Virus record (IMG/VR): IMGVR_UViG_3300023184_003735
Span: 32,001 to 96,000 of that record
Origin: a virus
Reading direction: 5' to 3' (one strand)
Length of the DNA: 64,000 nucleotides
The notes under the pieces were generated by a model that was not told the origin of the DNA, did no database searches, and saw only the letters and a program-made list of their open reading frames with translations. This document shows, piece by piece, positions 1 to 64,000 of the stretch. The translations under genes and the position numbers were made by a program. The first letter of the stretch is position 1. Each line of letters starts with the position of its first letter.

Positions 1-2
1 TA

Positions 3-3000
3 AACAATGTTATTTTAACTCGTGATCGAGATTATGTTGTGGCCACCAACGGACCTAGACTTACAATCGGTGTCGCACTTGCTGTTGGTGACACAGTTAC
101 TATTAATGAGTACAGTACCACCTATGGCAGTTTTGTGCCTAACACTCCAAGTAAAATGGGCTTGTATCCCAAGTGGGAACCCGAAATTACCACACTTGTA
201 ACCAGTAATGGTACAGGTGAATTTATTATTGGACATGACGGTAGTGAAACTCCGGTATTTGGAGACATACGAGATCAAGTGCTGTTGGAGTTTGAAACCA
301 GAATCTACAGCAACATCAAACAAGATGGCAATCCAGTACCTCTCACAATTGAAAATGTATTACCTGGCCAGTTCCGTAGCACTGAATACAGTTTTGAAGA
401 AATTAACAATATTTTTGGTACAGATTTATTGAGTTATTGCGGTTGGAACAAATTAGATTATAAATCTCAAACGTTCACCGCCACCAATGAATTCACATGG
501 AACTACAGTAATACTACTAATAAACTCAATAATGAAAATTTACTAGGTGCCTGGCGTGGTATCTATCGCTATTTCTATGACACACAACAGCCTAGTTACA
601 CTCCCTGGGAAATGCTAGGATTAACCACAGAACCTGTCTGGTGGGAAAGTCGTTACGGCCCAGCACCATACACCGCAGACAACTTGGTTCTGTGGGATGA
701 TTTGGCTGCTGGTCTTGTGGCCGATCCTGCGGCACCATACTATAAACCTAAATATGCACGACCTGGTCTAACATCAGTTATTCCCACAGGAACTGAAGGC
801 GAACTATTAAGTCCACAAGACAGTGTAGTAGGCGGTGTGCCGCTCAATCAAAATATTGTCTCCAGATATCAAAAAAGTTGGGCCATTGGCGATGGCGGCC
901 CAGTTGAAGCATCTTGGTGGAATAGTTCTGGATACCCATTCTCAGTAATGCATGTGTTGGCTGTTACTCGTCCAGCAAAGTTCTTTTCTTTGTTTGCTGA
1001 TAGAGATCTGTACAAGTTTGATACAGACTACAACCAATATTTGTACAATGGTCGCTATAGATTAGATGCCAATGGTATTGAAGTATACGGCAATGATGTC
1101 AGTAAAGCCAGCTACATCAACTGGATTGTGGACTACAATAGGCAGACTGGAATTAATTCAACAGATCTGTTGACCGCTGATCTCAAGGCCTTGGATGTTA
1201 GACTATGTTATCGAATGGCCAGTTATTCGGATAAACAGTATATAAAATTAATTACTGAAAAGTCTAGTCCTAATAGCACTAACACAACGTTAACGATTCC
1301 CGATGAAAGTTACAACATCTTGTTGTATAAAAACCAGCCGTTTGATCAAATCCGATACAGTAGTGTGGCAGTGCAAAAAGTTGACGGCGGCTACGCAGTA
1401 TTTGGGTATGGAACAACACAATCTTATTTTGAAATACTACAAAGTCAATCTGTGGGCAAACTACAAGAATACAGTGCAGGTGGGATCACAGTACGTGTGC
1501 CAACTTTTTATTCCGACAATGTGACACAAGTTCCATACGGATTTGTTTTTGTGAACGAAACCGCAGTGAGCGATTTCTTGCTGAGTTATGGCAAACTATT
1601 AGAAAAGCAAGGATTGACATTTACTGATCGAGTGAATGGGTATACCCTAGATTGGTCAAGAATGGTTACTGAGTTTTTGTATTGGAGTCAGCAAGGCTGG
1701 AATACAAATGCCATTATCAACTTGAATCCCTTGGCTGGTGGCCTCACAGTTACCCGCCCTGGGGCAGTAGTTGATAGTATTGTAACTGAAACCAGTGAAA
1801 ACTTATTACTGGATCAAAATTCAAATGAAATCCCCACACGCTCATTAAATGTTGTTCGATTAGGCAACACGTTCACCATACAACCTCTAACTACACAAAG
1901 TATAAGTTATATTAATTTGAGATTTACCAACTACGAACACATGATAGTGTTAGACAATCAAAGTGTGTTTGGAGATTTAATATACAACCCAGTAACAGGT
2001 GCAAGACAAAGTAGATTAAATCTAGTGGCCGTAACTACTAGTGACTGGAACGGAAGTGTAGATACTCCTGGTTTTATTTTAAATCAAGACAATGTGCAGG
2101 AGTGGACTGGCCTAAAGACTTACTCCAAAGGTGAAATTGTTAAGTACAAAAATGTATACTGGTCTGCATTGACCATTGTACAACCCAGCATCAAATTTGA
2201 TTTTAATGTTTGGGCACAGAGTGATTACACTCAACTTGAATTAGGTTTACTACCAAACCTGGCCAATAAAGCTGACCAATTAGCCAACAGTTATAATATC
2301 AATGCCGCTAATATTGAAACTGATAATGATTTATTATCGTACGGCTTGATTGGTTTTAAACCTCGACAATATCTGGCCGCATTGAATCTTGATGATGTTA
2401 GCCAAGTCAATGTGTATCGTCAATTCCTAGGAACCAAAGGTACCATCTTGGCAGCCGAATTGTTCAAAGCCGCCAACCTAGGCAAAGAAGCTGCTGACTA
2501 TACCATCTATGAAAACTGGGCAGTACAACGTGCAGTATACGGCGCCAATGCCAATCGCAGTTTCTTTGAATTGAGATTGAATCGTGCATTACTGGATAGT
2601 AATCCTAGTTTGGTACAGGTTGTCGTGCCACAACAATCAAGCGAAGCAGACCAAACTATTTTTCTAACAGATGTGTGGCGGTCAAGTTATAAACTTACCA
2701 GCACCGCGATTCTTCCTACCACAACTGAATTGCCCACTGACGTTGGGTTGCCTTCGGCAGGGTATGTAAGTCTCAATGATACCGACATCACAGTGTTTGA
2801 TATCACAAACACAGCCAGTCTGGCAGCCAACATAGATTCAATTGAAGTAGGCACAAGTATCTGGGTGGCCAAGATCAACGATTATGACTGGGGAATTTAT
2901 CGTGCTCAAGCAGTACCCGGACAGATACAACACGTTTGCGACAACTTGAATGGTACAAGCCGTGTGATTTTTAATGATCAGCACGGCTTAGCAGTTGGCG

Positions 3001-6000
3001 ATAAACTGATTATCAAATTCTTTGACAGTGAAATCAATGGCGTGTACCAGGTACTCAGTGTACCGAGCCTTGATACTGTGAACATTGCATTTGCGTTTAC
3101 TAGCAATCGTTCAGTGGCAAATGGAACAGGCATTGGCTTTACATTGCAAACCATGCGAGTTGCACAAGCCAGCGATGTTGATAACTTACCATATGCTTTG
3201 AATATTTTACCTGGTGCCAAAGTTTGGGTCGACGACAATGGCGAAGGTTTGTGGGAAGTACTGCAAAAGAACAACGTGTTCTCAAGTATTATTGCACTAA
3301 GTCCAGTATTACTTGACGCAAGTGAGCAGTATGGTGCTAGTGTAACACAAGCCAGAAACAAAATTGCCGCGCTGGTAGGTAGTCCACGCTATGGTTTTAA
3401 TAGTGGTGTTGCCAAAGGTGCAGTGTATGTTTATGTAAAGAGTTATAGTGATCAATACACACCAGTGAGTCCTTTGGGCACCGGTGATGCAATTCTTACG
3501 CTAGATGTTGCGGGTGTACGTGGTTATGGTAATGCTGTGGACTTTGGTAATCAATCATGGGCAGTGGCCGGAGCCAGTGCCAGTTTAGGTCCAGGCAGTG
3601 AACCCGACAACGGCTATGCCTGTGTGATCTATCGTGATCCAGTGTTGGGCGTGCCTGGATCTATCCCATACGGCCAGTGGCAGTTGCTCACACAGCCTGG
3701 CACAACTACATCAACTACTCCGGGTGCTGGAGAATTTGGTTACAGTGTGGCCATGAGTCTAGACGAGCGTTGGATGTACATTGGAGCACCCGGTTTAAAT
3801 AGTGTACATGCCTATGGTTATGTTGATTGGCAAGATCAATTTGTCAAAGTATTAGCTGATGGTACAACCAAATCTTTTGCAATCAACAACGCTATACAAA
3901 TCAACAACAAATATCAACTCAAGGTTACATTGAACGGTCAGGTGCAAACAGTTGATGTTGATTATACAATTGACAACAATTTTAACCTAGTTACTTTAAC
4001 TAATAACCCAGGGGTGGCTACAGCAGGAAGTTTTGTTTCAGGACAAACATACACTATTCTTAGCGTAGGAACCACTAACTTTGTTGCCATTGGTGCCAGT
4101 TCAAACACAGTGGGAGTTGAATTTATTGCTACCGGAGCAGGATCAGGAACTGGTACTGCATTAGCACCAACTCAAATTGAGTTTGCACGTTACAACAGTT
4201 TTCAAATTCCTTATACTGCAACCACTTACAATCTCGACGATGCCGTCAACGCCGACGGTCGCAGAGTTGGATTATTTACAGCCACAAATATATATTCGTT
4301 CAGCATCAAGGTCAATGAAGACTTGTTACGCCCTAATATTGACTATACATTTGCCGGTACAACCGTAACTTTTACTGGATCATACGTTGCGGCTGACATT
4401 ATTGTGGTCAATGCTAAAGGATATTTTGAATATGTAGACACAATTGATTCCAGCATGGTCACAGGTGGACTAACTGCTGGAGACAGATTTGGACAAGCAG
4501 TTTCATGTACCACAGATGGCCGACAAGTTTTAATTGGCACACCATATAAATCCATAGTTAATGCTATCAGTAGCGCCAGTGCATCCGGAGTTGCGGTAGC
4601 AGGAACCGCATCATATTCTAATCTTTATCAATATAGTACCAGTGGATCTGGGTATGGTGCAATATTTAATGTAACACGTACCAATCAAACATATTCAATT
4701 AGTCTGATCGAAGGCGGTCAAGATTATAATATTAATGACACTATTACTATCTTAGGAACTCTATTAGGTGGTACTACTGGTAATAACTTAACAATTACTG
4801 TTGGTACTGTAAAAACTTTTACAGAAGCTGGGTCAGTGTATGTGTTTGATCGCAATGTACAAAAATTCATCTATGGTACAGATCCTTCCAGCGTGAGTTT
4901 TACAGTGCTAGGCGGAGCACCAACAGCACCAGTAAGCGTGATTGTTAACAATCAATTCTACATCAATCAAACCAACAGTGTGATCAATAACCCTGACTCA
5001 TTCACTGTGAGCGGTGATGTGGTTACCATACTTGGCGACTTGCAAATTGGTGATGTGATTGAAATTGAAACAAATCAATTCCAGCAAGTACAAGAAGTTG
5101 ATCAACACGTGATTGCAGAGTTTTCAAACTTTGGACAATCTGTAGATATCTGTGCCAACAATTGTAGTCTGTATGTGGGCGAACCACAGAGCAGTCAGCA
5201 AATATTCAAAGGCGGTGTGGTTGAACGTTTTGTAAACCAAAGTCGCATCTATGGCACAATCACTGCCACAGTGGCCAACCCTACACTCACTGCTGGTAAC
5301 ACAATCAGAATTAACAATATAGATGTTGAAGTCCCAGTTACATATGTAAATGCAGCCGGCCAGACTGTAGCCGGTAATAATGTTAATGGTCTAGCATGGG
5401 CAATCAATAACACAGTGCCAAACGTGTTGGCCACAGTCAGCACCACTGGATATCTCACAATCAGTGTCAAGAATTCTGCGGCAGCCGCACCGTTCAACAA
5501 GGTGCAAGTGGCGCCAGGCTCAGTGGGCACAACATTTGCTGATCTAGGATTTGAAACTTTTGCCTGGACACAAACAATTACCAGCCCATATCCTGTGCAG
5601 TATGCAGGGTTCGGTAGTGCTATCAGCATCAATGACTCAGCAGTGAACTTGGTGGTTGGTGCACCACAAGGTACAATTTATCTTGAAACTGTGTTTGATG
5701 ATGGCACCACAATATTTGACGCTGGTAGCACAGTATTCTTCTCGGTAATTGTGCAAAGTGGAGCAATTTACACATTTGACTATTTGCCAAGCAACACACT
5801 GACCATAACCAACCCTGGTAAATTTGTGTTTGGACAGCAAGTCAACAACAGTCAAATTGGACCATATGATACATTTGGTGCCGCAGTAAACTATACTTCG
5901 GGTGTGTTGATGATCGGTGCTCCCAAGAACGATGTTGGCGATAGTGATGCAAATTTTGGAGCTGTGTTTGTGTTTGAAAATCCTTCAGACGCACCTGCCT

Positions 6001-9000
6001 GGTCCGTGGCACAAATACAACAACCCACAGTCGACATTCGATTGTTAAATAGTGTATTCTTGTATGATAGAATAACAAGTGCTCGAACCGAGTTTTTAGA
6101 TTTTATTAACCCATTACAAGGTAAGATACTGGGTGCGGCACGTGCCAACATTGATTACATTGGCTCGATAGATCCTGCCGCATACAACACAGGACCAGTT
6201 AATATTCAAGGTACCACGTGGTTTGCAGATCACGTGGGAGAAATTTGGTGGGACATTAGCACAGTGAGATTTATTGACCCTAATCAAGATTCAATTGTGT
6301 ACGCCAGCCGACGTTGGGCACAGATATTCCCAGGCAGCGAAATTGATGTATATCAGTGGATACAAAGCACAACACCCCCTGCATCGTATACTGGTGAAGG
6401 TATACCATTAAACTCTGCATCTTATACGGTTAACACAAATCTTTCACAAGATGGAACATTTGCTACCTATTATTATTTCTGGGTTCGTGGCATCACAGTG
6501 ACAGCAACTCAATTGGGCAAAACGTTGCCAGCCATCACAGTTGCATCATATATTGCCGATGCCAAGGCTAGCGGCATAGCCTATCTAGCACCAATCAATG
6601 CCAGTACAATTGCATTATACAACAGTGCTGACTATATTTCTGCTAGTGATACTGTTATCAGTATTGAGTACGACCGCGAATACACCAACGATAATGTACA
6701 CGTTGAATATGAGTTGATTCCACAAGATCGTGCTGATGGATTCTTGAGCGACGGTCTATACCGTAAGTTACAGGATAGTTTCTGCGGAGTAGATACATTT
6801 GGTAACAAAGTGCCAGACCCTAATCTTGGTCCTGCAGAACGTTATGGAGTACAATTCCGTCCACGCCAATCAATGTTTGTAGATCGTTTTGCGGCACTAA
6901 AAAATTATTTAAAACGTGCAAACGTTGTGTTGGCACAATATCCCATTAGCGAAAGCAGAAGTTTCAATTTGCTCAACAGCAGTGAGCCCATTCCGCCACA
7001 AACCGAAATTGTGAACAACGTCACTGTAACCAACTGGAATCTACAAGTGGCCAATTTGGAAGTACTAGGATTTCAAACACCATTCTGGTCTAATATCAGT
7101 GGATCAATACCTTTAGGTTACAAATATCTTGTGACCACTGACAGTAGTCAACGCGGCTTATGGACAATTTATACTGTTCAAGAAAGCGACACTCAAGCCA
7201 ACACAAGAGTGCTAAAACTAACACGAGTACAAGGTTACAATACCCCCGATTATTGGAGTTATATCAATTGGTACCGCCCGGGATACAATTCTAGCACTAA
7301 AATCGTAGTCGAAGTGTCCACATACTCAGCATTGGCCACTCTTACTGTGCCAGTTGGTAGTAGCGTTAAAGTTACTGCTAATGCCCAAGGCAAATTTGAA
7401 ATATATTTAAAAACTAACCTAGGTTGGGAACGGGTGGCACTGCAAGATGGTACCATTGAGTTTTCTGCAGAACTTTGGGATTATGCTGTGGGTCGCTTTG
7501 GATTTGATGTTGAAGTTTATGATGCACAATACTTTGATCAAGAACCAGTAACAGAAACCCGCAAAATCATCCAAGCCATCAATGAAGAATTGTTAATAGA
7601 TGACCTAGCAATTCAACGCAACAAGGCCTTGGTGCTGATGTTTAACTTTGTGTTGAGCGAATTTTCTGCACCTGAATGGTTGGTCAAGACCAGTTTAATT
7701 GACGTGGATCACAACATCCGTCAATTGATTCCTTATCAAAATTACACAATCGACAATCAAGAGTTTGTTAGTGATTACATTCAAGAAGTCAAACCTTATC
7801 ACGTGAGTATTCGAGAATTTAACTTAAAGTACACTGGATTTGATGAATTCTTTGGAGACTTGACCGACTTTGACGTACCTGCTTATTACAATACGTCTTT
7901 GGAAATACCTAAATTCACAAGTCCAATCTTGTTGCCATATGACCATGGCACTGCGTTTAATTCTGGAACCAATACGCAAAGTGATTTACCAGCAACTAGC
8001 CCTGTGTGGAGTACATGGCCATACAATCAATGGTACAGTAATTATTTGTTGGTGCTTGACAGTGTGGAAATTATTGACGGTGGATCAGCATATACTGAAC
8101 CACCAGTGGTTATAATTACAGGTGATGCATTGATACCAGCAGAGGCCACTGCGGTAATCAGCAGTCTAGGCCGAGTAGTAGCCGTAAATGTTACCAGTTC
8201 AGGATCAGGATACAATCAAACTCCCACTATTACATTTGATGGTGGTAATGGTGTTGCGGCCCGTGCCTACGCTAGAATGACCAACAATCTTGTGCGCAGT
8301 TTCCGCACAGTAATCAAGTATGACCGTTTTCAATATTTTAGCGATGTGTTGACTTGGAGTCCAAATGGAGTTTACTACTCGGACATGCTGGTCCGTTATG
8401 ATAATCGTGTGTGGATCGCTACTCCTGCTGACTCTTCAGGTGCACCAATTGTAGGGCCGACATTTAATCTTGAAGATTGGACTGTGGTACCAGCCAAGGA
8501 TTTAACCGGCGTCAATCGTACCATGGGCTATTACGTTCCTGGAGTTAATCAACCTGGGCTTGAGTTACCATTGCTGATCGATGGCGTTGATTATCCAGGT
8601 GTACAGGTCTACGGTGATTACTTCCTGAGAAATCCACTATCCATAGATGCCAACTATTCTAGTGAATTTACAGATGTCACACTAGGTGATCTGCCCACTG
8701 ATATCAATGTTGATGGCGGTGAATTTATCGGCTTGTACGAAGGTCATGCTCCAGAAGAATTAATCAACGGTGCAGAATTTGACACTCTTGACTTCCGTGT
8801 TTACACACGTCCGGGTGCAGATTGGAACAGAGATGGACATGGATTCCAATGGAGCAGTGCTCGTTATACATATGATCCTGTGATCGAAACAGCATACAGT
8901 TGGGCTGGAATAACAAACCATCCAGTACAAGTATTGGTTAGCAACATCACTACTGGCACTGACCTTGCACTTGATGTTGATTACACCGTTGACTGGGTTA

Positions 9001-11201
9001 ATCAAACAGTTTCTTTGCTGACAGCAACATCAGGCAATCAATTCCAAATTAATGTGTTTGAACTAGGTGGCGGCAGTCAATTGTACCGTGCCAATTACAT
9101 TGGCGGAGATATTGGTGAGACTGTGGTGGTTCCAGTTGGATCAACAGAAATTACCAGCATTGCTGTGTTTGTAAATGGCGCCAATGTTGATAGCGTGACC
9201 TGGACCCCATATGTCGACAGCGTCAATTGGAATATACTAGATACCTACAGCAAGTTAGATATTGTCAATAACGCAGGCAATTACTACAGAGCATTACAAG
9301 ATGTACCAGTTGGCACAAGCATTGCCAACGTATTGTATTGGTTTGAATTTGTCCCAACTGCTGAAAGTTTGGTGGATTTTGGTACTGACTACGGTGCCAC
9401 AGACGGCATTGCCATGGTAGTATTTGGAACAACCACCATAGACGCCGGTTATTTTGTAATTGGTAAATCATACACAATTACCACAGTTGGTACAACCAAT
9501 TGGACTGCTATAGGTGCCGCATCTAATACACCGGGTGTTAGTTTTACAGCCACCGGAATTGGCTCGGGCACTGGTCAAGCAAGTACTGCTTACAGTTGGA
9601 GTACTCCGCAGGTGCAATATCAAGTGGCTGATAATAATCTTGTGACTAACAAGATTGTCTATTTGACCAATAGTGTTCAAGGCACCAATCCAGTCAACGC
9701 AGTAGTCACCCTTGATGGATTCAGATTACAACCTCCTGCGGGAATTGAATGGATTGGCGATGACTCCAGTGTAAGTTTTGGGCTACCACAACGCCTGGGA
9801 GCGACGTTCGTACAATCTTCAATCAATGCACCCACCGATATTAGTGTATGGATTGACAACATTCTGCAGATACAAAGTGTTGGCCCAGTTACAGGTAATT
9901 ATAGCGTGACTGCGTGGACCGGTAGCAACACTCCGGGACGTCAAGTGGTGTTTACAACCCCACCACCAAGCGGCGCAAGAATTTTAATTACTGTAAGTAC
10001 TTTGGCCGATTATGCAATCGTCGCCAACCAGTTACAAATCTCAGCGTCAATATCATTAGGACAAACAGTTGCAGTAACCACATGGAATGATACTGCACAG
10101 TTATGGCCGTTGACCTTGGTATTCAAAGGCCCAGTCATAGACAGCATAACAGTCTCAGAAGGCTACGACGAAACCAACTATAGTCCAGATACAATAAATA
10201 ACGCTCCTGGGTCGTTTGACTATTCTGCAGGAAACACAATATACAAAAACAATTTCTATCTAGAAAGAAGTTTGAATAATGCCAGCAGACTTTGGGTAAC
10301 ACTGAATACAGGATCGGGTGGAAAAAGACTATTTGAAGGTATAGATTATACTGTGAGTGGTGATTACTTGATATTGGCCAGCGGCGTAATTGGTGTCAGC
10401 GATGTCTTGGTGGTTGAAGCATTTACCAATAGCATTGTGCCCGAAGCAATGGCCTTCCGCATATTCCAAGACATGCGTGGAGTACAGGCCACCTATAGAA
10501 TTACAGAAGCCACAACCACAACACTGGCACAAGATTTATCAAGCACAGCCGACATTGCTTATGTTACCAATATACAAGCATTGAGCGAGCCGGATCTAGC
10601 AACCGGTATTTTTGGTGTAATCACAATCGATGGTGAACGTATCATGTATCGTGAACGCGATATTATATCTAGTAGCATTTTGGGACTCATGCGCGGCACA
10701 GCAGGTACAGGTGCCTCAGATCATACTACTGGCACCGATGTATATGACATGGGTCGCGGCAACTTATTGCCTGAACAGTTCCAGAACTACATTGTGAGCG
10801 ACTCGACTCTTGGAGATGATAGCACAACGGTGTTCTACGCACCCAGTATCAACGTTGCTAATTTTGAAGATTCTGCAGTTGAAGTAAATGCAATTGAAGT
10901 TTACGTAGGCGGAATACGCCAATACGCTGAAAGTAATGACGGTTCAACACTGATTACAACGCCAAGCCAATACAGATGGAATTGCACCAATGGGGGCGGG
11001 GACAATACTCCACTTACAATTGAGTTTGTTGTAGACTACAACGTTTCCCCACCATTACTACCGCCAGCGTCAGGAGTAGAAGTTACAATCCTGGTGCGAC
11101 AGGGAGTGACTTGGTATGCACCCGGAGACGGTACTGCAAGTGATGGAATCGCACTACAAGATACCGAAACGCAAGCCGCAAGGTTCTTGCGTGGGTCATA
11201 A
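3..11201 (+). CDS. Giant virion structural protein (baseplate/tail-associated), 5'-truncated, >3,730 aa
   Basis: Frame is open from position 3 (NNVILTRDRDYVVAT...), so the gene starts before the window. It has FG-GAP-like propeller motifs (FGYSVAMS...IGAPG, GAVYVY), repeated NGxxxxxxxDYT beta modules and a T/S/G/N-rich composition, and lies upstream of a tail fibre gene. Confidence 0.75.
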   Translation, partial: NNVILTRDRDYVVATNGPRLTIGVALAVGDTVTINEYSTTYGSFVPNTPSKMGLYPKWEPEITTLVTSNGTGEFIIGHDGSETPVFGDIRDQVLLEFETRIYSNIKQDGNPVPLTIENVLPGQFRSTEYSFEEINNIFGTDLLSYCGWNKLDYKSQTFTATNEFTWNYSNTTNKLNNENLLGAWRGIYRYFYDTQQPSYTPWEMLGLTTEPVWWESRYGPAPYTADNLVLWDDLAAGLVADPAAPYYKPKYARPGLTSVIPTGTEGELLSPQDSVVGGVPLNQNIVSRYQKSWAIGDGGPVEASWWNSSGYPFSVMHVLAVTRPAKFFSLFADRDLYKFDTDYNQYLYNGRYRLDANGIEVYGNDVSKASYINWIVDYNRQTGINSTDLLTADLKALDVRLCYRMASYSDKQYIKLITEKSSPNSTNTTLTIPDESYNILLYKNQPFDQIRYSSVAVQKVDGGYAVFGYGTTQSYFEILQSQSVGKLQEYSAGGITVRVPTFYSDNVTQVPYGFVFVNETAVSDFLLSYGKLLEKQGLTFTDRVNGYTLDWSRMVTEFLYWSQQGWNTNAIINLNPLAGGLTVTRPGAVVDSIVTETSENLLLDQNSNEIPTRSLNVVRLGNTFTIQPLTTQSISYINLRFTNYEHMIVLDNQSVFGDLIYNPVTGARQSRLNLVAVTTSDWNGSVDTPGFILNQDNVQEWTGLKTYSKGEIVKYKNVYWSALTIVQPSIKFDFNVWAQSDYTQLELGLLPNLANKADQLANSYNINAANIETDNDLLSYGLIGFKPRQYLAALNLDDVSQVNVYRQFLGTKGTILAAELFKAANLGKEAADYTIYENWAVQRAVYGANANRSFFELRLNRALLDSNPSLVQVVVPQQSSEADQTIFLTDVWRSSYKLTSTAILPTTTELPTDVGLPSAGYVSLNDTDITVFDITNTASLAANIDSIEVGTSIWVAKINDYDWGIYRAQAVPGQIQHVCDNLNGTSRVIFNDQHGLAVGDKLIIKFFDSEINGVYQVLSVPSLDTVNIAFAFTSNRSVANGTGIGFTLQTMRVAQASDVDNLPYALNILPGAKVWVDDNGEGLWEVLQKNNVFSSIIALSPVLLDASEQYGASVTQARNKIAALVGSPRYGFNSGVAKGAVYVYVKSYSDQYTPVSPLGTGDAILTLDVAGVRGYGNAVDFGNQSWAVAGASASLGPGSEPDNGYACVIYRDPVLGVPGSIPYGQWQLLTQPGTTTSTTPGAGEFGYSVAMSLDERWMYIGAPGLNSVHAYGYVDWQDQFVKVLADGTTKSFAINNAIQINNKYQLKVTLNGQVQTVDVDYTIDNNFNLVTLTNNPGVATAGSFVSGQTYTILSVGTTNFVAIGASSNTVGVEFIATGAGSGTGTALAPTQIEFARYNSFQIPYTATTYNLDDAVNADGRRVGLFTATNIYSFSIKVNEDLLRPNIDYTFAGTTVTFTGSYVAADIIVVNAKGYFEYVDTIDSSMVTGGLTAGDRFGQAVSCTTDGRQVLIGTPYKSIVNAISSASASGVAVAGTASYSNLYQYSTSGSGYGAIFNVTRTNQTYSISLIEGGQDYNINDTITILGTLLGGTTGNNLTITVGTVKTFTEAGSVYVFDRNVQKFIYGTDPSSVSFTVLGGAPTAPVSVIVNNQFYINQTNSVINNPDSFTVSGDVVTILGDLQIGDVIEIETNQFQQVQEVDQHVIAEFSNFGQSVDICANNCSLYVGEPQSSQQIFKGGVVERFVNQSRIYGTITATVANPTLTAGNTIRINNIDVEVPVTYVNAAGQTVAGNNVNGLAWAINNTVPNVLATVSTTGYLTISVKNSAAAAPFNKVQVAPGSVGTTFADLGFETFAWTQTITSPYPVQYAGFGSAISINDSAVNLVVGAPQGTIYLETVFDDGTTIFDAGSTVFFSVIVQSGAIYTFDYLPSNTLTITNPGKFVFGQQVNNSQIGPYDTFGAAVNYTSGVLMIGAPKNDVGDSDANFGAVFVFENPSDAPAWSVAQIQQPTVDIRLLNSVFLYDRITSARTEFLDFINPLQGKILGAARANIDYIGSIDPAAYNTGPVNIQGTTWFADHVGEIWWDISTVRFIDPNQDSIVYASRRWAQIFPGSEIDVYQWIQSTTPPASYTGEGIPLNSASYTVNTNLSQDGTFATYYYFWVRGITVTATQLGKTLPAITVASYIADAKASGIAYLAPINASTIALYNSADYISASDTVISIEYDREYTNDNVHVEYELIPQDRADGFLSDGLYRKLQDSFCGVDTFGNKVPDPNLGPAERYGVQFRPRQSMFVDRFAALKNYLKRANVVLAQYPISESRSFNLLNSSEPIPPQTEIVNNVTVTNWNLQVANLEVLGFQTPFWSNISGSIPLGYKYLVTTDSSQRGLWTIYTVQESDTQANTRVLKLTRVQGYNTPDYWSYINWYRPGYNSSTKIVVEVSTYSALATLTVPVGSSVKVTANAQGKFEIYLKTNLGWERVALQDGTIEFSAELWDYAVGRFGFDVEVYDAQYFDQEPVTETRKIIQAINEELLIDDLAIQRNKALVLMFNFVLSEFSAPEWLVKTSLIDVDHNIRQLIPYQNYTIDNQEFVSDYIQEVKPYHVSIREFNLKYTGFDEFFGDLTDFDVPAYYNTSLEIPKFTSPILLPYDHGTAFNSGTNTQSDLPATSPVWSTWPYNQWYSNYLLVLDSVEIIDGGSAYTEPPVVIITGDALIPAEATAVISSLGRVVAVNVTSSGSGYNQTPTITFDGGNGVAARAYARMTNNLVRSFRTVIKYDRFQYFSDVLTWSPNGVYYSDMLVRYDNRVWIATPADSSGAPIVGPTFNLEDWTVVPAKDLTGVNRTMGYYVPGVNQPGLELPLLIDGVDYPGVQVYGDYFLRNPLSIDANYSSEFTDVTLGDLPTDINVDGGEFIGLYEGHAPEELINGAEFDTLDFRVYTRPGADWNRDGHGFQWSSARYTYDPVIETAYSWAGITNHPVQVLVSNITTGTDLALDVDYTVDWVNQTVSLLTATSGNQFQINVFELGGGSQLYRANYIGGDIGETVVVPVGSTEITSIAVFVNGANVDSVTWTPYVDSVNWNILDTYSKLDIVNNAGNYYRALQDVPVGTSIANVLYWFEFVPTAESLVDFGTDYGATDGIAMVVFGTTTIDAGYFVIGKSYTITTVGTTNWTAIGAASNTPGVSFTATGIGSGTGQASTAYSWSTPQVQYQVADNNLVTNKIVYLTNSVQGTNPVNAVVTLDGFRLQPPAGIEWIGDDSSVSFGLPQRLGATFVQSSINAPTDISVWIDNILQIQSVGPVTGNYSVTAWTGSNTPGRQVVFTTPPPSGARILITVSTLADYAIVANQLQISASISLGQTVAVTTWNDTAQLWPLTLVFKGPVIDSITVSEGYDETNYSPDTINNAPGSFDYSAGNTIYKNNFYLERSLNNASRLWVTLNTGSGGKRLFEGIDYTVSGDYLILASGVIGVSDVLVVEAFTNSIVPEAMAFRIFQDMRGVQATYRITEATTTTLAQDLSSTADIAYVTNIQALSEPDLATGIFGVITIDGERIMYRERDIISSSILGLMRGTAGTGASDHTTGTDVYDMGRGNLLPEQFQNYIVSDSTLGDDSTTVFYAPSINVANFEDSAVEVNAIEVYVGGIRQYAESNDGSTLITTPSQYRWNCTNGGGDNTPLTIEFVVDYNVSPPLLPPASGVEVTILVRQGVTWYAPGDGTASDGIALQDTETQAARFLRGS
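4023..9581 (+). repeat. Two copies (about 4023-4160 and 9444-9581) of a ~46-aa module inside the giant protein
   Basis: AGSFVSGQTYTILSVGTTNFVAIGASSNTVGVEFIATGAGSGTGTA versus AGYFVIGKSYTITTVGTTNWTAIGAASNTPGVSFTATGIGSGTGQA. Confidence 0.85.
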
Positions 11202-11220
11202 ACAAGGTAAATAAAAGACC

Positions 11221-11370
11221 ATGTCAAATACACAGCAAAATTACACAGTTGAGCCCAAAAAAGAGCAAAAGCCCAGCAAACCCAACGAGACCGGCACCGT
11301 TAATGTGCAAGGGCATTTTAGAGTGTTTGATCCAAAAACACAAAAGACCTATGTGGAGGGACGAGCATGA
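11221..11370 (+). CDS. Small virion-module protein (49 aa, absent from the ORF track)
   Basis: MSNTQQ...VQGHFRVFDPKTQKTYVEGRA*. TAAATA lies upstream, the stop overlaps the next start (ATGA), and the sequence resembles the next protein's N-terminus (ITGHVKIHDPANGEIF). Confidence 0.7.
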   Translation: MSNTQQNYTVEPKKEQKPSKPNETGTVNVQGHFRVFDPKTQKTYVEGRA

Positions 11371-11972
11371 TAACCCCGGGACTGGCAAAAATTACTGGGC
11401 ATGTCAAAATTCATGATCCCGCAAATGGCGAAATATTCTACAACGATCACAATGCTATTCATTACGAAAACATCAGTGTTGCAATGGCTCAAAGCCTAGC
11501 AGATCGTAACTTGGGTTACATTTATCAAATGGCATTTGGCAATGGCGGTAGTAGTGTAGACCCCACAGGCGTTATCACATATTTGCCCCCAAATACCACA
11601 GGACAAAGTGCATCACTTTATAATCAAACCTATCAAAAAGTAGTTGACGATAATTCAGCCGCTGATACAGATCCAGAAAATAACAAAATGACTGTGTTGC
11701 ACACAGCAGGAAACACCTACACTGATATTTTGGTAACTTGTTTGTTAGACTACGGTGAGCCACCTCAACAGCAGGCATTTGATAACTCAACCAATTTTAA
11801 CGGTGAGTTTGTGTTTGATGAACTGGGTCTTAAAACATGGAATGGCTCTGTTACTGACCTACGCTTGATTACTCACGTGATTTTTCACCCAGTTCAAAAG
11901 AGTTTGAATCGTCAAATTCAGATCGATTATACACTTCGCATACAGACTTTAAGCAACATAAATGCTGTATAA
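11367..11972 (+). CDS. Putative baseplate/tail-fibre attachment protein
   Basis: 201 aa between the giant structural gene and the fibre gene; MAFGNGG and FDELGL motifs. Confidence 0.55.
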   Translation: MITPGLAKITGHVKIHDPANGEIFYNDHNAIHYENISVAMAQSLADRNLGYIYQMAFGNGGSSVDPTGVITYLPPNTTGQSASLYNQTYQKVVDDNSAADTDPENNKMTVLHTAGNTYTDILVTCLLDYGEPPQQQAFDNSTNFNGEFVFDELGLKTWNGSVTDLRLITHVIFHPVQKSLNRQIQIDYTLRIQTLSNINAV

Positions 11973-11975
11973 ATA
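11968..11975 (+). promoter_or_regulatory. T4-type late promoter TATAAATA
   Basis: Exact T4 late consensus, 18 nt upstream of the fibre gene. Confidence 0.7.
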
Positions 11976-11993
11976 TAAGAACAGAGAATAAAC

Positions 11994-13985
11994 ATGGCAT
12001 ATACAATTAATCTTACAGACGGCAATGTTTTCGCTACCATAACAGACGGCACCTACAATCAAAGCAGTAGCGTGACCTTGGTAGGTAAAAACTATGCTGG
12101 ATACGGTGAATTTTTAGATGAAAACTTTATCCAAATGCTGGAGAATTTTTCAAATACCACAGCCCCGGTCGCTCCACTAACTGGCCAACTTTGGTGGGAC
12201 AAGACCAATAGTTTACTCAAAGTTTACAACGGTACAACTTTTAAAACATTAAGTTTCTCAACAGCAAGTTCCTCGCAACCCACTTCGAACGTGGTTGGTG
12301 ATTTGTGGTATGATACTACCAACCAGCAGGTCAAAGTGTGTACAGCAGGCGGGACGCCAGGTACTTTTATTGTAGTAGGCCCAGCCTACTCCAGCAGTCA
12401 AGGCACCACAGGTGCCATCCCCGAAACAATCTATGATACATCCGGGTTCCCTCACTATGTTACCACTCTTTATTCAAACAGCGTAAGAGTTGCTATTTTC
12501 AACAGTGATGTTGACTTTACTGCGGCTGCACCAGTTTCAACTCTATTCCCCACAGTTTACAAAGGTGTGACATTTAGTAATTCTACTGGTACCAACATGG
12601 CCGGTAATCTTGTGAGTTCTGCCAATTTGGTTGTGACCACAGGCGGCACAACCAGAGCCATTTTTACCACCACTGGCGCCAACATCAGTGGTTACGGTAA
12701 CGTAACTGGCAATATCACTGGTGGCAATATTCTAACAGCCGGCGCGGTATCAGCCGCTGGTAACGTCACAGGTGCTAACTTTATTGGTAACGTGATTCCT
12801 CCAGCAGGCGGTGCAGTAAGCACAACTGGTAATATCACCGGTGGTAATATATTAACTGGCGGAATAATTTCAGCAACTGGTAACATAACTGGTAACTTTA
12901 TCAACGGTAATGGTTACTTCTTGACCGGTATTATTACATCAGTTGCTAATATTAACAATGGCACAAGTAACGTAAACATTGCCGCAGCCAATGCCAACAT
13001 AACTGCAAGTGTTAACGGCACACCAAACGTGGTAATAATTACTTCAACCGGTGCCAACGTTGCTGGATATGCCAATATTACTGGCAATGTCTCAGCCAAC
13101 TATTATTATGGTAACGGTTCCACACTGAGTGGTATCAGTGCCGCAGCCAGCGCGGCGCAAATTGAAAGCGGAACATCAAACGTAAAATTTGCCAGTGCAG
13201 GTGGTAGTGCCACAGTCAACATCGGTGGCACCTCTAATGTGGTTGTGATTGATACTACCACAGTATATGCCAACGTGGCCAACGTACAAAGCATTGCCAA
13301 AGGTGGCACTAATGCTGTGGGCAATATTGGTAGCCCAACTGGTTATTTCAACAACATATATGCCGCTACTTACACAGGAACAACAGCCAACATAAGTGCC
13401 AACATCACGGGTGGTAACATTTTAACAGGTGGATTGATCTCAGCAACCGGTAACATCACAGGCGGTAACTTGACTGTGTCAACTGGAAACGTTGGTGCAG
13501 GTAACATCAACAACAACAACTCAAACGGAGTTGGCAACATTGGCTCAGCAAGCACCTATTTTAACAGATTATTTGCTACTGCTACCACAGCACTTTATGC
13601 TGACGTTGCAGAACGTTTTGCCGCAGATGAAGTGCTGGAAGCAGGTACTGTGGTTGAACTGGGCGGATCAGCAGAAATCACCCGATCCCTCACAGAATTA
13701 AGCGAAAATGTGTTTGGCGTGATAAGTACTAGAGCGGCATACTTGATGAATGGCGGCGCTGGCGAAAACGACACACATCCTCCAGTTGCAATGACCGGAC
13801 GTGTCCCAGTCAAAGTAACAGGTGTAGTACACAAAGGCGACAGATTGGTTTCAGCAGGAGCAGGCATTGCCAGAGCGGCACAGCCCGGAGAAGCCACATC
13901 ATTTAACGTGATTGGGCGAAGCCTGGTTGACAAACTGACCCCAGAATCAGGTACAATTGAAGCAATTGTGACCATCAAGAATTAA
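11994..13985 (+). CDS. Tail fibre protein with GNITGGN repeats and a C-terminal chaperone-like domain
   Basis: N-terminal GQLWWD/GDLWYD motifs, many (A/T)GNITGGNI repeats, C-terminal YADVAERF...GRVPVKV module. Confidence 0.7.
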   Translation: MAYTINLTDGNVFATITDGTYNQSSSVTLVGKNYAGYGEFLDENFIQMLENFSNTTAPVAPLTGQLWWDKTNSLLKVYNGTTFKTLSFSTASSSQPTSNVVGDLWYDTTNQQVKVCTAGGTPGTFIVVGPAYSSSQGTTGAIPETIYDTSGFPHYVTTLYSNSVRVAIFNSDVDFTAAAPVSTLFPTVYKGVTFSNSTGTNMAGNLVSSANLVVTTGGTTRAIFTTTGANISGYGNVTGNITGGNILTAGAVSAAGNVTGANFIGNVIPPAGGAVSTTGNITGGNILTGGIISATGNITGNFINGNGYFLTGIITSVANINNGTSNVNIAAANANITASVNGTPNVVIITSTGANVAGYANITGNVSANYYYGNGSTLSGISAAASAAQIESGTSNVKFASAGGSATVNIGGTSNVVVIDTTTVYANVANVQSIAKGGTNAVGNIGSPTGYFNNIYAATYTGTTANISANITGGNILTGGLISATGNITGGNLTVSTGNVGAGNINNNNSNGVGNIGSASTYFNRLFATATTALYADVAERFAADEVLEAGTVVELGGSAEITRSLTELSENVFGVISTRAAYLMNGGAGENDTHPPVAMTGRVPVKVTGVVHKGDRLVSAGAGIARAAQPGEATSFNVIGRSLVDKLTPESGTIEAIVTIKN

Positions 13986-13998
13986 TTAGGAAAAGAAA

Positions 13999-14982
13999 AT
14001 GACATATTCAAGCGGCGGATTAATACAAGCAACAGACTACAATACGTTTACCACCACTGCAGGTGGATTGAACGATATCTGGGCCACAGGATCAGGCGAC
14101 AAAGGTTGGGGCCAAACTGCTTTTACCGCAGCCAACACCGCTGATACCGTTACAGCCACACAATGGGCACAGTTGGTCAACAACTTGGCCACATCAGGCA
14201 GTCAAACCAATACCACACTCACATCAAGATCAGCACCCACAGCAGGTACCACAATTGGTATTTTGGCCAATGTGAGTGCCGACATTACTTCAGTAACTAC
14301 CAACCGTAACAATGCCGCGGCAGTGGGCACAGAATACGGAACATTTACTGGCACCGTTTCTAAAACCACTGCCACCGGTGCAGGCACCACAGCATGGTCT
14401 TTTACTTGGATACAGACCCTTGCATTTCCCAGTGCCAACCAGGCACGTTATTTCTGGAATGCCGGTGGTCGTGTTAGACTGCAAATGAGTAAAACATCAA
14501 CTGGCACTGACATTGACCCAGATTGGAATGCTTTTGTTGCCAAAGTTGGATCAATTTATATTACTGGAGCGGCGGCCAGCAAAACCATTGCCGGCACTGC
14601 TTACACAGGCACAACCAGAATTGGTGGCACAGGCGGTACACAAACTACCTTGGCCACAGCCACAGGATATTATGCGTTGACATCAACCCCAGTGACCATA
14701 TTCCTGTTGGCCAATGACACTGCTCCGTACACTGGTGAAACAATTACAGTCACTGCGGCAGCGGGTAGTGCAACCGATTTGACACTTAATATCACCTGGA
14801 GTCAACCAGCAGTTTCGGGTGCAGGACAAACAAACAACATTTCAGGTGGCACTGCAACCACAAGCCCCTCAACCACAATTACAGGCACAGCACCTACAGT
14901 GTTGTGTACCTATATTCCACCATCGACAACATACTTGAGTAACACCTGGGGCACACCAACTATCGGCTCCACCGGTCCTTAA
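13999..14982 (+). CDS. Thr/Gly/Ala-rich virion structural protein
   Basis: 327 aa, fibre-like composition, last gene before a terminator. Confidence 0.55.
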   Translation: MTYSSGGLIQATDYNTFTTTAGGLNDIWATGSGDKGWGQTAFTAANTADTVTATQWAQLVNNLATSGSQTNTTLTSRSAPTAGTTIGILANVSADITSVTTNRNNAAAVGTEYGTFTGTVSKTTATGAGTTAWSFTWIQTLAFPSANQARYFWNAGGRVRLQMSKTSTGTDIDPDWNAFVAKVGSIYITGAAASKTIAGTAYTGTTRIGGTGGTQTTLATATGYYALTSTPVTIFLLANDTAPYTGETITVTAAAGSATDLTLNITWSQPAVSGAGQTNNISGGTATTSPSTTITGTAPTVLCTYIPPSTTYLSNTWGTPTIGSTGP

Positions 14983-15000
14983 AATTACATTTGGGTATTC

Positions 15001-15025
15001 AAGAGGTAGACTTCTACCTCTTTTT
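15001..15025 (+). terminator. Rho-independent terminator closing the structural module
   Basis: AAGAGGTAGA-CT-TCTACCTCTT hairpin followed by a T tract. Confidence 0.75.
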
Positions 15026-15035
15026 CTTGTATAAT
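15007..15035 (+). promoter_or_regulatory. Sigma70-like promoter for the modification cluster (leaderless)
   Basis: TAGACT-N17-TATAAT with ATG 6 nt after the -10 box. Confidence 0.6.
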
Positions 15036-15041
15036 CTATCT

Positions 15042-15350
15042 ATGGAAACTGAAAAACTTGTGGCCCATGCACGGGCTCGATTCGATCATGCGGCCGCAAG
15101 GCGCACCCTAAAAGAAAAGTACGAAGCCCGAATGTTGTTTGCTCACGCAGACGGCATGTGGCGAGCTGGGCCAGAACTGCAATGTGTGTTGTTGGCCTGT
15201 GCTCAAGACACGGATGTTGTGTTGTTAGACCTGTACGAAACTCCTGTGCGAGTAAACGTGCCTGAACTGTTTGCAAAGTCGCATGAACGCTGGCAAGAAC
15301 AAATGAATGCCTGGCGTGTGGAACACGAAAACCTCAACCGTAACCGATGA
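15042..15350 (+). CDS. Hypothetical protein
   Basis: METEKLVAH..., 102 aa, stop overlaps the next start. Confidence 0.65.
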   Translation: METEKLVAHARARFDHAAARRTLKEKYEARMLFAHADGMWRAGPELQCVLLACAQDTDVVLLDLYETPVRVNVPELFAKSHERWQEQMNAWRVEHENLNRNR

Positions 15351-16153
15351 CCACAGGCGCACTGATATTTGCTTTCAACAATGAATCAACCGACTACGTT
15401 GCTATGGCTGAGTGGAGTGCTAGAAACATTCGTAGGTGGCTCAACATTCCCACTGCCATCGTCACAGATGTTGATGCAAGAGATCCGCGACTTAGCGGAT
15501 TCGATCAAGTTATTCCGGCAACGGCAAGTGCGGGAGGAACACGTTGGTTTGAGGATTATCAAGCGACTGTTACATGGCACAACGCAGGTAGAACTGATGC
15601 CTATACTCTTAGTCCATGGGATCAAACGCTAGTACTAGATGCTGACTACGTGGTAGCCAGTGATCAACTAAAGATCCTACTCGATAGCCGTCAAGAGTTT
15701 TTGGCACATGCTAGTGCGTATGACATTACTGGTACAAACAATTTTGCAGGACTCAACGACTACGGGGAATATCGGATGCCCATGTCCTGGGCCACTGTGA
15801 TGATGTTTAGACGCAGTACCCATGCAGAACTCATTTTTCACTGTATGCAAATGATCAAGAATAACTGGCGACACTATAAAGATTTATATCAAATTGCCAG
15901 TTCAACCTATCGCAATGACCATGCACTGAGCATAGCATTAAATATTGTGAATGGACAAACATTACAGCACACGAGCATACCCTGGAGTCTGGCCAGCGTC
16001 ACACCTGAACATGTACTAACTAGAACTGCCAAGGATTGCTACAGAATAGATTACGTGGACCAGGAAAAACGCCCACGTTGGACCATACTACGTAATCAAG
16101 ACTTTCATGCCATGGGAAAACAGCACCTGGAGAAATTAATTGAAGCCCATTGA
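15347..16153 (+). CDS. Glycosyltransferase-like protein (GT-A fold)
   Basis: TLVLDADY DxD motif, NDHALS, FHAMGK. Confidence 0.6.
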   Translation: MTTGALIFAFNNESTDYVAMAEWSARNIRRWLNIPTAIVTDVDARDPRLSGFDQVIPATASAGGTRWFEDYQATVTWHNAGRTDAYTLSPWDQTLVLDADYVVASDQLKILLDSRQEFLAHASAYDITGTNNFAGLNDYGEYRMPMSWATVMMFRRSTHAELIFHCMQMIKNNWRHYKDLYQIASSTYRNDHALSIALNIVNGQTLQHTSIPWSLASVTPEHVLTRTAKDCYRIDYVDQEKRPRWTILRNQDFHAMGKQHLEKLIEAH

Positions 16154-16925
16154 AGAACAAGGCTACTTGATAGTAGCAACCAATACGCAAAACACGGACT
16201 ATGTGAATTGTAGTGAAACTCTAGCCAAAACCATCAAGTACTGGCATCCTGATGCACGGATATGCTTGCTGACCAACGAAACCCGTGAACCAGATCATTT
16301 GTTCGATCATGTGCGCGAGTTTCCGTTCCCGATTGATGTGGCCAATCCTTATGCCAACGACTGGCAGGTGTTCCATGCCACACCATTCCGTGAAACAATC
16401 AAACTAGAATCAGACATGCTGATCACCAGTCCCATTAATCACTGGTGGAACCTGTTGCGTCACCGTGATGTTGTGGTATCCACAGGCTGTAGAGACTGGA
16501 AAGATCAACGAGCCAGTGCCAGACATTACCGTCAGGTGTTTGATGCCAACAATTTGCCGGATGTGTACAATGCCATAACCTACTGGAGACTGAGTGCAAC
16601 AGCACAAGAGTTCTTTGCTACTGTGCGCAACATATTTGAAAACTGGCCTCAATATCGTGCCATGTTAAAGTTTCCTGAAGATATGCCGTCAACAGATGTG
16701 GTATACGCTATTGCGGCCACCATTGTAGGCACAGAAACCTGTACCATGCCATTTGCCAGTTATCCCACAATTGTACACATGAAGCGACACATTATTGCCG
16801 CCAAGCGAGATCCTTGGGTAGATGAACTCATATGCGAATATCGAGACTATGAATTGCGAGTAAACACAGTGGTGCAACGTGGCGCATTTCATTACAATGT
16901 TAAGAATTGGCACCATGAACGCTGA
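16140..16925 (+). CDS. Glycosyltransferase-like protein, paralog of the upstream gene
   Basis: TPFRETIKLESDM aligns with SPWDQTLVLDADY; STDVVYA. Confidence 0.55.
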   Translation: MKPIEEQGYLIVATNTQNTDYVNCSETLAKTIKYWHPDARICLLTNETREPDHLFDHVREFPFPIDVANPYANDWQVFHATPFRETIKLESDMLITSPINHWWNLLRHRDVVVSTGCRDWKDQRASARHYRQVFDANNLPDVYNAITYWRLSATAQEFFATVRNIFENWPQYRAMLKFPEDMPSTDVVYAIAATIVGTETCTMPFASYPTIVHMKRHIIAAKRDPWVDELICEYRDYELRVNTVVQRGAFHYNVKNWHHER

Positions 16926-17247
16926 AGAATTTTGGGCCATACTACATGCCATGCCCGAACCCCAACCTGTATCCTGGCGCCTGTACTACAATGCGGCAGG
17001 CGAACCAATAACCTACAGCATGGAACATTTGCCCGGTACATATATTGAGGTTGATGCTGAGACCTATGCACGATCGCCTATGAATGTTCGAATCAAAAAT
17101 GGGCAATTGATTGAATTGAAATCTGCTGTGCGCAGACTTGTGCCCAGTGATTCAGGAACACCTTGTTATCCCAACAACGTGGCCATAGTAGTTGACAAGG
17201 CAGAACCACACCAACTCTGGAGTATGAAAACACATGAATCCTATTGA
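16915..17247 (+). CDS. Hypothetical protein
   Basis: ORF overlapping both neighbours in the operon. Confidence 0.6.
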   Translation: MNAEEFWAILHAMPEPQPVSWRLYYNAAGEPITYSMEHLPGTYIEVDAETYARSPMNVRIKNGQLIELKSAVRRLVPSDSGTPCYPNNVAIVVDKAEPHQLWSMKTHESY

Positions 17248-18160
17248 CATAGCAGACCTAGACTGCATTTACCTATCGTATGATGAACCTGAAAAAGAAC
17301 AATATTGGATACGCATTAAGAACATGGTGCCTTGGGCCCGTAGGGTCGATGGTGTGCTGGGAAGCGATGCGGCGCATAAAGCCGCGGCCCTGGCATCTGA
17401 CACCGAAAGATTTATCCTTATTGATGGAGACAATATCCCCGACCCGGCGTTTTTTAATCAAACGCTTGATTTTCCTACACCTGAACATGAGCAGGCTGTG
17501 TTCCGATGGCGGGCTCGCAACCATGTAAACGGACTCATGTATGGCAACGGCGGACTCTCATCCTGGACTCGAGAGTACGTGTTAAACATGCGCACACACG
17601 AGAACACAGACGGGCGTGATGAAACTGTGGTGGAGTTTTGCTTTGATCCGCTATACTGGGCCATGCATGACTGTTACTCAACAACATATCCTAACCAATC
17701 ACCATTTCATGCCTGGCGTGCCGGCTTTCGTGAAGGTGTCAAGATGTGTTTAAATCAAGGCACCAAACCCACCATACAAGACTTTAAACAACGTGTGCAT
17801 CAACGCAACCTGGACAACTTGACCATATGGCACAATGTGGGTGCAGATGTTGAAAACGGCATGTGGTGCATTGCTGGTAGTCGCATGGGCACTTATATGA
17901 CCATGCTCACAAATGTGGATCATGTGATGGTGCAGGACTTTGAAAAATTACATGAATTATGGGATACTGTAAAAGATTCAGACCCACGCTTGCTGGCCAA
18001 TCGTGTGGCACAAGAACTAGGCACAACATTAGACTTGCCACTGGCCATGTTGGAAGCCGAACAAAGCCAATTCTTCAAACATCATTATCGATCAAACTTT
18101 GCCAACCGTGGTATCATGGTCAGAGAGATTGACATCATTAGACGGCAGGAGGGCTGGTAA
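17234..18160 (+). CDS. Glycosyltransferase-like protein
   Basis: LIDGDN DxD motif; shares SYDEP, NGLxYG and WRxxFRE motifs with 36994..38814. Confidence 0.6.
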   Translation: MNPIDIADLDCIYLSYDEPEKEQYWIRIKNMVPWARRVDGVLGSDAAHKAAALASDTERFILIDGDNIPDPAFFNQTLDFPTPEHEQAVFRWRARNHVNGLMYGNGGLSSWTREYVLNMRTHENTDGRDETVVEFCFDPLYWAMHDCYSTTYPNQSPFHAWRAGFREGVKMCLNQGTKPTIQDFKQRVHQRNLDNLTIWHNVGADVENGMWCIAGSRMGTYMTMLTNVDHVMVQDFEKLHELWDTVKDSDPRLLANRVAQELGTTLDLPLAMLEAEQSQFFKHHYRSNFANRGIMVREIDIIRRQEGW

Positions 18161-18825
18161 TGTTAACAGTATTTGAAAATGCAGTCACTAACAGTGAAAT
18201 AGCACACCTGCAACAACAGTTTGCTGAGTTAAAGGCCCGAGTTGAATTTAATGACACATACCTCATAACCAATCCGGATGAAATACGTGAATTGTACCAC
18301 TTGGAATCTGAATCATTAATACAACAAGAACGAGTTAGTATAAATGCATATCCTGTAGCAGAGTTGGTTAGGAGCATAGTCAATAGAATTTTGCCTGCAC
18401 CTTTAAAAGACTCCATCTCTATTATGTTTTCAAGATCAGTCTACCCAGTTGGAATACACACTGACACTGATGAAAGAGATCATCAAGGGCACACTATCAT
18501 GATACCACTAACATCAGATGATCGCATTAAGACCTTGGTCTGGCAAGAAACTGCAATAGCGCAAAAGGGACTGAATGAGATATTTCATCGTTTTCAAACC
18601 GATATCAAAAGTTTCACACCACAGCCTCGGATTTCTAATAAACTCAATTTGAGAAATTGTTGGATGGGTCGACCTTCTATTGTAGATTTTTTACAACTAG
18701 ACGGTGTAGCAGAATGGCGTACAGGCTCCATATTTAAATTTGAACGTCAACAGTTGCATGCCAGTAACAACTACAGAGAATTTGTTGACTTTAAAGACTA
18801 TGTTTTAATACACAACGACGAATGA
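18160..18825 (+). CDS. 2OG-Fe(II) oxygenase-like protein
   Basis: HxD (GIHTD) plus a distal His (QLHAS). Confidence 0.45.
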   Translation: MLTVFENAVTNSEIAHLQQQFAELKARVEFNDTYLITNPDEIRELYHLESESLIQQERVSINAYPVAELVRSIVNRILPAPLKDSISIMFSRSVYPVGIHTDTDERDHQGHTIMIPLTSDDRIKTLVWQETAIAQKGLNEIFHRFQTDIKSFTPQPRISNKLNLRNCWMGRPSIVDFLQLDGVAEWRTGSIFKFERQQLHASNNYREFVDFKDYVLIHNDE

Positions 18826-19385
18826 CAAAAATATACGTTGACGGGTGTAGTTATGTTTATGGCCAAGGCCTTGATCGAAGCAGTTCTTTAGGTGCATTGT
18901 TGGGCGCCACTACTGATAATTCACGCCCGGCCAAGAGCAATATTGCAATATCCGAAGATCTATATCATGCTGTAAAACTGGATTACGATTGGTATATTGT
19001 GGGTTATACATTTTCTAATAGATACAGTTTTTCGCTTGACCGCAAGCCAATTGACATATACTCAAGCAACGATGAATATGTATTGGAGTTTGAACAAGAT
19101 GAAATACAACTAAAGCAATTGCACCGATTATACTATTACTTTTCTGATGTCAGCAAGTTAGATCAGCGCAGTGATTACCTGGTGGATTCCTCTATTGCAT
19201 TACTAGAACAGCAAAATAAAAAATTTGTAATGTTCAGTTGGGAACCGCGCACAATCATAAACTCAGAAAAAATATTTTACCCTAGGCAATTGATATCTAA
19301 CGACTATTGCCAATCTCAAACAAACCGTCATTTGACTGAATCGGGCATGCAACTTTTGGCAAACATTATCCGGGAAAAAATGTGA
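18822..19385 (+). CDS. SGNH/GDSL-like protein
   Basis: N-terminal DGCSYVYG, SN block, C-terminal RHLTESG. Confidence 0.55.
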   Translation: MTKIYVDGCSYVYGQGLDRSSSLGALLGATTDNSRPAKSNIAISEDLYHAVKLDYDWYIVGYTFSNRYSFSLDRKPIDIYSSNDEYVLEFEQDEIQLKQLHRLYYYFSDVSKLDQRSDYLVDSSIALLEQQNKKFVMFSWEPRTIINSEKIFYPRQLISNDYCQSQTNRHLTESGMQLLANIIREKM

Positions 19386-20752
19386 AAAGTGTGTTCATGA
19401 CGTCAGCAGAACAAATGCAGGCAAACCTAGGACCTGCATTGTGTTTAGCCAAGTGGAAGCAGGTCTCTTTACACTTGCCCACAGGACTCAACAACTCATG
19501 TTATCACCCACCGTTGCATGCCATTGACCCTGTGGAAATACAGTTTGATCCAGGGGCACTACACAATACCTCACACAAAAAAGCACAGCGTCAGATGATG
19601 CTGAGTGGTGAACGACCTGCAGAATGTTCCTATTGTTGGAATATGGAAGACCAAGGCAAACTCAGCGATAGACACTATCGTTCAGGTGAGCCCTGGGCTG
19701 CTGTGGATTTTGAACAAATTAAGAATTCAACCGGAGAAGAAAGTGATGTCATACCTAGTTATGTTGAGGTTAATTTTAACAATGCTTGTAACCTCAAGTG
19801 CAGTTATTGTAGTCCCCAGTTTAGTTCTAGCTGGGCAGACGAAGTACATCGTGATGGGGCTTATCCTACTGCCACACCACATAATGCTCCTGAACACTTT
19901 ACAGGGGCTAGACGTGTTATTCCCGCTAGGGAACATAATCCCTATGTTGAAGCATTTTGGCAGTGGTGGCCGCGTTTATACCCTACCCTAGAACACTTTA
20001 GAATGACCGGTGGCGAGCCACTAATGGATCGGAATACTTACCGAGTATTTGATCATGTGATCAACCACCCATCAAAAAAACTACACTTGAACGTGACATC
20101 AAACTTTAGTGTAGAAGATGTGTTGTTCAACAAATACATGACTGCTGTGAAAACCATTTGCGACGGACGTATAGAACACTTTATGCAGTATGTGAGCCTG
20201 GATGGCTGGGGCACTCAAGCAGAGTACATGCGATACGGCATGACGTTTGATCTAGTGTGGTCAAGAGTAGATCAATACCTAACACAAGTTCCTAGTTATA
20301 ACAGTCTCACGTTTATTATAACCATGAACAATCTCGGTGTGAGCAGTCTGCAACAACTGCTAGAGGGCATACTAGAACTACGCCGCAAACATTCAACAAC
20401 CTATCAGCGTGTGTGGTTTGATACACCTGTGCTAAGACAACCTTCTTGGCAAAGCCTACAAATACTACCCGAATCTTATGCTCAACGACTAGAAACTATC
20501 CGAGACTGGATGAGTCAAAATTTAACCACCCAAGCAGATCCTTACAACGGATTCAAGGACTACGAAGTGTCACGCCTGGATAGAGACATTGCCTGGATGC
20601 GTAGTGCGCAGTCACAAGACCATGCCCCGGCCCGTGCAGACTTTTATAGATTTTTTGCAGAACACGATCGCAGGCGCGGCACAGACTTTTTAAAGACCTT
20701 TCCAGAAATGCGGTCCTGGTGGGCCGAATGTGAGTACCACGCCAGGTCATGA
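19382..20752 (+). CDS. Radical SAM enzyme with N-terminal Cys-rich auxiliary domain
   Basis: CNLKCSYC, TGGEP, N-terminal CLAKW...CSYC. Confidence 0.9.
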   Translation: MKSVFMTSAEQMQANLGPALCLAKWKQVSLHLPTGLNNSCYHPPLHAIDPVEIQFDPGALHNTSHKKAQRQMMLSGERPAECSYCWNMEDQGKLSDRHYRSGEPWAAVDFEQIKNSTGEESDVIPSYVEVNFNNACNLKCSYCSPQFSSSWADEVHRDGAYPTATPHNAPEHFTGARRVIPAREHNPYVEAFWQWWPRLYPTLEHFRMTGGEPLMDRNTYRVFDHVINHPSKKLHLNVTSNFSVEDVLFNKYMTAVKTICDGRIEHFMQYVSLDGWGTQAEYMRYGMTFDLVWSRVDQYLTQVPSYNSLTFIITMNNLGVSSLQQLLEGILELRRKHSTTYQRVWFDTPVLRQPSWQSLQILPESYAQRLETIRDWMSQNLTTQADPYNGFKDYEVSRLDRDIAWMRSAQSQDHAPARADFYRFFAEHDRRRGTDFLKTFPEMRSWWAECEYHARS

Positions 20753-21807
20753 CGTTGTACGTGGATCATTACTGTGAAATTGCTGATATGTTGGCACATT
20801 GGACCACGGAACAATTCTATGGTTTTGAAAAATTAGATATTGTACCCGGTGCAACCTATGTTGTGGGTCGGGTACAACTCAAAAATAATGCAGAACAAAT
20901 CCGCCGCATAGTAACTGATCGCACAGCCAGAGTTGTTTTTAGCAACCCTGCAGAAGGATCTGAAACATTTGTACAGCACTTGAGACTATATGGTGTAGAA
21001 GATCTGGTTTTAAATGGATTACTGCCTGTTGTTGTAGGAGGCCCAGTACCTGATGCGTATCCACACATGTTGTACGAACACTTTTTAACACAACCATTTA
21101 GATATGAAGAAAACTGTATGGCCGCAGATCGTGTGCAAGAAATATTTGATAAAAAATCCAAACCCTACCGATTCTTTTTCTTAAATGGACGGTCAAGACC
21201 GCATCGCAGAGCACTCATAAATGAATTTGAACAGCGTGGGTTATTGGCACAAGCACTATGGACAAACCTAGACGCACACGCAGGGCCTGTTCATTTGTTG
21301 CCACCCGAATACGAAGTAGAGCAATTTCAACCGCACATGACAACCACGGAGCAGGGCTTTGTCAAAAATCAACTGTTCAACAACTTGTGGGGAGAAATAT
21401 ACATTCGATCTGAACCCTACATTGACACTTACTTTAGTGTGGTAACAGAAACAGTATTTGACTACCCGCACAGTTTTAGAACAGAAAAGATAGCCAAACC
21501 GCTCACACAAGGACATCCTTGGATATGTGTGGCCAACGCAGGTTTTTATAGAGACATGCGCAATTTAGGGTTCCAAACCTTTTCACATGTGATAGATGAA
21601 TCATTTGATTCAATTGATAATGGGTCTGATCGAATTGCTCGCATCGCTGCCGTAGTGGATGACCTTTGTCACCAAGATATGTTACAATTACTAGCGGAGT
21701 GTGAAAGTGTTTGTAAATACAATCAGCAACACCTGCGCACTGTGAGTCACAAATGGCAACAGGAGTTGCCTGCCCGCTTTCTTGACTTCTTAACAAAGTA
21801 CCCATGA
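20749..21807 (+). CDS. Putative glycosyltransferase (TEKxxKP family, GT10-like C-terminus)
   Basis: VVTETVF...TEKIAKPL...GFQTF..IDESFD. Confidence 0.5.
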   Translation: MTLYVDHYCEIADMLAHWTTEQFYGFEKLDIVPGATYVVGRVQLKNNAEQIRRIVTDRTARVVFSNPAEGSETFVQHLRLYGVEDLVLNGLLPVVVGGPVPDAYPHMLYEHFLTQPFRYEENCMAADRVQEIFDKKSKPYRFFFLNGRSRPHRRALINEFEQRGLLAQALWTNLDAHAGPVHLLPPEYEVEQFQPHMTTTEQGFVKNQLFNNLWGEIYIRSEPYIDTYFSVVTETVFDYPHSFRTEKIAKPLTQGHPWICVANAGFYRDMRNLGFQTFSHVIDESFDSIDNGSDRIARIAAVVDDLCHQDMLQLLAECESVCKYNQQHLRTVSHKWQQELPARFLDFLTKYP

Positions 21808-23141
21808 ATGATCTAGAATTTAAAAACACAGTATTAGATAAATTATCTGCAAGTTTTTGTGCGGCCAAATGGTACAATGCCACCATTTGGTTAGGTTCCG
21901 GCATGACCACTAGTTGTCACCATCCTCCGGCCCATTTAGTGGACCGTGATCAAGTCCAGGCCAACCCCGGGCTGTTGCACAACACTGATCAAAAGAAAGA
22001 GGATCGCCGCAAAATGCTTGCAGGAGAACGTCCCCCTGGTTGTGAATACTGCTGGAAGATTGAAGACATGGGCAAGGATGCTATTTCAGACCGTGTGTAC
22101 AAAAGCAAGATATATCCTATAGAGGCATTACATGAAGCATTTAATACTGCACCCGATCACAACGTCAATCTCCGTACCTTGGAAATTGCATTTGACCGTA
22201 CTTGTCAATTTGCTTGCTCTTACTGCAACCCTGCTTTTAGCACAACTTGGGTTAATGATATTCGACGCAACGGACCCTATCACAGTCTTGTTAGTGACGG
22301 GCGCAATCACTTTACCCACACCCATGATAGTGCTCAGTTGTTTAAGGTGTCAGAATCTAATCCCTACATTGATGCATTTTTTGCATGGTGGGAGAGTGAT
22401 CTACATCATACCCTCCAGGAACTTAGAATTACTGGAGGAGAGCCCCTCATGTCCGCCCATACCTGGCGCCTTATTGATTGGTTTAAAACAAATCAGGGCA
22501 AAAGTCACACACGCTTGGCTATCAACAGTAACCTGGGAACCGACATTGACATTGACCGACTGCTTGCCAGCACAGCCGGAATGGCAATCGACTTGTACAC
22601 ATCAAATGAGTCAATATCAACTCAGGCAGAATATATACGTGACGGACTTGTATGGGACGACTGGGCCAACAACGTAGAGCGTTTGCTGGACTCGGGGCAG
22701 TTCCGTGGTATACACGTTATGGCAACCATTAACGCACTATGTCTAAGCACACTGGATCAACTGCTGGAATGCATAATGAATTGGAAACTGGAATACGGAC
22801 GTGATGCCATATCATTTACATTAAATATCCTACGCTTCCCTAGTTTTCAATCACCGCTGGTGTTGCCCGAACACACACGCACAGTGTACAAGCAACGCCT
22901 GGCTACATGGCTAGAGCATTGGGTGGATAGTGACGTCATTCATGAGCATGAAGTAAATCACACCCAGCGCCTAATAGACTATTTAGATGTAGTCAAGACC
23001 CCGCACTCGGAATCATTCGACCGGCCACGATTATTGAATGATTTTCGACAGTTTTACACACAATATGATCAACGTCGTGGCAAAGACTTTGGTGCCGCAT
23101 TTCCCGAACTAAAGGAATGGTATGACTCAATACCGGTATAA
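21804..23141 (+). CDS. Radical SAM enzyme
   Basis: CQFACSYC, TGGEP; paralog of 19382..20752. Confidence 0.9.
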   Translation: MNDLEFKNTVLDKLSASFCAAKWYNATIWLGSGMTTSCHHPPAHLVDRDQVQANPGLLHNTDQKKEDRRKMLAGERPPGCEYCWKIEDMGKDAISDRVYKSKIYPIEALHEAFNTAPDHNVNLRTLEIAFDRTCQFACSYCNPAFSTTWVNDIRRNGPYHSLVSDGRNHFTHTHDSAQLFKVSESNPYIDAFFAWWESDLHHTLQELRITGGEPLMSAHTWRLIDWFKTNQGKSHTRLAINSNLGTDIDIDRLLASTAGMAIDLYTSNESISTQAEYIRDGLVWDDWANNVERLLDSGQFRGIHVMATINALCLSTLDQLLECIMNWKLEYGRDAISFTLNILRFPSFQSPLVLPEHTRTVYKQRLATWLEHWVDSDVIHEHEVNHTQRLIDYLDVVKTPHSESFDRPRLLNDFRQFYTQYDQRRGKDFGAAFPELKEWYDSIPV

Positions 23142-24384
23142 TTCAACAGACCTGGTACGGCCAACTGAACTCACCGAACGTGAGCGTTTCCTACTAGAGG
23201 ACTCTAAAACCTTCTGTATCTATCCCTGGATCCATTTACACGCATATCCCACAGGTGAAGCCTATCCCTGCTGTCATGCTGAAATGAAACCGGGCGTGGT
23301 GGGCAACTGTAGAACCAACACACTGGCAGAAATATGGACCGGCGAGCCCATGCAGAAACTACGTGCAGATATGTTGAGTGAAACCCCGCATGCGGCCTGC
23401 ACACGCTGTTATGAGCAAGAAGAATCAGGGTTCTTTTCAGGACGCAAGAGTGCCAACAAACATCACGGACATCATGTGAAGAAACTGGATACCAATCCAT
23501 TTGAAATGACCTACTGGGATATTCGTTTCAGTAACCTATGCAACCTAAAGTGTAGATCATGTGGACATATCTTCAGTAGTCAATGGTATCAGGACCAAGC
23601 ACGACTGGCCGGACCTGAATGGAAAGAGCAGAACACAGTTCTTAACTATGCGGGACGCACCGAAACAGACATGTGGACACAACTAGAGCCCCACTTAGAC
23701 TACGTGGAACAAATCTACTTTGCCGGTGGCGAACCCCTGTTGATGGAAGAACACTACCGCATCTTGGAAGAACTTGTGCGACGTGGCCGTTTTGACGTTA
23801 GATTAATATACAACACCAACTTCACGCACACAGACTTAAAAGGGCGTTCAGTATTTGAATACTGGCGACAGTTTGATAGTGTGGCAGTGGGTGCCAGTCT
23901 AGACGGCATGGGCCACGCCGGGGAATACATACGCAAAGGCACCCGGTGGTACGATGTTGTGCAGAACCGTCATAGAATGATTGCCACGTGCCCCAACGTA
24001 GACTTTTATATCTCACCCACACTCAGCATAATGAATGCCTGGCACCTGCCGGACTTTCACCGAGAATGGGTTGCAGCCGGCCTAATTCGCGCACAGGATT
24101 TGAATGTAAATATTCTTCAAGACCCCGCATACTATAGAATAGACATTGCCACCGCCGAATACAAACAAAGACTAGAAGAGAAATACCGCAAACATTTGAG
24201 TTGGATGAGCGATCGAGATCCACTACAACGTGCTACACAGGGATTCGAATCGGCCATTACCTTTATGAACTCAACAGACAACACACACTTGATAGATACA
24301 TTCTGGCGCAAAACACATGAATTGGATTCGATCAGAAATGAATCTTGGCAACACGCTGTGCCAGAATTGGCAGCATTGAAATGA
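23122..24384 (+). CDS. Radical SAM enzyme (SPASM/Twitch-like N-terminal domain)
   Basis: CIYPW..PCC..CTRC, CNLKCRSC, AGGEP. Confidence 0.9.
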   Translation: MTQYRYNSTDLVRPTELTERERFLLEDSKTFCIYPWIHLHAYPTGEAYPCCHAEMKPGVVGNCRTNTLAEIWTGEPMQKLRADMLSETPHAACTRCYEQEESGFFSGRKSANKHHGHHVKKLDTNPFEMTYWDIRFSNLCNLKCRSCGHIFSSQWYQDQARLAGPEWKEQNTVLNYAGRTETDMWTQLEPHLDYVEQIYFAGGEPLLMEEHYRILEELVRRGRFDVRLIYNTNFTHTDLKGRSVFEYWRQFDSVAVGASLDGMGHAGEYIRKGTRWYDVVQNRHRMIATCPNVDFYISPTLSIMNAWHLPDFHREWVAAGLIRAQDLNVNILQDPAYYRIDIATAEYKQRLEEKYRKHLSWMSDRDPLQRATQGFESAITFMNSTDNTHLIDTFWRKTHELDSIRNESWQHAVPELAALK

Positions 24385-24965
24385 CAGCCCGAGCCATAGG
24401 TTGTAGCCATACTGCAGGCGTGGGCATTGATCCCGTACACTGTTATGTAAATGTATTGAGCCGCAGACTTGGTCGACCCGTCATGAATCACGGTCAACCT
24501 GGTGGCAATGCAACACACATACAATCGACCCTGGTGCAGGTATTAAAACCCACTCGCCGCCCAGATTTTGTCATTGCACAATGGCCCAATCCTTTTAGAC
24601 GCACAACTTGGTACAACAACACAGCACAGAATGAAAATATACAACATGACAGTGCGGTGTTTAAACAGTTGTTGCTTGCCGGTGAAAAGAATTTTTATCA
24701 ACCCTGGATTGACACCATTATTGTGTGCAATTTGCTTTGTAAAACAGCCGCGGTTCCCATGGTGAACATAATGATCGAAGACATACCAATGGAATACCAT
24801 CGCATGCTGACTGCTGAACAAATTGTGTTACATGTGGATAAAAAAACACCCGATGAAACATGGTTAATGGATTCAGCAGCCAGCGATAACTCTCATCATT
24901 CTGCACGTTGCCATGCTCAATGGGCGCAAAGATTACATGGAATATTAAATGAACTTACCACATGA
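24381..24965 (+). CDS. SGNH-like protein
   Basis: IGCSHTAG, NHGQPGGN, DNSHHS. Confidence 0.55.
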   Translation: MTARAIGCSHTAGVGIDPVHCYVNVLSRRLGRPVMNHGQPGGNATHIQSTLVQVLKPTRRPDFVIAQWPNPFRRTTWYNNTAQNENIQHDSAVFKQLLLAGEKNFYQPWIDTIIVCNLLCKTAAVPMVNIMIEDIPMEYHRMLTAEQIVLHVDKKTPDETWLMDSAASDNSHHSARCHAQWAQRLHGILNELTT

Positions 24966-26160
24966 CAAATTCTGCGTGTTGCCCTGGGTCAGCCTAGAAG
25001 CCTCCCCAATAGGCTCTGTGCGTCCTTGTTGCCTGGCCGACGATGAAATCGTGGACAACGCAGGCCGCAAGTTTGAATTAAGCACCGCCCGCTTTGCAGA
25101 CATACAAAACAGTGATCACATGCGCAGTTTGCGCCAACAATTTCTTGACGGTGAGCAACCACAGACCTGCCGCAAGTGCTGGAGTGAAGAACGTGCTGGT
25201 CGTACCAGCAAACGAATGCACACCTTGGATAGATTAAAGCACATGGGCATTGGGTCAGAATTCACAGCAGACGCCAAGCCCCTGATGTTCCTGGACCTTA
25301 AACTGGGTAACATTTGCAATCTTAAATGCCGCATATGCGGATCCTGGAGTTCTAGCCAATTTGCCGCAGAAGAAATTGCACAACTGCCCCCAGAAGAAAA
25401 GAAAAAGTCACACGCTTATACTATGCTACGGGCTGGTGCTTGGCCGCAGGAAAATCCTCAATTCTGGGATCAAATTGATACTGTATTAAATGACATACGC
25501 TATATAGAATTCACCGGCGGTGAGCCATTCATGATTGACGAACACTTTGAAATGTTGCAAGGCATTGTGGATCGTGGCATTGCTAGGCAGGTTGAAATAC
25601 ACTACAATACAAATGGCACACAGTATCCCGAGCTGGCTGCAGAAATATGGCGTCATTTCAAGACAGTAGAAATAGCATTCAGTATAGATGATGTAGGTGA
25701 ACGTTTTGAATATCAACGTAGCAATGCCGAATGGGCACTGGTGTGTAAGAACCTGGATCGTTTTCGCGATTTAAAAGAGATCTACCCCTGTATTGAACTA
25801 CAGGTATGCACTACTGTGAATGTGTTTAATGTGCGTTACCTGGGCGAAGTTGCGGCCTGGCTGGAACACAATCGCGAATCATTCAACTTTGTATACTGGA
25901 ACATGATGCATGATGCCTGGTATTTCTCTATCTCTTGCTTGCCCGACACTGCCAAGCAGGCAATTTCAGAATATCTGGATTCAGTAAAGACCATTTATCG
26001 TGAAGACTTTGATCGCATACGAGACTTCATGATGGGCGGTGCATCAACAGACGGCTTTATCACAAGAATGAAAATTGCTGACCTGGACCGTAAAAGAAAT
26101 CAAGATCTACGTGTGATAGCACCAGAGTTTGCACAATTAATTGATTATGTCAAAACCTAA
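24949..26160 (+). CDS. Radical SAM enzyme (SPASM/Twitch-like N-terminal domain)
   Basis: CVLPW..PCC..CRKC, CNLKCRIC, TGGEP. Confidence 0.9.
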   Translation: MNLPHDKFCVLPWVSLEASPIGSVRPCCLADDEIVDNAGRKFELSTARFADIQNSDHMRSLRQQFLDGEQPQTCRKCWSEERAGRTSKRMHTLDRLKHMGIGSEFTADAKPLMFLDLKLGNICNLKCRICGSWSSSQFAAEEIAQLPPEEKKKSHAYTMLRAGAWPQENPQFWDQIDTVLNDIRYIEFTGGEPFMIDEHFEMLQGIVDRGIARQVEIHYNTNGTQYPELAAEIWRHFKTVEIAFSIDDVGERFEYQRSNAEWALVCKNLDRFRDLKEIYPCIELQVCTTVNVFNVRYLGEVAAWLEHNRESFNFVYWNMMHDAWYFSISCLPDTAKQAISEYLDSVKTIYREDFDRIRDFMMGGASTDGFITRMKIADLDRKRNQDLRVIAPEFAQLIDYVKT

Positions 26161-27088
26161 ACTGTTGATTGCTGACTCGGGCTTGGGAGAACCCTGGCTC
26201 ATGCCCATGTTTGATCAGTGGTTTGATTGTGAAAACTACCGCTCAGATCGTGTGTACAATCCCAACATCTTGGTGGTGGTGGACAACCGTTACGATGGAC
26301 TAGATCTTTACAATCAAATACAAGCACACGGTCATCGCATAGTACTTCCTTATCTAATAGACAGCAATGTAAACAATCCCAGTAAAATCATCAACAATGA
26401 ACTGGTGCTACATGCGCCTGATTGGGTATGGATTCAGGAAAGCCTGCATTGGCGCTATCTCAATTATCATCAGCCAAGAGCGCCCGCAACACCCTCACGA
26501 TTCTTTTTGCTATTGATGAATATCGTTCGCGCACACCGTGATCAACTCAAAAAGTGTGTGGCACCATATCTGGACCAGAGTTTGCACAGTTATGTAGAGC
26601 GTGGTGTTTTTCTTGACGGGGATGAATTTGTTGTCGGACGACTCAATGCAGGCACCGCAAATGATCGATTTTACTGTGCTGAATGGTACGCTCAAACCTG
26701 CTTTAGCCTAGTGGCGGAAACCAAAGTACAGCATGAACTATTCATAAGTGAAAAGATTTTCAAACCCTTGGCATACAATCATGCCATGATAGTGCTGGGA
26801 ACACCTGGCACCCTGCAGTACATTCGTAATCTAGGATTTGAAACATTTGCACACTGTATAGATGAATCATATGATCAGGTGCTGGACTATTCCGCTAGGT
26901 TGCAAAAAATTCTGGACCTACTGGCAGATCTCTATAGAGAATTCTCAACAACAGGACAGGTATTCCAAGACACCAAAACTCAGGCCATACTTGCGCACAA
27001 TCACGCAAGATTTTTTGATCAAGCCGAGATTTGCACTCGATTTCAAACACAAATAGCCAATCCCATTATGGAGTTCTTGGAATCATGA
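26147..27088 (+). CDS. Putative glycosyltransferase (TEKxxKP family)
   Basis: LVAET...SEKIFKPL...GFETF...DESYD. Confidence 0.5.
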   Translation: MSKPKLLIADSGLGEPWLMPMFDQWFDCENYRSDRVYNPNILVVVDNRYDGLDLYNQIQAHGHRIVLPYLIDSNVNNPSKIINNELVLHAPDWVWIQESLHWRYLNYHQPRAPATPSRFFLLLMNIVRAHRDQLKKCVAPYLDQSLHSYVERGVFLDGDEFVVGRLNAGTANDRFYCAEWYAQTCFSLVAETKVQHELFISEKIFKPLAYNHAMIVLGTPGTLQYIRNLGFETFAHCIDESYDQVLDYSARLQKILDLLADLYREFSTTGQVFQDTKTQAILAHNHARFFDQAEICTRFQTQIANPIMEFLES

Positions 27089-27699
27089 AACTGTTGTATA
27101 TTTGTGGGGATAGTTTTGGTGTGCCGGACCCTGCTTATGGGCTGTGTTGGGTAGATTACCTAGCGCAACTGATACCCACACATCATGTGATCAATTTGAG
27201 CCGTGTGTGTGCCAGCAATTTATTGATAAGTCAGCAGGTAGATCAAGCCATTGCTCATGCAGATCAGATCATTGTACTATGCACAGCCAGTACCAGAAGT
27301 CAAACACGACTGAATGGACAAGTTGTCCCCTACAGCATACACAGTCTTGACGCAACCACACCATTTAGTGCTGATCAATTAAGCATATTGCAGAGTCACA
27401 CACGTGAGTTTTTTGATTTAGACTTGTGCATTTATGAAAACAAGTGTATAATAGAAAGTATGTTACAACGACTAACGGATAGCAATCAACCATTTTTGTG
27501 GGATCAGGGCGGATTTGAACATGCTCATTATGGTGGCACACGCAAATACTTTTCAAAATGGTCGTGGTGTCGTAGCAGTAGAAACTTGTGGGACTACACA
27601 ACCACAAGACAACACAGACCCTATTATCACATAACAGACGATGGGGTGCATCGTGAAGTGGCCCAATACTATGCAGGATGGATCCATGCACAAACCTGA
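27085..27699 (+). CDS. SGNH-like protein
   Basis: ICGDSF, ASN block, C-terminal YH. Confidence 0.5.
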   Translation: MKLLYICGDSFGVPDPAYGLCWVDYLAQLIPTHHVINLSRVCASNLLISQQVDQAIAHADQIIVLCTASTRSQTRLNGQVVPYSIHSLDATTPFSADQLSILQSHTREFFDLDLCIYENKCIIESMLQRLTDSNQPFLWDQGGFEHAHYGGTRKYFSKWSWCRSSRNLWDYTTTRQHRPYYHITDDGVHREVAQYYAGWIHAQT

Positions 27700-28975
27700 C
27701 ACCATGTGTCTAGCACCCTGGGTGCATACCTATCTATCACCGCAGACCGAGCGCAGAATGTGCTGTGCGTCGCGAGAACCTGCGCAGAACTTTGAGCAGT
27801 ATATAGATACTGCCGCAGGCACAGGTCGATATATACCCGTGACTCTTGAGATGCATTGGAACAGCGATCACATGCGATCAGTACGGCGCAGAATGATGGC
27901 CGGAGAAACACTACCAGAATGCGAGGTTTGCAATGACCGGTTACTCAATGTCGCCGTATACCGAGATTATTTTGGGCACCTGTTCCAAGGAAGACTTGAA
28001 GAAATATGGAATACCACTGACCCAGATGGATCGACTCGTATGCGCCCTGTTTCATGGGATTATAGGTTCAGCAACCTGTGTAATTTCAAATGTAGAACCT
28101 GTGGCGACATGCTATCCAGTTCATGGGAGAGTGAACAGAAACAGAACAACATGGTTGACTGGACAAATCCTAAAAACAATTGGATGCGAAACGATATACG
28201 TGCCGAAATCTCACACTTTCAGGATAGTCAAATTGAAACCGAATTCAGTGCGGCTGTTGAGCAACATCGAGTAGAAGAAATCTATTGGGTAGGGGGAGAA
28301 CCGCTGATGTACGAACAGCATTGGAGGTATATGAAAAGAATTATAGAACTAGGAGATGGGGAGAAACTATATGCAAGATACAATACTAATCTTAGTCGCG
28401 TGGATTATCGTGGTTGTAATTTATACAGCGATATTCTTTCGTTTGTTCGCGACTGGCAAATCTGCGCCAGCCTTGACGGAACCGGCACCACAGGTGAGTA
28501 CATACGAACAGGCCTGGACTATAGTGCTTTTTTAAGCAACTTTCGTCAAGGATTAGAGATAGCAACTAACCCCAGACAAATGCGCCTGGACTTTACACTC
28601 ACACTGCCGGGCATGATGGAAGTGGATGCAATGAACGCTTTAGCAAGAGAACTGGGTGTGGAGATGCTGGCCAAGGTCATATTCAGTTTCTCGCCTGATA
28701 TCATATTGAGCCCATTGGCACTACCTAGAGAGTTATTGGATCCATGGGTTGACGAGTTAGCAGGCCGCTCCGCAGGCGCCATGCGTGATGTACTGCTACA
28801 ATTAAAGACCCGTCCATGCTTTGAAGAACAATGGCCGGATCAATATCAAGAAGGGCTCTCTAAAGGCAAAGCCCGTGTGTTACAACTAGAACAAATAAGA
28901 ACACAATCAGTGACAATGACAGATATCCTGGGCTCGCGTCCAGAAGTATTAGAATGGTGGATGAAAATTGCTTGA
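27686..28975 (+). CDS. Radical SAM enzyme
   Basis: CLAPW..CC..CEVC, CNFKCRTC, VGGEP. Confidence 0.9.
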   Translation: MHKPDTMCLAPWVHTYLSPQTERRMCCASREPAQNFEQYIDTAAGTGRYIPVTLEMHWNSDHMRSVRRRMMAGETLPECEVCNDRLLNVAVYRDYFGHLFQGRLEEIWNTTDPDGSTRMRPVSWDYRFSNLCNFKCRTCGDMLSSSWESEQKQNNMVDWTNPKNNWMRNDIRAEISHFQDSQIETEFSAAVEQHRVEEIYWVGGEPLMYEQHWRYMKRIIELGDGEKLYARYNTNLSRVDYRGCNLYSDILSFVRDWQICASLDGTGTTGEYIRTGLDYSAFLSNFRQGLEIATNPRQMRLDFTLTLPGMMEVDAMNALARELGVEMLAKVIFSFSPDIILSPLALPRELLDPWVDELAGRSAGAMRDVLLQLKTRPCFEEQWPDQYQEGLSKGKARVLQLEQIRTQSVTMTDILGSRPEVLEWWMKIA

Positions 28976-30017
28976 TTCAATTGAAATAGACTTGCGCGGC
29001 GCAAATGATATATTGACTGTGTATATAGACGTTGCGGACAACAGCCTCAGCCGTAAATGGCTCTCAGCATTAAATGATATCTTAAAAACCAAATTACATT
29101 TGGAAAAGAACTACTGCTGGCTAGGCTGGCCTGAAAGTACTAGAACCGCTGAATATTTGTGCATACAAATCAACAGAAGCATACAGGCCATTAACGCCAG
29201 CAATCTAGATTATTGTATACAAGATTTCTTTAGCCCCAGCACAGTGATTCAAACAGATCTAGATATCAATCACGATCGAATGAATCAACTGCACAAGTAT
29301 TTTGAAGACCTGCAGGGCACAGCAGGCGCCATGAGCACATATTATGATTCAGCAGATGATCACACACGCTGGCACATACGGCAATTAAACTTGTTGTGTC
29401 ACGAACTAGAGAGTCTTGTGCTGAGTATGCGCAAGGCGGTACAGGCCCCTGAATGGCGCAGACCCAGTCAACTCATGTGTTGGTTAAATGCACCACGCTA
29501 CGAATTAGCACCCGAAGACCAGGAGTTATTTGGTATACAAGCAATCAATAGAAAACTGGGTGGTGTATATGTGGGCGTAAATAAAGCAGTGGGCAAGCAT
29601 CACTGGGAGGTGTTTCAAGATGAAGGTAGGGATTCAAGAATTTCCGAATTGGTTACAACTGGGCTTCGGACACAGACTCAAGCGGCTGGTGATTTTGATA
29701 TTGAATGGGCCCGTGATCCCAGCGAATACCAATGGCAAATTAAAAAACTGGCAGAATTTCGACTGTGGCTTGAACGGAATGGATTCAACCCTGATGACCC
29801 CGGTCTCACAATCGGTCACCCTCAAGTCGGGCAAGTTGATCTTGAAAGGTCGTTTGGTACACAAAACTACCAAGTAATCTGGTCGCAACTAGCCAGTTAT
29901 TTAGACGTTGTTACTGTGCGTACCAGTGCCGCCCAGGCCACTTATGACTACCATTGGAGCGACACAGACTACCAACTGCAACAAATACAGGCATTAAATG
30001 CAAGACATAACAGTTAA
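28968..30017 (+). CDS. Hypothetical protein
   Basis: 349-aa ORF within the operon; no motif recognised. Confidence 0.7.
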   Translation: MLDSIEIDLRGANDILTVYIDVADNSLSRKWLSALNDILKTKLHLEKNYCWLGWPESTRTAEYLCIQINRSIQAINASNLDYCIQDFFSPSTVIQTDLDINHDRMNQLHKYFEDLQGTAGAMSTYYDSADDHTRWHIRQLNLLCHELESLVLSMRKAVQAPEWRRPSQLMCWLNAPRYELAPEDQELFGIQAINRKLGGVYVGVNKAVGKHHWEVFQDEGRDSRISELVTTGLRTQTQAAGDFDIEWARDPSEYQWQIKKLAEFRLWLERNGFNPDDPGLTIGHPQVGQVDLERSFGTQNYQVIWSQLASYLDVVTVRTSAAQATYDYHWSDTDYQLQQIQALNARHNS

Positions 30018-30669
30018 TGATTATTTAACATGGGAATATTCCACAGATCCTGACATACAATATCTCAATTGTCCGGCACCCACATCCATGCACAATCACA
30101 TACCCGAATGGTTCAAAAATCAAAAGGCCCGCAAACAAGAAATCAACATAGCCGATCAACAAACTATTAGAAACTGCCTGGGGTTCCGCGGACTTGCTAC
30201 CCTGGGTTATACTATTCCTTTACCAGAAGAACTCACAGGCCATGACACATATTTCAGCCGAGGTCGACTGCACCCTGAAATGCTATATGGAACCCAATGG
30301 GCCAATCAAGGCTCAGAACCCTGGACCACAGATGACACCAGTCTGTATGAATACCGTATTAGACTACTGTATTGGCCTTGGCGAGCACGAATGTCCCCAG
30401 GCTGGCGCTTGTTGATCTTGCCTTATCTATTAGATTGGTCAAATGATTGGAATGAATTTGCCGGCATAGTAGAACCCAATTATGAAGTTAACTTTGGTAA
30501 TAGTATAGGTGTTGGATTAAAATGGACTCAACCCATTGATCATAATTACAACTACTACAACCTAGAAACAGTGATGGCATACAAACGATCAGTCACTGTG
30601 ACAAAGGGCACTGTGACTTTCTGTGCAGTTCCTTTGTATGACCCTGAACTAGCCGAGAAACAACTATGA
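29998..30669 (+). CDS. Hypothetical protein
   Basis: 223 aa; IPEWFK...TIRNC; no confident function. Confidence 0.65.
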   Translation: MQDITVNDYLTWEYSTDPDIQYLNCPAPTSMHNHIPEWFKNQKARKQEINIADQQTIRNCLGFRGLATLGYTIPLPEELTGHDTYFSRGRLHPEMLYGTQWANQGSEPWTTDDTSLYEYRIRLLYWPWRARMSPGWRLLILPYLLDWSNDWNEFAGIVEPNYEVNFGNSIGVGLKWTQPIDHNYNYYNLETVMAYKRSVTVTKGTVTFCAVPLYDPELAEKQL

Positions 30670-30767
30670 ACTGGATTAAACGAATTTGGAATCGAATTGC
30701 ATTGGAAATACGCTATCGTAAAAAATTACGAGAGTTGCGCAAACGAGATCCATTTATCTACAAATGA
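30666..30767 (+). CDS. 33-aa basic peptide ending DPFIYK (absent from the ORF track)
   Basis: MNWIKRIWNRIALEIRYRKKLRELRKRDPFIYK*, with ATGA overlaps at both ends. Confidence 0.65.
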   Translation: MNWIKRIWNRIALEIRYRKKLRELRKRDPFIYK

Positions 30768-31408
30768 TATATTGTATAGGTGATAGTTTTACATATGGAC
30801 ATGGTCTTGAAGATCCAGATAAAACCGCTTGGCCTATTGTATTAGGGACATTATTAAATCGTCCTGTTACTAATCTTGGAAAATCCGGGTCTGGTAATAC
30901 TCGAATTGTTAAACGTACAATAGATGTAGTGTTTCGCGACGATACGGAATTAGTGATACTGGCCTGGGTTGGCCCACATAGAATAGAATTTTTTGATAAA
31001 ACACCTTACGACATCTGGCCCGGACAAACTTTTAGAAAAACTCCTAATGAAATAGCAAAAGCACTTACAATAACACAAAATAATCAATTTGATTTATGGT
31101 TGTGTAGAAAGTGGTTGAGAGATATTATCTTAACACAAAATTTATTAAAAAATCAAAACAAAAAATATCTAATGGCCAGAGCTTGGGGTGCGTGGGAACC
31201 ATTGGCAGGTACTGAAGATCTATGGAACAAAATTGATTGGAACTATTTTGTAGGACACCCAACTACTACTAGAAATACAGACTATGAAACGTTTGGCTAT
31301 TGGTATACAGATATACCATTGGTACTTAACCATCCATCAGAATTGGGTCATCAAAGAATAGCAGAAAAATTTTATGAATATATTAGGAATTTCGGCTGGA
31401 TTTCATGA
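30764..31408 (+). CDS. SGNH/GDSL hydrolase-like protein
   Basis: IGDSFTYG, NLGKSGSGN, NHPSELGH. Confidence 0.7.
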   Translation: MIYCIGDSFTYGHGLEDPDKTAWPIVLGTLLNRPVTNLGKSGSGNTRIVKRTIDVVFRDDTELVILAWVGPHRIEFFDKTPYDIWPGQTFRKTPNEIAKALTITQNNQFDLWLCRKWLRDIILTQNLLKNQNKKYLMARAWGAWEPLAGTEDLWNKIDWNYFVGHPTTTRNTDYETFGYWYTDIPLVLNHPSELGHQRIAEKFYEYIRNFGWIS

Positions 31409-32861
31409 TGCGGCAGCCACAGTGATCTCACCTGACGGGGAGATATTGTTTGCTGGCCATTCAGAACGGTACTCAAAAAAGAAGAATGACGAAAACTTCT
31501 GTACACCATTGATTAGAGAATTAGAAAACTACAACCCAATTGACACAGTGGCATATTATGAACGCCCGATAATGAAACAGTTACGTCAATGGTACAGCGG
31601 TCAAGGGATTGAGTGGAACCGACTCAGTGTGAAGAAAAACATACACGATCAAATAGGTCATGCTAATTGGCAGGATCTTAAACACTACAAAAATTATAAC
31701 CATCATTTATCGCATGCGGCAGGGGGCTTTCAAACGTCGCCATTTGACCGTGCCACAGTAGTGGTAATAGATGCAATAGGTGAATGGGACACCGTATCAA
31801 TTTGGGGTGCAGAATATGATTCAAAAGGACGGGCCCGGTACAAGAGATTGTGGAGACAGATTTATCCACATTCGATTGGCCTGTTCTATAGTTCTGTTAC
31901 CCAGCGTATTGGACTACACCCACTAGACGAAGAATACATCACAATGGGCATGGCAGCCTGGGGTCGTAACACCTGGTATCATGACATGCGTGAGCATGTG
32001 ATTGCCAATGAGCGCGACCTTGAACTACGTCATAACTTCCACACAGGCATGAGTGCGGACTTCCTGGTAGGCGCCAGCAATGAAAACATTGCGGCTGCCG
32101 GGCAACTGGTGGCAGAGGATCTTATTCGTCAAGTGATGATTCGTGCTAGAAACACAGGATTTAGCACAAATCTGGTATATATGGGTGGGGTTGCACTGAA
32201 TTGCACAGCCAACCGCATGCTAGGAGAATACTTTGACAAAATCTGGATTATGCCTTGCCCTGGCGATGCTGGTAGCAGCCTCGGTGCTGCCGCTTTGGCT
32301 TTTGGGCGTAGAGTTAACTGGAGGGACAGTTATCTCGGCCATTGCATTCCAGGTGTTTATCCTGTTAATGGGTTGCTGGATAGGCTTCTTACTGAACAGA
32401 TTGTGGGGGTGGCCTCAGGACGAGCCGAGTTCGGCCCCCGCGCACTGGGAAACCGTAGCCTCCTGGCAGACCCTAGAGGCAGCGAGATCAAGGAGAAAGT
32501 AAATGCAATCAAACGTCGACAACAGTTTAGGCCATTTGCCCCGGTCATATTGGCTGAGGTGGCTGATGACTATTTTGATATGCCAGCCGGTTGGCATCAT
32601 AGCCCTTATATGCAGTCAGTCGCTCGCTGCCGCCAGCCTAGTCTTACTCCTGCTGTATGTCATGTTGATGGCACCAGCCGAGTACAGACTGTGGCGCGGG
32701 ATGGATCAGGCATAAGAGAATTACTAGAGAAATGGTATGTGTTAACAGGATGTCCTATGCTGTTAAACACCAGTCTAAACATACGTGGAGAACCCATGGT
32801 GAATGATCGTGCAGACGCCGATCGCTTTGAACAGTTATATAGCGTAAAGGTATGTTCATGA
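31374..32861 (+). CDS. Carbamoyltransferase (NodU/CmcH family)
   Basis: GFHDAAA, HHLSHAA, DAIGE, GGVALNC, EFGPRALGNRS, RPFAP, LLNTSLN. Confidence 0.95.
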   Translation: MNILGISAGFHDAAATVISPDGEILFAGHSERYSKKKNDENFCTPLIRELENYNPIDTVAYYERPIMKQLRQWYSGQGIEWNRLSVKKNIHDQIGHANWQDLKHYKNYNHHLSHAAGGFQTSPFDRATVVVIDAIGEWDTVSIWGAEYDSKGRARYKRLWRQIYPHSIGLFYSSVTQRIGLHPLDEEYITMGMAAWGRNTWYHDMREHVIANERDLELRHNFHTGMSADFLVGASNENIAAAGQLVAEDLIRQVMIRARNTGFSTNLVYMGGVALNCTANRMLGEYFDKIWIMPCPGDAGSSLGAAALAFGRRVNWRDSYLGHCIPGVYPVNGLLDRLLTEQIVGVASGRAEFGPRALGNRSLLADPRGSEIKEKVNAIKRRQQFRPFAPVILAEVADDYFDMPAGWHHSPYMQSVARCRQPSLTPAVCHVDGTSRVQTVARDGSGIRELLEKWYVLTGCPMLLNTSLNIRGEPMVNDRADADRFEQLYSVKVCS

Positions 32862-33661
32862 CAGCAATAAAACAAGCAAAAACAAGATACAGTGATGCAT
32901 TTTACTTCTATGCCAACGATGAAATAATTGGTCAAAGTATTGATGTATATGGAGAATACAGTCAGTTTGAAGTGGATTTTTTATTAAGTTTTTTAGGAAA
33001 AGACACTGTGGTATACGACATAGGTGCCAACATAGGATATCATACTCATGCGTTTGCCAGTCGTGCTGGACGAGTCATCAGTTTTGAACCACATCCACGA
33101 ACATTTCAAATGCTAACAAAAAACACCGAACATTTACCAAATGTCACAAGGTTCAATCTGGCTGTGAGTAACTTTACTGGCCGGTCAAAATGTTTAGATT
33201 ACAACATTGATGTTGGTGGCAATTATGGTGCAGTATCAGTGGACAGTGAGAACGGTGTGTTAGAAATTGAATGTGTGAGCCTGGAACAAGTGAATACATC
33301 TCTACCCGACTTGATCAAAATTGATGTTGAAGGCAGTGAATTTGCAGTGATACAGGGTTGTATGGAAATAATAAAAAAGAAACATCCAGTGGTGTATTAT
33401 GAAGCACACGAAACTGTTCATCTTAAAGAAATTTACCAATTACTATCTCCGTTTCCCTATAAATTTTATTGGGTGCCTGTTAGAAATTTTAATCCAGACA
33501 ATTTCAACAAACAAACACAAAATATATTTGGGGACAGCACATTACACAGCATTGTGGCCTGGCCTGATTATTTGCCTGAATTAGAACTATGGCCGGTGCA
33601 AGATGCGGATGATACTCTGGAAAAACTCTATACTCGACTAGGCAAAAATTATCACAGATAA
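32852..33661 (+). CDS. FkbM-family methyltransferase
   Basis: DIGANIG, SFEP, IKIDVEGSE. Confidence 0.9.
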   Translation: MFMTAIKQAKTRYSDAFYFYANDEIIGQSIDVYGEYSQFEVDFLLSFLGKDTVVYDIGANIGYHTHAFASRAGRVISFEPHPRTFQMLTKNTEHLPNVTRFNLAVSNFTGRSKCLDYNIDVGGNYGAVSVDSENGVLEIECVSLEQVNTSLPDLIKIDVEGSEFAVIQGCMEIIKKKHPVVYYEAHETVHLKEIYQLLSPFPYKFYWVPVRNFNPDNFNKQTQNIFGDSTLHSIVAWPDYLPELELWPVQDADDTLEKLYTRLGKNYHR

Positions 33662-34689
33662 GTTTCTAATCCACCACGTCGGCGAATGTCTTGGGTGCAA
33701 CAACTAATACCGCCATCCCAGAAGTAACTGTGGCGCAGTTCACTTATGATGGGTTCAATACCATGCTTGCGGCAGTAGTCAAACACTTCCCGGTTGTGGG
33801 CACTAAAGATAACATGCGATTCGTCTAACACAAGACAGTTGACATCAAATACTGTTTCAGCAACAAAGCCAGTCCACTTGCTTAGATAAGTGTCAACAAA
33901 TTGTGTGAACTCCGGTGTAGGTGTTTGTCCTTGTACATACCAAGCACCTGGTGACTGTTCGTATTTGAACTTGCCTACTTCCATTGCGGCCCAGATTGAA
34001 CTATCCCATATCTTGCATACGTCCCAACCGGGAAAGTCTCGGGCCAAATTCAAGTTAACATCGTGTTTGCTACTCAGCAACACGCCGGGCTTGAGAATAG
34101 CAAATACTGCATCGCCATGCCCATCTGTGATGGCTTCGTGGACGCGATATTCAGGACCTAGTACATTATCCACAATCCAGCGTGTTTGATCTGGACGCAA
34201 AAAATCTGAGTTGTCAAAAAATACGTCACGACCCACACGCACAATACAACTGGCACTGGCACCATTCAAGATACAGTTCTCATCCCAACCCGTAGGACCA
34301 TGCGGATTGATTACTGTGCCACCTGCTTGGGTGTACTCATCGCATAGTGAATCTAGTTCTTGCATGGCCAACACCCTCAACAACTTATCACCTAGGGTAA
34401 TTTGCCAGTCTCTTGGAGTCAATGGTGGAAGAGGAGCACCACTACCGTGGATCTGTGATTGAATAAAGCGATCACGGTTGGGCAAGTCGGGACGACGTAC
34501 TCGAGCACCAAACTTTTCTATTGTTCGTTGCAAGTTAGCAAGGTCTTCTTCAGTTTCAGAAAGGATTTGTTGTAACTGATTGCGCACTTGTGCGTTCTCG
34601 ATGAAGTCAAAATAGTCTGGGCTGTACGCACGGCCGACAATGACTTCTTCAAGGGGTTGCCAACTTGTATAACTGTTAATAGGATTCAT
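33652..34689 (-). CDS. Amidinotransferase (glycine/inosamine-phosphate amidinotransferase-like)
   Basis: WQPLEEVIVG, TPRD, GHGD, DVNCL, C-terminal GGISCCTQD. Confidence 0.8.
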   Translation of the reverse strand: MNPINSYTSWQPLEEVIVGRAYSPDYFDFIENAQVRNQLQQILSETEEDLANLQRTIEKFGARVRRPDLPNRDRFIQSQIHGSGAPLPPLTPRDWQITLGDKLLRVLAMQELDSLCDEYTQAGGTVINPHGPTGWDENCILNGASASCIVRVGRDVFFDNSDFLRPDQTRWIVDNVLGPEYRVHEAITDGHGDAVFAILKPGVLLSSKHDVNLNLARDFPGWDVCKIWDSSIWAAMEVGKFKYEQSPGAWYVQGQTPTPEFTQFVDTYLSKWTGFVAETVFDVNCLVLDESHVIFSAHNREVFDYCRKHGIEPIISELRHSYFWDGGISCCTQDIRRRGGLETYL

Positions 34690-35857
34690 TTAGTTGCTCG
34701 AGTAAGATATTTAAGCGGTCTGTCTTGTGTTGTAAAAATAAACGTTGATTGTGTTCTATATCTGCCAGTGCCTGTTCGAATCGGTAGATCAAATCCGATT
34801 GTGCCTGTTGTATACTTTGGCACAACAAGCGCCAACGTTGTGTGTTGTCAACTTCAAGATCATAACTGTTGTTCAACACATGATCAAACACACGATATCC
34901 CATGTCACGCAGTTGTTGTAGACTTCCGGCAGCACCTGCTATAAAAAACATTTGTGCGTGTTTGATGGGCTTGAATGTTTTTTCAGTCAAGAACACACCG
35001 CCTGATTGATCAGCATCAAAGTGGGTCTCTAATACAATATGGCAGTAACTGTCGGTAAAGTACTTGGACACAAGGTTGGCATGATTGTTGCGCTCGTGTT
35101 GACTGACCTCGTCAGAAAAATATGGGGCCGCATTTAAAAATTGCTGTGTGGCTGTTCTTAAATGTCCAAACGAATCAATTTCAATGGGATTATCCTCGTC
35201 TACTAACTCACCAGTTTCACAATAACTCCAATAACTGTTGTCCAACACATGATGCTGTAACAAGTCGGCCATTGCTGTGGCTCGCCAACTTTTGTGTAAT
35301 CTGTTTAGTGCAGTAAATTCACGTGAACGTGGATTATTATGTATGGACAATGCTCTGACAGAACTATTGCGATGCCAGTACCAGAGTTCAAAGTCTGCAA
35401 AGTACACAAAGTCTTCAACGTCACGTGCGGCTGTGTTGCCGCTGACAAATCTATAACAATGCTGGGGCAGTTGATGCTGTACTACCAATCCATCTAATCG
35501 TTGTTTAATTTTGCTGGGATTGTCACCTTCATGATAGTAAAACAATATGCGTATGTGTTTACGTGCAAGTTCAGCAAACACCCGCCGGGGTAACAGACCA
35601 AAGTAATCTATATCAAAATTAAAAAAACCCAAGCCAATTGGATAAAAAGCGTTTACGGGCCATACATCGTTGATGTCTGCGATGTTTAGTTTTACTTCGT
35701 GGTATTCGCAATATTCTTGTAGCCTTAGCGGCACAGTACCAGGCCAGTGGCATTCAAACTCTCGCCATGACTGTGTGTAAGGTTCTGCTTGGTGACAAGC
35801 CAATGCAGGATATATTTTACCCCTGATCAATCGATCCGTTATTAGTGTCAATGCCAT
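34676..35857 (-). CDS. Putative glycosyltransferase (TEKxxKP family)
   Basis: IVLET...TEKTFKPI...GYRVF...SYD. Confidence 0.5.
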   Translation of the reverse strand: MALTLITDRLIRGKIYPALACHQAEPYTQSWREFECHWPGTVPLRLQEYCEYHEVKLNIADINDVWPVNAFYPIGLGFFNFDIDYFGLLPRRVFAELARKHIRILFYYHEGDNPSKIKQRLDGLVVQHQLPQHCYRFVSGNTAARDVEDFVYFADFELWYWHRNSSVRALSIHNNPRSREFTALNRLHKSWRATAMADLLQHHVLDNSYWSYCETGELVDEDNPIEIDSFGHLRTATQQFLNAAPYFSDEVSQHERNNHANLVSKYFTDSYCHIVLETHFDADQSGGVFLTEKTFKPIKHAQMFFIAGAAGSLQQLRDMGYRVFDHVLNNSYDLEVDNTQRWRLLCQSIQQAQSDLIYRFEQALADIEHNQRLFLQHKTDRLNILLEQLNESY

Positions 35858-36995
35858 TCAACATCTCCTGTAATTCTCGCCAGAGAATCTGTTCAAACCC
35901 ACCCCCATAGAAATGATTCCAGTTGTGTTCTATCACTTCTTGAGCCTGGTCAAACAATTGTTGTTTGGCTCCAATAGGCAGTTCATCTAGACTGCGCAAC
36001 AAACTGGCTATGCGTTCAATACGCACATCATCTGATTCAAGATCATAACTCTCATCCCAGATACCTTCAAATGTACGGAACCCGTAACTGCGCAAATATT
36101 CTAAACTGCCTCGAGTACCCACAATCACAAACGGCATGCCCAGAGCAATAGGCTTGAATATTTTCTCAGTCAGGTGATGTCTACGCCCGGTGTACACCGT
36201 CTCGGTCACTAGATACAACAAACACTCGGCTGACTCATCAAACAAACTCAACCAACATGAGTGCATGGGATGATCAGTTTCACCGGCAAATTGTAGCGGT
36301 AATTTCTGTTGCTGAAACACCTGCTGAGCATCTGGATAGCGAGACATCAATTGATCTATGGCTTCGTATATGTGGGTTCCTTCTGCAGGACACACTACTG
36401 GACATGAGATATGATTGTTGATCATGTTGTTCTTAAATATATGATATAGCATTTCCAATCTGTGCTGTCGTTCGCCTGCAAAAATTCGATTGGGTGCAAT
36501 GAATGTTTTTGTTATTATGCGCTGATCCCAGGGCTGGATTAAAAACGTTCGGTTATATCCACGATACCAATCAAGTGCGGCCCAACCATGAAAGAAGTAG
36601 TATAGAGATTTCCATTTATACTTCTTGCAAATGATTTCGACGTTCTCACTATTGCACTCACTGGTCACAATATACCCAGGCGTCCAGTGCCCAAACGGGT
36701 GGTTTATTCTTTTAATTGGTTTGCCTGTAGTTCGATCCATGTGCCATCCGCCATGGATATCTGTATTTAATTTAACAATTTGATCAAATGTAGGCATGTG
36801 TATGCTCAAATGAATTGGCTCTTGGTCAAAAAAGAATATATAATTGTGTTCGAGATAATCATCTCTGCCGTAGTTCATTACACTTTCTGGATCGCTACGT
36901 CCAAATGGTTCACAAAAAAATTCTCTAAATCTGGGACGGTGTTTTTTAAGCCAAGGCCAGAACGTATTGTTATAAATTTCATCTATTCTAATCAT
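35817..36995 (-). CDS. Putative glycosyltransferase (TEKxxKP family)
   Basis: LVTETV...TEKIFKPI...GFRTF..WDESYD. Confidence 0.5.
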   Translation of the reverse strand: MIRIDEIYNNTFWPWLKKHRPRFREFFCEPFGRSDPESVMNYGRDDYLEHNYIFFFDQEPIHLSIHMPTFDQIVKLNTDIHGGWHMDRTTGKPIKRINHPFGHWTPGYIVTSECNSENVEIICKKYKWKSLYYFFHGWAALDWYRGYNRTFLIQPWDQRIITKTFIAPNRIFAGERQHRLEMLYHIFKNNMINNHISCPVVCPAEGTHIYEAIDQLMSRYPDAQQVFQQQKLPLQFAGETDHPMHSCWLSLFDESAECLLYLVTETVYTGRRHHLTEKIFKPIALGMPFVIVGTRGSLEYLRSYGFRTFEGIWDESYDLESDDVRIERIASLLRSLDELPIGAKQQLFDQAQEVIEHNWNHFYGGGFEQILWRELQEMLNGIDTNNGSIDQG

Positions 36996-38814
36996 GTTTG
37001 ACGTATTCTATTCAGGTATTAAACCCAACCAATTCCCCCACGAGCGTGAGGCTGATAGTATTGAGCATGCACAGAAATTATGCCGTACAAGATATTTTTG
37101 GTGGATAAATTACTTATCGGACTATTCGGGGTTTGATTTTCTTTGGGAGCCAGTGCCCTGGCAAAGGCACCAACGCCATGCCTGGCCTAGTCAATGGCAA
37201 AAAGATGCAGGTGTGTATCTTGTGCCCCAAGCAGGATACACTGATACTAATTATCACTCAACACCAGTTGTGAATCGTGTACTCAAGGAATTGGACAAAT
37301 GGCAAGCACCCAATGGTATAGACACAAGTAGTTTTGACTGGACCTGGCATCCAGATCCCACAGACCCACCTTACATATACCAATTTGGTACGCAACATCA
37401 ACGCACCGGCGGACCGCAGTATTGTGTCAAGGATGCAACTGACATCAAGTTCGTGGATCAAATTCGAATCAAAACCAATCGAGTAGCAACTGCCATTTAC
37501 GAAATAGATCACATGGACGGCAATGCTGGAAAAATACCTAATACTACTCAACGTGTGCGCTATTTTGACAACTACCGAGACACCTTGACTCGCCTGGCCA
37601 AAAATGTACCTGCCGAGCATGAGTTCATTTGGGTATGTTCCAGTGTGTGCGACTATACCAATTTTGATTTCTCGTGGCATCCTGAACAATGGCAAGCCAC
37701 AATGCTACATGTGTTTCCCAGCAACGAACAAAAGTTTGGAGACACATTTTTTATGCATGTTCCTAGTTTTCTTGACAAGATCAAATATGCAAAATTGCTA
37801 GAATGGTTTGATACTTTGCATTTTATCAGTGGCATCAGCGTTACTAGATACCAACTGCCTAAGATACAATATCACAGTGATACCTTGGTAGATGTCATAA
37901 AGAATCACGAATTTCAACAGCCGGTAGTGCAGTTTTATAGGCACACACCCTGTGATGTTGTGCCCACAATAAATCTCTGGCGCACTGTTACCAAAACAAC
38001 AATTCCAATGGCAGCAGACAATTCCACAATAATTGCACCAAGAGAAATCAAAGATCATATACAACAACAAGTCTACGATTATCCCCACATTGACAAAACA
38101 CACAGGTCATTGATTCGACCCCAGTTACAAGACATTGTGTTTATCAGTTATGATGAACCCGACGCTGAAAAGAACTGGCAGACATTGATCAGTTCTTTTC
38201 CTAGAGCACAACGAGTGCATGGTGTCAAAGGAATGGAAACAGCACTAGAGGCTGCCGCAAACTTGGCGCAGACGCCTTGGTACTTTGCTGTTTTTGCCAA
38301 GACTCGATTATATGAACAATTTGATTTTGCATTTGTTCCAGATTATATGCAACAGCCCAAGCACTATATTTTTAATGCTCGCAATACTGTGAATGGTCTT
38401 GAATATGGGCACATGGGTATTATCATGTACAACAGTGCAGGTATTAGAAAGATCAATCAGATCAATGACTTTGGTGTAGACTATACATTGAGTTTCCCAC
38501 ATGAGTCGGTTCCCTTGTTGAGTTGCTATGGAGAATTTGATCAAACACCATACCATACCTGGCGTACTGCATTTAGAGAGGCCAGCAAGTTGGCATACTT
38601 TGAACACAACCAAGCCACCGTTGATGGTGCATATAGGCTCAAAACTTGGCAAACTCAAGCACAAGGGCCTTATGCTGAATGGTGTTTGCGCGGCGCAAAT
38701 GATGGTGTTGAATTCTTCAACAACAGTGATCGTGAGTTAGTCACTGTCAAGCAGGCTTTTAGATGGGAATGGTTGCGTGAATATTTTGCCGCACGATACG
38801 GCGAACTAGAGTAA
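36994..38814 (+). CDS. Multidomain glycosyltransferase-like protein
   Basis: Repeated FDFxWxP modules; C-terminal domain homologous to 17234..18160. Confidence 0.55.
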   Translation: MFDVFYSGIKPNQFPHEREADSIEHAQKLCRTRYFWWINYLSDYSGFDFLWEPVPWQRHQRHAWPSQWQKDAGVYLVPQAGYTDTNYHSTPVVNRVLKELDKWQAPNGIDTSSFDWTWHPDPTDPPYIYQFGTQHQRTGGPQYCVKDATDIKFVDQIRIKTNRVATAIYEIDHMDGNAGKIPNTTQRVRYFDNYRDTLTRLAKNVPAEHEFIWVCSSVCDYTNFDFSWHPEQWQATMLHVFPSNEQKFGDTFFMHVPSFLDKIKYAKLLEWFDTLHFISGISVTRYQLPKIQYHSDTLVDVIKNHEFQQPVVQFYRHTPCDVVPTINLWRTVTKTTIPMAADNSTIIAPREIKDHIQQQVYDYPHIDKTHRSLIRPQLQDIVFISYDEPDAEKNWQTLISSFPRAQRVHGVKGMETALEAAANLAQTPWYFAVFAKTRLYEQFDFAFVPDYMQQPKHYIFNARNTVNGLEYGHMGIIMYNSAGIRKINQINDFGVDYTLSFPHESVPLLSCYGEFDQTPYHTWRTAFREASKLAYFEHNQATVDGAYRLKTWQTQAQGPYAEWCLRGANDGVEFFNNSDRELVTVKQAFRWEWLREYFAARYGELE

Positions 38815-39684
38815 TTGTTTGACCTGATCAATTACCTGAGCCACTTGCTTGGCTGATTCTAGTCCGGTACTGGGTTTCTGTTTGGTAGCCACACAATCGA
38901 CCCAGTGTTTTAATTCTGCTTCCAGTGGACTGAGATTGTGAGTATACACAATAGTCACAGGGTCAGAATCCATCACTGCTCGACGGTCTTGTATGGTATT
39001 TTTTGCGACTGTGATTGTGTTGGCATCTTGATCCCAAACAATTTGTCCTTGACTGCCCATGATAATGGTTTGTCTAGTACGCACAGGCCAATGCCAACTG
39101 ACATCAATATCGAAAGTAACATTGTTGGCTATGCCTGAGAACCACACACGGTCTGGTTGTATATTATTGCTATAGTTCCAGGCCTGTGCTTGAATAGCAA
39201 CAGGTGTACCATTTGCTATTTCTGCAACAATACTGATATCATGTGTGCCCAAACTAAGCAAGGGATCTGTTCGGGTTTGATATATGCCCCAGTTGAGTCT
39301 ACGACTGGACACATGTACTAGATCACCAATGTCACCACGAGCAATAATATCTTTGATTTCTTGCATCTGCGGATGATGTACAAAGATATGTCCCACCATC
39401 AATACTTGTCCAGACCCAAGTGATTTTTCAATATCCAACACCTGTTCCAGTGTTTCGGCCATGGGCTTTTCTACATATAGATCATGACCACGTTGGAGCA
39501 ATTGGCATGTTTGCTCATGATGTTGCCACAGTGGTGTAGCCAACATCACAGGATCCAAGGTATCAATGTCGTTGATGGTTTGGCCATTACGTATGTCTAT
39601 TACCGTGGCCGCCACATCAAACTTTTTTAAACTGGTCAGTAGTTTGCTACCCCAGTATCCGGCACCAACCAACCACATGTTCAT
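38806..39684 (-). CDS. Gfo/Idh/MocA-family NAD-dependent oxidoreductase
   Basis: VGAGYWG, ATP..H, VEKP, VGH, LGTHD. Confidence 0.9.
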   Translation of the reverse strand: MNMWLVGAGYWGSKLLTSLKKFDVAATVIDIRNGQTINDIDTLDPVMLATPLWQHHEQTCQLLQRGHDLYVEKPMAETLEQVLDIEKSLGSGQVLMVGHIFVHHPQMQEIKDIIARGDIGDLVHVSSRRLNWGIYQTRTDPLLSLGTHDISIVAEIANGTPVAIQAQAWNYSNNIQPDRVWFSGIANNVTFDIDVSWHWPVRTRQTIIMGSQGQIVWDQDANTITVAKNTIQDRRAVMDSDPVTIVYTHNLSPLEAELKHWVDCVATKQKPSTGLESAKQVAQVIDQVKQLL

Positions 39685-40766
39685 TGAAAAAACCTCCGAA
39701 CGGTATCACTAATATATTTGCACTCTTCTTCAGTTAAACTGTAGTAACACGGCAAACTCAAAATTTCATTTACAGTACGCTCTGCTACTGGACAAGGTGA
39801 ATACCACTTGCGGTAAGCCGGTTGTAAGTGTGTGGTAGTGGCATAATGTATGTTGGTTTGTATTCCATGTTGTGCTAGATACTGCTTTAATTCATCACGA
39901 CGAGGAGTTTGTATAACGTATACATAATGCCCTTGGCCTACATTGGGATCAAGTCGAACAGTTTTAACTATATCCTGAAGTTGTGCATTATAATAACTGC
40001 TAATTGCACGTTTACGATTGACCCAGTGTGCTAATTTAGGTAACTTGGCCAATACAATGTTGCTTTGCATGTTGTCAATCCTGGCATTGTATCCTAGTTC
40101 CACAATGTCGTAACGACCGGTACGTCCATGATCTCTATACATACGCACACGATCCATCATTTGTTGTGATCCGGTCACACAACCAGCATCGCCCATGGCA
40201 CCCAAATTCTTTACAGGATTAAAACTAAAACAAGTTAAATCAGCGATGCTTCCTATTGGTTGTCCGCGCCATTGTGTGCCAAGACTGTGTGCGGCATCTT
40301 CAATCATGACAAGATTGTGCTGTGTACAAATTGCTCGCAGTCGATCCAGATCAGGACATTGTCCATAAATGTCCACAAACAGTACCGCACGACTACGCGA
40401 AGTAATTTTGGTTTCTAATATATCTAGATCAATAAGATGTGTATCAGGATCAATATCAACAAACACTGGATCTGCACCGGTCATGACAATGGCTTCAGTT
40501 GTGGCCACAAACGTATGCGGAGTAGTCAACACTTCATCACCGGCACCAATACCTGCGGCACGTAAACTGCATAACAATGCCATGGTTCCTGATCCAGTAC
40601 TGGCGCAATCTTCTGCCCCCACATACTGTGCCAGGACTTTTTCAAAACGTGTCACATCAGGCCCAGTAATAAAACTAGAGGATTTTATAGTGCCAGCAAT
40701 GGCAGAATCAATTTCTGCTTGACAGTCTAGATACTGTTGATATAATTTAGTAAAGGAAATATTCAT
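39681..40766 (-). CDS. DegT/DnrJ/EryC1/StrS aminotransferase
   Basis: SGTMAL, EDAAHS, FSFNPVKNLGAMGDAG, GYNARID, LSLP. Confidence 0.95.
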   Translation of the reverse strand: MNISFTKLYQQYLDCQAEIDSAIAGTIKSSSFITGPDVTRFEKVLAQYVGAEDCASTGSGTMALLCSLRAAGIGAGDEVLTTPHTFVATTEAIVMTGADPVFVDIDPDTHLIDLDILETKITSRSRAVLFVDIYGQCPDLDRLRAICTQHNLVMIEDAAHSLGTQWRGQPIGSIADLTCFSFNPVKNLGAMGDAGCVTGSQQMMDRVRMYRDHGRTGRYDIVELGYNARIDNMQSNIVLAKLPKLAHWVNRKRAISSYYNAQLQDIVKTVRLDPNVGQGHYVYVIQTPRRDELKQYLAQHGIQTNIHYATTTHLQPAYRKWYSPCPVAERTVNEILSLPCYYSLTEEECKYISDTVRRFFQ

Positions 40767-41734
40767 TTTTGTATTCTGTTTTGCCAGTATGTGCTGTTAG
40801 AAAGCCACTCATAATATTTTTGAAATCCTTGTTCTACATCCACTTGGGGGTCAAATCCCAGTATCACTCGAGCACGATCAATGCACAACGCACCACGGCT
40901 GGGAAAGTCTGCATCTCGGTCTTGAGTTTCAATTGTGCCCCGGCCCACAATCTTAACAATCATTTCTGCGGCGTCTAACAAACTAACTGAGCGTGATCGA
41001 GTAATATTGAATGTTTTATTGGCACTCATGATACGTGTGGCGGCTGCAACAATACCATCTGCGGCATCATCTACATAGGTAAAGTCTAGCGTCTCCCCTG
41101 CCCCATTAACATGGAGAATGCCCCCTCGCATGGCACCAAGCATGAACTTTGCAACCACTCGGTCTTCGACGTCCAAGGGCCCATACACAGCACTGGGACG
41201 AACGATGCAATAATCAAAACAATTGCGACGATGATAATCTTTAACAAGATCTTCTCCTGCGAGTTTCATAATACCATACTGACCAATAGGTTTACAGTCA
41301 TGATCTTCTAACACCTGATCCGCAAAGTCACCGTATACCATGCTACTAGATATGTACACCACACGCTCTACACCGTGCTTTTTGGCACTTTCGCAAACGT
41401 TTATCAAACCCTCTATCATGACTCTAGCACCCCAGGCAGGATTAGCATTTACAACTTTCTGTCGGGGAAAACTTGCCATGTGAATGATCACATCAGGCCG
41501 GTGTTCTTCTACCACACGATCAAATGCCCAGGCATCTGAGACGTCAGTACGATATACATCCTGTGTTGCAATCTTCTTGCGTCGCTCATCCAACAAGTAT
41601 TCCAGTTCGTCTTGTGGTACGATGCCATAGTTGGTCATGATGTCCACAATCACAACTTCGTGTTCTTTTGCTTCTAATCGTTGCACTACATTGTGCCCGA
41701 TCAAGCCCATGCCACCAGTTACTAAAAATTTCAT
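40763..41734 (-). CDS. NAD-dependent nucleotide-sugar epimerase/dehydratase
   Basis: TGGMGLIG, SSSMVYG, YxxxK (YGIMK), DFTYVDD. Confidence 0.92.
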   Translation of the reverse strand: MKFLVTGGMGLIGHNVVQRLEAKEHEVVIVDIMTNYGIVPQDELEYLLDERRKKIATQDVYRTDVSDAWAFDRVVEEHRPDVIIHMASFPRQKVVNANPAWGARVMIEGLINVCESAKKHGVERVVYISSSMVYGDFADQVLEDHDCKPIGQYGIMKLAGEDLVKDYHRRNCFDYCIVRPSAVYGPLDVEDRVVAKFMLGAMRGGILHVNGAGETLDFTYVDDAADGIVAAATRIMSANKTFNITRSRSVSLLDAAEMIVKIVGRGTIETQDRDADFPSRGALCIDRARVILGFDPQVDVEQGFQKYYEWLSNSTYWQNRIQK

Positions 41735-41735
41735 A

Positions 41736-42086
41736 TCAAATCCAGTGTTGTGCTAGTACCATTAAACTTAGCCACGCCCACATAGTGTTAAATCCTACCA
41801 GTGTTGGCAATGCTTTTTTACGGCTTGCCCAAATTAGTGTAACACTGGTCAATAGTGTTAGGTAGTATAATTCCCAGATCTGAATACCAAAGATCAATCC
41901 CGGAATAATAATAATTGCCTTGGCCAACCAACTCACAAACTCTACTGTGTTGTATCCTGTCCAGTATTCCTTTGTGAACCACATCATATAACAGTCACGC
42001 ATGTTCCGCCAACCACTGTGGCTATAACTGATAACCATCAGTACTAACCATACACCTACTGCTAGTAAAATTTGTTCTGTTGTCAT
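41736..42086 (-). CDS. Membrane protein
   Basis: Three to four hydrophobic segments. Confidence 0.65.
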   Translation of the reverse strand: MTTEQILLAVGVWLVLMVISYSHSGWRNMRDCYMMWFTKEYWTGYNTVEFVSWLAKAIIIIPGLIFGIQIWELYYLTLLTSVTLIWASRKKALPTLVGFNTMWAWLSLMVLAQHWI

Positions 42087-42409
42087 TTAATATCTCCCCA
42101 TTTAAGTTTCCAAAAAGTTTCGTTTTGTTCACTGAGCCGAGCCACAATGCGATACAGGTGTCCATACGTGTGCGGATCCATTGTCCGAGTCCAGTAAGGT
42201 TTGTCCACAGCATGTTCCATTATAAACTTACCAGCATCTGATTCTTGCCACTTCCACATGGGTTCGGCCACAAACAAGTCTGGATCTTCAACATCACCCA
42301 TACGTATTTCATGCACACATACGTCACGAAAACGTACTGCCTTATTGTTGATGATTTTGACTTGTTCAGGTTGCCAATGCTCTACTTGCTCATTGTGTGT
42401 TATTGCCAT
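42083..42409 (-). CDS. Hypothetical phage protein
   Basis: MGDVEDPDL motif; preceded by TTGCAA-N17-TATACT. Confidence 0.65.
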   Translation of the reverse strand: MAITHNEQVEHWQPEQVKIINNKAVRFRDVCVHEIRMGDVEDPDLFVAEPMWKWQESDAGKFIMEHAVDKPYWTRTMDPHTYGHLYRIVARLSEQNETFWKLKWGDIK

Positions 42410-42429
42410 ACACAAGTATAGCAGAGCAG

Positions 42430-43101
42430 TTAGTTTTTTGCAACCAAGTCGGTGGCCATTGGGAAGATTGCGGCAATGGCTCTAGCACACTCAACTGCCA
42501 CTGCTTGATGTTCCAGTTGTGTTCCATTGCCTGAACGTAATTCAATAAAGTGTATCCATGAGCGCAAGGTACCGTTCATGTACAAGCGACTTTGAATTAG
42601 TCCTTCTGGTAGCACAGCACGAGCCTGTTCCTTGGCAATACCGTTAGCAATAGCCCATTCGTATTCGCGCCGGGCCGCATAGATAACTCGCTGTTGAGCA
42701 CGATACCAATCGTTCTCCAACAAGGTGTCCGCATGCTCTATGCTGTTTTGTCGATTCTTTGGGTCTTGAAGTCTTCCACTGCGGGTAACAAATTCAAGAT
42801 CTTTTGTCGGGTCAGCATATCGTTGACTGAATTCTTGGAAACTGAAACTTCGGTGTCTAAGGATTTGCCGTGCAATATCTCGTGTTGTCGTAATTTCCAT
42901 GCAAGCACTGACCATTTCGAGTGGACTCCAGTGTTGGTGTCGGACAAGGTATCGGATGAGTTTTTCGCTTGTGTCATTGTTGAACTGGTTGGAGGGATTG
43001 GATACTCGTGCGCAGAAAGCGATAAGTTCTTGAGCATCGTCAATGCCCTGATTTCTGAAGTCTTCTGTTGGCTGTGAATAGGAGACAAGTTTAACATTCA
43101 T
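42430..43101 (-). CDS. thyX: Flavin-dependent thymidylate synthase
   Basis: HWSPLE, RHRSFSFQEFSQRY signature, AKEQARAVLP. Confidence 0.97.
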   Translation of the reverse strand: MNVKLVSYSQPTEDFRNQGIDDAQELIAFCARVSNPSNQFNNDTSEKLIRYLVRHQHWSPLEMVSACMEITTTRDIARQILRHRSFSFQEFSQRYADPTKDLEFVTRSGRLQDPKNRQNSIEHADTLLENDWYRAQQRVIYAARREYEWAIANGIAKEQARAVLPEGLIQSRLYMNGTLRSWIHFIELRSGNGTQLEHQAVAVECARAIAAIFPMATDLVAKN

Positions 43102-43400
43102 AGATCTTTTAAGAGTTTATCGGTTTCAGGCTGAACCATTTTGGCAACTTCTGAGACATCAACCACAAAGTCAATGTCACGAACTGTGTCGCCAAGTTCA
43201 GTTAGTGTACGGGTCAAGATCGTTTCAACTTCTTCTAAATCAAGACCTTGTTTTCTTAATGCAGACAAATTGATCGTTTTTTGTTTACGATCACTTAATC
43301 TGATTACAACTTTTTTAATGCATTCAAGTGGGACTTCGGTTTTATTGACTTCTTCAATGATGTGTTCCCACTGTTGAATAAATTCATCACTGAACGGCAT
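43098..43400 (-). CDS. Hypothetical protein
   Basis: 100 aa, overlaps both neighbours. Confidence 0.65.
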   Translation of the reverse strand: MPFSDEFIQQWEHIIEEVNKTEVPLECIKKVVIRLSDRKQKTINLSALRKQGLDLEEVETILTRTLTELGDTVRDIDFVVDVSEVAKMVQPETDKLLKDL

Positions 43401-44130
43401 CGGCAGTCGCTACCTTGGATTTAGGAGGACGACCTTTTTTGGGTGCCGTTGGGGTAACTGTTGCTGTGGCGGTTGCAGAATATTCATTTGCGTTTACATT
43501 GGGATTTAAATTCTGTGCTTCTTTTTTCATTCTAGCGGCTTCGGCAATCATGCCCTTGGCCTCAGTCTCCATGCGCTTGGCTTGTGCCAACATGTTGGAC
43601 GCAAGAGTCTTGTCATCCAGTGCACCATCTGCTGATTGCAGTGGTGGTACATAAGGTGTTCTTGTGTCTTGTGCTTTGCGTTCTTCTCTACGTTTGAACT
43701 CGGCTTCTGCTTTGCGCTTCTGTGAAGGATCAACTATGCCGGCGCTGGCATCAAGTTCTTGCAATCGCTTGAGTGCTTCTCCGCCTTGTTCCATTTCACG
43801 AATAATCTTGTTCATCTCATCCAACTTTACATTGCTTTGTGGTGTGGGAGTCACAATAACTTGATTGGTTGGAATCTTCTTGATCATGCCCTCGCGGTGC
43901 AATGACTCCAGTTGTGGTCTACCATCTGGCAGTAGATTGCGATGCAACACTTCTGACAGATTAGTTGCCGCTTGACCTGGGGCACTTTCTAATGTGGCCA
44001 TAATTGAATTATGGATATGTGTGGGCATGGTTTCTGGATATACCACAAGGCACATGTGCTCCTCACCGGGTACTTCTCTAAAGAGAATAGCAACCTTGCG
44101 GTCACCGTGTCGTCCTATATGTTTAAGCAT
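43387..44130 (-). CDS. Hypothetical phage protein with coiled coil and basic tail
   Basis: MLKHIG start; C-terminal KKGRPPK (AT-hook-like). Confidence 0.7.
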   Translation of the reverse strand: MLKHIGRHGDRKVAILFREVPGEEHMCLVVYPETMPTHIHNSIMATLESAPGQAATNLSEVLHRNLLPDGRPQLESLHREGMIKKIPTNQVIVTPTPQSNVKLDEMNKIIREMEQGGEALKRLQELDASAGIVDPSQKRKAEAEFKRREERKAQDTRTPYVPPLQSADGALDDKTLASNMLAQAKRMETEAKGMIAEAARMKKEAQNLNPNVNANEYSATATATVTPTAPKKGRPPKSKVATADAVQ

Positions 44131-44332
44131 TTTGATCTCCTTGAGGTTGTGCTTGTTTTGCTTCTTGGGCTTTCTGTTGGGCTACAATAGAGTCCAGGAA
44201 TGCGGAAAGTTTGTCGTAGACGTCGCCAACAGATTTCATCTCTGCGGCTCGGAATGCACCGCGAGTACATGCGGCATCGATAAGTTGTTTGAGGCTTGCC
44301 AAATCGGCAATGGTAAGTTGTGCGTTTTCCAT
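44123..44332 (-). CDS. Small hypothetical protein
   Basis: RGAFRAAE motif; TAAATA 5 nt before the ATG. Confidence 0.65.
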   Translation of the reverse strand: MENAQLTIADLASLKQLIDAACTRGAFRAAEMKSVGDVYDKLSAFLDSIVAQQKAQEAKQAQPQGDQNA

Positions 44333-44369
44333 ATAGATATTTAATGTCTAAATACCTAGAGAAATAATT

Positions 44370-44585
44370 TTAGTCGGTATTTTGGAGAAATTCGTTCAGG
44401 CGATCTACTGCTTCGTCAAAGTCTATAGCCCAAACTCGTGCTTCTAGTATGTTACCTGTTATCTGCATATCAAAAGGTATAACACCACGAAATCCAAAAT
44501 CATCAGGAAGTTCGGTAGTAACTGTAAATTCCTGTAAGTGCTTTGCTCTAAATATTAGATTGGTAGCCATGTCAACTGAGTTCAT
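44370..44585 (-). CDS. Hypothetical protein
   Basis: 71 aa, in a run of overlapping small ORFs. Confidence 0.55.
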   Translation of the reverse strand: MNSVDMATNLIFRAKHLQEFTVTTELPDDFGFRGVIPFDMQITGNILEARVWAIDFDEAVDRLNEFLQNTD

Positions 44586-44818
44586 CGGTACTCCTTAATG
44601 TCCTTGTGTTTGACAACAACAACATTATATATCTGACCATCGAACCGGATGGGTAAATCTAGATGTACTGTGACTTCGGGACCATTGTGATTGATAACTC
44701 GGTCGTTACCAACCGAGCCCACGAATGGAATTTTATTCCAGTGTCCAAACACACGATCACCTATGTTGTAAGTGCTCATATAGGGATCACGCATGAACCA
44801 ATCAGTTAGGTTGCCCAT
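44582..44818 (-). CDS. Hypothetical protein (SH3-like)
   Basis: YNIGDRVFG motif. Confidence 0.55.
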   Translation of the reverse strand: MGNLTDWFMRDPYMSTYNIGDRVFGHWNKIPFVGSVGNDRVINHNGPEVTVHLDLPIRFDGQIYNVVVVKHKDIKEYR

Positions 44819-44993
44819 GCTGTCCAATTTTTTTGCCCGACAGCAACAAGTTTGCCACCGAAACAAACAGGCTCAAACAACCATACGTCATGTCTCCTCG
44901 GGCAAAATAATCTGCGGCACTCATCAAAGCAATACCTGACACAAAGCCAGAAATAACGTCTTGGTGTTTTACAAACCATGCATAAAATTTCAT
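44802..44993 (-). CDS. Small membrane protein
   Basis: Two hydrophobic stretches. Confidence 0.5.
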   Translation of the reverse strand: MKFYAWFVKHQDVISGFVSGIALMSAADYFARGDMTYGCLSLFVSVANLLLSGKKIGQHGQPN

Positions 44994-45172
44994 ACTAAAT
45001 CCTTAAACATTTGTTTACGTCCGACTTCACCAAGGTGATAGTCGAACAATTCCCTTGTGCGTTGCAACATAGCACAAGCCATCATCAATTGATCTTCACG
45101 ATCGTCACACATCATAATCTGTTGCTCAACGGGTGCCATGAGTTCTCTCATGCGTTGTTCTACCTCGCTCAC
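44990..45172 (-). CDS. Hypothetical protein
   Basis: 60 aa, overlaps both neighbours. Confidence 0.55.
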   Translation of the reverse strand: MSEVEQRMRELMAPVEQQIMMCDDREDQLMMACAMLQRTRELFDYHLGEVGRKQMFKDLV

Positions 45173-45378
45173 ATTTTTCTTTCGTGAATCATAGATTCAA
45201 ATGTGTTCCACAAACGATCAAACTTGCGCTCGTAGTATTGTGCTAGAGCCGCAAACTCTTCAGATGTGGCACTCTCAGCAACATAGTGTTTGATGTCGTC
45301 AGTGATGTTCCAGCATTGCAAAATCTCTTGCTCAAGATCAAATCGATCTTTTGTTTTCTCAATCATTTCGATTTCCAT
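45169..45378 (-). CDS. Hypothetical protein
   Basis: GGAGG RBS; DRFDLEQEILQCW. Confidence 0.6.
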   Translation of the reverse strand: MEIEMIEKTKDRFDLEQEILQCWNITDDIKHYVAESATSEEFAALAQYYERKFDRLWNTFESMIHERKM

Positions 45379-45510
45379 TTGGGTTCCTCCATTGGTGTTT
45401 GGCCAGTTTCGCTTCTTCATAAATCCTCTTACATATAATCCATATTGGATGCCAAAAGTATCCTAGTACAAAGCCCCAGACAAAAGGCGCTAGTGCTTGC
45501 AAAAAATCAT

Positions 45511-45741
45511 TCACGATGCAACTCCAAAATGTTCTTTAATTCTCATACCGTTTGTTTTGGTAATATATCCGCAACCAACTGAATTGGATCTCTCGGTATC
45601 GGCAATTAGCGCACATTCTCTCACAATTAACCGGGCAAACTTTTCAATATCAAAGTGCTCGTCAATCATGAACGTTTGGTTGCCATACACTTGATTCCAA
45701 GCACCGCACTCACGTGCAAATTTTTCTACAAGTTCAATCAT
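45511..45741 (-). CDS. Hypothetical phage protein
   Basis: EKFARLIVRECA...IKEHFGV motif. Confidence 0.6.
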   Translation of the reverse strand: MIELVEKFARECGAWNQVYGNQTFMIDEHFDIEKFARLIVRECALIADTERSNSVGCGYITKTNGMRIKEHFGVAS

Positions 45742-47009
45742 TACTCGGCCTCGTCGTAGTAGGCATATTGCCCCCAAGGTGGCTCAATAGTTGTGGTACC
45801 ATGCAAGATCCAAACAGTATCTGCATAGTTCTCATCACCCCACGAACCAAACGGGTAGCCGTCTGTAAACACAACCAGTCGCTTGGGCTCGATTTCATTG
45901 TCTTTCAAGTACTTGAAGATACAATCAAAGTCAGTACCACCACCACCTGTTACTTCGTAGTCACAGATGTCTTCCAAGTTGTCTGAGTCATATTGTGCAG
46001 GGTTGTATGCATCAGTATCAAACGTAATAACGTGAATACGATATGCAGGGAACGAATCCATAATGCCTTGGATCTCGCCCAAGAAGTCTTTCAACATCTT
46101 TTCGCTAATACTGCCCGAAGCATCCAGCGCAACAGCAATATCAATCATGGGATCCAGTTTCATTCCCGGCATCACAGCATCCATGTGCCAACCTTTACGG
46201 CTGGCCCGCATCCAAGTGTAATCTGATTTGATAGTGCTTTCTAATTGCATACGCAACAATTCGCGCCAGTTCATCTTGGGTTCGGTCATGTCTTGTATAA
46301 GACGCTTGACACCCGCTGGGATATTGCCTGCACCGTCCACTGTAGCGGCCGCCGCCAACATGGCCTCTTTGATCTCGTCTTTGATGGCTTGTCGTTCTTC
46401 GGGTGTTAGTTTGGGACGACCTTTGCCTTCTTTCTCGTCCCCGTTACCATCATTGTCACCCTCACCATCCATGTGCTCGTCAATCATTTTGTCTAGCAAA
46501 TCTGACAAATTAATTTTATCTGCTTTTTCGTACAACTGGTCATAGATCTCTTCTGAACTAAGGCCGTCATACTTGCGATCAAACAAACAAGGCACTGACG
46601 TAATCATGTCACCTACCTTGTGTTTTACCAAGTCGCCGTTCACAGCAAAGTCGTTAGCAATGTTCCACAACTGTGGATCACGATCGCCTCTACGTCCAAA
46701 GTGATCATAAACACAATGCAGGACCTCGTGTCCAAACAAGAACTCAATCTCTTTGGGCTTGAGCATTTTGATAAAGCGAGTGTTGTAATAGAAGTTTCTG
46801 CCGTCTGTTGCGGCAGTGGCACACCACTCGTCAGCATTGACCAATTTCAAACGAGTAGCAAGGTTGCCAAAGAAACTGGCCTTTAACAACAGGCCCACAC
46901 GAGCAGTTATTAATTGTTCACGCACAATTTTGTCAAGTTTGGTGTCCATGGGTCCAATAAGATCTTTGAACTTATCAGACTCTTTTTTGTTTACTGTACT
47001 GGTAGTCAT
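45741..47009 (-). CDS. Metallopeptidase-vWA protein (DUF2201-like)
   Basis: TAATDG, HEVLH (HExxH), DASGS MIDAS motif, GGGGTDF, FTDG. Confidence 0.85.
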   Translation of the reverse strand: MTTSTVNKKESDKFKDLIGPMDTKLDKIVREQLITARVGLLLKASFFGNLATRLKLVNADEWCATAATDGRNFYYNTRFIKMLKPKEIEFLFGHEVLHCVYDHFGRRGDRDPQLWNIANDFAVNGDLVKHKVGDMITSVPCLFDRKYDGLSSEEIYDQLYEKADKINLSDLLDKMIDEHMDGEGDNDGNGDEKEGKGRPKLTPEERQAIKDEIKEAMLAAAATVDGAGNIPAGVKRLIQDMTEPKMNWRELLRMQLESTIKSDYTWMRASRKGWHMDAVMPGMKLDPMIDIAVALDASGSISEKMLKDFLGEIQGIMDSFPAYRIHVITFDTDAYNPAQYDSDNLEDICDYEVTGGGGTDFDCIFKYLKDNEIEPKRLVVFTDGYPFGSWGDENYADTVWILHGTTTIEPPWGQYAYYDEAE

Positions 47010-47035
47010 GTGTGTCCTTTGTTGCTTATGTGTAT

Positions 47036-47064
47036 ATTATAGCAGATCATGAATTATTCGTCAA
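47036..47064 (-). promoter_or_regulatory. Sigma70 promoter
   Basis: TTGACG-N17-TATAAT with extended TGC. Confidence 0.75.
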
Positions 47065-47078
47065 GTAGTACTCAAGTA

Positions 47079-47363
47079 CTACCGATTCAAGTACTTGAGT
47101 TGAAACCATGATTGTGCTGATTCCGAGAAGAAATCCAAGTGTATCTGTTCCTCAGGGTATTTAAGTTGATACTCGCCTTCCGTCTTGCCACTTGAGATCC
47201 AGGTGGTATGGGATCTCCAACTGAAACCCAGTCTTTCACGCCTGGCATAACTGATGTTGATACTTTGCCCATATTCCTCTATTAGTCGTTTGCGAATAGG
47301 CATCCAATCCACAGGACTGTGAAAGATGATGAGATTCTTTTTTATGGTGATACGGGATGACAT
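47079..47363 (-). CDS. Hypothetical protein
   Basis: Ends WFQLKY. Confidence 0.55.
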   Translation of the reverse strand: MSSRITIKKNLIIFHSPVDWMPIRKRLIEEYGQSINISYARRERLGFSWRSHTTWISSGKTEGEYQLKYPEEQIHLDFFSESAQSWFQLKYLNR

Positions 47364-47671
47364 AGCAAAAACCAACTGAGTGTTTTGTCGTTGTCAACAT
47401 AGATTCGATAGTCGCCGTATTTGACAGCATAGGCCCACACAAGATTGATATCATCAGGCTGAATTGCATCCGGATTGTGACGTGCATTGTGCAACATCCG
47501 GGCTCGGGTCTCAACGTCCTGGCTCCAGCCAAAGTTCTGATTGAACCAACGTCGGCAACGATCAAAGTCCAACACGCCAGTGCCTACGTTTATGCGACTA
47601 GAGAATTCTATCAAATAGTCATAACCATGTCGGCTATACCTATTGTCCATTTTGGTGACTTTGTATTTCAT
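47342..47671 (-). CDS. Hypothetical protein
   Basis: 109-aa ORF. Confidence 0.55.
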   Translation of the reverse strand: MKYKVTKMDNRYSRHGYDYLIEFSSRINVGTGVLDFDRCRRWFNQNFGWSQDVETRARMLHNARHNPDAIQPDDINLVWAYAVKYGDYRIYVDNDKTLSWFLLCHPVSP

Positions 47672-47729
47672 ATAGAAAGGAGGGCAGTGCGACACAGCCC
47701 TGTGTATTTAACCACCACCCTCCTAAAAC

Positions 47730-48812
47730 TTAGGCGCTTGCCTGCAAGATGTACTTGCCGTAACGCTGGTGGAACTCGTCAAAGTTCTTCAACTTGGTTG
47801 GGAGGAAGGGCAAGTCGTATGTGGTCAACGCAATTCTAGCACCCATCACAGTCAACTCAGTCTCAAAGTTCTTCATCATGTAACCCAGGAAGTTATCAGC
47901 CATCTCATGGAACTTCTTGTCTTCTACCTTGTTCTCAATAGCACCCTTGAGTTCATAACACATGGAGATCACCAAACTGTACATGGCACTCACCTCTTTG
48001 ACTTCCAGTGTCTTGACCTTGCCCGATAAGATGTCTGCTGGGTTAGGCATGCGGCCTGCAACCTTTTTATGCGCCATGAACTTCACAGCAAGACCTTCGC
48101 CTACAGTACCTGCAATCAGGTTCATTGTGGTGTCGTCGTCATCGTTTTCGTCCAACAACTGGCTCACAAAGGTCCAAGAGCGTGGTGTAGCAAATGCACG
48201 GCTGGCACTCTTGGCGTCAAAGTCGTACAGGTCCTGCTTGGCAAAACTCAAGTAACCCACCACGTCTTTGTGAACGCGATTGTTAACTGCCCACTCTTGC
48301 CAAGATGCAAAGTCCACCTTCATTTCTTGGTGAATAAAGCGATTTGCCAAGGGAGTTGGCATGCGATATGTAACGCCTTTGTCGCTCTCACGGTTGCCAG
48401 CGGCCACCATCACAACATTGTCGGGTAACCGATACTTGCCAATACGTCGATTCAAAATCAACTGATATGCGGCACTCTGAACAGACGGTGCGGCACTGTT
48501 AAGTTCGTCCAAGAACAACACCACAATAGGGAACTGACTGGCAGTTTCTTCATCGGGCAGTTCCACTGGGGGAGCCCAATCCATCTTGCCAATGTCCTTG
48601 TTGTAAAACGGAATACCACGAATGTCTGTGGGCTCCATTTGGCCTAGTCGCAAGTCAATCATCAAGCCGCCAAGTTCGTTGGCAATGCCTTCCACAAGTT
48701 CGGATTTACCGATACCTGGAGGACCCCACAAGAACAAGGGACGTTTGACTCGGAATGCTTTGAGCAAAGATTTTTTTGCTTGAAGCGCGGTGACTGTACG
48801 GGATTCTGACAT
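47730..48812 (-). CDS. MoxR-like AAA+ ATPase
   Basis: Walker A GPPGIGKS, Walker B LFLDE, AAGN, NRF, TPRSW; paired with the vWA gene. Confidence 0.9.
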   Translation of the reverse strand: MSESRTVTALQAKKSLLKAFRVKRPLFLWGPPGIGKSELVEGIANELGGLMIDLRLGQMEPTDIRGIPFYNKDIGKMDWAPPVELPDEETASQFPIVVLFLDELNSAAPSVQSAAYQLILNRRIGKYRLPDNVVMVAAGNRESDKGVTYRMPTPLANRFIHQEMKVDFASWQEWAVNNRVHKDVVGYLSFAKQDLYDFDAKSASRAFATPRSWTFVSQLLDENDDDDTTMNLIAGTVGEGLAVKFMAHKKVAGRMPNPADILSGKVKTLEVKEVSAMYSLVISMCYELKGAIENKVEDKKFHEMADNFLGYMMKNFETELTVMGARIALTTYDLPFLPTKLKNFDEFHQRYGKYILQASA

Positions 48813-48842
48813 GGGCTGTGCCTTTCAAGTTAATAAGTCTAT

Positions 48843-48871
48843 ATTGTAGCAGAAGTTGATTTTGTGGTCAA
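48843..48871 (-). promoter_or_regulatory. Sigma70 promoter
   Basis: TTGACC-N17-TACAAT. Confidence 0.7.
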
Positions 48872-49041
48872 CTGTTTATTGTAGCAAAAGGGCTGAGAAC
48901 TTCTTCAGGTTCTTCAACTGCCTTGGGCTTTTCGTAAACCCAACTAACTGGAATCTCCAGTTCTCGGGCAATCTCCATTGCAGTCCGGCCTTTCTCCAGC
49001 AGGTACCGAATGTCCAAATCAAGTTCGCTCATTCTACTCAT
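48868..49041 (-). CDS. Small HTH-like protein (57 aa, absent from the ORF track)
   Basis: AAGGAG RBS; ...LLEKGRTAMEIARELEIPVSWVYE... Confidence 0.6.
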   Translation of the reverse strand: MSRMSELDLDIRYLLEKGRTAMEIARELEIPVSWVYEKPKAVEEPEEVLSPFATINS

Positions 49042-49056
49042 CGGGTTCTCCTTAAA

Positions 49057-49296
49057 TTACGCTGGTACTCGAGCATCCATCATTTCTGACAGGATGAATT
49101 TGGCAATGTTCATGTGCTTGCGAACATACTCAACTGAACTGGGGCCAGTGCCCATGGACATCATTTCTTGGCAGTCGCTCATGATGCCCATCACAACCAT
49201 TTCAAGACCTGAACACTGGGCTGTAATACTTTGCATATACTGTTCACGGATCTCTTGTTCTGTGATACCGTAGCACTTGTTTTCAAATTCTGTCAT
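49057..49296 (-). CDS. Hypothetical protein
   Basis: AAGGAG RBS with a promoter upstream. Confidence 0.7.
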   Translation of the reverse strand: MTEFENKCYGITEQEIREQYMQSITAQCSGLEMVVMGIMSDCQEMMSMGTGPSSVEYVRKHMNIAKFILSEMMDARVPA

Positions 49297-49326
49297 TTGG
49301 GGCTCCTTTTGTGTTTGTATGTGTAT

Positions 49327-49355
49327 ATTATAGCAAATTGGGATTTATTGGTCAA
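49327..49355 (-). promoter_or_regulatory. Sigma70 promoter
   Basis: TTGACC-N17-TATAAT. Confidence 0.75.
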
Positions 49356-49585
49356 CCAAATGCTTTGGCTAGTCCAGATGCCCCAATGCACAAGGCCACA
49401 ATGTTCACCATCAACTGTGGCCGATTTGCAACACGTATGGTCCAGGCCATAAACAAAATTGTGCCTATAAAAAAGGCAAGAATATTGTAAGGATAAGCCT
49501 CAGGGCCCACGGCGTTGAGACTGTGGCCTGCAATGATAAACACTGCTCCGGTCCACTGTAGTATTTCATTGATTTCTAATTTCAT
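49352..49585 (-). CDS. Small membrane protein (leaderless)
   Basis: Three hydrophobic helices; TTGACC-N17-TATAAT at 49620-49592 with ATG 6 nt downstream. Confidence 0.65.
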   Translation of the reverse strand: MKLEINEILQWTGAVFIIAGHSLNAVGPEAYPYNILAFFIGTILFMAWTIRVANRPQLMVNIVALCIGASGLAKAFG

Positions 49586-49623
49586 GTTATTATTATAACC
49601 GATCTTGAATATTTGGTCAAGTC

Positions 49624-49653
49624 AAAAAAAAGCCCTACATGTAGTAGGGCTTT
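49624..49653 (-). terminator. Rho-independent terminator
   Basis: AAAGCCCTAC-TACAT-GTAGGGCTTT followed by a T tract. Confidence 0.8.
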
Positions 49654-49675
49654 GGTAGTACTCTAGTATTACTTT

Positions 49676-50281
49676 TTACATAGTGGGTCCGTTGCCACTT
49701 TTAAACCCCAACACACCACCTTCTGCTTCGATGCGTCGGTAAACGTCTTCCAACAAGATGGGTGCAAAGTCTGTTTGTTCCACACAAACGCAATGGTAGC
49801 GTGGATCGATTTCGGTTCCGTACAAGATTTCGCCAGTACGGGCATCTACACCACGTGCCTTCTTCACACGACTAGCGTGTAAGTGTCCGTGAATATTACA
49901 CCCAAATCTACCAAGACTTGCTTCGTGTATAGGAATGTGACTCAAAATAAGTCCGTTCATCACATGGTATGCACGTAACTCACGAAAGTATTCGCGGTAT
50001 TCGTCATCACGGAAGATGTCATGGTTGCCACGGATCAACACCTTGTCGCCGTTCAAGCGAGCCAATGTAGGCAATGCCTTACGATTGATCACAACGTCAC
50101 CCAGGTGATACACCTTGTCGTTAGGACGCACACGGTCGTTCCAGCGCCGGATCATTTCTTCATCCATCTCGTCAGGATCCGTCCAGGGACGCAATTTCAC
50201 TTCGGGATCGTCTGGGTGGGTGAAGCGACAGACACCGGCATGACCAAAGTGTGTGTCACTGACTAAAAATACTGCTGGCAT
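49676..50281 (-). CDS. Calcineurin-like metallophosphoesterase
   Basis: DTHFGH, LGD, GNHD, HGHLH; promoter TTGACC-N17-TATAAT at 50335-50307. Confidence 0.9.
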   Translation of the reverse strand: MPAVFLVSDTHFGHAGVCRFTHPDDPEVKLRPWTDPDEMDEEMIRRWNDRVRPNDKVYHLGDVVINRKALPTLARLNGDKVLIRGNHDIFRDDEYREYFRELRAYHVMNGLILSHIPIHEASLGRFGCNIHGHLHASRVKKARGVDARTGEILYGTEIDPRYHCVCVEQTDFAPILLEDVYRRIEAEGGVLGFKSGNGPTM

Positions 50282-50331
50282 CTTGTGCTCCTTTCTCTAT
50301 TTTGTAATTATAACATTTTGCTGATATTTGG

Positions 50332-50817
50332 TCAATCAGTAGAAAGTACTACTTCTTGCCAGGTGTGATCTCCCATGTACTTGACTTGCATTATGTACTG
50401 GTAGTCCTCTGGCACTCCGGTGTTCCAGTCATCGGGCCCGGTCACAACCAATAGATTTTTCTCATGACGTTTGTGCCATACCAACCAATAGCAGTTGCCC
50501 ATGACAATTTGAAAATTGTATTCGGCAGCATACACAGCATCAGTCACTTCCAGTCTGCGCCGGATGTCATCTGCTTGTTTTTGTAGTACGGTGACCAGTT
50601 CAACTATGCGATCATATTCTTGCTGGGCATACATCCTGGCATGATTGATCATGAGATCTTTTTGTTTTTCTACAGGTACTAGATCAAACTTGGGACCTAG
50701 TGTACTGGTGGCGTAAGGTGTTACATTTCTGTTGAAAAAATGTACCAAGGTGTTGCCAGTCGCAACATCAAAACTTTCACGACCCTTGGCTGAGTTTGGC
50801 TGATCAGAATCCGCCAT
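50332..50817 (-). CDS. Hypothetical protein (DUF2452-like)
   Basis: PYATS..GPKF...GPDDW...GDHTW pattern. Confidence 0.55.
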   Translation of the reverse strand: MADSDQPNSAKGRESFDVATGNTLVHFFNRNVTPYATSTLGPKFDLVPVEKQKDLMINHARMYAQQEYDRIVELVTVLQKQADDIRRRLEVTDAVYAAEYNFQIVMGNCYWLVWHKRHEKNLLVVTGPDDWNTGVPEDYQYIMQVKYMGDHTWQEVVLSTD

Positions 50818-51097
50818 GTTCCCGGTAGCGACGACGTGGTTCAATGTCCAACTGCTTGTACAGATACTCACGACCAATTAGTCGGTGTTCGATCTCTTTG
50901 AGAGCAGTTACTACTGCACTGTGTTTAGGACCATCAATCTTTGGTCGGTCGCCACGACCTAGTTCTCTGGCACGACGAGCACCGATCAGCACTAGGTCGT
51001 AACGATTCTCTACAGCCTCAACTGCGGCCTCATTGCTGAGTCCTAGTGTTGATTCATATGCAAGTGCGTCTTGGATGTCTTGGACTTTATTCATCAT
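50804..51097 (-). CDS. rpoZ: RNA polymerase omega-subunit homolog
   Basis: AVEAVENRYDLVLIGARRAREL...VVTALKEI matches the omega conserved blocks. Confidence 0.85.
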   Translation of the reverse strand: MMNKVQDIQDALAYESTLGLSNEAAVEAVENRYDLVLIGARRARELGRGDRPKIDGPKHSAVVTALKEIEHRLIGREYLYKQLDIEPRRRYREHGGF

Positions 51098-51392
51098 CTT
51101 CCTTTGTTGTTAAACCATTTGAATGTGTATCGCGAATCACTTCCATGTTTTGGAACAGTCGCTTTTCTTGTTGTGTTAATCTATCTTTGTGTGTCTTGCG
51201 TGGATTTCCACAGAGATAACATTGGGGGTTACCACAGTCCATGGCATGATGCTTGGCCAATCTATGGGTTTGTTTGATGTTACGCTGGTTGTATGTTGCA
51301 TGGCTTTTGGCAATTTTTACTTGCCTTGAAATTGCCACATCTGTTTTGTGACGACGTTTGGAGTTTAGGTATCGGGCTAGATCGTTGCTCAT
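51087..51392 (-). CDS. Basic Zn-finger-like hypothetical protein
   Basis: DCGNPQCYLCGNPR; TAAATA-N5-ATG. Confidence 0.65.
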   Translation of the reverse strand: MSNDLARYLNSKRRHKTDVAISRQVKIAKSHATYNQRNIKQTHRLAKHHAMDCGNPQCYLCGNPRKTHKDRLTQQEKRLFQNMEVIRDTHSNGLTTKEDDE

Positions 51393-51441
51393 ACAGTTAT
51401 TTAATAATGTAGGACTAGTATAACATAATCCTACATCATTG

Positions 51442-51948
51442 TCAACTGTTTAGAACTTTTGCAACCGAATTCATTACTGCCGCGATTCTGCCAATATCTC
51501 TTAACTGCTCGACAATATAACCCATAGTCTTCAAGCCATCGTAATGGGCTTTCACGCAGAACTCGCATTTGCCCACAATGCTTGCAGCCAAACTGAATGC
51601 TTCAAAGTTAGACTTTGTAGTTCCACCATGGCTAGCAATCGCGTTCATGCGTAACTGTGCAGGTAAACCTTTTAGAGCCGGGTCGTCGGCCATTTCAACG
51701 TAGGGGTACCAGACGTTGTTTTGGGCCATGATGCTGGCTGCTGTCATTGCTGACTCTGCGTGTACTGGAGCATCTGCCAAAATTACTGATAGTATTTTAC
51801 CGTTGCCAGTCGCGGCCAGTGCGGCCACAGCACAACCCATGGCCACATCAGGATCCAATGTGCTACGCAAAAGTACAGCATCAAGATTTAACTTGGTGTC
51901 TTTTGCGTAGTCTGGCAACGCGCCTTTTACTGATTCAATAAAACTCAT
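51442..51948 (-). CDS. ahpD: Alkyl hydroperoxide reductase D
   Basis: LPDYAKDTKLNL, MAQNNVWY, CEFCVKAH. Confidence 0.9.
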   Translation of the reverse strand: MSFIESVKGALPDYAKDTKLNLDAVLLRSTLDPDVAMGCAVAALAATGNGKILSVILADAPVHAESAMTAASIMAQNNVWYPYVEMADDPALKGLPAQLRMNAIASHGGTTKSNFEAFSLAASIVGKCEFCVKAHYDGLKTMGYIVEQLRDIGRIAAVMNSVAKVLNS

Positions 51949-51949
51949 T

Positions 51950-52585
51950 TTAATATCTCCCTGATGCTAATACGATTTGACAAATATGTTCCAATCGCTC
52001 AATATGTTCAAAGGCTCGCCATGGACTTGTATCAACTGAAACAATACCATGCCCTTTAATACCTACAATATCATAGGCAATGTTACCATCAAAATCAAGT
52101 TCTAATTTGCGATGGCACTCATCTGCCAATTCTTGACTGATTGGAGGAACATCACCTACGTTAAATGCTACCTTTGTATATCTGCTGAGTTCCGGAAACT
52201 CTTTAGCAATTTCACCTAACTCAATGCCAGCATGCATTGCGGCAACACAATAGGTGGGATGGAAGTGCATTACCACACGAACATCTGTACTATGTTGACC
52301 CATCTTCTTTTGTAAACCAAAATGAAGTGGAAGTTCACCACTGGGTTTTAAATTGGCACTGATATCACTATATGGAAGTTCTATAGCATTCCAACGCTCA
52401 ATGGGTTGATACATAATACCAATTTTCTTAAACTGGTCAGGTTGCATAGTCTGCTTACGAACGCCACTGGGTGTGATATAAAAGTGATCACGATCGTGAT
52501 GACGAATACTTACATTGCCATCACGACTGGTAATCCAGTTGCGCCTATATGCTTCAACCATTGTGTCGCATATGGTTTCTAACAT
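51950..52585 (-). CDS. Class II aldolase/adducin-family protein
   Basis: DGNVS, ITPSG, PSGELPLH, HFHP, GHG. Confidence 0.85.
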   Translation of the reverse strand: MLETICDTMVEAYRRNWITSRDGNVSIRHHDRDHFYITPSGVRKQTMQPDQFKKIGIMYQPIERWNAIELPYSDISANLKPSGELPLHFGLQKKMGQHSTDVRVVMHFHPTYCVAAMHAGIELGEIAKEFPELSRYTKVAFNVGDVPPISQELADECHRKLELDFDGNIAYDIVGIKGHGIVSVDTSPWRAFEHIERLEHICQIVLASGRY

Positions 52586-53124
52586 TACAAGGTCTCGCCG
52601 CCTACTGTACGGTTACATGCACACAATTCTCCAGTCTGCAATGCGTCTAATACACGCAATGTTTCTTCTGGGCTACGACCCACGTTCAAGTTGTTAACTG
52701 TGACGTGTTGGATTTCATTGTTGGGGTCAATGATGAATGTTGCACGTAGTGCGGCACCTGCTGGAGCATAGAACACACCCAGTTGTTCAATTAATGATAA
52801 CTCACCACGCTGTGTGTCAGCAAACTGATGGTGGGTGATCTTCTTAAGATCTTCATGTGCTGTTTGCCATGCCACTTTGCAAAACTCATTGTCTGTTGAA
52901 CCGGTTAACAAAATAGCATCACGGTCGGCAAAGTCCGTGGCCAACCGGTCATAGGCCACAATCTCAGTTGGGCACACAAATGTAAAATCTTTTGGATAGT
53001 ACACAATCACTTTCCACTTGCCTTCGAATGATTCGTCAGTAATGGTATAAAATGCGTCTTGGGGTTGTCCAGGTTTCACGCCAGTGACAGCAAATGGTGT
53101 TAACTTATCGCCTACAGTTTTCAT
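52585..53124 (-). CDS. ahpC: Peroxiredoxin
   Basis: YPKDFTFVCPTE, RATFIIDP, GRSPEETLR. Confidence 0.93.
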   Translation of the reverse strand: MKTVGDKLTPFAVTGVKPGQPQDAFYTITDESFEGKWKVIVYYPKDFTFVCPTEIVAYDRLATDFADRDAILLTGSTDNEFCKVAWQTAHEDLKKITHHQFADTQRGELSLIEQLGVFYAPAGAALRATFIIDPNNEIQHVTVNNLNVGRSPEETLRVLDALQTGELCACNRTVGGETL

Positions 53125-53246
53125 ATTTTCTCCTTGATTAATGAAACTCAGTGTTTGTACTGAGTCATTATTATATAGCATAGGAGATGTCTAAGTCAAG
53201 GCATTTTGCCATTGATTTTTTCTATGTTGACAATTGATTTTGTAAA

Positions 53247-53555
53247 TTATGTAGGATCAACTTGAGAACTGGTTATGTTACCAGGATAAGTTAAAGAGGT
53301 TGGCACGGTTTGCATTGTTTCAAGCCAGGCATTGGCAATTTCCAATGTGTCCCAGGAACGCACTACAGTTCTTGTACCAGTATCATAATCTATGGTTTCA
53401 CTAACAAGATTGTCTGTATCTGTTGGTATTCCTTGCGATTGAAAAAATTCAAGTAATGGTGGTTTTGATTTCAATGTAAATTCTCTCACCGTTTCGGCCA
53501 TGACTTCTTGAGAATCTTGATAGGTAAATCTAAAAACTACGGTAGTTGTTGGCAT
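53247..53555 (-). CDS. Hypothetical protein
   Basis: AAGGAGG RBS; TATAAATA at 53587-53580. Confidence 0.65.
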   Translation of the reverse strand: MPTTTVVFRFTYQDSQEVMAETVREFTLKSKPPLLEFFQSQGIPTDTDNLVSETIDYDTGTRTVVRSWDTLEIANAWLETMQTVPTSLTYPGNITSSQVDPT

Positions 53556-53588
53556 ATTAGCCTCCTTAAGTTGATCATGTATTTATAC

Positions 53589-53665
53589 TGGCCGGCCCTG
53601 AGGGACTCGAACCCCCAACCTCCAGTTTCGAAGACTGGCACTCTAATCCATTGAGTTAAGGACCG
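53589..53665 (-). tRNA. tRNA-Arg(TCG)
   Basis: Cloverleaf; CCAGT-CTTCGAA-ACTGG anticodon arm; encoded CCA. Confidence 0.92.
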
Positions 53666-53671
53666 TTTTGT

Positions 53672-53745
53672 TGGTGCTCCTAACTGGTAACGATCCAGTG
53701 TTTCTACATTACCAATGCCGTGTAATGCTATTATACTATGAGAGC
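53672..53745 (-). tRNA. tRNA-Thr(GGT)
   Basis: Anticodon loop TTGGTAA; atypical T-loop ATCGTTA; some stem mismatches. Confidence 0.8.
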
Positions 53746-53748
53746 AAT

Positions 53749-53822
53749 TGGAGCGGGATAGGAGAATCGAACTCCTACGATAACCTTGGCAAGGTCACAG
53801 GCAACCATTACATCAATCCCGC
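53749..53822 (-). tRNA. tRNA-Gly(GCC)
   Basis: GCGGGAT acceptor strand, loop TTGCCAA, TCCA end. Confidence 0.92.
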
Positions 53823-53828
53823 CTAAAC

Positions 53829-54299
53829 TTACGCTGCCAAACTCTTGAATCTATCTGCGGCGTAACTGGCTGCAAATGCTTGGGGTTTGACAAAAGGTAT
53901 CACATTACATGTACCTTTGATGTATCCAATGGCTTGTGAAATTACACAACTTGATCCGTGCATTTCGTTGGGATTGATGTCCAGGTGAACCTCAACTTCT
54001 CGCCCTTCTAGTACCTCTGCCAGTTTAAGGTACAATTCGCTCACTTTGTATACTTCGGTCATCAAACGTAAACTAGGGCGACTGGCCTTCTGGTCCCAGT
54101 CGCGTTCACGTTGTACTTCGCCAAACAGTTTGCAACCGTTGTTGCCATTGATATGGACCACAATAGCCAGCACATAATCGGCATGCCAGGCACCTTCTAC
54201 TTTGACACGTTCACTATCGCAACCAAGATAGATTTTTGTTTCAGGTGTTTGGGCCCGGATAAATTCTGCCACTTGGTCAATGTCTAGTTTTTTCATCAT
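53829..54299 (-). CDS. RNase H-like YkuK/DUF458-family protein
   Basis: IYLGCDS, EVHLDIN, ASYAAD motifs. Confidence 0.75.
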   Translation of the reverse strand: MMKKLDIDQVAEFIRAQTPETKIYLGCDSERVKVEGAWHADYVLAIVVHINGNNGCKLFGEVQRERDWDQKASRPSLRLMTEVYKVSELYLKLAEVLEGREVEVHLDINPNEMHGSSCVISQAIGYIKGTCNVIPFVKPQAFAASYAADRFKSLAA

Positions 54300-54339
54300 T
54301 TGCCTTTTATTTAACTCTATAAACATTACGGTTTTATTA

Positions 54340-54416
54340 TGGTGCCCCAAGAGAGACTCGAACTCTCAAAATTTGGCTTTTAAGACCAACACGTATACCA
54401 ATTCCGTCATCGGGGC
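54340..54416 (-). tRNA. tRNA-Leu(TAA), short variable loop
   Basis: Loop CTTAAAA; 77 nt. Confidence 0.88.
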
Positions 54417-54424
54417 AAAAATAC

Positions 54425-54498
54425 TGGCACGGGAACTAGGGCTCGAACCTAGAATGACAGAGTCAAAGTCTGTAGTGTTACCATTACACCATTCCCGA
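54425..54498 (-). tRNA. tRNA-Gln(TTG)
   Basis: ACAGA-CTTTGAC-TCTGT; GCCA end. Confidence 0.92.
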
Positions 54499-54508
54499 AC
54501 AAAAATCT

Positions 54509-54583
54509 TGGTGGATGAGAGTAGAGTCGAACTACCACCGGACTCCGTATGAAGGAGGGGCACTACCATTATGCTACTCATCC
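54509..54583 (-). tRNA. tRNA-CAT (elongator Met, or lysidine-modified Ile2)
   Basis: Loop TTCATAC; G1-C72 paired. Confidence 0.85.
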
Positions 54584-54584
54584 T

Positions 54585-54666
54585 TGGTACCCCTGCCCCG
54601 ACTCGAACGGGGATATCATACTCCTCTGTTTGAGAGAGGCGACTTTACCAATTTGTCCACAGGGGC
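54585..54666 (-). tRNA. tRNA-Leu(CAA)
   Basis: CCTCT-CTCAAAC-AGAGG. Confidence 0.9.
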
Positions 54667-54671
54667 CGACT

Positions 54672-54748
54672 TGGGGTGCATGATGGGATTCGAACCCACG
54701 AGTATCGGAATCACAATCCGAGGTCTTGACCGCTTGACGACACGCACC
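54672..54748 (-). tRNA. tRNA-His(GTG)
   Basis: Loop TTGTGAT; G-1:C73. Confidence 0.93.
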
Positions 54749-54828
54749 ATACAAAAACACACTGCCTCTCTTTATGGTCGGAGCCCATGGTAAAGACGTC
54801 GCTCCTCGGCAGTGTGTTTTTGTATGGT
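54746..54828 (-). ncRNA. Long-stem inter-tRNA RNA element A
   Basis: 21-bp perfect inverted repeat, 54746-54766 and 54808-54828. Confidence 0.6.
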
Positions 54829-54852
54829 AGGGGCACAGAGAATCGAACTCTA
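54825..54852 (-). pseudogene. Orphan tRNA 3' fragment (T-arm, acceptor strand, CCA)
   Basis: TAGAG-TTCGATT-CTCTG-TGCCCCT-ACCA, starting at the HNH stop codon; no 5' half. Confidence 0.8.
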
Positions 54853-55431
54853 CTTCTCTAACAATCTTTTTGCTCTGGAATAGTTGTTACCCTTTGCCGC
54901 AATTCCTGCTTTGAGCAAACCTTGTCTTATACTACTGGTTTCTTTAAGACATTGTAGTAAAAATTCATCGGTTACTACATTTACGCCGTTTTTAGAAGGT
55001 TTGTTTCGTCCCCTCCATGTATCAGTGATACTATGGCAGTTTGGGCACAGTCCTTCTAAATTTTCTCTAGTATTGTTTTGATTGTTGCCATCTTTGTGCT
55101 CAAGTTCAAGTGGAATTTTGAACCCCTGCCACTCACTTACGCCACATTTATTACAGCAATGATTTTGTTCTTCAAATACTCTGCGTCGTCTGTTTTCCAT
55201 ACCTAATTCAGAAAATGGAGTAGCATTATATTTGTCTAGCCACGCCTGTTTGATATTTGCTCTCCATTGATCTACATCAGAGATAAGTCCACGTGTACTA
55301 GGCTTTCCCTTTAATGCAATACTTTTTTTACGTTTACTTTCATCGGAAAACTCCCGACTATTAGCACATGTTCTAGAACAAAATGTTCCAGATTTGCTAT
55401 GTTCTGTTTTACACTTAGGACATTGTTTCAT
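54850..55431 (-). mobile_element. Free-standing HNH homing endonuclease inside the tRNA array
   Basis: CPKC..FCSRTC, CNKC, LELEHKDGN...N...LCPNCH; AT-rich. Confidence 0.85.
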
Positions 55432-55491
55432 ATCGAACCCTATTAAATTATAGAAGTATTTAGTAGAGTTCCATATAAAACAACTCATAAA

Positions 55492-55565
55492 TGGTGAGAC
55501 CGGAAGGTACTGCCCCTTCTTAGTCGGATTAAAAGTCCGATACTTTACTTTTAAGTTACGATCCC
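55492..55565 (-). tRNA. tRNA-Lys(TTT), divergent
   Basis: TCGGA-CTTTTAA-TCCGA; T-loop GGCAGTA; D-loop lacks GG. Confidence 0.75.
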
Positions 55566-55617
55566 ACTAATCTTATCACTCTTGTCACTAGTCATGACAC
55601 TTCTCCTTAGAAAAAAT

Positions 55618-55692
55618 TGGTGCCGCCGGGTGGGAACGATCCACCGACCCTTGCCTTATCAAGACAATGCTCTACCACTGAGCTACGGAGGC
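55618..55692 (-). tRNA. tRNA-Ile(GAT)
   Basis: Loop TTGATAA; T-loop ATCGTTC. Confidence 0.88.
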
Positions 55693-55705
55693 TATAAATA
55701 TGCGT

Positions 55706-55936
55706 ATGATTACCGCTGACAATGCCATGATATTCTTGTACCAGGCGGCACAAGGCACTTATCAACAACGATTTTATTCTACTACCACACGCAGGTTCAC
55801 TCTTGATACCATGCTGATCAATCCACGGAAAGAGTTTAAAATTGATACTACGTTTGTGGTGCCTCCTCCAGGTTCCGACCCTGGTTCCCCGGATTTTCAG
55901 TCCGGTGCTATGACCACATCAGCTAAAGAGGCATAA
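55706..55936 (+). CDS. Small ORF antisense to the tRNA array
   Basis: TATAAATA (55693-55700)-N5-ATG; the 3' end overlaps tRNA-Phe on the opposite strand. Confidence 0.45.
   Translation: MITADNAMIFLYQAAQGTYQQRFYSTTTRRFTLDTMLINPRKEFKIDTTFVVPPPGSDPGSPDFQSGAMTTSAKEA
55857..55932 (-). tRNA. tRNA-Phe(GAA)
   Basis: CCGGA-CTGAAAA-TCCGG; T-loop GTCGGAA. Confidence 0.88.
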
Positions 55937-55937
55937 T

Positions 55938-56013
55938 TGGTACATCCTGACGGGCTCGAACCGCCGACAGCCTCGGTGTAAGCGAGGAACTCTACCAACT
56001 GAGTTAAGGATGC
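55938..56013 (-). tRNA. tRNA-Val(TAC)
   Basis: CCTCG-CTTACAC-CGAGG. Confidence 0.93.
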
Positions 56014-56018
56014 ATGTT

Positions 56019-56111
56019 TGGCGGAAGACGGAGGAGTCGAACCCCATCCCATTTTGTGAGAACCTGGTTTTCAAGGCCAGTCGCGGCACCAACGCCACTG
56101 CATCATCTTCC
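56019..56111 (-). tRNA. tRNA-Ser(TGA) with 8/4 acceptor/T-stem fold
   Basis: GGAAGATG/CGTCTTCC 8-bp acceptor stem, 4-bp T-stem, long variable arm, loop CTTGAAA, G73. Confidence 0.85.
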
Positions 56112-56117
56112 TGAATT

Positions 56118-56195
56118 TGGAGCAACGGGCTGGATTCGAACCAGCGGCTTTTGGGATTTGCAATCCCATGCATTGGGCCACTCTGCCACCGTTGC
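56118..56195 (-). tRNA. tRNA-Cys(GCA)
   Basis: TGGGA-TTGCAAA-TCCCA; U73. Confidence 0.92.
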
Positions 56196-56199
56196 ATAT

Positions 56200-56277
56200 T
56201 GGTCGGAATGGTGGGATTCGAACTCACGACCCTCTGCTCCCAAAGCAGATGCGCTAACCAGACTGCGCTACACTCCG
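56200..56277 (-). tRNA. tRNA-Pro(TGG)
   Basis: TCTGC-TTTGGGA-GCAGA. Confidence 0.94.
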
Positions 56278-56513
56278 AATTTTTTCTTGATCCACATACC
56301 AAACAGTGTGCCACAGTAGGCACCTGCTAGAGCAGGTATCAAGGCCCAATGGTCTTCTGTGTAGTTGATTACTGCTACACTGGCTGTGAAGGTCACTGCC
56401 ATGCTCCACCACGCGGCCATTAAGGGACGATTGTCTTGAATTGATTTCACAAAGTAAACGTAAATCAAGTCAGTTGCAAATACTGCAAAAAAAGTTATGA
56501 TATAAGCCCACAT
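56268..56513 (-). CDS. Small membrane protein
   Basis: Three hydrophobic helices. Confidence 0.6.
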   Translation of the reverse strand: MWAYIITFFAVFATDLIYVYFVKSIQDNRPLMAAWWSMAVTFTASVAVINYTEDHWALIPALAGAYCGTLFGMWIKKKFGV

Positions 56514-56514
56514 A

Positions 56515-56745
56515 TTATTTCTTCTTGTCTAGTGTGGGTTCTTGCGGGTTGTCTAATTCATGCGGTTCAGCGAATCTTGCGTTGCCACCGATGCCTTTCC
56601 AACTGTCTTCTGTGAAGATTCTGATGGGTCGCCAGTATCGAGCAATGATATTGTTGATCACCACAAGTGCAATTACCACGGCTATAAAGCCCAGTGCTGT
56701 CAAAATGCTACCGGCTAAAAATACTGCCGCTTGATCCATGTCCAT
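56515..56745 (-). CDS. Small membrane protein
   Basis: AAGGA RBS; N-terminal transmembrane helix. Confidence 0.6.
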   Translation of the reverse strand: MDMDQAAVFLAGSILTALGFIAVVIALVVINNIIARYWRPIRIFTEDSWKGIGGNARFAEPHELDNPQEPTLDKKK

Positions 56746-56761
56746 ATGTTTTTCCTTTGAG

Positions 56762-56835
56762 TGGAGCGGGATAGCGGAATCGAACCGCTGACACTAACTT
56801 GGAAGGATAGGGTAATACCATTTTACGAATCCCGC
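56762..56835 (-). tRNA. tRNA-Gly(TCC)
   Basis: GCGGGAT acceptor strand; loop CTTCCAA. Confidence 0.9.
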
Positions 56836-56858
56836 TCTTATACATTACAATGTATGCT

Positions 56859-56934
56859 TGGTGCCCCCACCATGATTCGAACACGGCACCTACTGATTAC
56901 AAATCAGTTGCTCTACCGAATGAGCTATAGGGGC
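56859..56934 (-). tRNA. tRNA-Thr(TGT)
   Basis: ACTGA-TTTGTAA-TCAGT. Confidence 0.93.
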
Positions 56935-56940
56935 AAATTT

Positions 56941-57016
56941 TGGCTCTCTAGCGTGGGCACGATCCACGGACCTAACGGTTAACAGCCGTTTGCTCTACCA
57001 ACTGAGCTACTAGAGA
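56941..57016 (-). tRNA. tRNA-Asn(GTT)
   Basis: AACGG-CTGTTAA-CCGTT; T-loop ATCGTGC. Confidence 0.9.
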
Positions 57017-57210
57017 ATAATTTCAACTGACTTGGCGTCTTGATCACGTATGGCCCACTCAGTGCTACCCACACGTATGTGTAGACAACAGGCCCCGCGT
57101 CGTAACACAGTCACAGTTCGTGTGGCAACAATGCCCATTTGCTGTAGTCGTTCGTTAGTGACGCCGGCTATCACAGCCTGGTCATGCGTTTTTAAGTCGT
57201 TCAATGTCAT
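57010..57210 (-). CDS. feoA: FeoA-like SH3-domain protein
   Basis: MTLNDLK...ERLQQMGI...VTVLRR...IRVGSTEWAIR..DAKSVEI pattern. Confidence 0.7.
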   Translation of the reverse strand: MTLNDLKTHDQAVIAGVTNERLQQMGIVATRTVTVLRRGACCLHIRVGSTEWAIRDQDAKSVEIIL

Positions 57211-57216
57211 ATGCTT

Positions 57217-57306
57217 TGGCGGAGCGTTAGGGAGTCGAACCCTATCAACCACTTTCATGATTGTACGGATTAGCAATCCGCTGCCTTACCATCCGGCCCA
57301 CGCTCC
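57217..57306 (-). tRNA. tRNA-Ser(GCT)
   Basis: Loop TTGCTAA; long variable arm. Confidence 0.93.
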
Positions 57307-57314
57307 TCTATAGT

Positions 57315-57343
57315 ATTATATAGTCAACGTGTGACCATGTCAA
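57315..57343 (-). promoter_or_regulatory. Internal sigma70 promoter in the tRNA array
   Basis: Perfect TTGACA-N17-TATAAT. Confidence 0.75.
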
Positions 57344-57351
57344 CAACAATT

Positions 57352-57436
57352 TGGTGGAGATGACTTGAGTCGAACAAGTAGTGCCAGGGGCGGCTGATTT
57401 ACAGTCAGCTGGGGTTACCAATTTTCCTACATCTCC
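57352..57436 (-). tRNA. tRNA-Tyr(GTA)
   Basis: GCTGA-CTGTAAA-TCAGC; variable arm. Confidence 0.92.
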
Positions 57437-57440
57437 AATT

Positions 57441-57515
57441 TGGTGGACCGTCCCGGGTTCGAACCGGGGACTGAGGCTTGCAAAGCCACTGTGTTCCCAA
57501 CTATACCAACAGCCC
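57441..57515 (-). tRNA. tRNA-Ala(TGC)
   Basis: G3:U70 pair; loop TTTGCAA. Confidence 0.92.
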
Positions 57516-57521
57516 AAATTT

Positions 57522-57599
57522 TTGGCGACCCCGAAAGGATTTGAACCTCTGACATTTGGTTTTGGAGACCAACGTTCTGCCGGACTGAACTACGGAGCC
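57522..57599 (-). tRNA. tRNA-Trp(CCA)
   Basis: TTGGT-CTCCAAA-ACCAA. Confidence 0.92.
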
Positions 57600-57620
57600 A
57601 TAACGCACTCTTGCGAATGC

Positions 57621-57703
57621 GTGTATCGAAGCACACCAAGGTCACAAACCCCGACCGTTCATGGCCGCACGAACCTTTTCGGTACTGGTATGCTTCGATA
57701 CAC
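57621..57703 (-). ncRNA. Long-stem RNA element B
   Basis: 18-bp stem (57686-57703 with 57621-57638); its one mismatch is a U-G wobble on the minus strand. Confidence 0.6.
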
Positions 57704-57797
57704 TCGGATTTTTTTATGTACAAGAACATAAGCCATCCCCGAGGCCGCCCATTTGCAGTTTTGAGTGTTGCAGGCTCGCGTTGCCTTGCACTAAATG

Positions 57798-57865
57798 AAA
57801 AACCCTGGAGTTTTAATTCCAGGGTCCTTGGTGTGAATACGGTTGTATACTATGTTAGGACCCTG
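57798..57865 (-). promoter_or_regulatory. Attenuator 1: terminator/antiterminator
   Basis: Terminator ACCCTGGA-N8-TCCAGGGT-TTTT; CAGGGTCCT at the end of the leader ORF pairs (9 bp) with AGGACCCTG, the terminator's 5' arm. Confidence 0.75.
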
Positions 57866-57968
57866 TGTCTCCTGGAATGCTTGCTGTCAAGCGACCATAG
57901 ACATGTGACCAGGCGGATGTCTGATTAAACATTGTCTTGGGTAGCGATAAACAGAGTTGCGTTTTCAT
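57855..57968 (-). CDS. Putative leader peptide 1 (37 aa)
   Basis: MKTQLCLSLPKTMFNQTSAWSHVYGRLTASIPGDTGS*; ATG 7 nt after the TATAAT of TTGACA-N17-TATAAT (58004-57976). Confidence 0.65.
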   Translation of the reverse strand: MKTQLCLSLPKTMFNQTSAWSHVYGRLTASIPGDTGS

Positions 57969-58048
57969 AGTATCAATTATAGTTTATTTATCATCTCGTG
58001 TCAACCACGACATGCTCTTTCTGTGTTATTTATACAACACAGTTGAAT

Positions 58049-58122
58049 TGGATGCGGGTGACAGATTCGAACTGCCGATGCACCTGGCTTATGAGACCGG
58101 TGTGGTGGCCACCCTACCCGCG
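58049..58122 (-). tRNA. Initiator-like tRNA-Met(CAT), atypical
   Basis: C1:A72 mismatch, loop CTCATAA, reduced D-arm; own promoter TTGACA-N17-TATAAT at 58167-58139. Confidence 0.75.
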
Positions 58123-58163
58123 ATAATATTATTTATAAATTATAAAACAAATAAAATTATTTG

Positions 58164-59018
58164 TCAACCAGGATACAAATTTTCTTCACTGTCAAATTTG
58201 TAGTCGTCTGGCAATACCACCTTGGTTGAGTGGTCAATCAACTCGGCTAACTGGGCGGTGGGTACTCCGGTGACTCTAATTTGTCTTCTCCTAGAGGTGC
58301 AAATTGGAACACCATGCAAAAAATAATCACTATGCAAGTATACCGGATCGTTTGTGGTAAACACTTTTTTGTTGTCATCTCCATCCAGTGCCCACCATAG
58401 CGGAACACCGCCATCACTGATGTTTAATGCAACGATCACATGACCTTGCTGATATAATCCATTTTCGGCACCAGCATTTTTAGCGAAAGGCAAACCAGCA
58501 TCAGCAGAATATCTTGCATCACGATGTATGTTACTGAAACTTCCTGGTGCCAAACTCACACAGTGTATGTTCACAATTCGTTTAAATGGCAATTGCTTCA
58601 AAATAAATTCTACAATTTTTAAATGTTTAAATTCGGGTTTTATTTTATAAAGTCTGTTCAAATGATGATTGCGCATGCAAGACCCACCTTCTCCAGCATT
58701 ACGTTTTACAAAATCGCTATCTGATTCAATAGTGATAAGTTCTAGCAGTTGATTCATTTCAAAGCCAGAAATCCCACGAATTTCTTCAGTGTATTGTCCA
58801 GAATTACCAATTTCTATCGACACGTTCATTTTATCATACAAGATTGGATCTATCATTCCCCATGCCCGATTGAGATTACGAGTACCATCTAAAGTTTGCC
58901 GGCGTGTACATATAGAGTGCGAAGTTGGTAAAATATATTGGTCATACTCTTCGACAAAGAGTTTGTGGTCAAAGTCGAGATTGAGTTTTGCGTAAGCAAG
59001 ATTTGCAAATTGGTGCAT
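58164..59018 (-). CDS. Oxygenase-like hypothetical protein
   Basis: NIHRD (HxD) ... FLHGV ... RRQIRV. Confidence 0.5.
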   Translation of the reverse strand: MHQFANLAYAKLNLDFDHKLFVEEYDQYILPTSHSICTRRQTLDGTRNLNRAWGMIDPILYDKMNVSIEIGNSGQYTEEIRGISGFEMNQLLELITIESDSDFVKRNAGEGGSCMRNHHLNRLYKIKPEFKHLKIVEFILKQLPFKRIVNIHCVSLAPGSFSNIHRDARYSADAGLPFAKNAGAENGLYQQGHVIVALNISDGGVPLWWALDGDDNKKVFTTNDPVYLHSDYFLHGVPICTSRRRQIRVTGVPTAQLAELIDHSTKVVLPDDYKFDSEENLYPG

Positions 59019-59095
59019 GTTTTTAGTAGTAGATATTTTGAAATCCAACAAGTGGAGTTTCTATTGAAAGTACTATATTTAGTTCAATTGATAAT

Positions 59096-60547
59096 TCATT
59101 GATCATGTTTTTCTAATTCGGGCACAAAATCTTTAAGTTTTACTCCACGACTATTATCAAGTACACGATTAAATTCAAAAAATTTTTTTAAACTTTCAGT
59201 ATCGGGTAGTGAATTTTTTACTTGAATTTCAATTCTATCAATTGTGGTTTTAAAATACTGATCTTGCTGATATCTCTTTAGTTGTTTGATCAACTGTAAA
59301 TTGTCAAGAATTGTTTGTGGCTCGGGATGATTCCAAGGCGATTGATCAGGTTCTACGCCAGCAACAAGATTCATGGAACAATGAACTTTTAAATATTTGT
59401 CATCTAAGAAATTATAAAGATCAAACAGGTGTGCAATATTATAGATACTGATCACAGTATTGAAGTTTGCAACACGACCCATATCATAAAGTGTAGCAAC
59501 ATTGCGACACCAGTTGTCCCATTTGATAGGCCATCTAATGTAGCGATTTAATTGATCAAATCCGTCTACACTCACACTAAATTCTAGATTAGGAAATTTG
59601 TTACAGTAGTCTAACATCTGAGTTGATAAGACTGATGCATTGGTGCTGACTTCAAATGCAATATCATTGCGTTGCTTTTCAATGCATTGGTCAAGGAATT
59701 GAAAAAATTCCTTGTTTATAGTGGGCTCTCCTCCGGCTATTTGTAGACATCGCACATGGTCAATGTCAACGTGATCAAAAATACCTTGTTTTTTGTGATT
59801 AGTATAGTTTGATAGACCAATTGCTCTATATTCTCTAGCAATGAGATGCGAATTGCCAGGAACACACATTCGACACATTGCATTACAACGATTGTCTAAT
59901 ACCGCATATACATACAATGGTGAAGGTACAGTTGTTACATCTTGTTGCGTTTTAATATTAAACTTGCTACTCCAAGTTTGAGTAAAATTTTGTCTTTGAC
60001 TGGTCATTCCTAGATCTTCTTTTTGCCAACAATGACTGCATTCATCAACACGTTTTCCCTGCAACATACTCTGTTTTACGGACTGGCTCCATGATGCATC
60101 AAATTTATCAGATGGTCTTGATTGCATGTGACAGCAATGACTTTTTTGCTTTTGTGTTTGGTATAGCCCAACGAATGGTACAATGCAAAAGGCTGGATTA
60201 GTATGTAATTCTTTTAGAATCCATGGTACCAAGTCGGGATTTTGATATTCCACTACAAAAGATTTTTGTAAGTCAAATATCATGCTGATTGTTATTGCAA
60301 AATCTTCAGCATTATTGTAAGATTCTTGATCTTGATCTAACAATATAATTTTGCATGATTTACCATACAACAGGGTCTGCAACTCAGCCGGTGTTATATC
60401 GTATATACTGGTATGATAGACACCAGAAGATAAGTTTGTATTTCGATCCAATACTAATTTATATTCAAGATCGTGTTGTTGTGCAATTTTTTGTGTAATT
60501 TTGTGTGCTATTTTATTGCCTGTGCCCACACATACAATTAGATTCAT
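59096..60547 (-). CDS. Radical SAM enzyme
   Basis: CIVPF..HCC..CSHC, CNAMCRMC, AGGEP; AT-rich. Confidence 0.88.
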   Translation of the reverse strand: MNLIVCVGTGNKIAHKITQKIAQQHDLEYKLVLDRNTNLSSGVYHTSIYDITPAELQTLLYGKSCKIILLDQDQESYNNAEDFAITISMIFDLQKSFVVEYQNPDLVPWILKELHTNPAFCIVPFVGLYQTQKQKSHCCHMQSRPSDKFDASWSQSVKQSMLQGKRVDECSHCWQKEDLGMTSQRQNFTQTWSSKFNIKTQQDVTTVPSPLYVYAVLDNRCNAMCRMCVPGNSHLIAREYRAIGLSNYTNHKKQGIFDHVDIDHVRCLQIAGGEPTINKEFFQFLDQCIEKQRNDIAFEVSTNASVLSTQMLDYCNKFPNLEFSVSVDGFDQLNRYIRWPIKWDNWCRNVATLYDMGRVANFNTVISIYNIAHLFDLYNFLDDKYLKVHCSMNLVAGVEPDQSPWNHPEPQTILDNLQLIKQLKRYQQDQYFKTTIDRIEIQVKNSLPDTESLKKFFEFNRVLDNSRGVKLKDFVPELEKHDQ

Positions 60548-60559
60548 TATAAATTTTGC

Positions 60560-60950
60560 TCGGTTAAATGCTCTGACATCCCTCGGCGGTAATTATAGAG
60601 CATTGAGTGATAGTCTTTCCACTACACACCGCAACTTGTACTCCTTCCACCCGCTTCCCGACAGGGACCGTTCTCGTATTGCTAACGCCGGTTAGGTTAG
60701 ACCGCATCTTTCGATGTGAGACTTATATTCCAAATCTCAGAACCACCCGTGCTTGTCACAGCACTTCTCATCGTCTGGGTCAGACTATCCAGTGACGCTG
60801 GAACGTTAGGGAAGGGCTGGCCCCATAACGGGATACCACTTAGCCTTACTTATCTGTCGCGTTGGAGTAAGGCACCCTAATTAGGAGAGAAGCCACGGTT
60901 GCAGGACCTAGTGCCTTTTGCAAGGGAAGTATCCAGGCGGTGTGGCTTCA
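60560..60950 (-). ncRNA. Large structured ncRNA region (unassigned)
   Basis: About 390 nt, GC-richer than its flanks, no credible ORF; helices GAAGCCAC/GTGGCTTC, GCCTTACT/AGTAAGGC, GTGC/GCAC, TGAGA/TCTCA, AATGCTCT/AGAGCATT. Confidence 0.6.
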
Positions 60951-60956
60951 AAAACT

Positions 60957-61031
60957 TGGCGGTCCGAACGGGAATCGAACCCGTCTCCTCGCAGTGACAG
61001 TGCGAAATACTAACCGATATACTATCGAACC
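60957..61031 (-). tRNA. tRNA-Asp(GTC)
   Basis: TCGCA-CTGTCAC-TGCGA; G73. Confidence 0.93.
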
Positions 61032-61191
61032 AAATGTTATAGTCAAGCACCGAGAATGCCAATTTATGCGTCCTCCGCTAAGAGTGCAAAAGCCGAATGC
61101 AGTTATATTAGGATCAGTCGCCGGCCGCTGTGACCCGAATAGTGTTGGCGTCCCATACACGATACCTTATCGATGCTTGACTATAACATTT
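61032..61191 (-). ncRNA. Long-stem RNA element C
   Basis: 22-bp terminal stem (61170-61191 with 61032-61053), one U-G pair. Confidence 0.65.
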
Positions 61192-61315
61192 ACCATATAG
61201 AAGCACTCTCGCCAGCAGGCCTAGGAGGGGACTTGCACCACTGAAACTTTCGCATCTGCAGATACTAGGCTTCTTCTCCTGCTTTGACTTATGCCAAGAA
61301 TACTTCTATATGGTA
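61191..61315 (-). ncRNA. Long-stem RNA element D
   Basis: 19-bp terminal stem (61297-61315 with 61191-61209), two U-G pairs. Confidence 0.65.
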
Positions 61316-61386
61316 CTCCGTGGGGGAATCGAACCCCTCCTTACCCGCGTGAAAGGCGAGTGTCCTAACCGATAGACGAACGGAGC
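61311..61386 (-). tRNA. tRNA-Glu(TTC)
   Basis: Loop CTTTCAC; cloverleaf with CCA. Confidence 0.92.
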
Positions 61387-61394
61387 ATGTAGTT

Positions 61395-61602
61395 TTACAT
61401 TGAGGAATCATTGTGGATCTTGTTCTGCTTGGCTTGCGAGGCCAAGTCACCACGATCATTACATCCAGACGATCCGCCGCTTTTCCGGATCACTTCGCAA
61501 GGAAGGAGAGCCTATTTCATGACTGATAGCAGATGGGCACCCGCCGATGCCGGATTCATCTCTACCAATGCCACTAACGGGTCTGGTAACCTCTTTGTAT
61601 AT
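61395..61602 (-). ncRNA. Structured ncRNA, about 200 nt (unassigned)
   Basis: Terminal TACAAAGAGG/CCTCAATGTA; internal CCAGAC/GTCTGG, GATCCG/CGGATC, CTTGGC/GCCAAG. Confidence 0.55.
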
Positions 61603-61656
61603 TTTAAAGATCTGTTGCAACCAGTATCGATCTACTTTGTTGCTTTGTTAAGTTCT

Positions 61657-61685
61657 ATTGTAGCAGAGTTCCATTTATTGGTCTA
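61657..61685 (-). promoter_or_regulatory. Sigma70-like promoter just downstream of terminator 2
   Basis: TAGACC-N17-TACAAT; resembles the 49355 promoter (GACCAATAAAT...TGCTA). Confidence 0.6.
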
Positions 61686-61695
61686 GCACTAAATG

Positions 61696-61759
61696 AAAAA
61701 CCCTCCAAATTGGAGGGCCTTTAGTGATGTAGTACAAAATACTTACATCCAAAGACCCT
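61696..61759 (-). promoter_or_regulatory. Attenuator 2: terminator/antiterminator
   Basis: Terminator CCCTCCA-ATT-TGGAGGG-TTTTT; AGGGTCTTTGG in the leader pairs with CTAAAGGCCCT, plus GATGTA/TACATC. Confidence 0.75.
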
Positions 61760-61820
61760 GCAGGCAATCGCGCTCGTGTTCTGAACGGAAAGTGTTAGCG
61801 ATTGCGTTTATTGTCATCAT
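61743..61820 (-). CDS. Putative leader peptide 2 (25 aa)
   Basis: MMTINAIANTFRSEHERDCLQGLWM*; ATG 6 nt after the TACAAT of TTGACA-N17-TACAAT (61855-61827). Confidence 0.65.
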   Translation of the reverse strand: MMTINAIANTFRSEHERDCLQGLWM

Positions 61821-61851
61821 AGTGTTATTGTATACGATTATTTATACTTTG

Positions 61852-63012
61852 TCAACGAAAATAATTTTGGATTTTGCCAGATCTGCTGATGTCGTTTGTG
61901 ACACAATGAATGCCGCAATCCCAGAAATATTTGTGACGGAACGGCACCACATGCACTTCGATGCCATGTCGTGCGCAGGCCTTCTCTACCTGGTCGTTGT
62001 GTGTGCTGACCACAATGTTCTTGGGATCCACTATCAGGATGTTGACGTCGAACACAGTTTCACTAACCTGTCCCACCCACTCGTCAAAGTAGTGATCCAC
62101 CATGTGAACCAAGTTGTTGTCCTGTTCAAACCCGGGCATGAACCAACGTCCCTTGTTGCGTTTCATGGAGTACTCAAACTCGCGCATGTGTGCGTAGTTG
62201 CTGGGTGGCAGGTACACCACTTCCCAGTCTGGGAAGGTGTCAGCATAGGTGGGAACATCATTGAGGCTGATGATCAGACCCGGCGTCACTGGGCAATACA
62301 CCGCATCACCGTGCCCACCTGAATTGACCACTCTATTTTGAGTTGTAGGAAACAACTGATTCACTTGATCTAGTATGCCTTGTTTGTCATCATGATAGGT
62401 TTGTGTGGCAAAGTACAAGTCCTCACCTATGCGACTCACAAAACAGCCGTTGATGAAATCAAGATCAGTTGACACAATCTCATTGCCCTGCGCCTTGATG
62501 TCCGCAAACACATGAGAATAAAACCCCAACTTGGCGTCTAGATGCGCTTGATCAGTCTGATTGAATCTAGCAAACTTGGCCTGTACCTCTTCGGCAAACT
62601 CAGGATAGTCTGCATAAAAATCCGCAGGACGTATGTGGTCGTTCCACCAAGGCTGTTTGTTCTGTCGGTAAAACACTGACCATGCATGACTGGCATTGGG
62701 AATTCGGGGAACCCAAAATCTGTCCTGAATCATCAAAAAGTAATCTCTTGGTGCTGTGGGCGGTTGCACCCACTTGTTATCTATGTACAGTTGGGACAAG
62801 TCCGTGGGAAACTCCGGACGCATCACACGCACACCAAATCGATCTGTCAACAGTCGTATGAGTCGTTGATAGTCTTCTTCGGTCTCTTGTGCAAGAGTTT
62901 CAAAGCGTTCTCGGGTGGCAGAGTTCTTGATCCAACTGTAGAACTCTGGGGGATAAGTGCGACCCACTAATGAGACTTGTAGTGGATCCCAGTGTTGATA
63001 TACTGAATACAT
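61852..63012 (-). CDS. Amidinotransferase, second paralog
   Basis: HWDPLQVSLVG, APRD, GHGD, DVNIL, CGIHCVTND. Confidence 0.8.
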   Translation of the reverse strand: MYSVYQHWDPLQVSLVGRTYPPEFYSWIKNSATRERFETLAQETEEDYQRLIRLLTDRFGVRVMRPEFPTDLSQLYIDNKWVQPPTAPRDYFLMIQDRFWVPRIPNASHAWSVFYRQNKQPWWNDHIRPADFYADYPEFAEEVQAKFARFNQTDQAHLDAKLGFYSHVFADIKAQGNEIVSTDLDFINGCFVSRIGEDLYFATQTYHDDKQGILDQVNQLFPTTQNRVVNSGGHGDAVYCPVTPGLIISLNDVPTYADTFPDWEVVYLPPSNYAHMREFEYSMKRNKGRWFMPGFEQDNNLVHMVDHYFDEWVGQVSETVFDVNILIVDPKNIVVSTHNDQVEKACARHGIEVHVVPFRHKYFWDCGIHCVTNDISRSGKIQNYFR

Positions 63013-63057
63013 AGATAGACTTTTTGATAGTCTACTATATATTGATATCGCTTTGGG

Positions 63058-63222
63058 TCAAGGCTTTTTGACTCGATTGCAAGCAGGATCTTTACAAGCA
63101 GTGATTCGTTTGCGATCACAGTCGGGGCAGTCTCGGATTCGGACCCAGTTGGCGGGCATGAATCTTATGACCTCATTTTTTCCGGGTTTGTCCTGACTGT
63201 CACATTTGGTAGCATGTATCAT
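63058..63222 (-). CDS. Small Cys-rich hypothetical protein
   Basis: AAGGAG RBS; CPDC...CKDPAC. Confidence 0.45.
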   Translation of the reverse strand: MIHATKCDSQDKPGKNEVIRFMPANWVRIRDCPDCDRKRITACKDPACNRVKKP

Positions 63223-63278
63223 CAATGTCTCCTTGACATACATATACAACGTGTTAGCCCGCAAAAGGGTTGACAAGA

Positions 63279-63300
63279 GAAACCCGCCGAAGCGGGTTCT
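63279..63300 (-). terminator. Hairpin/terminator after the tmRNA coding piece
   Basis: AACCCGC-TTCG-GCGGGTT followed by TCTCTT. Confidence 0.75.
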
Positions 63301-63457
63301 GGTGATTTCTGTTACGAGGTATTTCCTACCCTAGGCCGCTCACGCTGCCAAAGAATAAACGCTATCGTTTGCATTTACTAGTTTTGCTTGATTTACGGTC
63401 ATCGCCTACCGAGCGCCATTACCCCTACTCTTTGCCCTGTCGAAACTATGCAGGCCC
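63300..63457 (-). ncRNA. ssrA: Permuted tmRNA, coding piece (tag ANDSVYSLAA at 63372-63340)
   Basis: 5' GGGCCTG...TTCGAC; tag frame GCA AAC GAT AGC GTT TAT TCT TTG GCA GCG TGA. Confidence 0.92.
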
Positions 63458-63458
63458 A

Positions 63459-63830
63459 TCATAAAGAAACTTGTTTGAGGTATTGCTCACCTTCGCCAGT
63501 AACATACCAATACTCATTGTCATTGACAATGTATCCTAAATCTGCCAAACTATCCATAGCATTGTCAAAGGCTTGGGTGCGTGACTCATCTTCTACATAG
63601 TCTAATCCTGACATGATGGCAGTATAGATTCCTTTTAGTATTAGAATTTTACCTAATCCTTTGCTTTGAAAGGTTGGATCTAACTCTACTAAACTTCTTC
63701 CACTATCTGCATCGTATTGAAACGTTCCTGCATACTGCCCGTCAACATTCATTTCAACACCAATAGTATTACTACCTTTTGTTGTGTTAAAACTTAGTTT
63801 TGAACCGGCAATATCAGTAATACGCATCAA
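63459..63830 (-). CDS. GNAT-like protein in the tmRNA intervening segment
   Basis: AAGGA RBS directly after CCA; VELDPTFQSKGLGKILI resembles acetyl-CoA-binding motif A. Confidence 0.6.
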   Translation of the reverse strand: MMRITDIAGSKLSFNTTKGSNTIGVEMNVDGQYAGTFQYDADSGRSLVELDPTFQSKGLGKILILKGIYTAIMSGLDYVEDESRTQAFDNAMDSLADLGYIVNDNEYWYVTGEGEQYLKQVSL

Positions 63831-63839
63831 ACTTCCTTA

Positions 63840-63903
63840 TGGTGGACCTGGGGGGATTCGCACCCCCGTCCAGAACACTTTTCTTGATAACAGTTTACGC
63901 TGT
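63840..63903 (-). ncRNA. ssrA: Permuted tmRNA, acceptor piece
   Basis: GGAC-GGGGG-TGCGAAT-CCCCC-CAGGTCC-ACCA; pairs with GGGCCTG to give G3:U70; promoter TCGACA-N17-TATAAT upstream; 5' end approximate. Confidence 0.92.
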
Positions 63904-64000
63904 TCAAGTATTTATTATACTATCAAATTGATTTGATGTCGACCTATTTGGTACTCTGATTGCACGTGGCCACAATCTGTTTGTTTTGGGCCCGGAACTC

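Follow-up and report, generated by a model that had tools for sequence, protein, structure and literature searches.

Long hairpins between the tRNA genes

The window analyzed here is a 64,000-nucleotide stretch of the phage contig IMGVR_UViG_3300023184_003735 (positions 32,001 to 96,000 of that record). Four long inverted repeats, A to D, lie among its minus-strand tRNA genes, and their stems of 19-23 bp are the longest of the whole 124-kb contig. The features of this region are as follows.

54672..54748, minus strand: tRNA-His(GUG), 5' end at 54747 by ARAGORN
54745..54829, minus strand: cassette A, 22-bp closing helix UACCAUACAAAAACACACUGCC / GGCAGUGUGUUUUUGUAUGGUG, 41-nt interior
54826..54855, minus strand: orphan T-arm, acceptor and CCA, read from the sequence as the 3' end of a tRNA-Lys(UUU)
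57523..57599, minus strand: tRNA-Trp(CCA), the first tRNA downstream of cassette B
57619..57705, minus strand: cassette B, 19-bp closing helix GUGUAUCGAAGCAUACCAG / UUGGUGUGCUUCGAUACAC, 45-nt two-hairpin interior
60957..61031, minus strand: tRNA-Asp(GUC), 5' end touching the 3' arm of cassette C
61031..61192, minus strand: cassette C, 23-bp closing helix UAAAUGUUAUAGUCAAGCAUCGA / UCGGUGCUUGACUAUAACAUUUG, 116-nt interior
61191..61315, minus strand: cassette D, 21-bp closing helix UACCAUAUAGAAGUAUUCUUG / CGAGAGUGCUUCUAUAUGGUA, 83-nt interior
61311..61386, minus strand: tRNA-Glu(UUC), with its 3' ACCA in the first pairs of cassette D

The entire contig (124,183 bases) was searched for stems of 15 bp or more, allowing G-U pairs and loops of 4 to 250 nt. 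On the minus strand, the scan returned A with 22 bp (1 G-U, loop 41), B with 19 bp (2 G-U, loop 45), C with 23 bp (2 G-U, loop 116), and D with 21 bp (3 G-U, loop 83), and besides these it found six stems, all of 15-16 bp (two on the plus strand and four on the minus strand). In the plus-strand reading, only A (21 bp) and C (18 bp) reached 15 bp, so the mismatches of the four hairpins are G-U pairs solely when read on the tRNA strand. A repeat search of positions 53000-64000 ranked A to D as I1 to I4 among 11 reported inverted-repeat pairs. In folding controls with 200 shuffles per hairpin, A folded at -42.4 kcal/mol (z -7.3), B at -45.5 (z -5.5), C at -58.9 (z -5.2), and D at -48.9 (z -4.6), and none of the 200 shuffles matched the native fold of any of the four. 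The inverted repeats listed in the preliminary description are present where it placed them, and their arms read as it claimed: B, C, and D share an AAG(C/T)AU/GUGCUU helix, and A has AAACAC/GUGUUU.

It had also been proposed that A and D begin at an upstream CCA and that A and C end at the 5' end of the next tRNA, and all four boundaries were found as described. Cassette A starts with the ACCA of the orphan tRNA-Lys 3' half, and its last GG is the 5' end of tRNA-His (54747), whose initial G residues are base-paired, within the cassette, to the CC of the preceding CCA; the G at 54748 could be G-1 of tRNA-His. The remainder of the orphan tRNA-Lys is replaced by an ORF at 54850-55488, which was labelled HNH in sequence-only notes and has no Pfam match. 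In loci L206 and L210, the same 3' end sits on a whole tRNA-Lys(UUU) and is followed by an A-class cassette. Cassette D starts on the ACCA of tRNA-Glu (61311-61314) and adjoins cassette C, which ends on the first base of tRNA-Asp (61031). Cassette B, the first structured element of its transcription unit, lies about 20 nt upstream of tRNA-Trp, and its start is not on a CCA. Because the helix is flush with tRNA ends, tRNA processing would bound the cassette, as had been suggested; excision itself is predicted.

A shorter GAAGCCAC/GUGGCUUC stem at 60889-60949, mentioned alongside the four hairpins in the preliminary description, is real but weak when taken alone (z -2.3, with 4 of 200 shuffles folding equally well). 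We rejected it as a member of the cassette family; it is part of a different, larger conserved RNA.

A conserved helix in IMG/VR loci

A, B, and D belong, together with C as a more divergent copy, to one family of tRNA-operon RNA hairpin cassettes, which is widespread, between tRNA genes, among uncultured lake phages and apparently undescribed. The closing helix of the family is 17-23 bp long and nearly fixed in sequence, with the consensus (N)ACCAUAUUGAARYACAUU...AGUGURYUUCAAUAUGGU, which holds the AAGCAU/GUGCUU core noted earlier at its center, and with a conserved U-G wobble (107 of 119 elements). When IMG/VR was scanned with a two-arm pattern, the 80 loci listed contained 88 matches; 61 of these 88 extended to stems of at least 16 bp, and 57 of the 61 lay in loci with tRNAs. 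Covariation was assessed over 20 helix pairs in 56 aligned members. Both sides had changed at 14 of the 20 pairs, and 96.2% of the helix cells were paired, which none of 500 shuffles equalled; slid registers of the alignment paired 30-49% of cells.

A covariance model, CM R1, was built with A included and without B, C, and D. It recovered B (26.0 bits, E 1.9e-4 on the minus strand vs 19.2 bits on the plus) and D (23.6 bits, E 8.5e-4 on the minus strand vs 12.6 on the plus), neither of which it had been trained on, while A, itself in the training set, scored 65.9 bits. Cassette C went unmatched by CM R1 up to an E of 10. Judged from its letters, C is best described as a divergent relative that keeps the AAGCAU/GUGCUU core yet is missed by the family model; near-identical copies of it occur in L001 and L212.

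In 100 IMG/VR loci (917 kb), the model returned 392 matches with both strands counted, and the best 150 of these fell at 135 places and yielded 119 unique elements, giving a family of at least 119 distinct members in those loci. The constant helix around variable interiors proposed from the window is thus confirmed as a family trait, and the helix, whose conservation in relatives had been named as a test, is strongly conserved there. The suggested comparison with Rfam gave no matching family, and the cultured phages that we searched gave no match either.

Cassettes are confined to tRNA clusters. They typically start at the CCA end of the preceding RNA and often end at, or include, the first GG of the next tRNA; among elements from the best 150 of the 392 matches, the start coincides exactly with the CCA of the upstream tRNA in 50 of 98, and in 15 of 105 the element's last letters are the first bases of the following tRNA. 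In G002, a complete relative of 352,754 bases, all three significant places were inside the tRNA cluster, with no significant place in the other ~337 kb of that genome or in a further 51 kb of G000.

Selection on the helix acts at the RNA level, in the tRNA-strand reading. Its 2378 cells (119 elements x 20 pairs) contain 237 G-U and 43 A-C, and the tRNA strand is the better-scoring one in 113 of 115 elements from the best 150 of 392 matches, which upholds the RNA-level selection first read from the U-G-only mismatches on the minus strand. At every variable position, variation is lower in the 3' arm than in the 5' arm (119 elements). This bias, together with the microRNA-precursor pattern of conserved arms and free loops, would suit a scheme in which the product is a short RNA cut from an arm (chiefly the 3' arm, AGUGUGUUUCAAUAUGG) and the loop is a by-product. 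We find this highly improbable, however, as the sequence complementary to the 3' arm is no more than the 5' arm joined to the ACCA of the tRNA, and neighboring tRNA ends can explain the outer arm sequence.

Variable interiors

The interiors are hypervariable: the 119 elements from the best 150 of 392 matches fall into 78 sequence clusters, 58 of them singletons, and the helix is the sole part conserved family-wide. The interiors of A to D were also compared with the 124-kb contig, and their complementarity to it was not above chance, which does not favor the guide or antisense payload that had been suggested for them. Such results would be expected of a purely cis-acting spacer, in which the helix alone counts, whether by marking a processing site, insulating the folding of one tRNA from the next, or blocking exonucleases, and the interiors are neutral loops. 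We regard this alternative as unlikely, because several interior classes are maintained in different phages and beside different tRNAs. The interior of A, a small hairpin followed by single-stranded GACCAUAAAGAGAG, has copies of its class in seven other IMG/VR contigs, adjoining different tRNAs, and the recurring classes show compensatory changes (GCCG..CGGC vs GCUG..CAGC) and an invariant single-stranded GACCAnAAAGAGAG. Moreover, interiors reach 116 nt or more and are well folded themselves, and the adjoining tRNAs manage without such a spacer; most tRNAs in the cluster of the window are just 1-10 nt apart, so the stalks are not required for tRNA maturation.

Presence and absence of cassettes at one site

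The site between tRNA-Glu and tRNA-Asp differs among contigs. The window reads Glu-D-C-Asp, and contigs of three runs read Glu-5nt-C, with 5 letters in place of D (joint 61186 to 61310). A D-type cassette is present in L001 (Glu-A'-D'-C) and in L212 (Glu-X-A''-D''-C''-Asp). By sequence comparison, A' of L001 looks like the product of a deletion that joined the 5' arm of X to that of A'', and this event between two direct arm copies points to ordinary recombination.

Repeated inverted repeats can also spread as selfish DNA. MITEs, ERIC/REP elements, and the PeSL cassettes of T4-type phages are repeated intergenic inverted repeats that promote modular shuffling, and some are transcribed and fold as RNA. 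The cassettes share this form, and a MITE-like or REP-like palindrome that spreads and is reshuffled in tRNA clusters might fold as RNA simply because transcribed inverted repeats must be harmless. Consistent with this, near-identical arms occur in different kinds of phage (some contigs carry a T4-type RegA homologue, and others are ~350 kb jumbo genomes), the same interior class lies beside different tRNAs and twice in one cluster (L136), and the Glu-Asp site is polymorphic for cassette presence. We nevertheless consider selfish spread quite unlikely. The excess of G-U over A-C and the tRNA-strand preference are unexpected for a DNA-level inverted repeat, the single traceable deletion fits recombination, and no transposase was seen among the commonest neighboring gene families. 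Unlike the repeats above, the cassettes occur in tRNA operons only, have interiors that are non-homologous between copies, and keep a fixed CCA register that fits RNA-end logic.

Comparison with known RNAs and partner proteins

Phages T5 and T4 also carry non-tRNA RNAs in their tRNA clusters. RNAIII, RNAIV, RNAI, and RNA2H of T5, annotated in NC_005859 as 'stable RNA with unknown functions', are flush with tRNAs as the cassettes are; RNAIII, for example, abuts tRNA-His and has a terminal stem of 12 bp that encloses several hairpins, and RNAIV has a stem of ~9 bp. These stems are half the cassette length, however, and the T5 RNAs show no apparent sequence relation to the cassettes and no common conserved helix, being single genes rather than a repeated family with swapped interiors. 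The parallel drawn earlier with T4 holds for position, since rnaC and rnaD (the small stable RNA species 1 and 2) lie at the end of the tRNA cluster by tRNA-Arg, but not for fold: rnaC is tRNA-like, with a short terminal stem and a T-arm, the folding of rnaD is not significant (z -0.8), and neither has a helix of ~20 bp.

In bacterial rRNA operons and T7 early transcripts, RNase III acts on stalks in which the flanks of the RNA to be released from a polycistronic transcript form a long, perfect or near-perfect duplex. The cassette helix resembles these stalks, and its roughly two helical turns fit, but it closes off a small, variable RNA, is flanked by tRNAs, and has a duplex sequence that hardly varies.

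A long terminal stem with a large variable internal part also characterizes the Ro60-bound Y RNAs and YrlA (PMC4201824), of which phages carry examples, some of them tRNA-like. The helix could accordingly dock one host or phage RNA-binding protein while the interior tethers or decoys other factors, and it is true that helix sequence, U-G wobble, and 3' arm are conserved beyond mere pairing and that 4 of 119 interiors hold a T-arm-like hairpin, directly before the 3' arm in 3 of the 4. Such a scaffold seems improbable to us, since the consensus has no GGUCCGA-like Ro motif of the kind quoted in PMC4201824 and the cassettes match no Rfam family, Y RNA included. No TROVE/Ro gene was found in G000 or five related records, complete G002 among them, no DUF2828/DUF7788 gene in G000-G003 and G005, and no RNase III gene in five related phage records, one of them complete. 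The first interpretation therefore keeps its family, its RNA-level selection, and its tRNA-end register, but the protein-binding handle and the guide or antisense payload find no support in these searches.

A model for stalk-closed spacers

Our preferred reading, in which we place about equal belief and doubt, is that the cassettes are stalk-closed spacers co-transcribed with the tRNAs, with a helix that serves processing and stability and arms between which recombination occurs. After transcription, the helix would shut the spacer, and host enzymes would then liberate the adjoining tRNAs along with the enclosed piece, a small RNA closed by its stem. Candidate steps are cleavage of the stalk by a double-strand-specific activity of the RNase III type, 3' trimming back to the CCA at the 5' side, and RNase P cleavage at the 3' side, where the arm ends in A(-2)U(-1), the favored RNase P leader according to passages of PMC10731613. 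The same passages describe stable leader helices as forcing ordered processing, and a stable helix covering the leader and G+1/G+2 should hinder RNase P, not assist it; the model thus requires a putative prior cut or unwinding. The failure of the family model to recover C also counts against this reading.

The near-invariant helix sequence, the conserved wobble, and the more conserved 3' arm exceed the needs of RNase III, an enzyme with loose sequence requirements, and hint at a specific binder, which the gene searches above did not find. As DNA, the cassettes would come, go, and be exchanged through recombination between their repeated arms, with no transposase involved. Some of the cargo RNAs are under selection, such as the A class with its hairpin and GACCAnAAAGAGAG; many may be passengers, and with 58 of the 78 interior clusters being singletons, most cargo could be junk. 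If the stalk does mediate release, it would be a universal adaptor with which any small RNA could ride in a phage tRNA operon.

Four long stems lie between the tRNAs of the window

The 124,183-base contig that contains the window is 36% complete by CheckV, which implies a source phage genome of roughly 350 kb. Its tRNA cluster comprises 23 tRNAs on the minus strand at 53589-61386 (ARAGORN), and Rfam returned 23 tRNA matches over the window together with a permuted tmRNA at 63331-63902. A preliminary description had noted four inverted repeats here, and these were recovered as the four top-ranked pairs in a repeat search of 53000-64000, as the longest stems in a scan of the whole contig (uninterrupted stems of at least 15 bp, G-U allowed, loops of 4-250), and as sequences that fold better than their shuffles (z = -4.6 to -7.3, with 0 of 200 dinucleotide shuffles as good for any of the four). 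The remaining six stems from the same scan measure 15-16 bp each. We refer to the four as cassettes, each consisting of a variable interior closed by a helix of about 20 bp (the clamp helix, with a 5' arm and a 3' arm).

Hairpin cassettes of the window, with dimensions from the contig stem scan
54745-54829, minus strand, cassette A: 22-bp stem, 41-nt interior
57619-57705, minus strand, cassette B: 19-bp stem, 45-nt interior
61031-61192, minus strand, cassette C: 23-bp stem, 116-nt interior
61191-61315, minus strand, cassette D: 21-bp stem, 83-nt interior

Read on the minus strand, the four stems contain 8 G-U pairs in total; A (21 bp) and C (18 bp) alone reach the same threshold when the plus strand is read. 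All four are located between tRNAs on the minus strand and their interiors are unrelated in sequence, while the AAG(C/U)AU/GUGCUU core attributed to B, C, and D reads as claimed. The proposed positioning of the stems on tRNA ends is likewise borne out by the window sequence. The helix starts on the preceding CCA in A, where that CCA belongs to an orphan tRNA-Lys 3' half, and in D, where it belongs to tRNA-Glu, but not in B, which is the first in its unit, or in C, which comes after D.

The helix defines a family in phage tRNA clusters

Loci sharing a neighbouring 386-aa protein were considered as a route to relatives, but only 3 of 80 contain tRNAs, indicating that the tRNA island is itself a variable region, and synteny through this protein was dropped. 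Long stems with visibly related arms, such as ACCATATTGAAATACGTT/AGCGTATTTCAATATGGT, are found in the tRNA clusters of three related phage records (G001-G003) and of IMG/VR loci L001 and L079. A two-arm pattern of 9 + 9 fixed bases gave at least 118 stretches in an IMG/VR scan. Among the 88 matches listed, which fall in 80 loci, 61 can be lengthened to stems of 16-31 bp. The stems of the remaining 27 reach 9-15 bp; most of these are in loci that lack tRNAs, and they appear to be chance matches. Nearly all of the long-stem elements (57 of 61) sit in tRNA-bearing loci, and 56 of these 57 show better G-U pairing when read on the tRNA strand. An upstream tRNA was present for 45 of the 61 and ends exactly on the stem-opening CCA in 22.

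We then scanned with a covariance model derived from an alignment of 56 cassettes, in which A was a training member and B, C, and D were absent. Run on the window with no filters, the model scored A at 65.9 bits, B at 26.0 bits (E 1.9e-4), and D at 23.6 bits (E 8.5e-4). The minus strand gave the higher score for all three, and there was no other match at E <=0.01 in the 64 kb. Because B and D were recovered by a model that did not know them, they are members of the family. Cassette C, which gave no match at E up to 10, is a divergent relative that has the core and layout common to the family yet is not recovered by the model.

Over 100 IMG/VR loci (917,347 bases), the model produced 392 matches at E <=0.01, both strands counted, and the best 150 of these fall in 135 places, which hold 119 unique elements 61-160 nt long, with up to four per locus. 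The helix is thus strongly kept in relatives, with at least 119 distinct elements in these loci. Within the same best 150 of 392 matches, the tRNA strand is the better-scoring strand in 113 of 115 elements, the last five bases of the upstream same-strand tRNA are overlapped exactly in 50 of 98, and the next tRNA is overlapped in its first four bases in 15 of 105, with 17 more no further than 10 nt away from it. In a complete relative of 352,754 bases (G002), all three significant places are inside the tRNA cluster, and the sole further match is weak (E 0.13) and 2.3 kb beyond it. A further 51 kb of the source contig contained no match.

The clamp helix is selected as RNA

The consensus of the 56-member alignment is (N)ACCAUAUUGAARYACAUU ... 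AGUGURYUUCAAUAUGGU, with a closing helix of 17-20 bp as the family criterion. Standard pairs occupy 96.2% of its 1120 cells (20 pairs x 56 members), and sliding the partner by 1-3 columns lowers pairing to 30-49%. Both sides change in 14 of the 20 pairs and none of 500 shuffles reaches any of five measures. The search pattern had set part of the outer helix in advance. Members of the class to which A belongs, however, were retrieved through their interior, and they covary in the outer pairs too, with G-C, A.C, and A-U at one position.

Helix statistics were also collected for the 119 elements from the best 150 of 392 matches. Of 2378 cells with both bases present (119 elements x 20 pairs), 2032 are Watson-Crick, 237 are G-U, 43 are A-C, and 66 are others; the G-U and A-C counts would swap on the opposite strand. 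Selection acts on RNA pairing on the tRNA strand, an asymmetry that would not be expected of an inverted repeat at the DNA level. One U-G wobble is retained in 107 of 119 members, the 3' arm varies less than the 5' arm at every variable position, and C187 is retained in 114 of 119, even facing A in 12 cases. This pattern suggests a sequence role of the 3' arm beyond pairing, and some of the counts may reflect shared descent.

Interiors are diverse and recur beside different tRNAs

The interiors of the 119 elements (best 150 of 392 matches) form 78 sequence clusters, 58 of them singletons. A T-arm-like hairpin is found in only 4 of the 119 and in none of A-D, so derivation from tRNAs was rejected as a general origin. 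Interior classes recur in different phages beside different tRNAs. The class of cassette A, for example, consists of a small hairpin followed by single-stranded GACCAnAAAGAGAG, and it includes 7 further contigs in one subclass and 8 elements in a second. Its hairpin stem switches from GCCG/CGGC to GCUG/CAGC, and it comes after tRNA-Lys, tRNA-Ser, tRNA-Glu, tRNA-Ile, or another cassette.

The preliminary description regarded the family as a constant handle with a variable payload that might include guides or antisense RNAs. As anatomy this holds. As function it is a proposal only: no binder was found, and the guide reading gained no support, since the longest perfect complementarity between interiors A-D and the 124-kb contig (about 36% of the genome) is 11-12 nt, which 47-70 of 100 shuffles equal.

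Another class, represented in L111, L147, L153, L151, L139, and L155, has an 8-nt self-complementary word that changes yet stays palindromic (GGCTAGCC, GGCATGCC, GATCGATC) and adjoins a hairpin with a conserved UUAUCG-type loop. This word may be a dimerisation site.

Probable gain, loss, and shuffling of cassettes

Assembled contigs of three sequencing runs join tRNA-Glu to cassette C by 5 letters with D absent (joint 61186 to 61310); the sides of the joint are 90, 36, and 31 letters long and were aligned at 90% likeness, hence they come from relatives. This joint is the only result drawn from the runs, whose contigs show neither RNA ends nor RNA levels. Three RNA-labelled runs (X19, X18, and X20) give little or no cover of the protein-coding bins 58156-60565 and 55023-55263 and do cover tRNA, cassette, and noncoding RNA bins, but missing cover proves nothing, and conserved RNA genes of relatives would align at 90% likeness anyway. 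A DNA run (X2) covers 30 of 30 bins.

The site between tRNA-Glu and tRNA-Asp forms a series, with Glu-5nt-C in the run contigs above, Glu-D-C-Asp in the window, Glu-A'-D'-C in L001, and Glu-X-A''-D''-C''-Asp in L212. A' of L001 combines the 5' arm of X with the A'' interior, as a deletion between two direct arm copies would leave it, and D' of L001 has the same arms with its centre replaced. Ordinary recombination between repeated arms would explain this shuffling. A MITE-type element would also have inverted repeats, which are present here; a target-site duplication is not discernible, as the tRNA's own CCA forms the start of the element. No transposase occurs among the commonest neighbouring gene families, and the strand asymmetry of G-U and A-C pairs argues against a DNA-level role.

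Comparison with known RNAs

Rfam 15 was compared with the window at gathering scores, with 53000-64000 at E up to 5, and with four loci that contain canonical members at E up to 1; across these comparisons the only match on a cassette was to one microRNA family, at chance level (E 0.76). These results argue against known self-cleaving ribozymes. Against 50,697 records of cultured phages, a canonical cassette gave only a 32-nt chance match (E 3), and the Glu-D-C-Asp segment matched through its tRNAs only. The strict two-arm pattern was found in 2 short MAG contigs among 185,579 bacterial species genomes, probably phage DNA in bins. No description of such cassettes was found in the literature, with supplementary motif lists of RNA-discovery papers outside the search.

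The closest documented RNAs are the T5 stable RNAs, among them RNAIII with a 12-bp terminal stem flush with tRNA-His, followed by T4 rnaC and rnaD. Like the cassettes, these lie inside a phage tRNA cluster and are bounded by tRNA processing sites, but their folds differ and there is no homology. The earlier comparison with T4 stable RNAs therefore stands for place in the tRNA cluster and fails for fold and sequence. The cassettes join the non-tRNA RNAs of phage tRNA clusters, among which their modular design is unusual.

Y RNAs and YrlA were considered as a further identity. Y RNAs are expected to come with a Ro60 (TROVE) gene in their own genome, mostly next to them. No TROVE gene (PF05731) was found in the source contig or in five related records (G001-G005), and a control search matched in Deinococcus and Bacteroides. 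A protein with DUF2828, a domain that has been discussed as Ro-like, together with DUF7788 is encoded close to tRNA clusters with cassettes in 5 of 58 loci (479 aa at L158:6541-7977, minus strand) and is absent from the source contig, G001-G003, and G005. The Ro-binding motif described in PMC4201824 is GGUCCGA-like and lies on the 5' strand of the Y RNA stem; no such motif is present in the consensus 5' arm ACCAUAUUGAARYACAUU. T-arm-like interiors are rare as well, and on these grounds we rejected this identity.

Neighbouring genes

Several other genes occur in or near the tRNA cluster of the window. Among them, the two-piece tmRNA points to a host in the alpha- or betaproteobacteria or the cyanobacteria.

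Genes in or near the tRNA cluster
53829-54350, minus strand, DUF458 (PF04308) RNase H-like gene, inside the tRNA cluster
57010-57276, minus strand, 88-aa FeoA-domain ORF, interleaved with tRNA blocks
58164-59051, minus strand, 295-aa protein with no Pfam match, interleaved with tRNA blocks
59096-60547, minus strand, 483-aa radical-SAM protein without an IMG/VR relative in a pattern search, interleaved with tRNA blocks
63331-63902, minus strand, two-piece, circularly permuted tmRNA gene (RF04321, 101.6 bits), with no clamp helix by the covariance model

A phage RNase III (PF14622) is absent from the source contig and four relatives, which removes it as a partner in these records; cleavage by RNase III would call for a host enzyme. 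The DUF458 gene is found in or beside the tRNA cluster in the source contig, in G002 (at the cluster edge), and in 14 of 58 loci. Its closest cultured homologue (60% identity) is in the middle of a tRNA cluster in Stenotrophomonas phage DLP6, which has no stem of at least 13 bp of the cassette kind, so the gene goes with tRNA clusters rather than with cassettes and was rejected as a cassette partner. A metallophosphoesterase gene, present in 20 of 58 loci, is open to that objection as well. In its own right, DUF458 is noteworthy because it accompanies phage tRNA clusters repeatedly.

An ORF at 54850-55488 (minus strand), called HNH in the first-stage annotation and without a Pfam match, runs into the orphan T-arm, acceptor, and CCA (region 54826-55565). 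A whole tRNA-Lys(UUU) with this 3' end, and with an A-class cassette after it, is present in L206 and L210, which indicates that in the window the ORF has taken the place of the tRNA's 5' part. A second, odd tRNA-Lys(UUU) lies upstream at 55495-55565 (minus strand) and was found by Rfam only.

Directly after tRNA-Asp is a noncoding stretch of about 390 nt, at 60558-60949 (minus strand), that opens with the GAAGCCAC/GUGGCUUC hairpin of the preliminary description and has no Rfam match at E up to 5. It is kept in L212 as long identical blocks, with a 75-nt insertion in the window, and hairpin tips differ between the two in a compensatory manner (CCUU/AAGG to UCUC/GAGA and GUGCU/AGCAC to GUGUG/CACAC). 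It is probably a separate large structured RNA. Two kb past the window end, at G000:C1:97962-98076, a 16-bp stem with an 83-nt loop (TAACGCATGGTCAAGG / TCTTGACCATGTGTTA) pairs better on the plus strand and is not matched by the covariance model.

Discussion

Phage tRNA clusters are now viewed as counter-defence and translation-tuning modules. In the probable mechanism of the cassettes, the helix would hold a spacer shut from the CCA of the preceding RNA to the 5' end of the following one. The 5' arm opens CCA-UAUU, a sequence similar to RNase E sites immediately downstream of tRNA 3' ends. The helix also has the feature of a stalk for RNase III, a double-strand-specific cutter, namely a continuous duplex of about two helical turns formed from flanking sequences (19-23 bp in the window). 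The 3' arm ends ...AAUAU immediately before G+1, and according to the review PMC10731613, A(-2)U(-1) is the favoured RNase P leader, whereas stable helices in the leader delay RNase P and make the cuts follow a set order. Consequently, the two-turn duplex would probably need a cut by host RNase III or unwinding first. The tRNAs would next be finished normally, and the capped interior would stay as a stem-closed, exonuclease-resistant small RNA.

A tentative and rather doubtful reading of all of these observations is that the clamp helix could be a universal expression-and-excision adaptor, served by one dedicated factor, for swapped small-RNA cargoes that act as decoys or aptamers. Several lake-phage lineages might then exchange unrelated small structured RNAs by the dozen, line up 1 to 4 of them in tandem at a single Glu-Asp site, and express them from tRNA operons as RNA-level cassettes, loosely like integron cassettes but for small RNAs. 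A host or phage factor might read the near-invariant helix and its U-G wobble, and the cargoes might act against host functions such as tRNA-targeting defences.

To our knowledge, the function of T4 species 1 and 2 and of the T5 stable RNAs has gone unexplained for decades. The cassette family offers a large data set for comparison: one conserved helix shared by no fewer than 119 distinct members, whose interiors are of at least 78 kinds and whose register on tRNA ends is fixed. Should the helix be an excision adaptor, it would provide a natural design rule by which any small RNA could be freed from a tRNA operon, of use in RNA engineering, and the cargoes could be catalogued as phage small RNAs and screened for anti-defence activity. 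Even as a processing stalk only, the helix would show the way in which phages set the order of maturation in long tRNA precursors.

What the first reader, a model, noticed from the sequence alone, without database searches (positions are those of the whole stretch)
57788..61855. Two related leader-peptide attenuators in front of the phage tRNA blocks: a candidate tRNA-pool sensing switch
Seen: both tRNA/ncRNA blocks start with the same cassette on the minus strand. It runs: TTGACA-N17-TA(T/C)AAT promoter; ACT-ATG 6-7 nt later with no RBS (leaderless); a mini-ORF (57968-57855, 37 aa; 61820-61743, 25 aa) whose last codons contain CAGGGTC; a spacer; and an intrinsic terminator whose 5' arm is complementary to that segment (9 bp in one copy, 11 bp plus a second helix in the other). 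Both end in the identical 19-mer AGGGTTTTTCATTTAGTGC (57806-57788 and 61704-61686). The peptides are unrelated and the helices differ while staying paired. Known: this is the geometry of trp/his/pheST-type ribosome-mediated attenuation. Inference: a ribosome that reaches the stop masks the antiterminator strand, so transcription terminates. A stalled or absent ribosome lets the antiterminator form, so the phage tRNAs are transcribed. The phage would then deploy its tRNAs when host tRNAs are depleted, for example by anticodon-nuclease defences or starvation. I know of no described attenuation control of phage tRNA arrays. Caveat: promoter-like sequences at 61685-61657 and 57343-57315 could bypass the switches.
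Basis: partly seen in the sequence, partly recalled or inferred. Interest (0 to 1): 0.92.

Follow-up and report, generated by a model that had tools for sequence, protein, structure and literature searches.

The report
Leader-peptide attenuators before phage tRNA genes
Two short cassettes in a large freshwater phage look like ribosome-sensing transcription switches placed in front of its tRNA and non-coding RNA genes, a kind of control not yet described for phage tRNAs.

Summary
On the minus strand, two cassettes (C1 61855-61686, C2 58004-57788) each carry a near-consensus sigma-70 promoter and an ATG 6-7 nt after the -10 with no Shine-Dalgarno. A mini-ORF of 25 or 37 codons follows. Its last codons (strand X) pair with the 5' arm (Y) of an intrinsic terminator. 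Both cassettes end in the same 19-mer.

Scans with the 19-mer found 45 distinct promoter-bearing variants in lake metagenomes and IMG/VR. The frame stays open from the ATG through X in 44 of 44 leaders examined, yet the peptide is weakly constrained (dN/dS about 0.55, against 0.06 for a neighbouring enzyme gene). X:Y pairing is kept with some covariation. It recurs in further cassette types with different helix sequences (7 of 8 cassettes at p 0.027 or lower against shuffles, the eighth 0.06). The nascent RNA folds into the antiterminator, and masking a ribosome footprint at the stop gives the terminator.

Best reading (about 0.6): translation of the leaderless mini-ORF favours termination, and a late, stalled or absent ribosome gives read-through into ncRNA and tRNA genes.

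Sensing of the tRNA pool or of defence systems is not shown. Codon matches to downstream tRNAs are suggestive only. C1 is followed by its own conserved promoter-like site. I rate it a new variant of a known kind. The scan's other first-reader notes on this genome make the same reading; they are not independent.

The parts
61827..61855 (-). C1 promoter TTGACA-N17-TACAAT
   Evidence: 11 of 12.
61743..61820 (-). C1 leaderless mini-ORF, 25 codons plus TAA (MMTINAIANTFRSEHERDCLQGLWM)
   Evidence: The frame is kept open in 7 of 7 C1 variants (6 counted; L030).
61749..61760 (-). C1 strand X (CAGGGTCTTTGG), the 5' half of the antiterminator, inside the last codons
   Evidence: (duplex -17.3 kcal/mol, p 0.018).
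61714..61724 (-). C1 strand Y (CTAAAGGCCCT), which pairs with X and overlaps the terminator 5' arm
61696..61717 (-). C1 intrinsic terminator CCCTCCA-ATT-TGGAGGG plus T-run
   Evidence: In 6 relatives the stem is CCCTGC/GCAGGG, changed on both arms.
61686..61704 (-). 19-mer shared by both cassettes (copy 1)
61657..61685 (-). Promoter-like site TAGACC-N17-TACAAT with TG before the -10, directly after the C1 terminator
   Evidence: 9 of 12. Conserved in 7 of 7 C1 variants and, with a changed spacer, in L011 and L035.
57976..58004 (-). C2 promoter TTGACA-N17-TATAAT
   Evidence: 12 of 12.
57855..57968 (-). C2 leaderless mini-ORF, 37 codons plus TAA (MKTQLCLSLPKTMFNQTSAWSHVYGRLTASIPGDTGS)
57869..57878 (-). 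C2 strand X1 (ATTCCAGGAG). It can pair with the terminator 3' arm or, in a second register, with the 5' arm.
   Evidence: MFE. Nearly invariant in alignment A1.
57857..57865 (-). C2 strand X2 (CAGGGTCCT), the 5' half of the antiterminator, overlapping the stop codon
   Evidence: duplex -18.8 kcal/mol, p 0.0005.
57820..57828 (-). C2 strand Y (AGGACCCTG), which pairs with X2 and overlaps the terminator 5' arm
57798..57824 (-). C2 intrinsic terminator CCCTGGA-ATTAAAAC-TCCAGGG plus T-run
57788..57806 (-). 19-mer shared by both cassettes (copy 2)
57352..57787 (-). Unit directly behind the C2 switch: a conserved ncRNA of about 190 nt, then tRNA-Trp(CCA), tRNA-Ala(TGC) and tRNA-Tyr(GTA)
   Evidence: No Rfam family at E up to 5 apart from tRNA.
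57315..57343 (-). Consensus promoter between tRNA-Tyr and tRNA-Ser(GCT). It bounds the part that depends on C2 read-through alone.
   Evidence: 12 of 12.
60957..61656 (-). Unit behind C1: ncRNA, tRNA-Glu(TTC), ncRNA, tRNA-Asp(GTC)

Best explanation
Each cassette is a ribosome-dependent transcription attenuator of a three-strand design.

Proposed mechanism:
1. Host RNA polymerase starts at a strong sigma-70 promoter, and the transcript begins at or next to the AUG, so the mRNA is leaderless.
2. As the RNA emerges, the last codons of the mini-ORF (X) pair with the 5' arm of the terminator (Y). This antiterminator hairpin encloses the stop codon.
3. If a ribosome has loaded on the 5' AUG and keeps up with the polymerase, it unwinds or covers X and ends at a stop codon 23-33 nt before the terminator arm. 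Y is then free to pair with Z, and transcription stops at the T-run.
4. If the ribosome is absent, late or stalled upstream, X:Y persists. Transcription then runs on into the ncRNA and tRNA genes.

The output would be more phage tRNA and ncRNA when translation is slow.

Shown here: the sequence anatomy, its conservation, the open frame, the alternative pairings and their predicted energies. Inferred: the transcription start, translation of the ORF, that the terminator works, and that ribosome position decides the fold.
For: 1. Anatomy at the stated coordinates.

2. Conservation. Among 45 distinct promoter-bearing variants from IMG/VR and lake metagenomes:
- The promoter spacer is 17 nt in 45 of 45.
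- The ATG lies 6, 7 or 10 nt after the -10 in 7, 31 and 7 variants.
- The ORF is 25-44 codons long.
- The stop lies 23-33 nt before the terminator arm in 45 of 45, while the distance from X to the stop varies from 1 to 23 nt.

3. Open frame. It runs from the ATG through X in 44 of 44 leaders. The other two frames are open in 0 of 44 and 10 of 44. Shuffled ORF bodies stay open in 16%. ORF lengths differ by whole codons.

4. The act of translation seems to matter more than the product.
- Nucleotide diversity by codon position is 10.5 / 10.3 / 11.1 and dN/dS is about 0.55.
- The neighbouring 386-aa gene in related loci gives 77 / 47 / 209 and 0.06.

5. Antiterminator pairing in C2 (alignment A1, 33 distinct rows).
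- The 8 core pairs are paired in 254 of 264 cells.
- Pair 29-84 is CG in 23 rows, UA in 8 and UG in 2, with none broken.
- The covariation score was reached by 0 of 500 shuffles.
- 75.9% of cells are paired, against 53% and 51% when the partner is slid by one column.

6. The same design with different helices occurs in other cassette types (L146, L089, L035/L011, L055, L067). X:Y duplex energy against 2000 shuffles each gave p = 0.018, 0.0005, 0.027, 0.022, 0 of 2000, 0.001, 0.0035 and 0.06.

7. Folding.
- Transcripts cut before the 3' arm form the antiterminator in the window's C1 and C2, in the 6 other C1 variants and in 5 of the 6 extra cassettes. L035 does not, although its X:Y duplex is favourable.
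- The full C2 leader has the antiterminator as its MFE (-47.7 kcal/mol).
- Masking a ribosome footprint at the stop gives the terminator in both C1 and C2.

8. Leaderless translation is plausible in this system. A 77-aa gene with the same geometry (ATG 6 nt after TATAAT) matches Pfam DUF6552 over positions 13-77 of 78, at 29.4 bits against a cut-off of 27.
Against: - No transcript or ribosome data exist for this phage. The transcription start, translation and termination are all inferred.
- C1 alone has no pair changed on both sides (0 of 22 pairs, 7 sequences).
- The C2 covariation rests on few independent events, because the UA rows come mostly from one clade.
- All 19-mer-derived homologues were selected for an exact terminator 3' arm, so the terminator stem of C2 is invariant and uninformative.
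- In variants with extended ORFs, the X core ends 16-23 nt before the stop. A terminating ribosome would not cover it directly, and the steric argument for these variants is inference.
- In 3 of 7 C1 variants, the window included, the full-length MFE already favours the terminator.
- The shuffles preserve mononucleotide content only.
- A conserved promoter-like site right after the C1 terminator could make that switch marginal for tRNA-Glu and tRNA-Asp.
- No anti-antiterminator or pause hairpin of convincing strength was found. The only candidate is a 5-bp CCUGG/CCAGG helix with no double-sided change.
Confidence: 0.6

Rival explanations
1. These are ordinary small early genes. Each is a strong promoter, a short leaderless gene whose peptide is the product, and a terminator that ends the unit. 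On this view the X:Y pairing is mRNA 3' structure with no regulatory role.
For: - The ORF is kept open in 44 of 44 leaders.
- Some residues are invariant: W22, S32, I33, G35 and G38 in C2.
- Phage early regions are rich in small genes (general knowledge).
- C1 is followed by its own promoter-like site.
Against: - The peptide is weakly constrained: dN/dS is about 0.55 and the three codon positions vary equally, against 0.06 for a real enzyme gene.
- The most conserved codons coincide with the pairing strands, and changes there keep pairing rather than residues. An example in C1 is LQG becoming HWG while X:Y is kept.
- X:Y overlaps the terminator arm in every cassette type examined.
- No sigma-70-like site lies between the C2 terminator and tRNA-Trp/Ala/Tyr, so those genes need read-through or another kind of promoter.
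Confidence: 0.15
2. The cassettes are a riboregulator set by a trans factor. The mini-ORF is not translated, and a phage or host protein, a small RNA or a tRNA chooses between X:Y and the terminator, as in protein-dependent antitermination or T-box leaders.
For: - The alternative structures are real and conserved.
- The tail CATTTAGTGC behind the T-run is invariant among the selected homologues and unexplained.
- Leaderless translation is inefficient in some bacteria (general knowledge).
Against: - There is no Rfam match to T-box or any other leader at gathering score. The only hits are Phe_leader and Trp_leader at E 1.4 and 1.9.
- An untranslated RNA does not explain a frame kept open from a 5'-terminal ATG through X in 44 of 44, with whole-codon length changes.
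- It also does not explain a stop codon held 23-33 nt before the terminator arm in 45 of 45.
Confidence: 0.12
3. The repeated promoter, terminator and 19-mer are mobile or recombining regulatory cassettes of the PeSL kind. They would be conserved because they mediate module shuffling in the tRNA region rather than regulation. This can coexist with the best explanation.
For: - The two cassettes share an identical 19-mer, an ATAAATA spacer motif and CAGGGTC, although their ORFs differ.
- Similar cassettes sit at different places in relatives. Synteny with the upstream 386-aa gene is kept only in L068, the closest of the 79 loci examined; L089 and L146 carry a different cassette type there.
- The order of tRNA-Trp and tRNA-Ala flips among relatives.
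- An HNH endonuclease gene lies in the tRNA region at 54850-55488.
- PeSLs are composite terminator/promoter motifs implicated in indels in T4-like phages (PMC4122927, abstract and passages). C1's terminator followed by a promoter-like site has that order.
Against: - PeSLs as described have no ORF between promoter and stem-loop and no antiterminator.
- Shuffling does not explain X:Y complementarity or the conserved stop-to-terminator spacing.
Confidence: 0.25

Closest known systems
Leader-peptide (ribosome-mediated) transcription attenuators of amino-acid operons (trp, his, leu, thr, pheA, pheST; Rfam Trp_leader, Phe_leader and others)
   Same: - A short ORF close to the promoter.
- An intrinsic terminator before the regulated genes.
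- An antiterminator that shares a strand with the terminator.
- An ORF end that overlaps a pairing strand, so ribosome position selects the fold.
   Different: - Three strands instead of four. No convincing 1:2 helix was found, so an untranslated leader should read through rather than terminate.
- There are no runs of one regulatory codon.
- The mRNA is leaderless.
- The regulated genes are tRNAs and ncRNAs in a phage.
- Rfam scores are far below gathering: 20.8 bits against 55 and 17.5 against 41.
Leader peptides in 5' regions of Corynebacterium glutamicum amino-acid genes (trpE, leuA, ilvB, aroF)
   Same: Small leader peptides thought to act in transcription attenuation, in an organism where 33% of mRNAs are leaderless (PMC3890552, passages read).
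   Different: - Those control amino-acid biosynthesis in a bacterium.
- The passages I read do not say that these particular leader peptides are leaderless. That detail is recalled, not seen.
Antibiotic-responsive ribosome-mediated attenuators upstream of resistance genes (named from recall; only search listings seen)
   Same: Slowing or stalling of a ribosome on a small upstream ORF turns a terminator off. They act as general sensors of translation state rather than of one amino acid.
   Different: These are bacterial resistance genes, usually with SD-led uORFs. No phage or tRNA targets appear in the listings I saw.
PeSL composite terminator/promoter motifs of T4-like phages
   Same: Repeated, conserved regulatory motifs in plastic genome regions, with a stem-loop next to an early promoter (PMC4122927).
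   Different: They have no mini-ORF and no alternative pairing, and their proposed role is recombination rather than attenuation.

Membership tests
Leader-peptide transcription attenuator | A short ORF at the start of the transcript, kept open in relatives | tested here: met
   Open from the ATG through X in 44 of 44 leaders. Other frames are open in 0 of 44 and 10 of 44. Shuffles stay open in 16%.
Leader-peptide transcription attenuator | An intrinsic terminator between the ORF and the regulated genes | tested here: met
   A G+C-rich hairpin plus T-run, seen. Termination itself was not measured.
Leader-peptide transcription attenuator | A mutually exclusive antiterminator supported by comparison | tested here: met
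   - C2: 254 of 264 core cells are paired, and the covariation score was reached by 0 of 500 shuffles.
- Eight cassettes gave p from 0 to 0.06 against shuffles.
- C1 alone has no double-sided change.
Leader-peptide transcription attenuator | The ORF overlaps a pairing strand, so ribosome position selects the fold | tested here: met
   X lies in the last codons in all cassettes. Masking a footprint at the stop yields the terminator. This is geometry only.
Leader-peptide transcription attenuator | Regulatory codons: runs of, or enrichment for, the sensed amino acid | tested here: not met
   - There are no runs.
- C2 has one Trp codon. C1 has 2 Glu and 1 Asp codons, about the expected frequency.
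- Codon diversity is high only in the window clade.
Leader-peptide transcription attenuator | A region 1:2 (anti-antiterminator or pause) helix | tested here: inconclusive
   Only a 5-bp CCUGG/CCAGG helix was found, with one-sided changes.
Leader-peptide transcription attenuator | Read-through depends on translation of the leader | not testable with these tools
   This needs reporter, Term-seq or in vitro coupled assays.
Rfam Trp_leader / Phe_leader | A score at or above the family's gathering threshold | tested here: not met
   17.5 bits against 41 and 20.8 against 55, at E 1.9 and 1.4.
T-box leader | A match to the T-box covariance model | tested here: not met
   No hit at E up to 5 in 57150-58250 or 60500-61900.
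PeSL (promoter-early stem-loop) | A composite stem-loop directly followed by an early promoter, repeated in the genome | tested here: inconclusive
   - The C1 terminator is followed by a promoter-like site.
- C2 has none.
- Only 2 copies of the 19-mer occur in the 124-kb record.

The most novel reading that the evidence does not exclude
Each cassette may be a cognate feedback sensor for the tRNAs encoded right behind it. The leader would carry the codons read by those tRNAs: Trp, Ala and Tyr before tRNA-Trp/Ala/Tyr, and Glu and Asp before tRNA-Glu/Asp. Shortage of exactly these charged tRNAs, for example after cleavage by a host anticodon nuclease, would stall the ribosome upstream of X and switch on the replacement tRNA genes. 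This would be a virus-borne, self-regulating tRNA supply.

Hints:
- 22 of 23 amino acids of the first 2-3 downstream tRNAs are present in their own leader, across 8 cassette types. The fraction present is 0.96 for own pairings against 0.73 for mismatched pairings. Permutation P is about 0.012, on a post hoc choice of cassettes.
- A Tyr codon four codons after the invariant Trp co-occurs with a downstream tRNA-Tyr in 24 of 24 variants. On a tree this is only 2 independent changes, with a sign test p of 0.5.
- The Trp codon lies in a CCUGG that can pair with X1.
Probability: 0.15. Interest if true: 0.92.

Novelty: new variant of a known kind. Interest (0 to 1): 0.72.

Why it matters
Many large phages carry tRNA arrays. 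How these are regulated, and why they are kept, remain open questions. A translation-sensing switch in front of them would link phage tRNA and ncRNA output to the state of the host's translation apparatus. It would also give a directly testable circuit in which ATG, stop, X and Y mutations have clear predictions.

The finding also suggests how leader-peptide attenuation could work with a leaderless mRNA and only three strands, so that read-through is the default without translation. The element is widespread: 45 distinct promoter-bearing variants, and several cassette types, in uncultured freshwater jumbo phages.

My three full-text searches found no description of attenuation control of phage tRNA genes. 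Subscription journals are not covered by that library.

Tried and rejected
- **RiPP precursor plus the radical SAM gene (59096-60547, Pfam).** Rejected. The peptides are weakly constrained, and the upstream context of the cassettes differs among relatives.

- **Synteny with the upstream 386-aa gene as a way to collect unbiased C1 homologues.** Of the 79 loci examined, only L068 keeps C1. L089 and L146 carry a different cassette type there. The C1 set therefore stayed at 7 sequences.

- **'Whole-pool' codon diversity.**
  - The window's C2 uses 32 distinct codons in 37 (P 0.002) and 19 amino acids (P 0.044).
  - The L011 clade has 14-16 amino acids (P 0.65-0.93).
  - The feature is therefore not conserved.

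- **Cultured relatives.** blastn of 57200-62100 against 50,697 phage records matched only tRNA genes. A 663-aa structural protein finds jumbo myoviruses (Atu_ph07, Phosso, the PA5oct group) at 38-46% identity over 32-42% of its length. I did not scan their tRNA regions.

- **RNA evidence.**
  - Four runs labelled metatranscriptomic hold 5-8% of the sampled words. Three of them are flagged as probably DNA.
  - Only contigs could be laid. They lie on the leader, ncRNA and tRNA parts. The protein-coding part between the blocks (58184-60479) has almost no cover: two bins reach depth 2-3 from a single contig each, and the other bins are at or near zero.
  - One 805-nt contig (X3) spans 57472-57992, across the C2 terminator.
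  - Contigs in X1 and X4 end at 57798, the last T of the T-run.
  - Contigs cannot show transcript ends, and the conserved stretch of about 38 nt there is a likely assembly break. I draw no conclusion from any of this.

- **ORF-internal conserved helices in C2.** Only the 5-bp helix was found.

- **Tree test of the leader Tyr codon against tRNA-Tyr.** There were too few independent changes.

- **Supplements.** Supplementary files of the papers were not opened.

Full report
**Source.** The window is bases 32001-96000 of a 124,183-base IMG/VR virus record that CheckV rates 36% complete. It carries 23 ARAGORN tRNA genes plus two more Rfam tRNA hits, and a permuted tmRNA, all on the minus strand between 53.5 and 63.9 kb. 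A structural protein finds only distant matches in jumbo myoviruses. The relatives found below come mainly from lake metagenomes.

**The observation.**
- Reading the minus strand confirms both cassettes at the stated coordinates. The exact positions are in the observation check and the parts list.
- Both promoters are near consensus: 11 of 12 and 12 of 12.
- The ATG follows the -10 by 6 or 7 nt, with no purine-rich tract between.
- The 19-mer occurs exactly twice in the window. None of 100 shuffles reached 2 matches.
- It occurs nowhere else in the 124-kb record.
- No Rfam family other than tRNA reaches its threshold. Phe_leader and Trp_leader touch C1 at E 1.4 and 1.9, far below gathering.

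**Relatives.**
- Scanning for the exact 19-mer gave 8 IMG/VR loci and 56 metagenome loci.
- With the two window copies these make 67 matches and 49 distinct flank variants. One (L063) lies inside an unrelated coding-looking sequence and is a chance hit. One (L018) is cut off.
- Thirty-eight distinct leaders are of the C2 type and seven of the C1 type. L015 and L066 are further types.
- The set was selected for an exact terminator 3' arm and tail, so it says nothing about variation there.

**What follows the cassettes.**
- Of 31 C2-type variants with at least 300 nt downstream, 29 have tRNA-Trp(CCA) or tRNA-Ala(TGC) as the first tRNA, 146-395 nt after the 19-mer. L034 shows none in its 339 nt. 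L042 shows the first at 1242 nt.
- Seven of 7 C1-type variants have tRNA-Glu(TTC) at 295-336 nt.
- A conserved non-coding stretch lies between the terminator and the first tRNA.

**The ORF.**
- In 45 promoter-bearing variants the promoter spacer is always 17 nt. The ATG lies 6, 7 or 10 nt after the -10 (7, 31 and 7 variants).
- The frame is open from that ATG through strand X in 44 of 44 leaders. The other frames are open in 0 and 10 of 44. Shuffled bodies stay open in 16% of trials.
- Lengths vary from 25 to 44 codons, in whole codons.
- The peptide itself is poorly conserved. Diversity is equal at the three codon positions (10.5, 10.3, 11.1) and dN/dS is about 0.55. The neighbouring 386-aa gene in 13 related loci gives 77, 47, 209 and 0.06, although only 8 of 78 pairs had unsaturated dS.
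- This is what one expects if being translated matters and the product does not. It argues against a functional small protein or a RiPP precursor.
- Leaderless translation is credible here. A 77-aa gene with the same promoter-ATG geometry matches Pfam DUF6552 almost end to end. A 111-aa gene with the same geometry has a sub-threshold GIY-YIG match.

**The alternative pairing in C2.**
- In the C2 alignment (37 sequences, 33 distinct), the eight core X:Y pairs form standard pairs in 254 of 264 cells.
- Pair 29-84 is C-G in 23 rows, U-A in 8 and U-G in 2, and is never broken. Pair 30-83 has one U-A. Pairs 24-89 and 23-90 switch between Watson-Crick and wobble.
- The covariation score and the count of double-changed cells were reached by 0 of 500 shuffles.
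- Sliding the partner by one column drops pairing from 75.9% to 53% or 51%.
- The U-A rows come mostly from one clade, so independent events are few.
- Variants with longer ORFs extend the helix (CAGGGTCnTTTGAA with TTCAAAnGACCCTG).

**The alternative pairing in C1.**
- In C1 (7 sequences), 87% of cells pair, against 28-55% when slid. No pair changes on both sides.
- Changes that alter the peptide (LQG to HWG or PWG) keep the pairing.

**Other cassette types.**
- The strongest comparative point is recurrence. Scanning all fetched loci for a promoter, a near ATG, a short ORF and a G-rich stem plus T-run found more cassettes with other tails and other helices: L146, L089, L035/L011, L055 and L067.
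- In each, the ORF end is complementary to the terminator 5' arm. The p-values against 2000 shuffles are listed in the best explanation.
- These are mononucleotide shuffles, and two pairs of cassettes are related to each other.

**Folding.**
- Transcripts cut just before the terminator 3' arm fold into the antiterminator in the window's C1 and C2, in the 6 other C1 variants and in 5 of the 6 extra cassettes. L035's cut transcript does not, although its X:Y duplex is favourable.
- In C1 the antiterminator is a long hairpin that encloses the stop codon.
- The full C2 leader keeps the antiterminator as its MFE.
- Forbidding pairing in a footprint around the stop codon gives the terminator in both.
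- For C1, the full-length MFE favours the terminator in 3 of 7 variants and the antiterminator in 4.

**Geometry.**
It is not fixed: the distance is 1-23 nt.
- The stop lies 23-33 nt before the CCCT of the terminator arm in 45 of 45 variants.
- My inference is that a ribosome at the stop leaves too short a tether between its leading edge and Y for X to reach Y, wherever X lies.
- The ribosome is also too far from the terminator to block it. Translation therefore favours termination, which is the reverse of the pyrBI logic (recalled).

**Mechanism and its limits.**
- I read the cassettes as three-strand, ribosome-dependent attenuators, as set out in the best explanation.
- C2 controls at least the ncRNA and tRNA-Trp, Ala and Tyr. 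No sigma-70-like site lies between its terminator and the consensus promoter at 57343-57315.
- C1 is followed at once by TAGACC-N17-TACAAT with TG before the -10. Hexamers and spacing are kept even where the spacer sequence differs, as in L011 and L035. C1 may therefore only add regulated input to a constitutive one.
- In relatives, the L146, L089 and L067 cassettes precede a protein-coding gene that lies ahead of the next tRNAs. In L146 and L089 that gene is short.
- Transcripts arriving from the upstream promoter at 58167 would carry the C2 AUG internally without a Shine-Dalgarno. By this model they would read through (inference).

**Which signal?**
- Nothing here shows what slows the ribosome.
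- High codon diversity holds for the window's clade but not for the L011 clade.
- There are no runs of one codon.
- Three hints of cognate sensing are given under the novel case.
- The hints are post hoc, phylogenetically confounded or weak. I keep cognate sensing as the novel case at about 0.15.

**Comparison with what is known.**
- The device works like leader-peptide attenuation. It meets the structural criteria but not the regulatory-codon criterion, and it lacks a clear fourth strand. It is not a member of any Rfam leader family.
- Leader peptides thought to act in attenuation occur in C. glutamicum, where a third of mRNAs are leaderless (PMC3890552, passages).
- PeSL terminator/promoter motifs of T4-like phages (PMC4122927, abstract and passages) offer a non-exclusive reason for the shared 19-mer.
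- Three full-text searches found no report of attenuation in front of phage tRNA genes.
- Other first-reader notes on this genome voice the same idea and are not independent.

**Verdict.** The feature is real and conserved. It is most likely a translation-sensing attenuator and a new variant of a known kind. The link to the tRNA pool or to defence systems is open.

Noticed in passing
window 57600-57787, 61387-61656, 61032-61310, 60558-60956 (minus strand): Conserved non-coding stretches of about 190-400 nt lie between the terminators and the tRNAs. The first contains a 13-bp stem, GTGTATCGAAGCA/TGCTTCGATACAC. None matches an Rfam family at E up to 5.
   Followed up: partly
window 63331-63902 (minus strand): A permuted (two-piece) tmRNA, Rfam RF04321 at 101.6 bits, sits behind a TCGACA-N17-TATAAT promoter at 63942-63914. 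Together with about 25 tRNA genes it forms a translation-support block.
   Followed up: no
window 49352-49620 (minus strand) and G000 105100-105625 (L148): Two protein genes have the same leaderless geometry, with the ATG 6 nt after TATAAT. One is a 77-aa DUF6552 protein (29.4 bits). The other is a 111-aa protein with a sub-threshold GIY-YIG match (17 bits against a cut-off of 22.6).
   Followed up: yes
window 58020-58040 (minus strand), and upstream of C2 in relatives: A small hairpin with TATAAATA in its loop lies just upstream of the C2 promoter and is conserved in relatives. ATAAATA also sits in the promoter spacers of the cassettes. It resembles the T4 late-promoter motif (recalled), but its meaning is unknown.
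   Followed up: no
window 54850-55488 (minus strand): An HNH endonuclease gene (PHROG 14736, E 1.6e-25) lies between tRNA blocks and may be a homing element. An RNase H-like protein (Pfam PF04308) lies at 53829-54350.
   Followed up: no
window 59096-60547 and 58164-59051 (minus strand): A radical SAM protein of 483 aa and a 295-aa protein with no family hit separate the two tRNA/ncRNA blocks. G+C there is lower: 0.365 for 58001-60000.
   Followed up: partly
loci L006, L007, L011, L013 and others: The order of tRNA-Trp and tRNA-Ala directly behind the C2-type cassette flips among relatives. This suggests frequent rearrangement within the tRNA array.
   Followed up: no

Follow-up and report, generated by a model that had tools for sequence, protein, structure and literature searches.

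The amino-acid operons of enterobacteria are controlled by leader-peptide attenuators such as trpL and the multivalent thrL and ilv leaders. In these, an intrinsic terminator competes with an antiterminator; a ribosome that has reached the end of a short open reading frame (ORF) in the 5' leader covers the antiterminator's 5' strand, and the codons of that ORF correspond to what the operon supplies. The phage element described here appears to share each of these properties. It differs in that the genes it is predicted to regulate are tRNAs and not biosynthetic enzymes, in that its leader has no single-codon runs (mostly one to five codons per amino acid, up to 18), and in that it probably has a leaderless start and matches no Rfam leader family. 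T-box elements also link tRNA status to the choice between a terminator and an antiterminator in a 5' leader, but unlike the phage element they bind uncharged tRNA directly, have no ORF, and control synthetase and amino-acid genes. Because the reading frame of the phage leader is conserved, we favor sensing by a ribosome over a T-box. Control of tRNA genes is normally placed at promoters (growth rate, stringent response). We are aware of no tRNA operon for which gating by a leader peptide has been shown, and full-text literature searches for such an operon returned no published account.

A broad sensor of this general kind has been described in Mycobacterium smegmatis, where the uORF of whiB7 includes 19 of the 20 amino acids (PMC10274678, PMC10287673). 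In the available portions of these papers, the content of the whiB7/wblC uORF determines which amino acids are sensed, with one Trp codon being enough, and whiB7 is induced by knock-down of tRNAs or synthetases and raised by VapC5 tRNA cleavage. The whiB7/wblC attenuators of mycobacteria and other Actinobacteria resemble the phage leader in using a uORF with most amino acids as a broad sensor. As described in those portions, they are unlike it in being cellular and Ala-enriched and in controlling a drug-resistance transcription factor rather than tRNA genes. The same portions report no co-variation with a gene set, and the likeness to the phage leader is one of description. The phage element would function like a whiB7/wblC attenuator but is not a member of that group, its downstream genes being tRNAs and not a WhiB regulator.

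RESULTS

The window analyzed here, a single stretch of 64,000 nt, carries on its minus strand a short ORF, Leader 1, upstream of a large tRNA block. The phage bearing Leader 1 is a giant lake phage. The features of the unit are as follows.

57976..58004, minus strand: Leader 1 promoter, TTGACA-17 nt-TATAAT, 12/12 consensus matches (consensus scan and sequence)
57855..57968, minus strand: Leader 1 ORF, 37 sense codons and TAA, without a Shine-Dalgarno sequence
57873..57968, minus strand: predicted sensing zone, Leader 1 codons 1-32, containing exactly the 18 amino acids of the 22 downstream tRNAs
57871..57913, minus strand: candidate hairpin inside the ORF, CCUGG (codons 19-20) with CCAGG (codons 32-33)
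57857..57865, minus strand: antiterminator 5' strand CAGGGTCCT, final ORF codons and first base of the stop codon
57820..57828, minus strand: antiterminator 3' strand AGGACCCTG, overlapping the terminator 5' arm by 5 nt
57798..57824, minus strand: predicted intrinsic terminator, CCCTGGA, 8-nt loop, TCCAGGG, TTTTT (7-bp GC-rich stem and T5)
57600..57797, minus strand: structured spacer RNA between the terminator and tRNA-Trp, starting with the shared motif TTTTTCATTTAGTGC and conserved in relatives
57315..57343, minus strand: internal consensus promoter (12/12), immediately upstream of tRNA-Ser(GCU)
53589..57599, minus strand: tRNA array, 22 tRNA genes for 18 amino acids (no Asp or Glu), ORFs interspersed

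The terminator was read from the sequence and is absent from the list of a simple scan. Leader 1 translates as MKTQLCLSLPKTMFNQTSAWSHVYGRLTASIPGDTGS*. A recount agreed with the original prediction that its 37 codons include 32 different codons and 19 amino acids, with Glu as the sole absentee. The downstream count of 22 tRNAs for 18 amino acids, lacking Asp and Glu, was likewise reproduced, ARAGORN calling 20 genes at 53589-57599 and Rfam adding two, read as Lys(UUU) at 55495-55565 and Thr(GGU) at 53675-53745. Each of these 18 amino acids is indeed present in the leader, and the only Asp codon (GAC, codon 34 of 37) is, as had been noted, fourth-last and adjoins the antiterminator 5' strand, which begins in codon 35.

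The ATG of Leader 1 lies 7 nt after the end of the -10 box, so the mRNA probably has no or almost no 5' leader, with transcription probably starting at the AUG or a few bases before it. Where a consensus promoter was found, the class-A spacing is 7 nt in 47 relatives and 10 nt in 14; in class B it is 6 nt (7/7), and in class C 6 to 7 nt. Given the 14 class-A relatives with 10 nt, a strictly leaderless start is not universal.

To collect relatives, we searched with the 18-mer that follows the terminator. This gave 131 matches, 98 of them distinct and with at least 150 nt upstream, among which 85 are family elements from lake and other metagenomes, representing 79 distinct ORFs. The remaining 13 were left out as chance matches; one of these, L029, resembles a divergent member. 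The frame is open from ATG to stop in all 79 distinct ORFs, compared with 0 of 79 for frame +1 and 20 of 79 for frame +2. In the class-A alignment (60 of 63 rows; L015, L012, and L005 were omitted as divergent or partial), the ATG is invariant in 60/60 rows, and 227 of 229 gap runs within the ORF are in threes (215 of 3 nt, 12 of 6 nt, 1 of 1 nt, and 1 of 2 nt), whereas the untranslated loop has indels of any length. The stop codon lies 39 to 53 nt ahead of the terminator tail GGGTTTTT, though ORF length ranges from 25 to 57 codons. With the same three omissions (55 of 58 leaders), pN/pS is 0.59 in the ORF frame versus 0.80 and 0.81 in the other frames. The N-terminal half of the peptide varies freely; class A conserves the motif W..(G)R.NSIPG, and this conserved stretch coincides with the RNA pairing segments. 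A TnaC-like Trp-Pro spacing of 12 residues occurs in class A and some class-D leaders, with 9 or 14 residues in others and no Pro in class C.

Searched by blastn against 50,697 phage records, the leader region had no match, so that this set contains no cultured relative recognizable from DNA. PHROGs searches with 10 window proteins matched radical-SAM, HNH, and carbamoyltransferase families and gave no taxonomic placement. In a cmscan of positions 53000-62000 at E<=1, no leader or T-box family (Trp_leader, His_leader, Thr_leader, Leu_leader, and T-box) appeared, and the leader region and spacer had no Rfam match. Beyond tRNA-type matches (RF00005, and RF01852 on the tRNA-Ser gene), that scan gave six sub-threshold matches far below gathering scores, four on the opposite strand and none in the leader region.

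Next, we examined the predicted switch. Among 60 relatives, 91.3% of 540 antiterminator cells are paired, with 36 cells changed on both sides, and 97.9% of 420 terminator cells are paired, with 24 changed on both sides; neither value was reached by any of 500 shuffles. The antiterminator 5' strand falls inside the ORF in 79/79 elements, and at least 6 pairs between the terminator 5' arm and the ORF end are present in 79/79 elements versus 356/790 shuffles. The predicted folding energies are -17.5 kcal/mol for the antiterminator hairpin and -11.5 kcal/mol for the terminator. The minimum-energy fold of the whole of Leader 1 is the antiterminated form, containing the CAGGGTCCT/AGGACCCTG helix (z=-4.0). 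The locus therefore has the parts of an attenuator, namely, a leader ORF between a promoter and tRNA-Trp, a terminator (by structure only), and a competing antiterminator. Correspondence between the regulatory codons and the operon product is found at the level of amino acids, not of synonymous codons, and there are no single-codon runs.

Three further pairings within the leader were considered. CCUGG and CCAGG are 99.7% paired in relatives, but solely through one-sided C-to-U changes, with no compensatory pairs; on this weak evidence, the hairpin could be a pause or timing structure. An inner P1 helix (GTCA/TGAC) was rejected at 18.6% of cells paired. The ORF segment ATTCCAGG is complementary in the window to the terminator arm CCTGGAAT, and we dropped it as a second antiterminator strand because, as read informally from the alignment, it is unchanged in relatives with an altered terminator arm. 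An ORF in the spacer (57659-57736) was ruled out as a conserved protein, as it ranges from 3 to 83 codons in relatives.

RNA-library contigs (4 RNA runs) that are 88 to 99% alike cover the leader, which indicates no more than the presence of relatives' leaders in such libraries; starts, ends, and levels are unreadable from contigs, and DNA carry-over is possible. Some bridge the terminator (57742-57957, 57798-57990), and one extends upstream over the promoter to 58040. Positions 58129-58200 have no cover.

The original prediction held that Leader 1 maximises codon diversity. Among 30,856 windows of 37 codons from the 84 long ORFs of the 124-kb contig, the probability of at least 32 codons is 0.0014 and that of at least 19 amino acids is 0.024, and among the 284 small ATG ORFs of the contig, 2 and 5, respectively, reach these counts. 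Random codons of equal base composition gave P=0.027 for codons, 0.033 for amino acids, and 0.004 jointly; shuffles preserving local composition gave 0.04 and 0.05. The proposed excess over random windows was thus present, yet P is about 0.03 to 0.05 against random sequence and 0.0014 only against gene windows. The diversity of Leader 1 is real yet moderate, about 2 SD high for a feature that was chosen post hoc. In homologous leaders, amino-acid diversity is kept above random in 12 of 13 lineages, while distinct-codon counts average only +0.5 to +0.6 SD, and one clade of 20 leaders has merely 14 to 16 amino acids. The claim of maximised codon diversity was therefore not supported.

Because the whole ORF has 19 amino acids, the presence of all 18 tRNA amino acids in it is almost automatic. 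Less trivial are two other findings, that the sets agree exactly within the 32-codon sensing zone and that related leaders co-vary with their tRNA sets. We set the zone boundary 10 nt before the antiterminator strand, a value picked after a cut-off scan in which mismatches were fewest at 6 to 9 nt; a ribosome stalled within codons 1-32 should, in this model, leave that strand available for pairing. Zone and tRNA sets are identical in the window (18=18), L007 (16=16), and L015 (17=17), for which random codons give probabilities of 5e-4, 3e-4, and 9e-5. Across 13 lineages, the zone shows 6 to 7 exceptions to the tRNA set.

Downstream tRNA sets were read within 6 kb or up to the locus end, so that locus ends cut some sets, and the lineages share ancestry. 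With sets so read, of the 28 cases in the 13 lineages in which an amino acid is missing from a leader, 24 also lack the downstream tRNA. The 4 exceptions compare with 12.7 ± 1.9 under permuted pairings, and 0 of 100,000 permutations reach this value (P<1e-5). The match holds in class A alone (10 lineages; P=0.0007). Phylogenetically independent pairs on the tree were concordant in 12 cases, opposite in 1, and without difference in 12 (sign test, 0.003).

In class A, Glu is in the zone of 1/57 leaders and Asp in that of 2/57 (L052, with a mis-called antiterminator, was excluded from zone counts), whereas anywhere in the leader they occur in 23/58 and 32/58, located in the tail. Glu is in the zone in 7/7 class-B, 3/3 class-C, and 10/11 class-D leaders; tRNA-Glu or tRNA-Asp is among the downstream tRNAs of most class-D elements and one class-C element with enough sequence, and follows class B. 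In the 20-leader clade, the blocks have no tRNA for Tyr or His, Asp or Glu or both are missing as well, and Arg is in one of the three blocks examined. Exceptions are the absence of Val from the three examined leaders of this clade (L087 also lacks Arg) despite tRNA-Val in their blocks, the absence of Cys from L049, and the presence of His, Arg, and Tyr in L098 without those tRNAs. Codon-to-anticodon matching, by contrast with the amino-acid match, showed no enrichment, with 339 of 436 codons readable versus 319 to 329 expected; synonymous choice was not aligned with the downstream anticodons.

Taken together, these comparisons support an amino-acid repertoire that follows the tRNA block behind the leader, as a broad probe of tRNA supply predicts. 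The original notion of a broad-spectrum probe is partly supported, by the conserved in-frame leader with a switch and by the leader's tracking of the tRNA block, but not in its codon maximising. Since synonymous codon choice shows no match, Leader 1 is an amino-acid sampler and not a codon maximiser, and its high codon diversity seems to follow from the match, at the amino-acid level, to a large tRNA set (18 amino acids).

The internal promoter at 57315..57343 could supply the distal tRNAs independently of Leader 1. With it in place, just three tRNAs (tRNA-Trp, tRNA-Ala, and tRNA-Tyr) would depend strictly on the switch, an awkward fit for a leader adapted to all 22. Five of the 25 relatives examined have a promoter-like site immediately before tRNA-Ser (L006, L035, L036, L056, and the window itself, as the Leader 2 row), and 9 of the 25 are without any internal consensus promoter over 6 kb.

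The window contains a sister unit, Leader 2.

61696..61855, minus strand: Leader 2 unit, upstream of tRNA-Glu and tRNA-Asp
61827-61855, minus strand: Leader 2 promoter
61743-61820, minus strand: Leader 2 ORF, 25 codons, MMTINAIANTFRSEHERDCLQGLWM
61751-61762, minus strand: Leader 2 antiterminator 5' strand
61701-61717 and T run, minus strand: predicted Leader 2 terminator

All 7 leaders of its class carry Glu and Asp, and the first tRNA is tRNA-Glu in 7/7 class-B leaders (6 with at least 450 nt of downstream sequence). Leader 2 itself has 16 amino acids, yet it precedes two tRNAs, and its minimum-energy fold is the terminated form.

DISCUSSION

Judging from sequence comparison, it is likely that the phage tRNA operon is gated by a ribosome-mediated transcription attenuator, with Leader 1 as its leader peptide. 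Transcription would begin at the consensus promoter, at the AUG or a few bases ahead of it. Folding and covariation show that the RNA can form two helices that exclude each other, the intrinsic terminator and a stronger antiterminator; the last ORF codons make up the 5' strand of the antiterminator, and its 3' strand shares bases with the terminator. A ribosome that translates smoothly to the stop would mask the antiterminator 5' strand, allowing the terminator to form and stopping transcription short of the tRNA genes. If a charged tRNA is scarce, the ribosome would stall in the first ~30 codons, the antiterminator would form, and the polymerase would read through into the spacer RNA and tRNAs. 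The same would happen if no ribosome loads; as the phage leader has no well-supported 1:2 hairpin, read-through is its predicted untranslated default. In the window and, bar 6 to 7 exceptions in 13 lineages, in related leaders, the sensing zone has one or more codons for almost all amino acids with a tRNA in the operon and avoids those whose tRNAs are encoded elsewhere. This would close a feedback loop in which shortage of any tRNA supplied by the block switches the block on. A lack of these tRNAs at the ribosomes probably raises their production by the phage.

Other readings of the locus account for part of the evidence. It is improbable that the translated attenuator senses translation speed or ribosome supply in general and has untuned content, its diversity and match being products of drift and shared ancestry. 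Such a sensor would sit well with a diversity just about 2 SD high, the missing codon-to-anticodon match, the 16 amino acids of Leader 2 for two tRNAs, the promoter preceding tRNA-Ser, and the lack of a tRNA-set difference in 12 of 25 independent pairs. It is hard to reconcile with a match that no permutation among 100,000 reached and that persists in class A alone (P=0.0007), with independent pairs dividing 12 to 1, with the exclusion of Asp and Glu from the class-A zone while both are tolerated in the tail, and with exact set identity in three lineages.

An untranslated RNA switch (a riboswitch, a protein- or tRNA-binding leader, or a processing signal) in which the ORF is incidental is very unlikely. 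The frame open in 79/79 elements versus 0 and 20 of 79 in the others, the invariant ATG, the indels in threes within the ORF against any length in the loop, the fixed stop-to-terminator distance, an amino-acid content that tracks tRNA sets, and the lack of an Rfam match, T-box or other, in the scanned region all speak for translation, even though there is no Shine-Dalgarno sequence, the ORF stretches CCTGG, ATTCCAGG, and CAGGGTC are invariant at all three codon positions, as an RNA-level constraint predicts, and CCUGG/CCAGG pairing is maintained via wobble changes. Least probable of all is a separate small gene made of promoter, ORF, and terminator, encoding a micropeptide or a trans-acting small RNA, with the tRNAs expressed from other promoters or by leakage. 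In its favor, a short transcript is predicted to end at the terminator, class A does keep its peptide motif, and in Sinorhizobium both leader peptides and RNAs that arise from attenuators are capable of acting in trans, according to the available portions of PMC6614838 and PMC7298713. A pN/pS of 0.59 with an N-terminal half free to change, and a conserved peptide stretch that overlaps RNA pairing segments, argue against it; moreover, a trans product leaves the covarying antiterminator and the tracking of tRNA sets unexplained, and in 9/25 relatives examined the downstream 6 kb offers no further consensus promoter.

Returning to the attenuator that gates the tRNA operon, we can speculate about its use in the host arms race as a tRNA census. 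The block might be mostly off until ribosomes stall for want of one of exactly those tRNAs it can replace; anticodon nucleases that cut host tRNAs, or degradation in the course of takeover, could cause such a shortage. The phage would then detect the class under attack and answer with its own copies, and split operons (Leader 2 with tRNA-Glu and tRNA-Asp) would respond separately. We regard this scenario as possible, though doubtful.

The natural co-variation between leaders and tRNA sets makes the idea testable by simple recoded reporters, and if it is true, the leader would offer synthetic biology a compact sensor for the supply of chosen tRNAs. Why phages carry tRNAs has been discussed, in the available portions of recent papers, as codon compensation versus the replacement of tRNAs destroyed by host defenses (eLife 2023, PMC10264068; Nature 2024, PMC11464382). 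Gating by a leader peptide, if true, would bear directly on that question: large phages would gauge decoding capacity separately for each amino acid and produce tRNAs of their own as needed.

Architecture of the Leader 1 locus

The window covers bases 32001-96000 of a viral contig of 124,183 bases; as CheckV puts its completeness at 36%, the contig probably represents one portion of a very large phage. Leader 1, a small ORF with a putative terminator/antiterminator switch, precedes an array of 22 tRNA genes, and its sister unit, Leader 2, follows the same plan. The Leader 1 ATG lies 7 nt beyond the end of its promoter, and the ORF has no Shine-Dalgarno sequence. The features are as follows.

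58004-57976 (-), Leader 1 promoter, perfect sigma-70 type (TTGACA-17-TATAAT)
57968-57855 (-), Leader 1 ORF, 37 codons
57824-57798 (-), predicted Leader 1 terminator (CCCTGGA, 8-nt loop, TCCAGGG, TTTTT)
57600-57797 (-), conserved, structured spacer RNA of about 200 nt, from terminator to tRNA-Trp
55495-55565 (-), tRNA-Lys(UUU), with an odd T-loop, missed by ARAGORN at default settings
53675-53745 (-), tRNA-Thr(GGU), missed by ARAGORN at default settings and found at a relaxed threshold only
61855-61696 (-), Leader 2, upstream of tRNA-Glu and tRNA-Asp

The last codons of the Leader 1 ORF, with the first base of the stop codon, form CAGGGTCCT, which is complementary to AGGACCCTG, 27 nt further on; the latter overlaps the 5' arm of the terminator by five bases. 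Beyond the terminator come the spacer RNA and then the 22 tRNA genes, 20 called by ARAGORN and 2 by Rfam, the latter read as Lys(UUU) and Thr(GGU). The tRNA-Lys(UUU) gene adjoins an HNH endonuclease gene (54850-55488). The spacer RNA, which is common to classes A, C, and D of the family described below, contains a GGC-AACGCGA-GCC hairpin, AAACUGCAAAUGGGCGGCC, and a long stem; it matched no Rfam family, and a small ORF within it is not conserved. Just upstream of Leader 1 is a lone tRNA-Met (58049-58122, minus strand; an ARAGORN call with the anticodon at position 30 and no match to the Rfam tRNA model at an E value of ≤1) with its own perfect consensus promoter (58139-58167, minus strand). ATAAATA or TATAAATA is kept within the 17-nt promoter spacer of both leaders (57985-57991 and 61839-61846, minus strand) and of most relatives' leader promoters. 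These motifs resemble the T4 late-promoter box and may allow transcription to begin at a second site as infection proceeds.

A family of related leaders

Leaders 1 and 2 share 18 bases 3' of the terminator stem. A search with this word gave 131 matches in all, from 16 viral-contig loci and 112 metagenome stretches. The full architecture was present in 85 of the 98 distinct matches with at least 150 nt of upstream sequence, and the other 13 were put aside as chance. One of these 13, L029 (around 897, oriented), may be a further divergent class or member: it combines a 29-codon ORF with a CCCTCC/GGAGGG terminator and a possible GGAGGGT/ACCCTCC antiterminator. The ORF tests are not biased by this search, since its word maps outside the ORF. 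The 79 distinct ORFs fall into four classes.

Class A, 58 distinct ORFs, Leader 1-like
Class B, 7 distinct ORFs, Leader 2-like
Class C, 3 members
Class D, 11 members, ORFs of 41 to 57 codons, with an A-rich, purine-rich 5' leader in place of the promoter-proximal ATG (for example, L062 10883-11083, plus strand, and L008 155-364, minus strand)

Several related loci carry tmRNAs a few kilobases from the leader (L007 6079-6696, minus strand; L016 2517-2854, plus strand; L017 5912-6297, plus strand), which ARAGORN labels as permuted and whose tags end in ALAA. At locus L004, the tRNA block upstream of the leader includes a CUA-anticodon tRNA (1637-1715, plus strand; ARAGORN label Pyl), a possible amber suppressor.

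Conservation of the reading frame and the switch

Frame 0 is open in 79/79 ORFs, frame +1 in 0/79, and frame +2 in 20/79. All 60 aligned class A rows share the ATG, which lies 6, 7, or 10 nt downstream of the -10 box in 71 of 73 class A to C elements, and the stop codon is 39 to 53 nt upstream of GGGTTTTT throughout, despite ORF lengths of 25 to 57 codons. Of the 229 gap runs that a plain nucleotide alignment places in the ORF, 227 measure 3 or 6 nt; past the stop codon, gap runs in the loop measure 1, 2, 5, 6, 9, 10, 11, 21, or 22 nt. The pN/pS ratio is 0.59 in frame versus 0.80 and 0.81 out of frame, and the values for change at codon positions one to three are 49, 52, and 66. Thus, the frame is kept and the peptide is weakly constrained, a pattern typical of a leader whose product counts for less than the act of translating it. 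The stretches CCTGG, ATTCCAGG, and CAGGGTC do not vary at any of the three codon positions and probably have a role at the RNA level.

Both helices of the switch are conserved by compensatory change. Among 60 class A sequences, pairing holds in 91.3% of 540 cells for the antiterminator (36 changed on both sides) and in 97.9% of 420 cells for the terminator (24 changed on both sides). No shuffle reached the observed values (0/500 for each helix), and slid controls were 57 to 62% paired or lower. One column is common to both helices and covaries with its partner in each. With the terminator 3' arm withheld, minimum-energy folds paired the terminator 5' arm with the ORF end by at least 6 pairs in 79/79 elements versus 356/790 shuffles. 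The antiterminator is predicted to be stronger than the terminator in Leader 1 (-17.5 versus -11.5 kcal/mol) and Leader 2 (-20.3 versus -10.6 kcal/mol). Full-length Leader 1 RNA folds in the antiterminated form (z = -4.0) and full-length Leader 2 RNA in the terminated form, aided by A-U pairs to the T run.

Codon and amino acid diversity

The original prediction held that Leader 1 is a sampler of maximal codon diversity matched to the tRNAs behind it. A recount agrees with its figures: 37 sense codons, 32 of them different, encoding 19 amino acids without Glu; 22 tRNAs that serve 18 amino acids (all but Asp and Glu); and Asp as the fourth-last codon, beside the antiterminator strand. Against 30,856 windows from the contig's long ORFs, the kind of comparison that it proposed, the diversity of Leader 1 had P = 0.0014 for codons and 0.024 for amino acids, and few small ATG ORFs equal it (2/284 and 5/284, respectively). 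The values were P = 0.027 and 0.033 against random codons and P = 0.04 and 0.05 against shuffles preserving local composition. Leader 1 diversity is therefore high, not extreme, and insufficient on its own for the interpretation.

Near relatives have 29 to 34 different codons and 18 or 19 amino acids. Across the family, diversity is retained for amino acids (12 of 13 lineages above the random-codon expectation; mean, +1.4 SD) and less so for codons (10 lineages; mean, +0.6 SD only); against local shuffles, class means for amino acids are +0.5 to +1.7 SD. All 20 amino acids occur in 8 of 11 class D leaders; a clade of 20 leaders beginning MMKQQFCSM has only 14 to 16 amino acids per leader. Given this clade, diversity is usually high yet not maximized.

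Leader amino acids match the downstream tRNAs

The key result is the match of leader amino acids to downstream tRNAs. The first tRNA is tRNA-Trp or tRNA-Ala behind 43/43 class A leaders with enough sequence and tRNA-Glu behind 7/7 class B leaders, 6 of which are followed by 450 nt or more of sequence. The tRNA sets are curtailed by locus ends. In 19 elements with at least 4 kb downstream, amino acids served by a downstream tRNA were absent from the leader in only 9 of 286 cells. In 13 lineages, 24 of the 28 instances of an amino acid absent from a leader also lacked the downstream tRNA; the 4 exceptions compare with 12.7 ± 1.9 on re-pairing leaders and tRNA sets (0/100,000 permutations) and 21.6 expected under uniform loss. 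Class A alone (10 lineages) gave P = 0.0007. A 25-element tree gave independent pairs that differ in whether the leader has a given amino acid; the corresponding tRNA differs in the same direction in about 12 of them, in the opposite direction in 1, and not at all in 12 (sign test, 0.003). The absences vary by lineage: Cys and His in L015; Cys, Glu, Leu, and Tyr in L027; and His, Tyr, Asp or Glu, Arg, and Val in the 20-member clade, in which tRNAs for Tyr, His, Arg, Asp, and Glu lie upstream of the leader (L004).

A ribosome stalled less than about 10 nt from the antiterminator strand should mask that strand, and so only codons further upstream were counted as the sensing zone. Total mismatches fell from 44 for the whole ORF to 34 or 35 at cuts of 6 to 9 nt and then rose; permutation gave 60 or 61 zone mismatches (0/100,000 reached the observed value). 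With a 10-nt cut, the amino acids of the 32 zone codons in the window and those served by the tRNA block are one and the same set of 18, and identity is also exact in L007 (16 = 16) and L015 (17 = 17). The random-codon probabilities (5e-4, 3e-4, and 9e-5, respectively) are optimistic because the cutoff was picked after scanning.

The class-level Asp/Glu pattern is independent of the fine cutoff. Class A leaders contain Glu in 23/58 and Asp in 32/58, nearly always in the masked tail, to which the lone Asp codon of the window leader belongs; in the zone, the counts are 1/57 and 2/57. Zone Glu is found in 7/7 class B, 3/3 class C, and 10/11 class D leaders, and tRNA-Glu or tRNA-Asp lies downstream in class B, most class D elements, and one class C element with enough sequence.

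Observations that fit less well

Synonymous codons do not track downstream anticodons: 339/436 were readable versus 319 to 329 expected, or 361/449 versus 363 to 378 with relaxed U34 reading. A perfect internal promoter precedes tRNA-Ser in the window, so the tRNAs strictly behind the switch number three (tRNA-Trp, -Ala, and -Tyr); of 25 relatives examined, 9 lacked an internal consensus promoter over a span of 6 kb. tRNA-Val is downstream yet Val is absent in all three 20-member-clade leaders whose tRNA blocks were examined, Cys has been lost from the L049 leader, and Leader 2 has 16 amino acids versus two tRNAs. In RNA libraries, contigs of relatives span the leader, some continuing across the terminator; they are uninformative on starts, ends, and strand. 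At L098 (1001-1166, plus strand), a leader of the MMKTQCYSLLPK type, with His, Arg, and Tyr, precedes the tRNA array of another clade, without tRNAs for these three. The locus looks like a recombinant of one clade's leader and another clade's tRNA array and thus offers a natural leader/tRNA mismatch.

DISCUSSION

On the favored reading, Leader 1 is probably a ribosome-mediated attenuator in front of phage tRNA genes. A ribosome that translates smoothly to the stop codon would mask the antiterminator, and the terminator could then form; if it stalled at any zone codon, or if the ORF went untranslated, transcription would read through into the tRNA genes. The trpL and multivalent thr and ilv leaders work in a like manner, and the phage leader would differ in gating tRNA genes. 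The element matched no Rfam leader or T-box family, and, within the collection searched, a full-text literature search turned up no account of tRNA genes under the control of a leader peptide.

In breadth, the phage leader is like the whiB7 uORF of M. smegmatis. According to one report, that uORF codes for 19 amino acids; knocking down tRNAs, synthetases, and biosynthetic genes for 18 of the 20 amino acids elicits a response, and taking out its only Trp codon abolishes the response to Trp (PMC10274678). Another report describes upregulation of whiB7 upon tRNA cleavage by VapC5 (PMC10287673). Two features set the phage leader apart from trpL, thr, and ilv, whiB7, the Rfam leaders, and the T-box: it would gate the phage's own tRNA genes, and its amino acid content covaries with the tRNA set.
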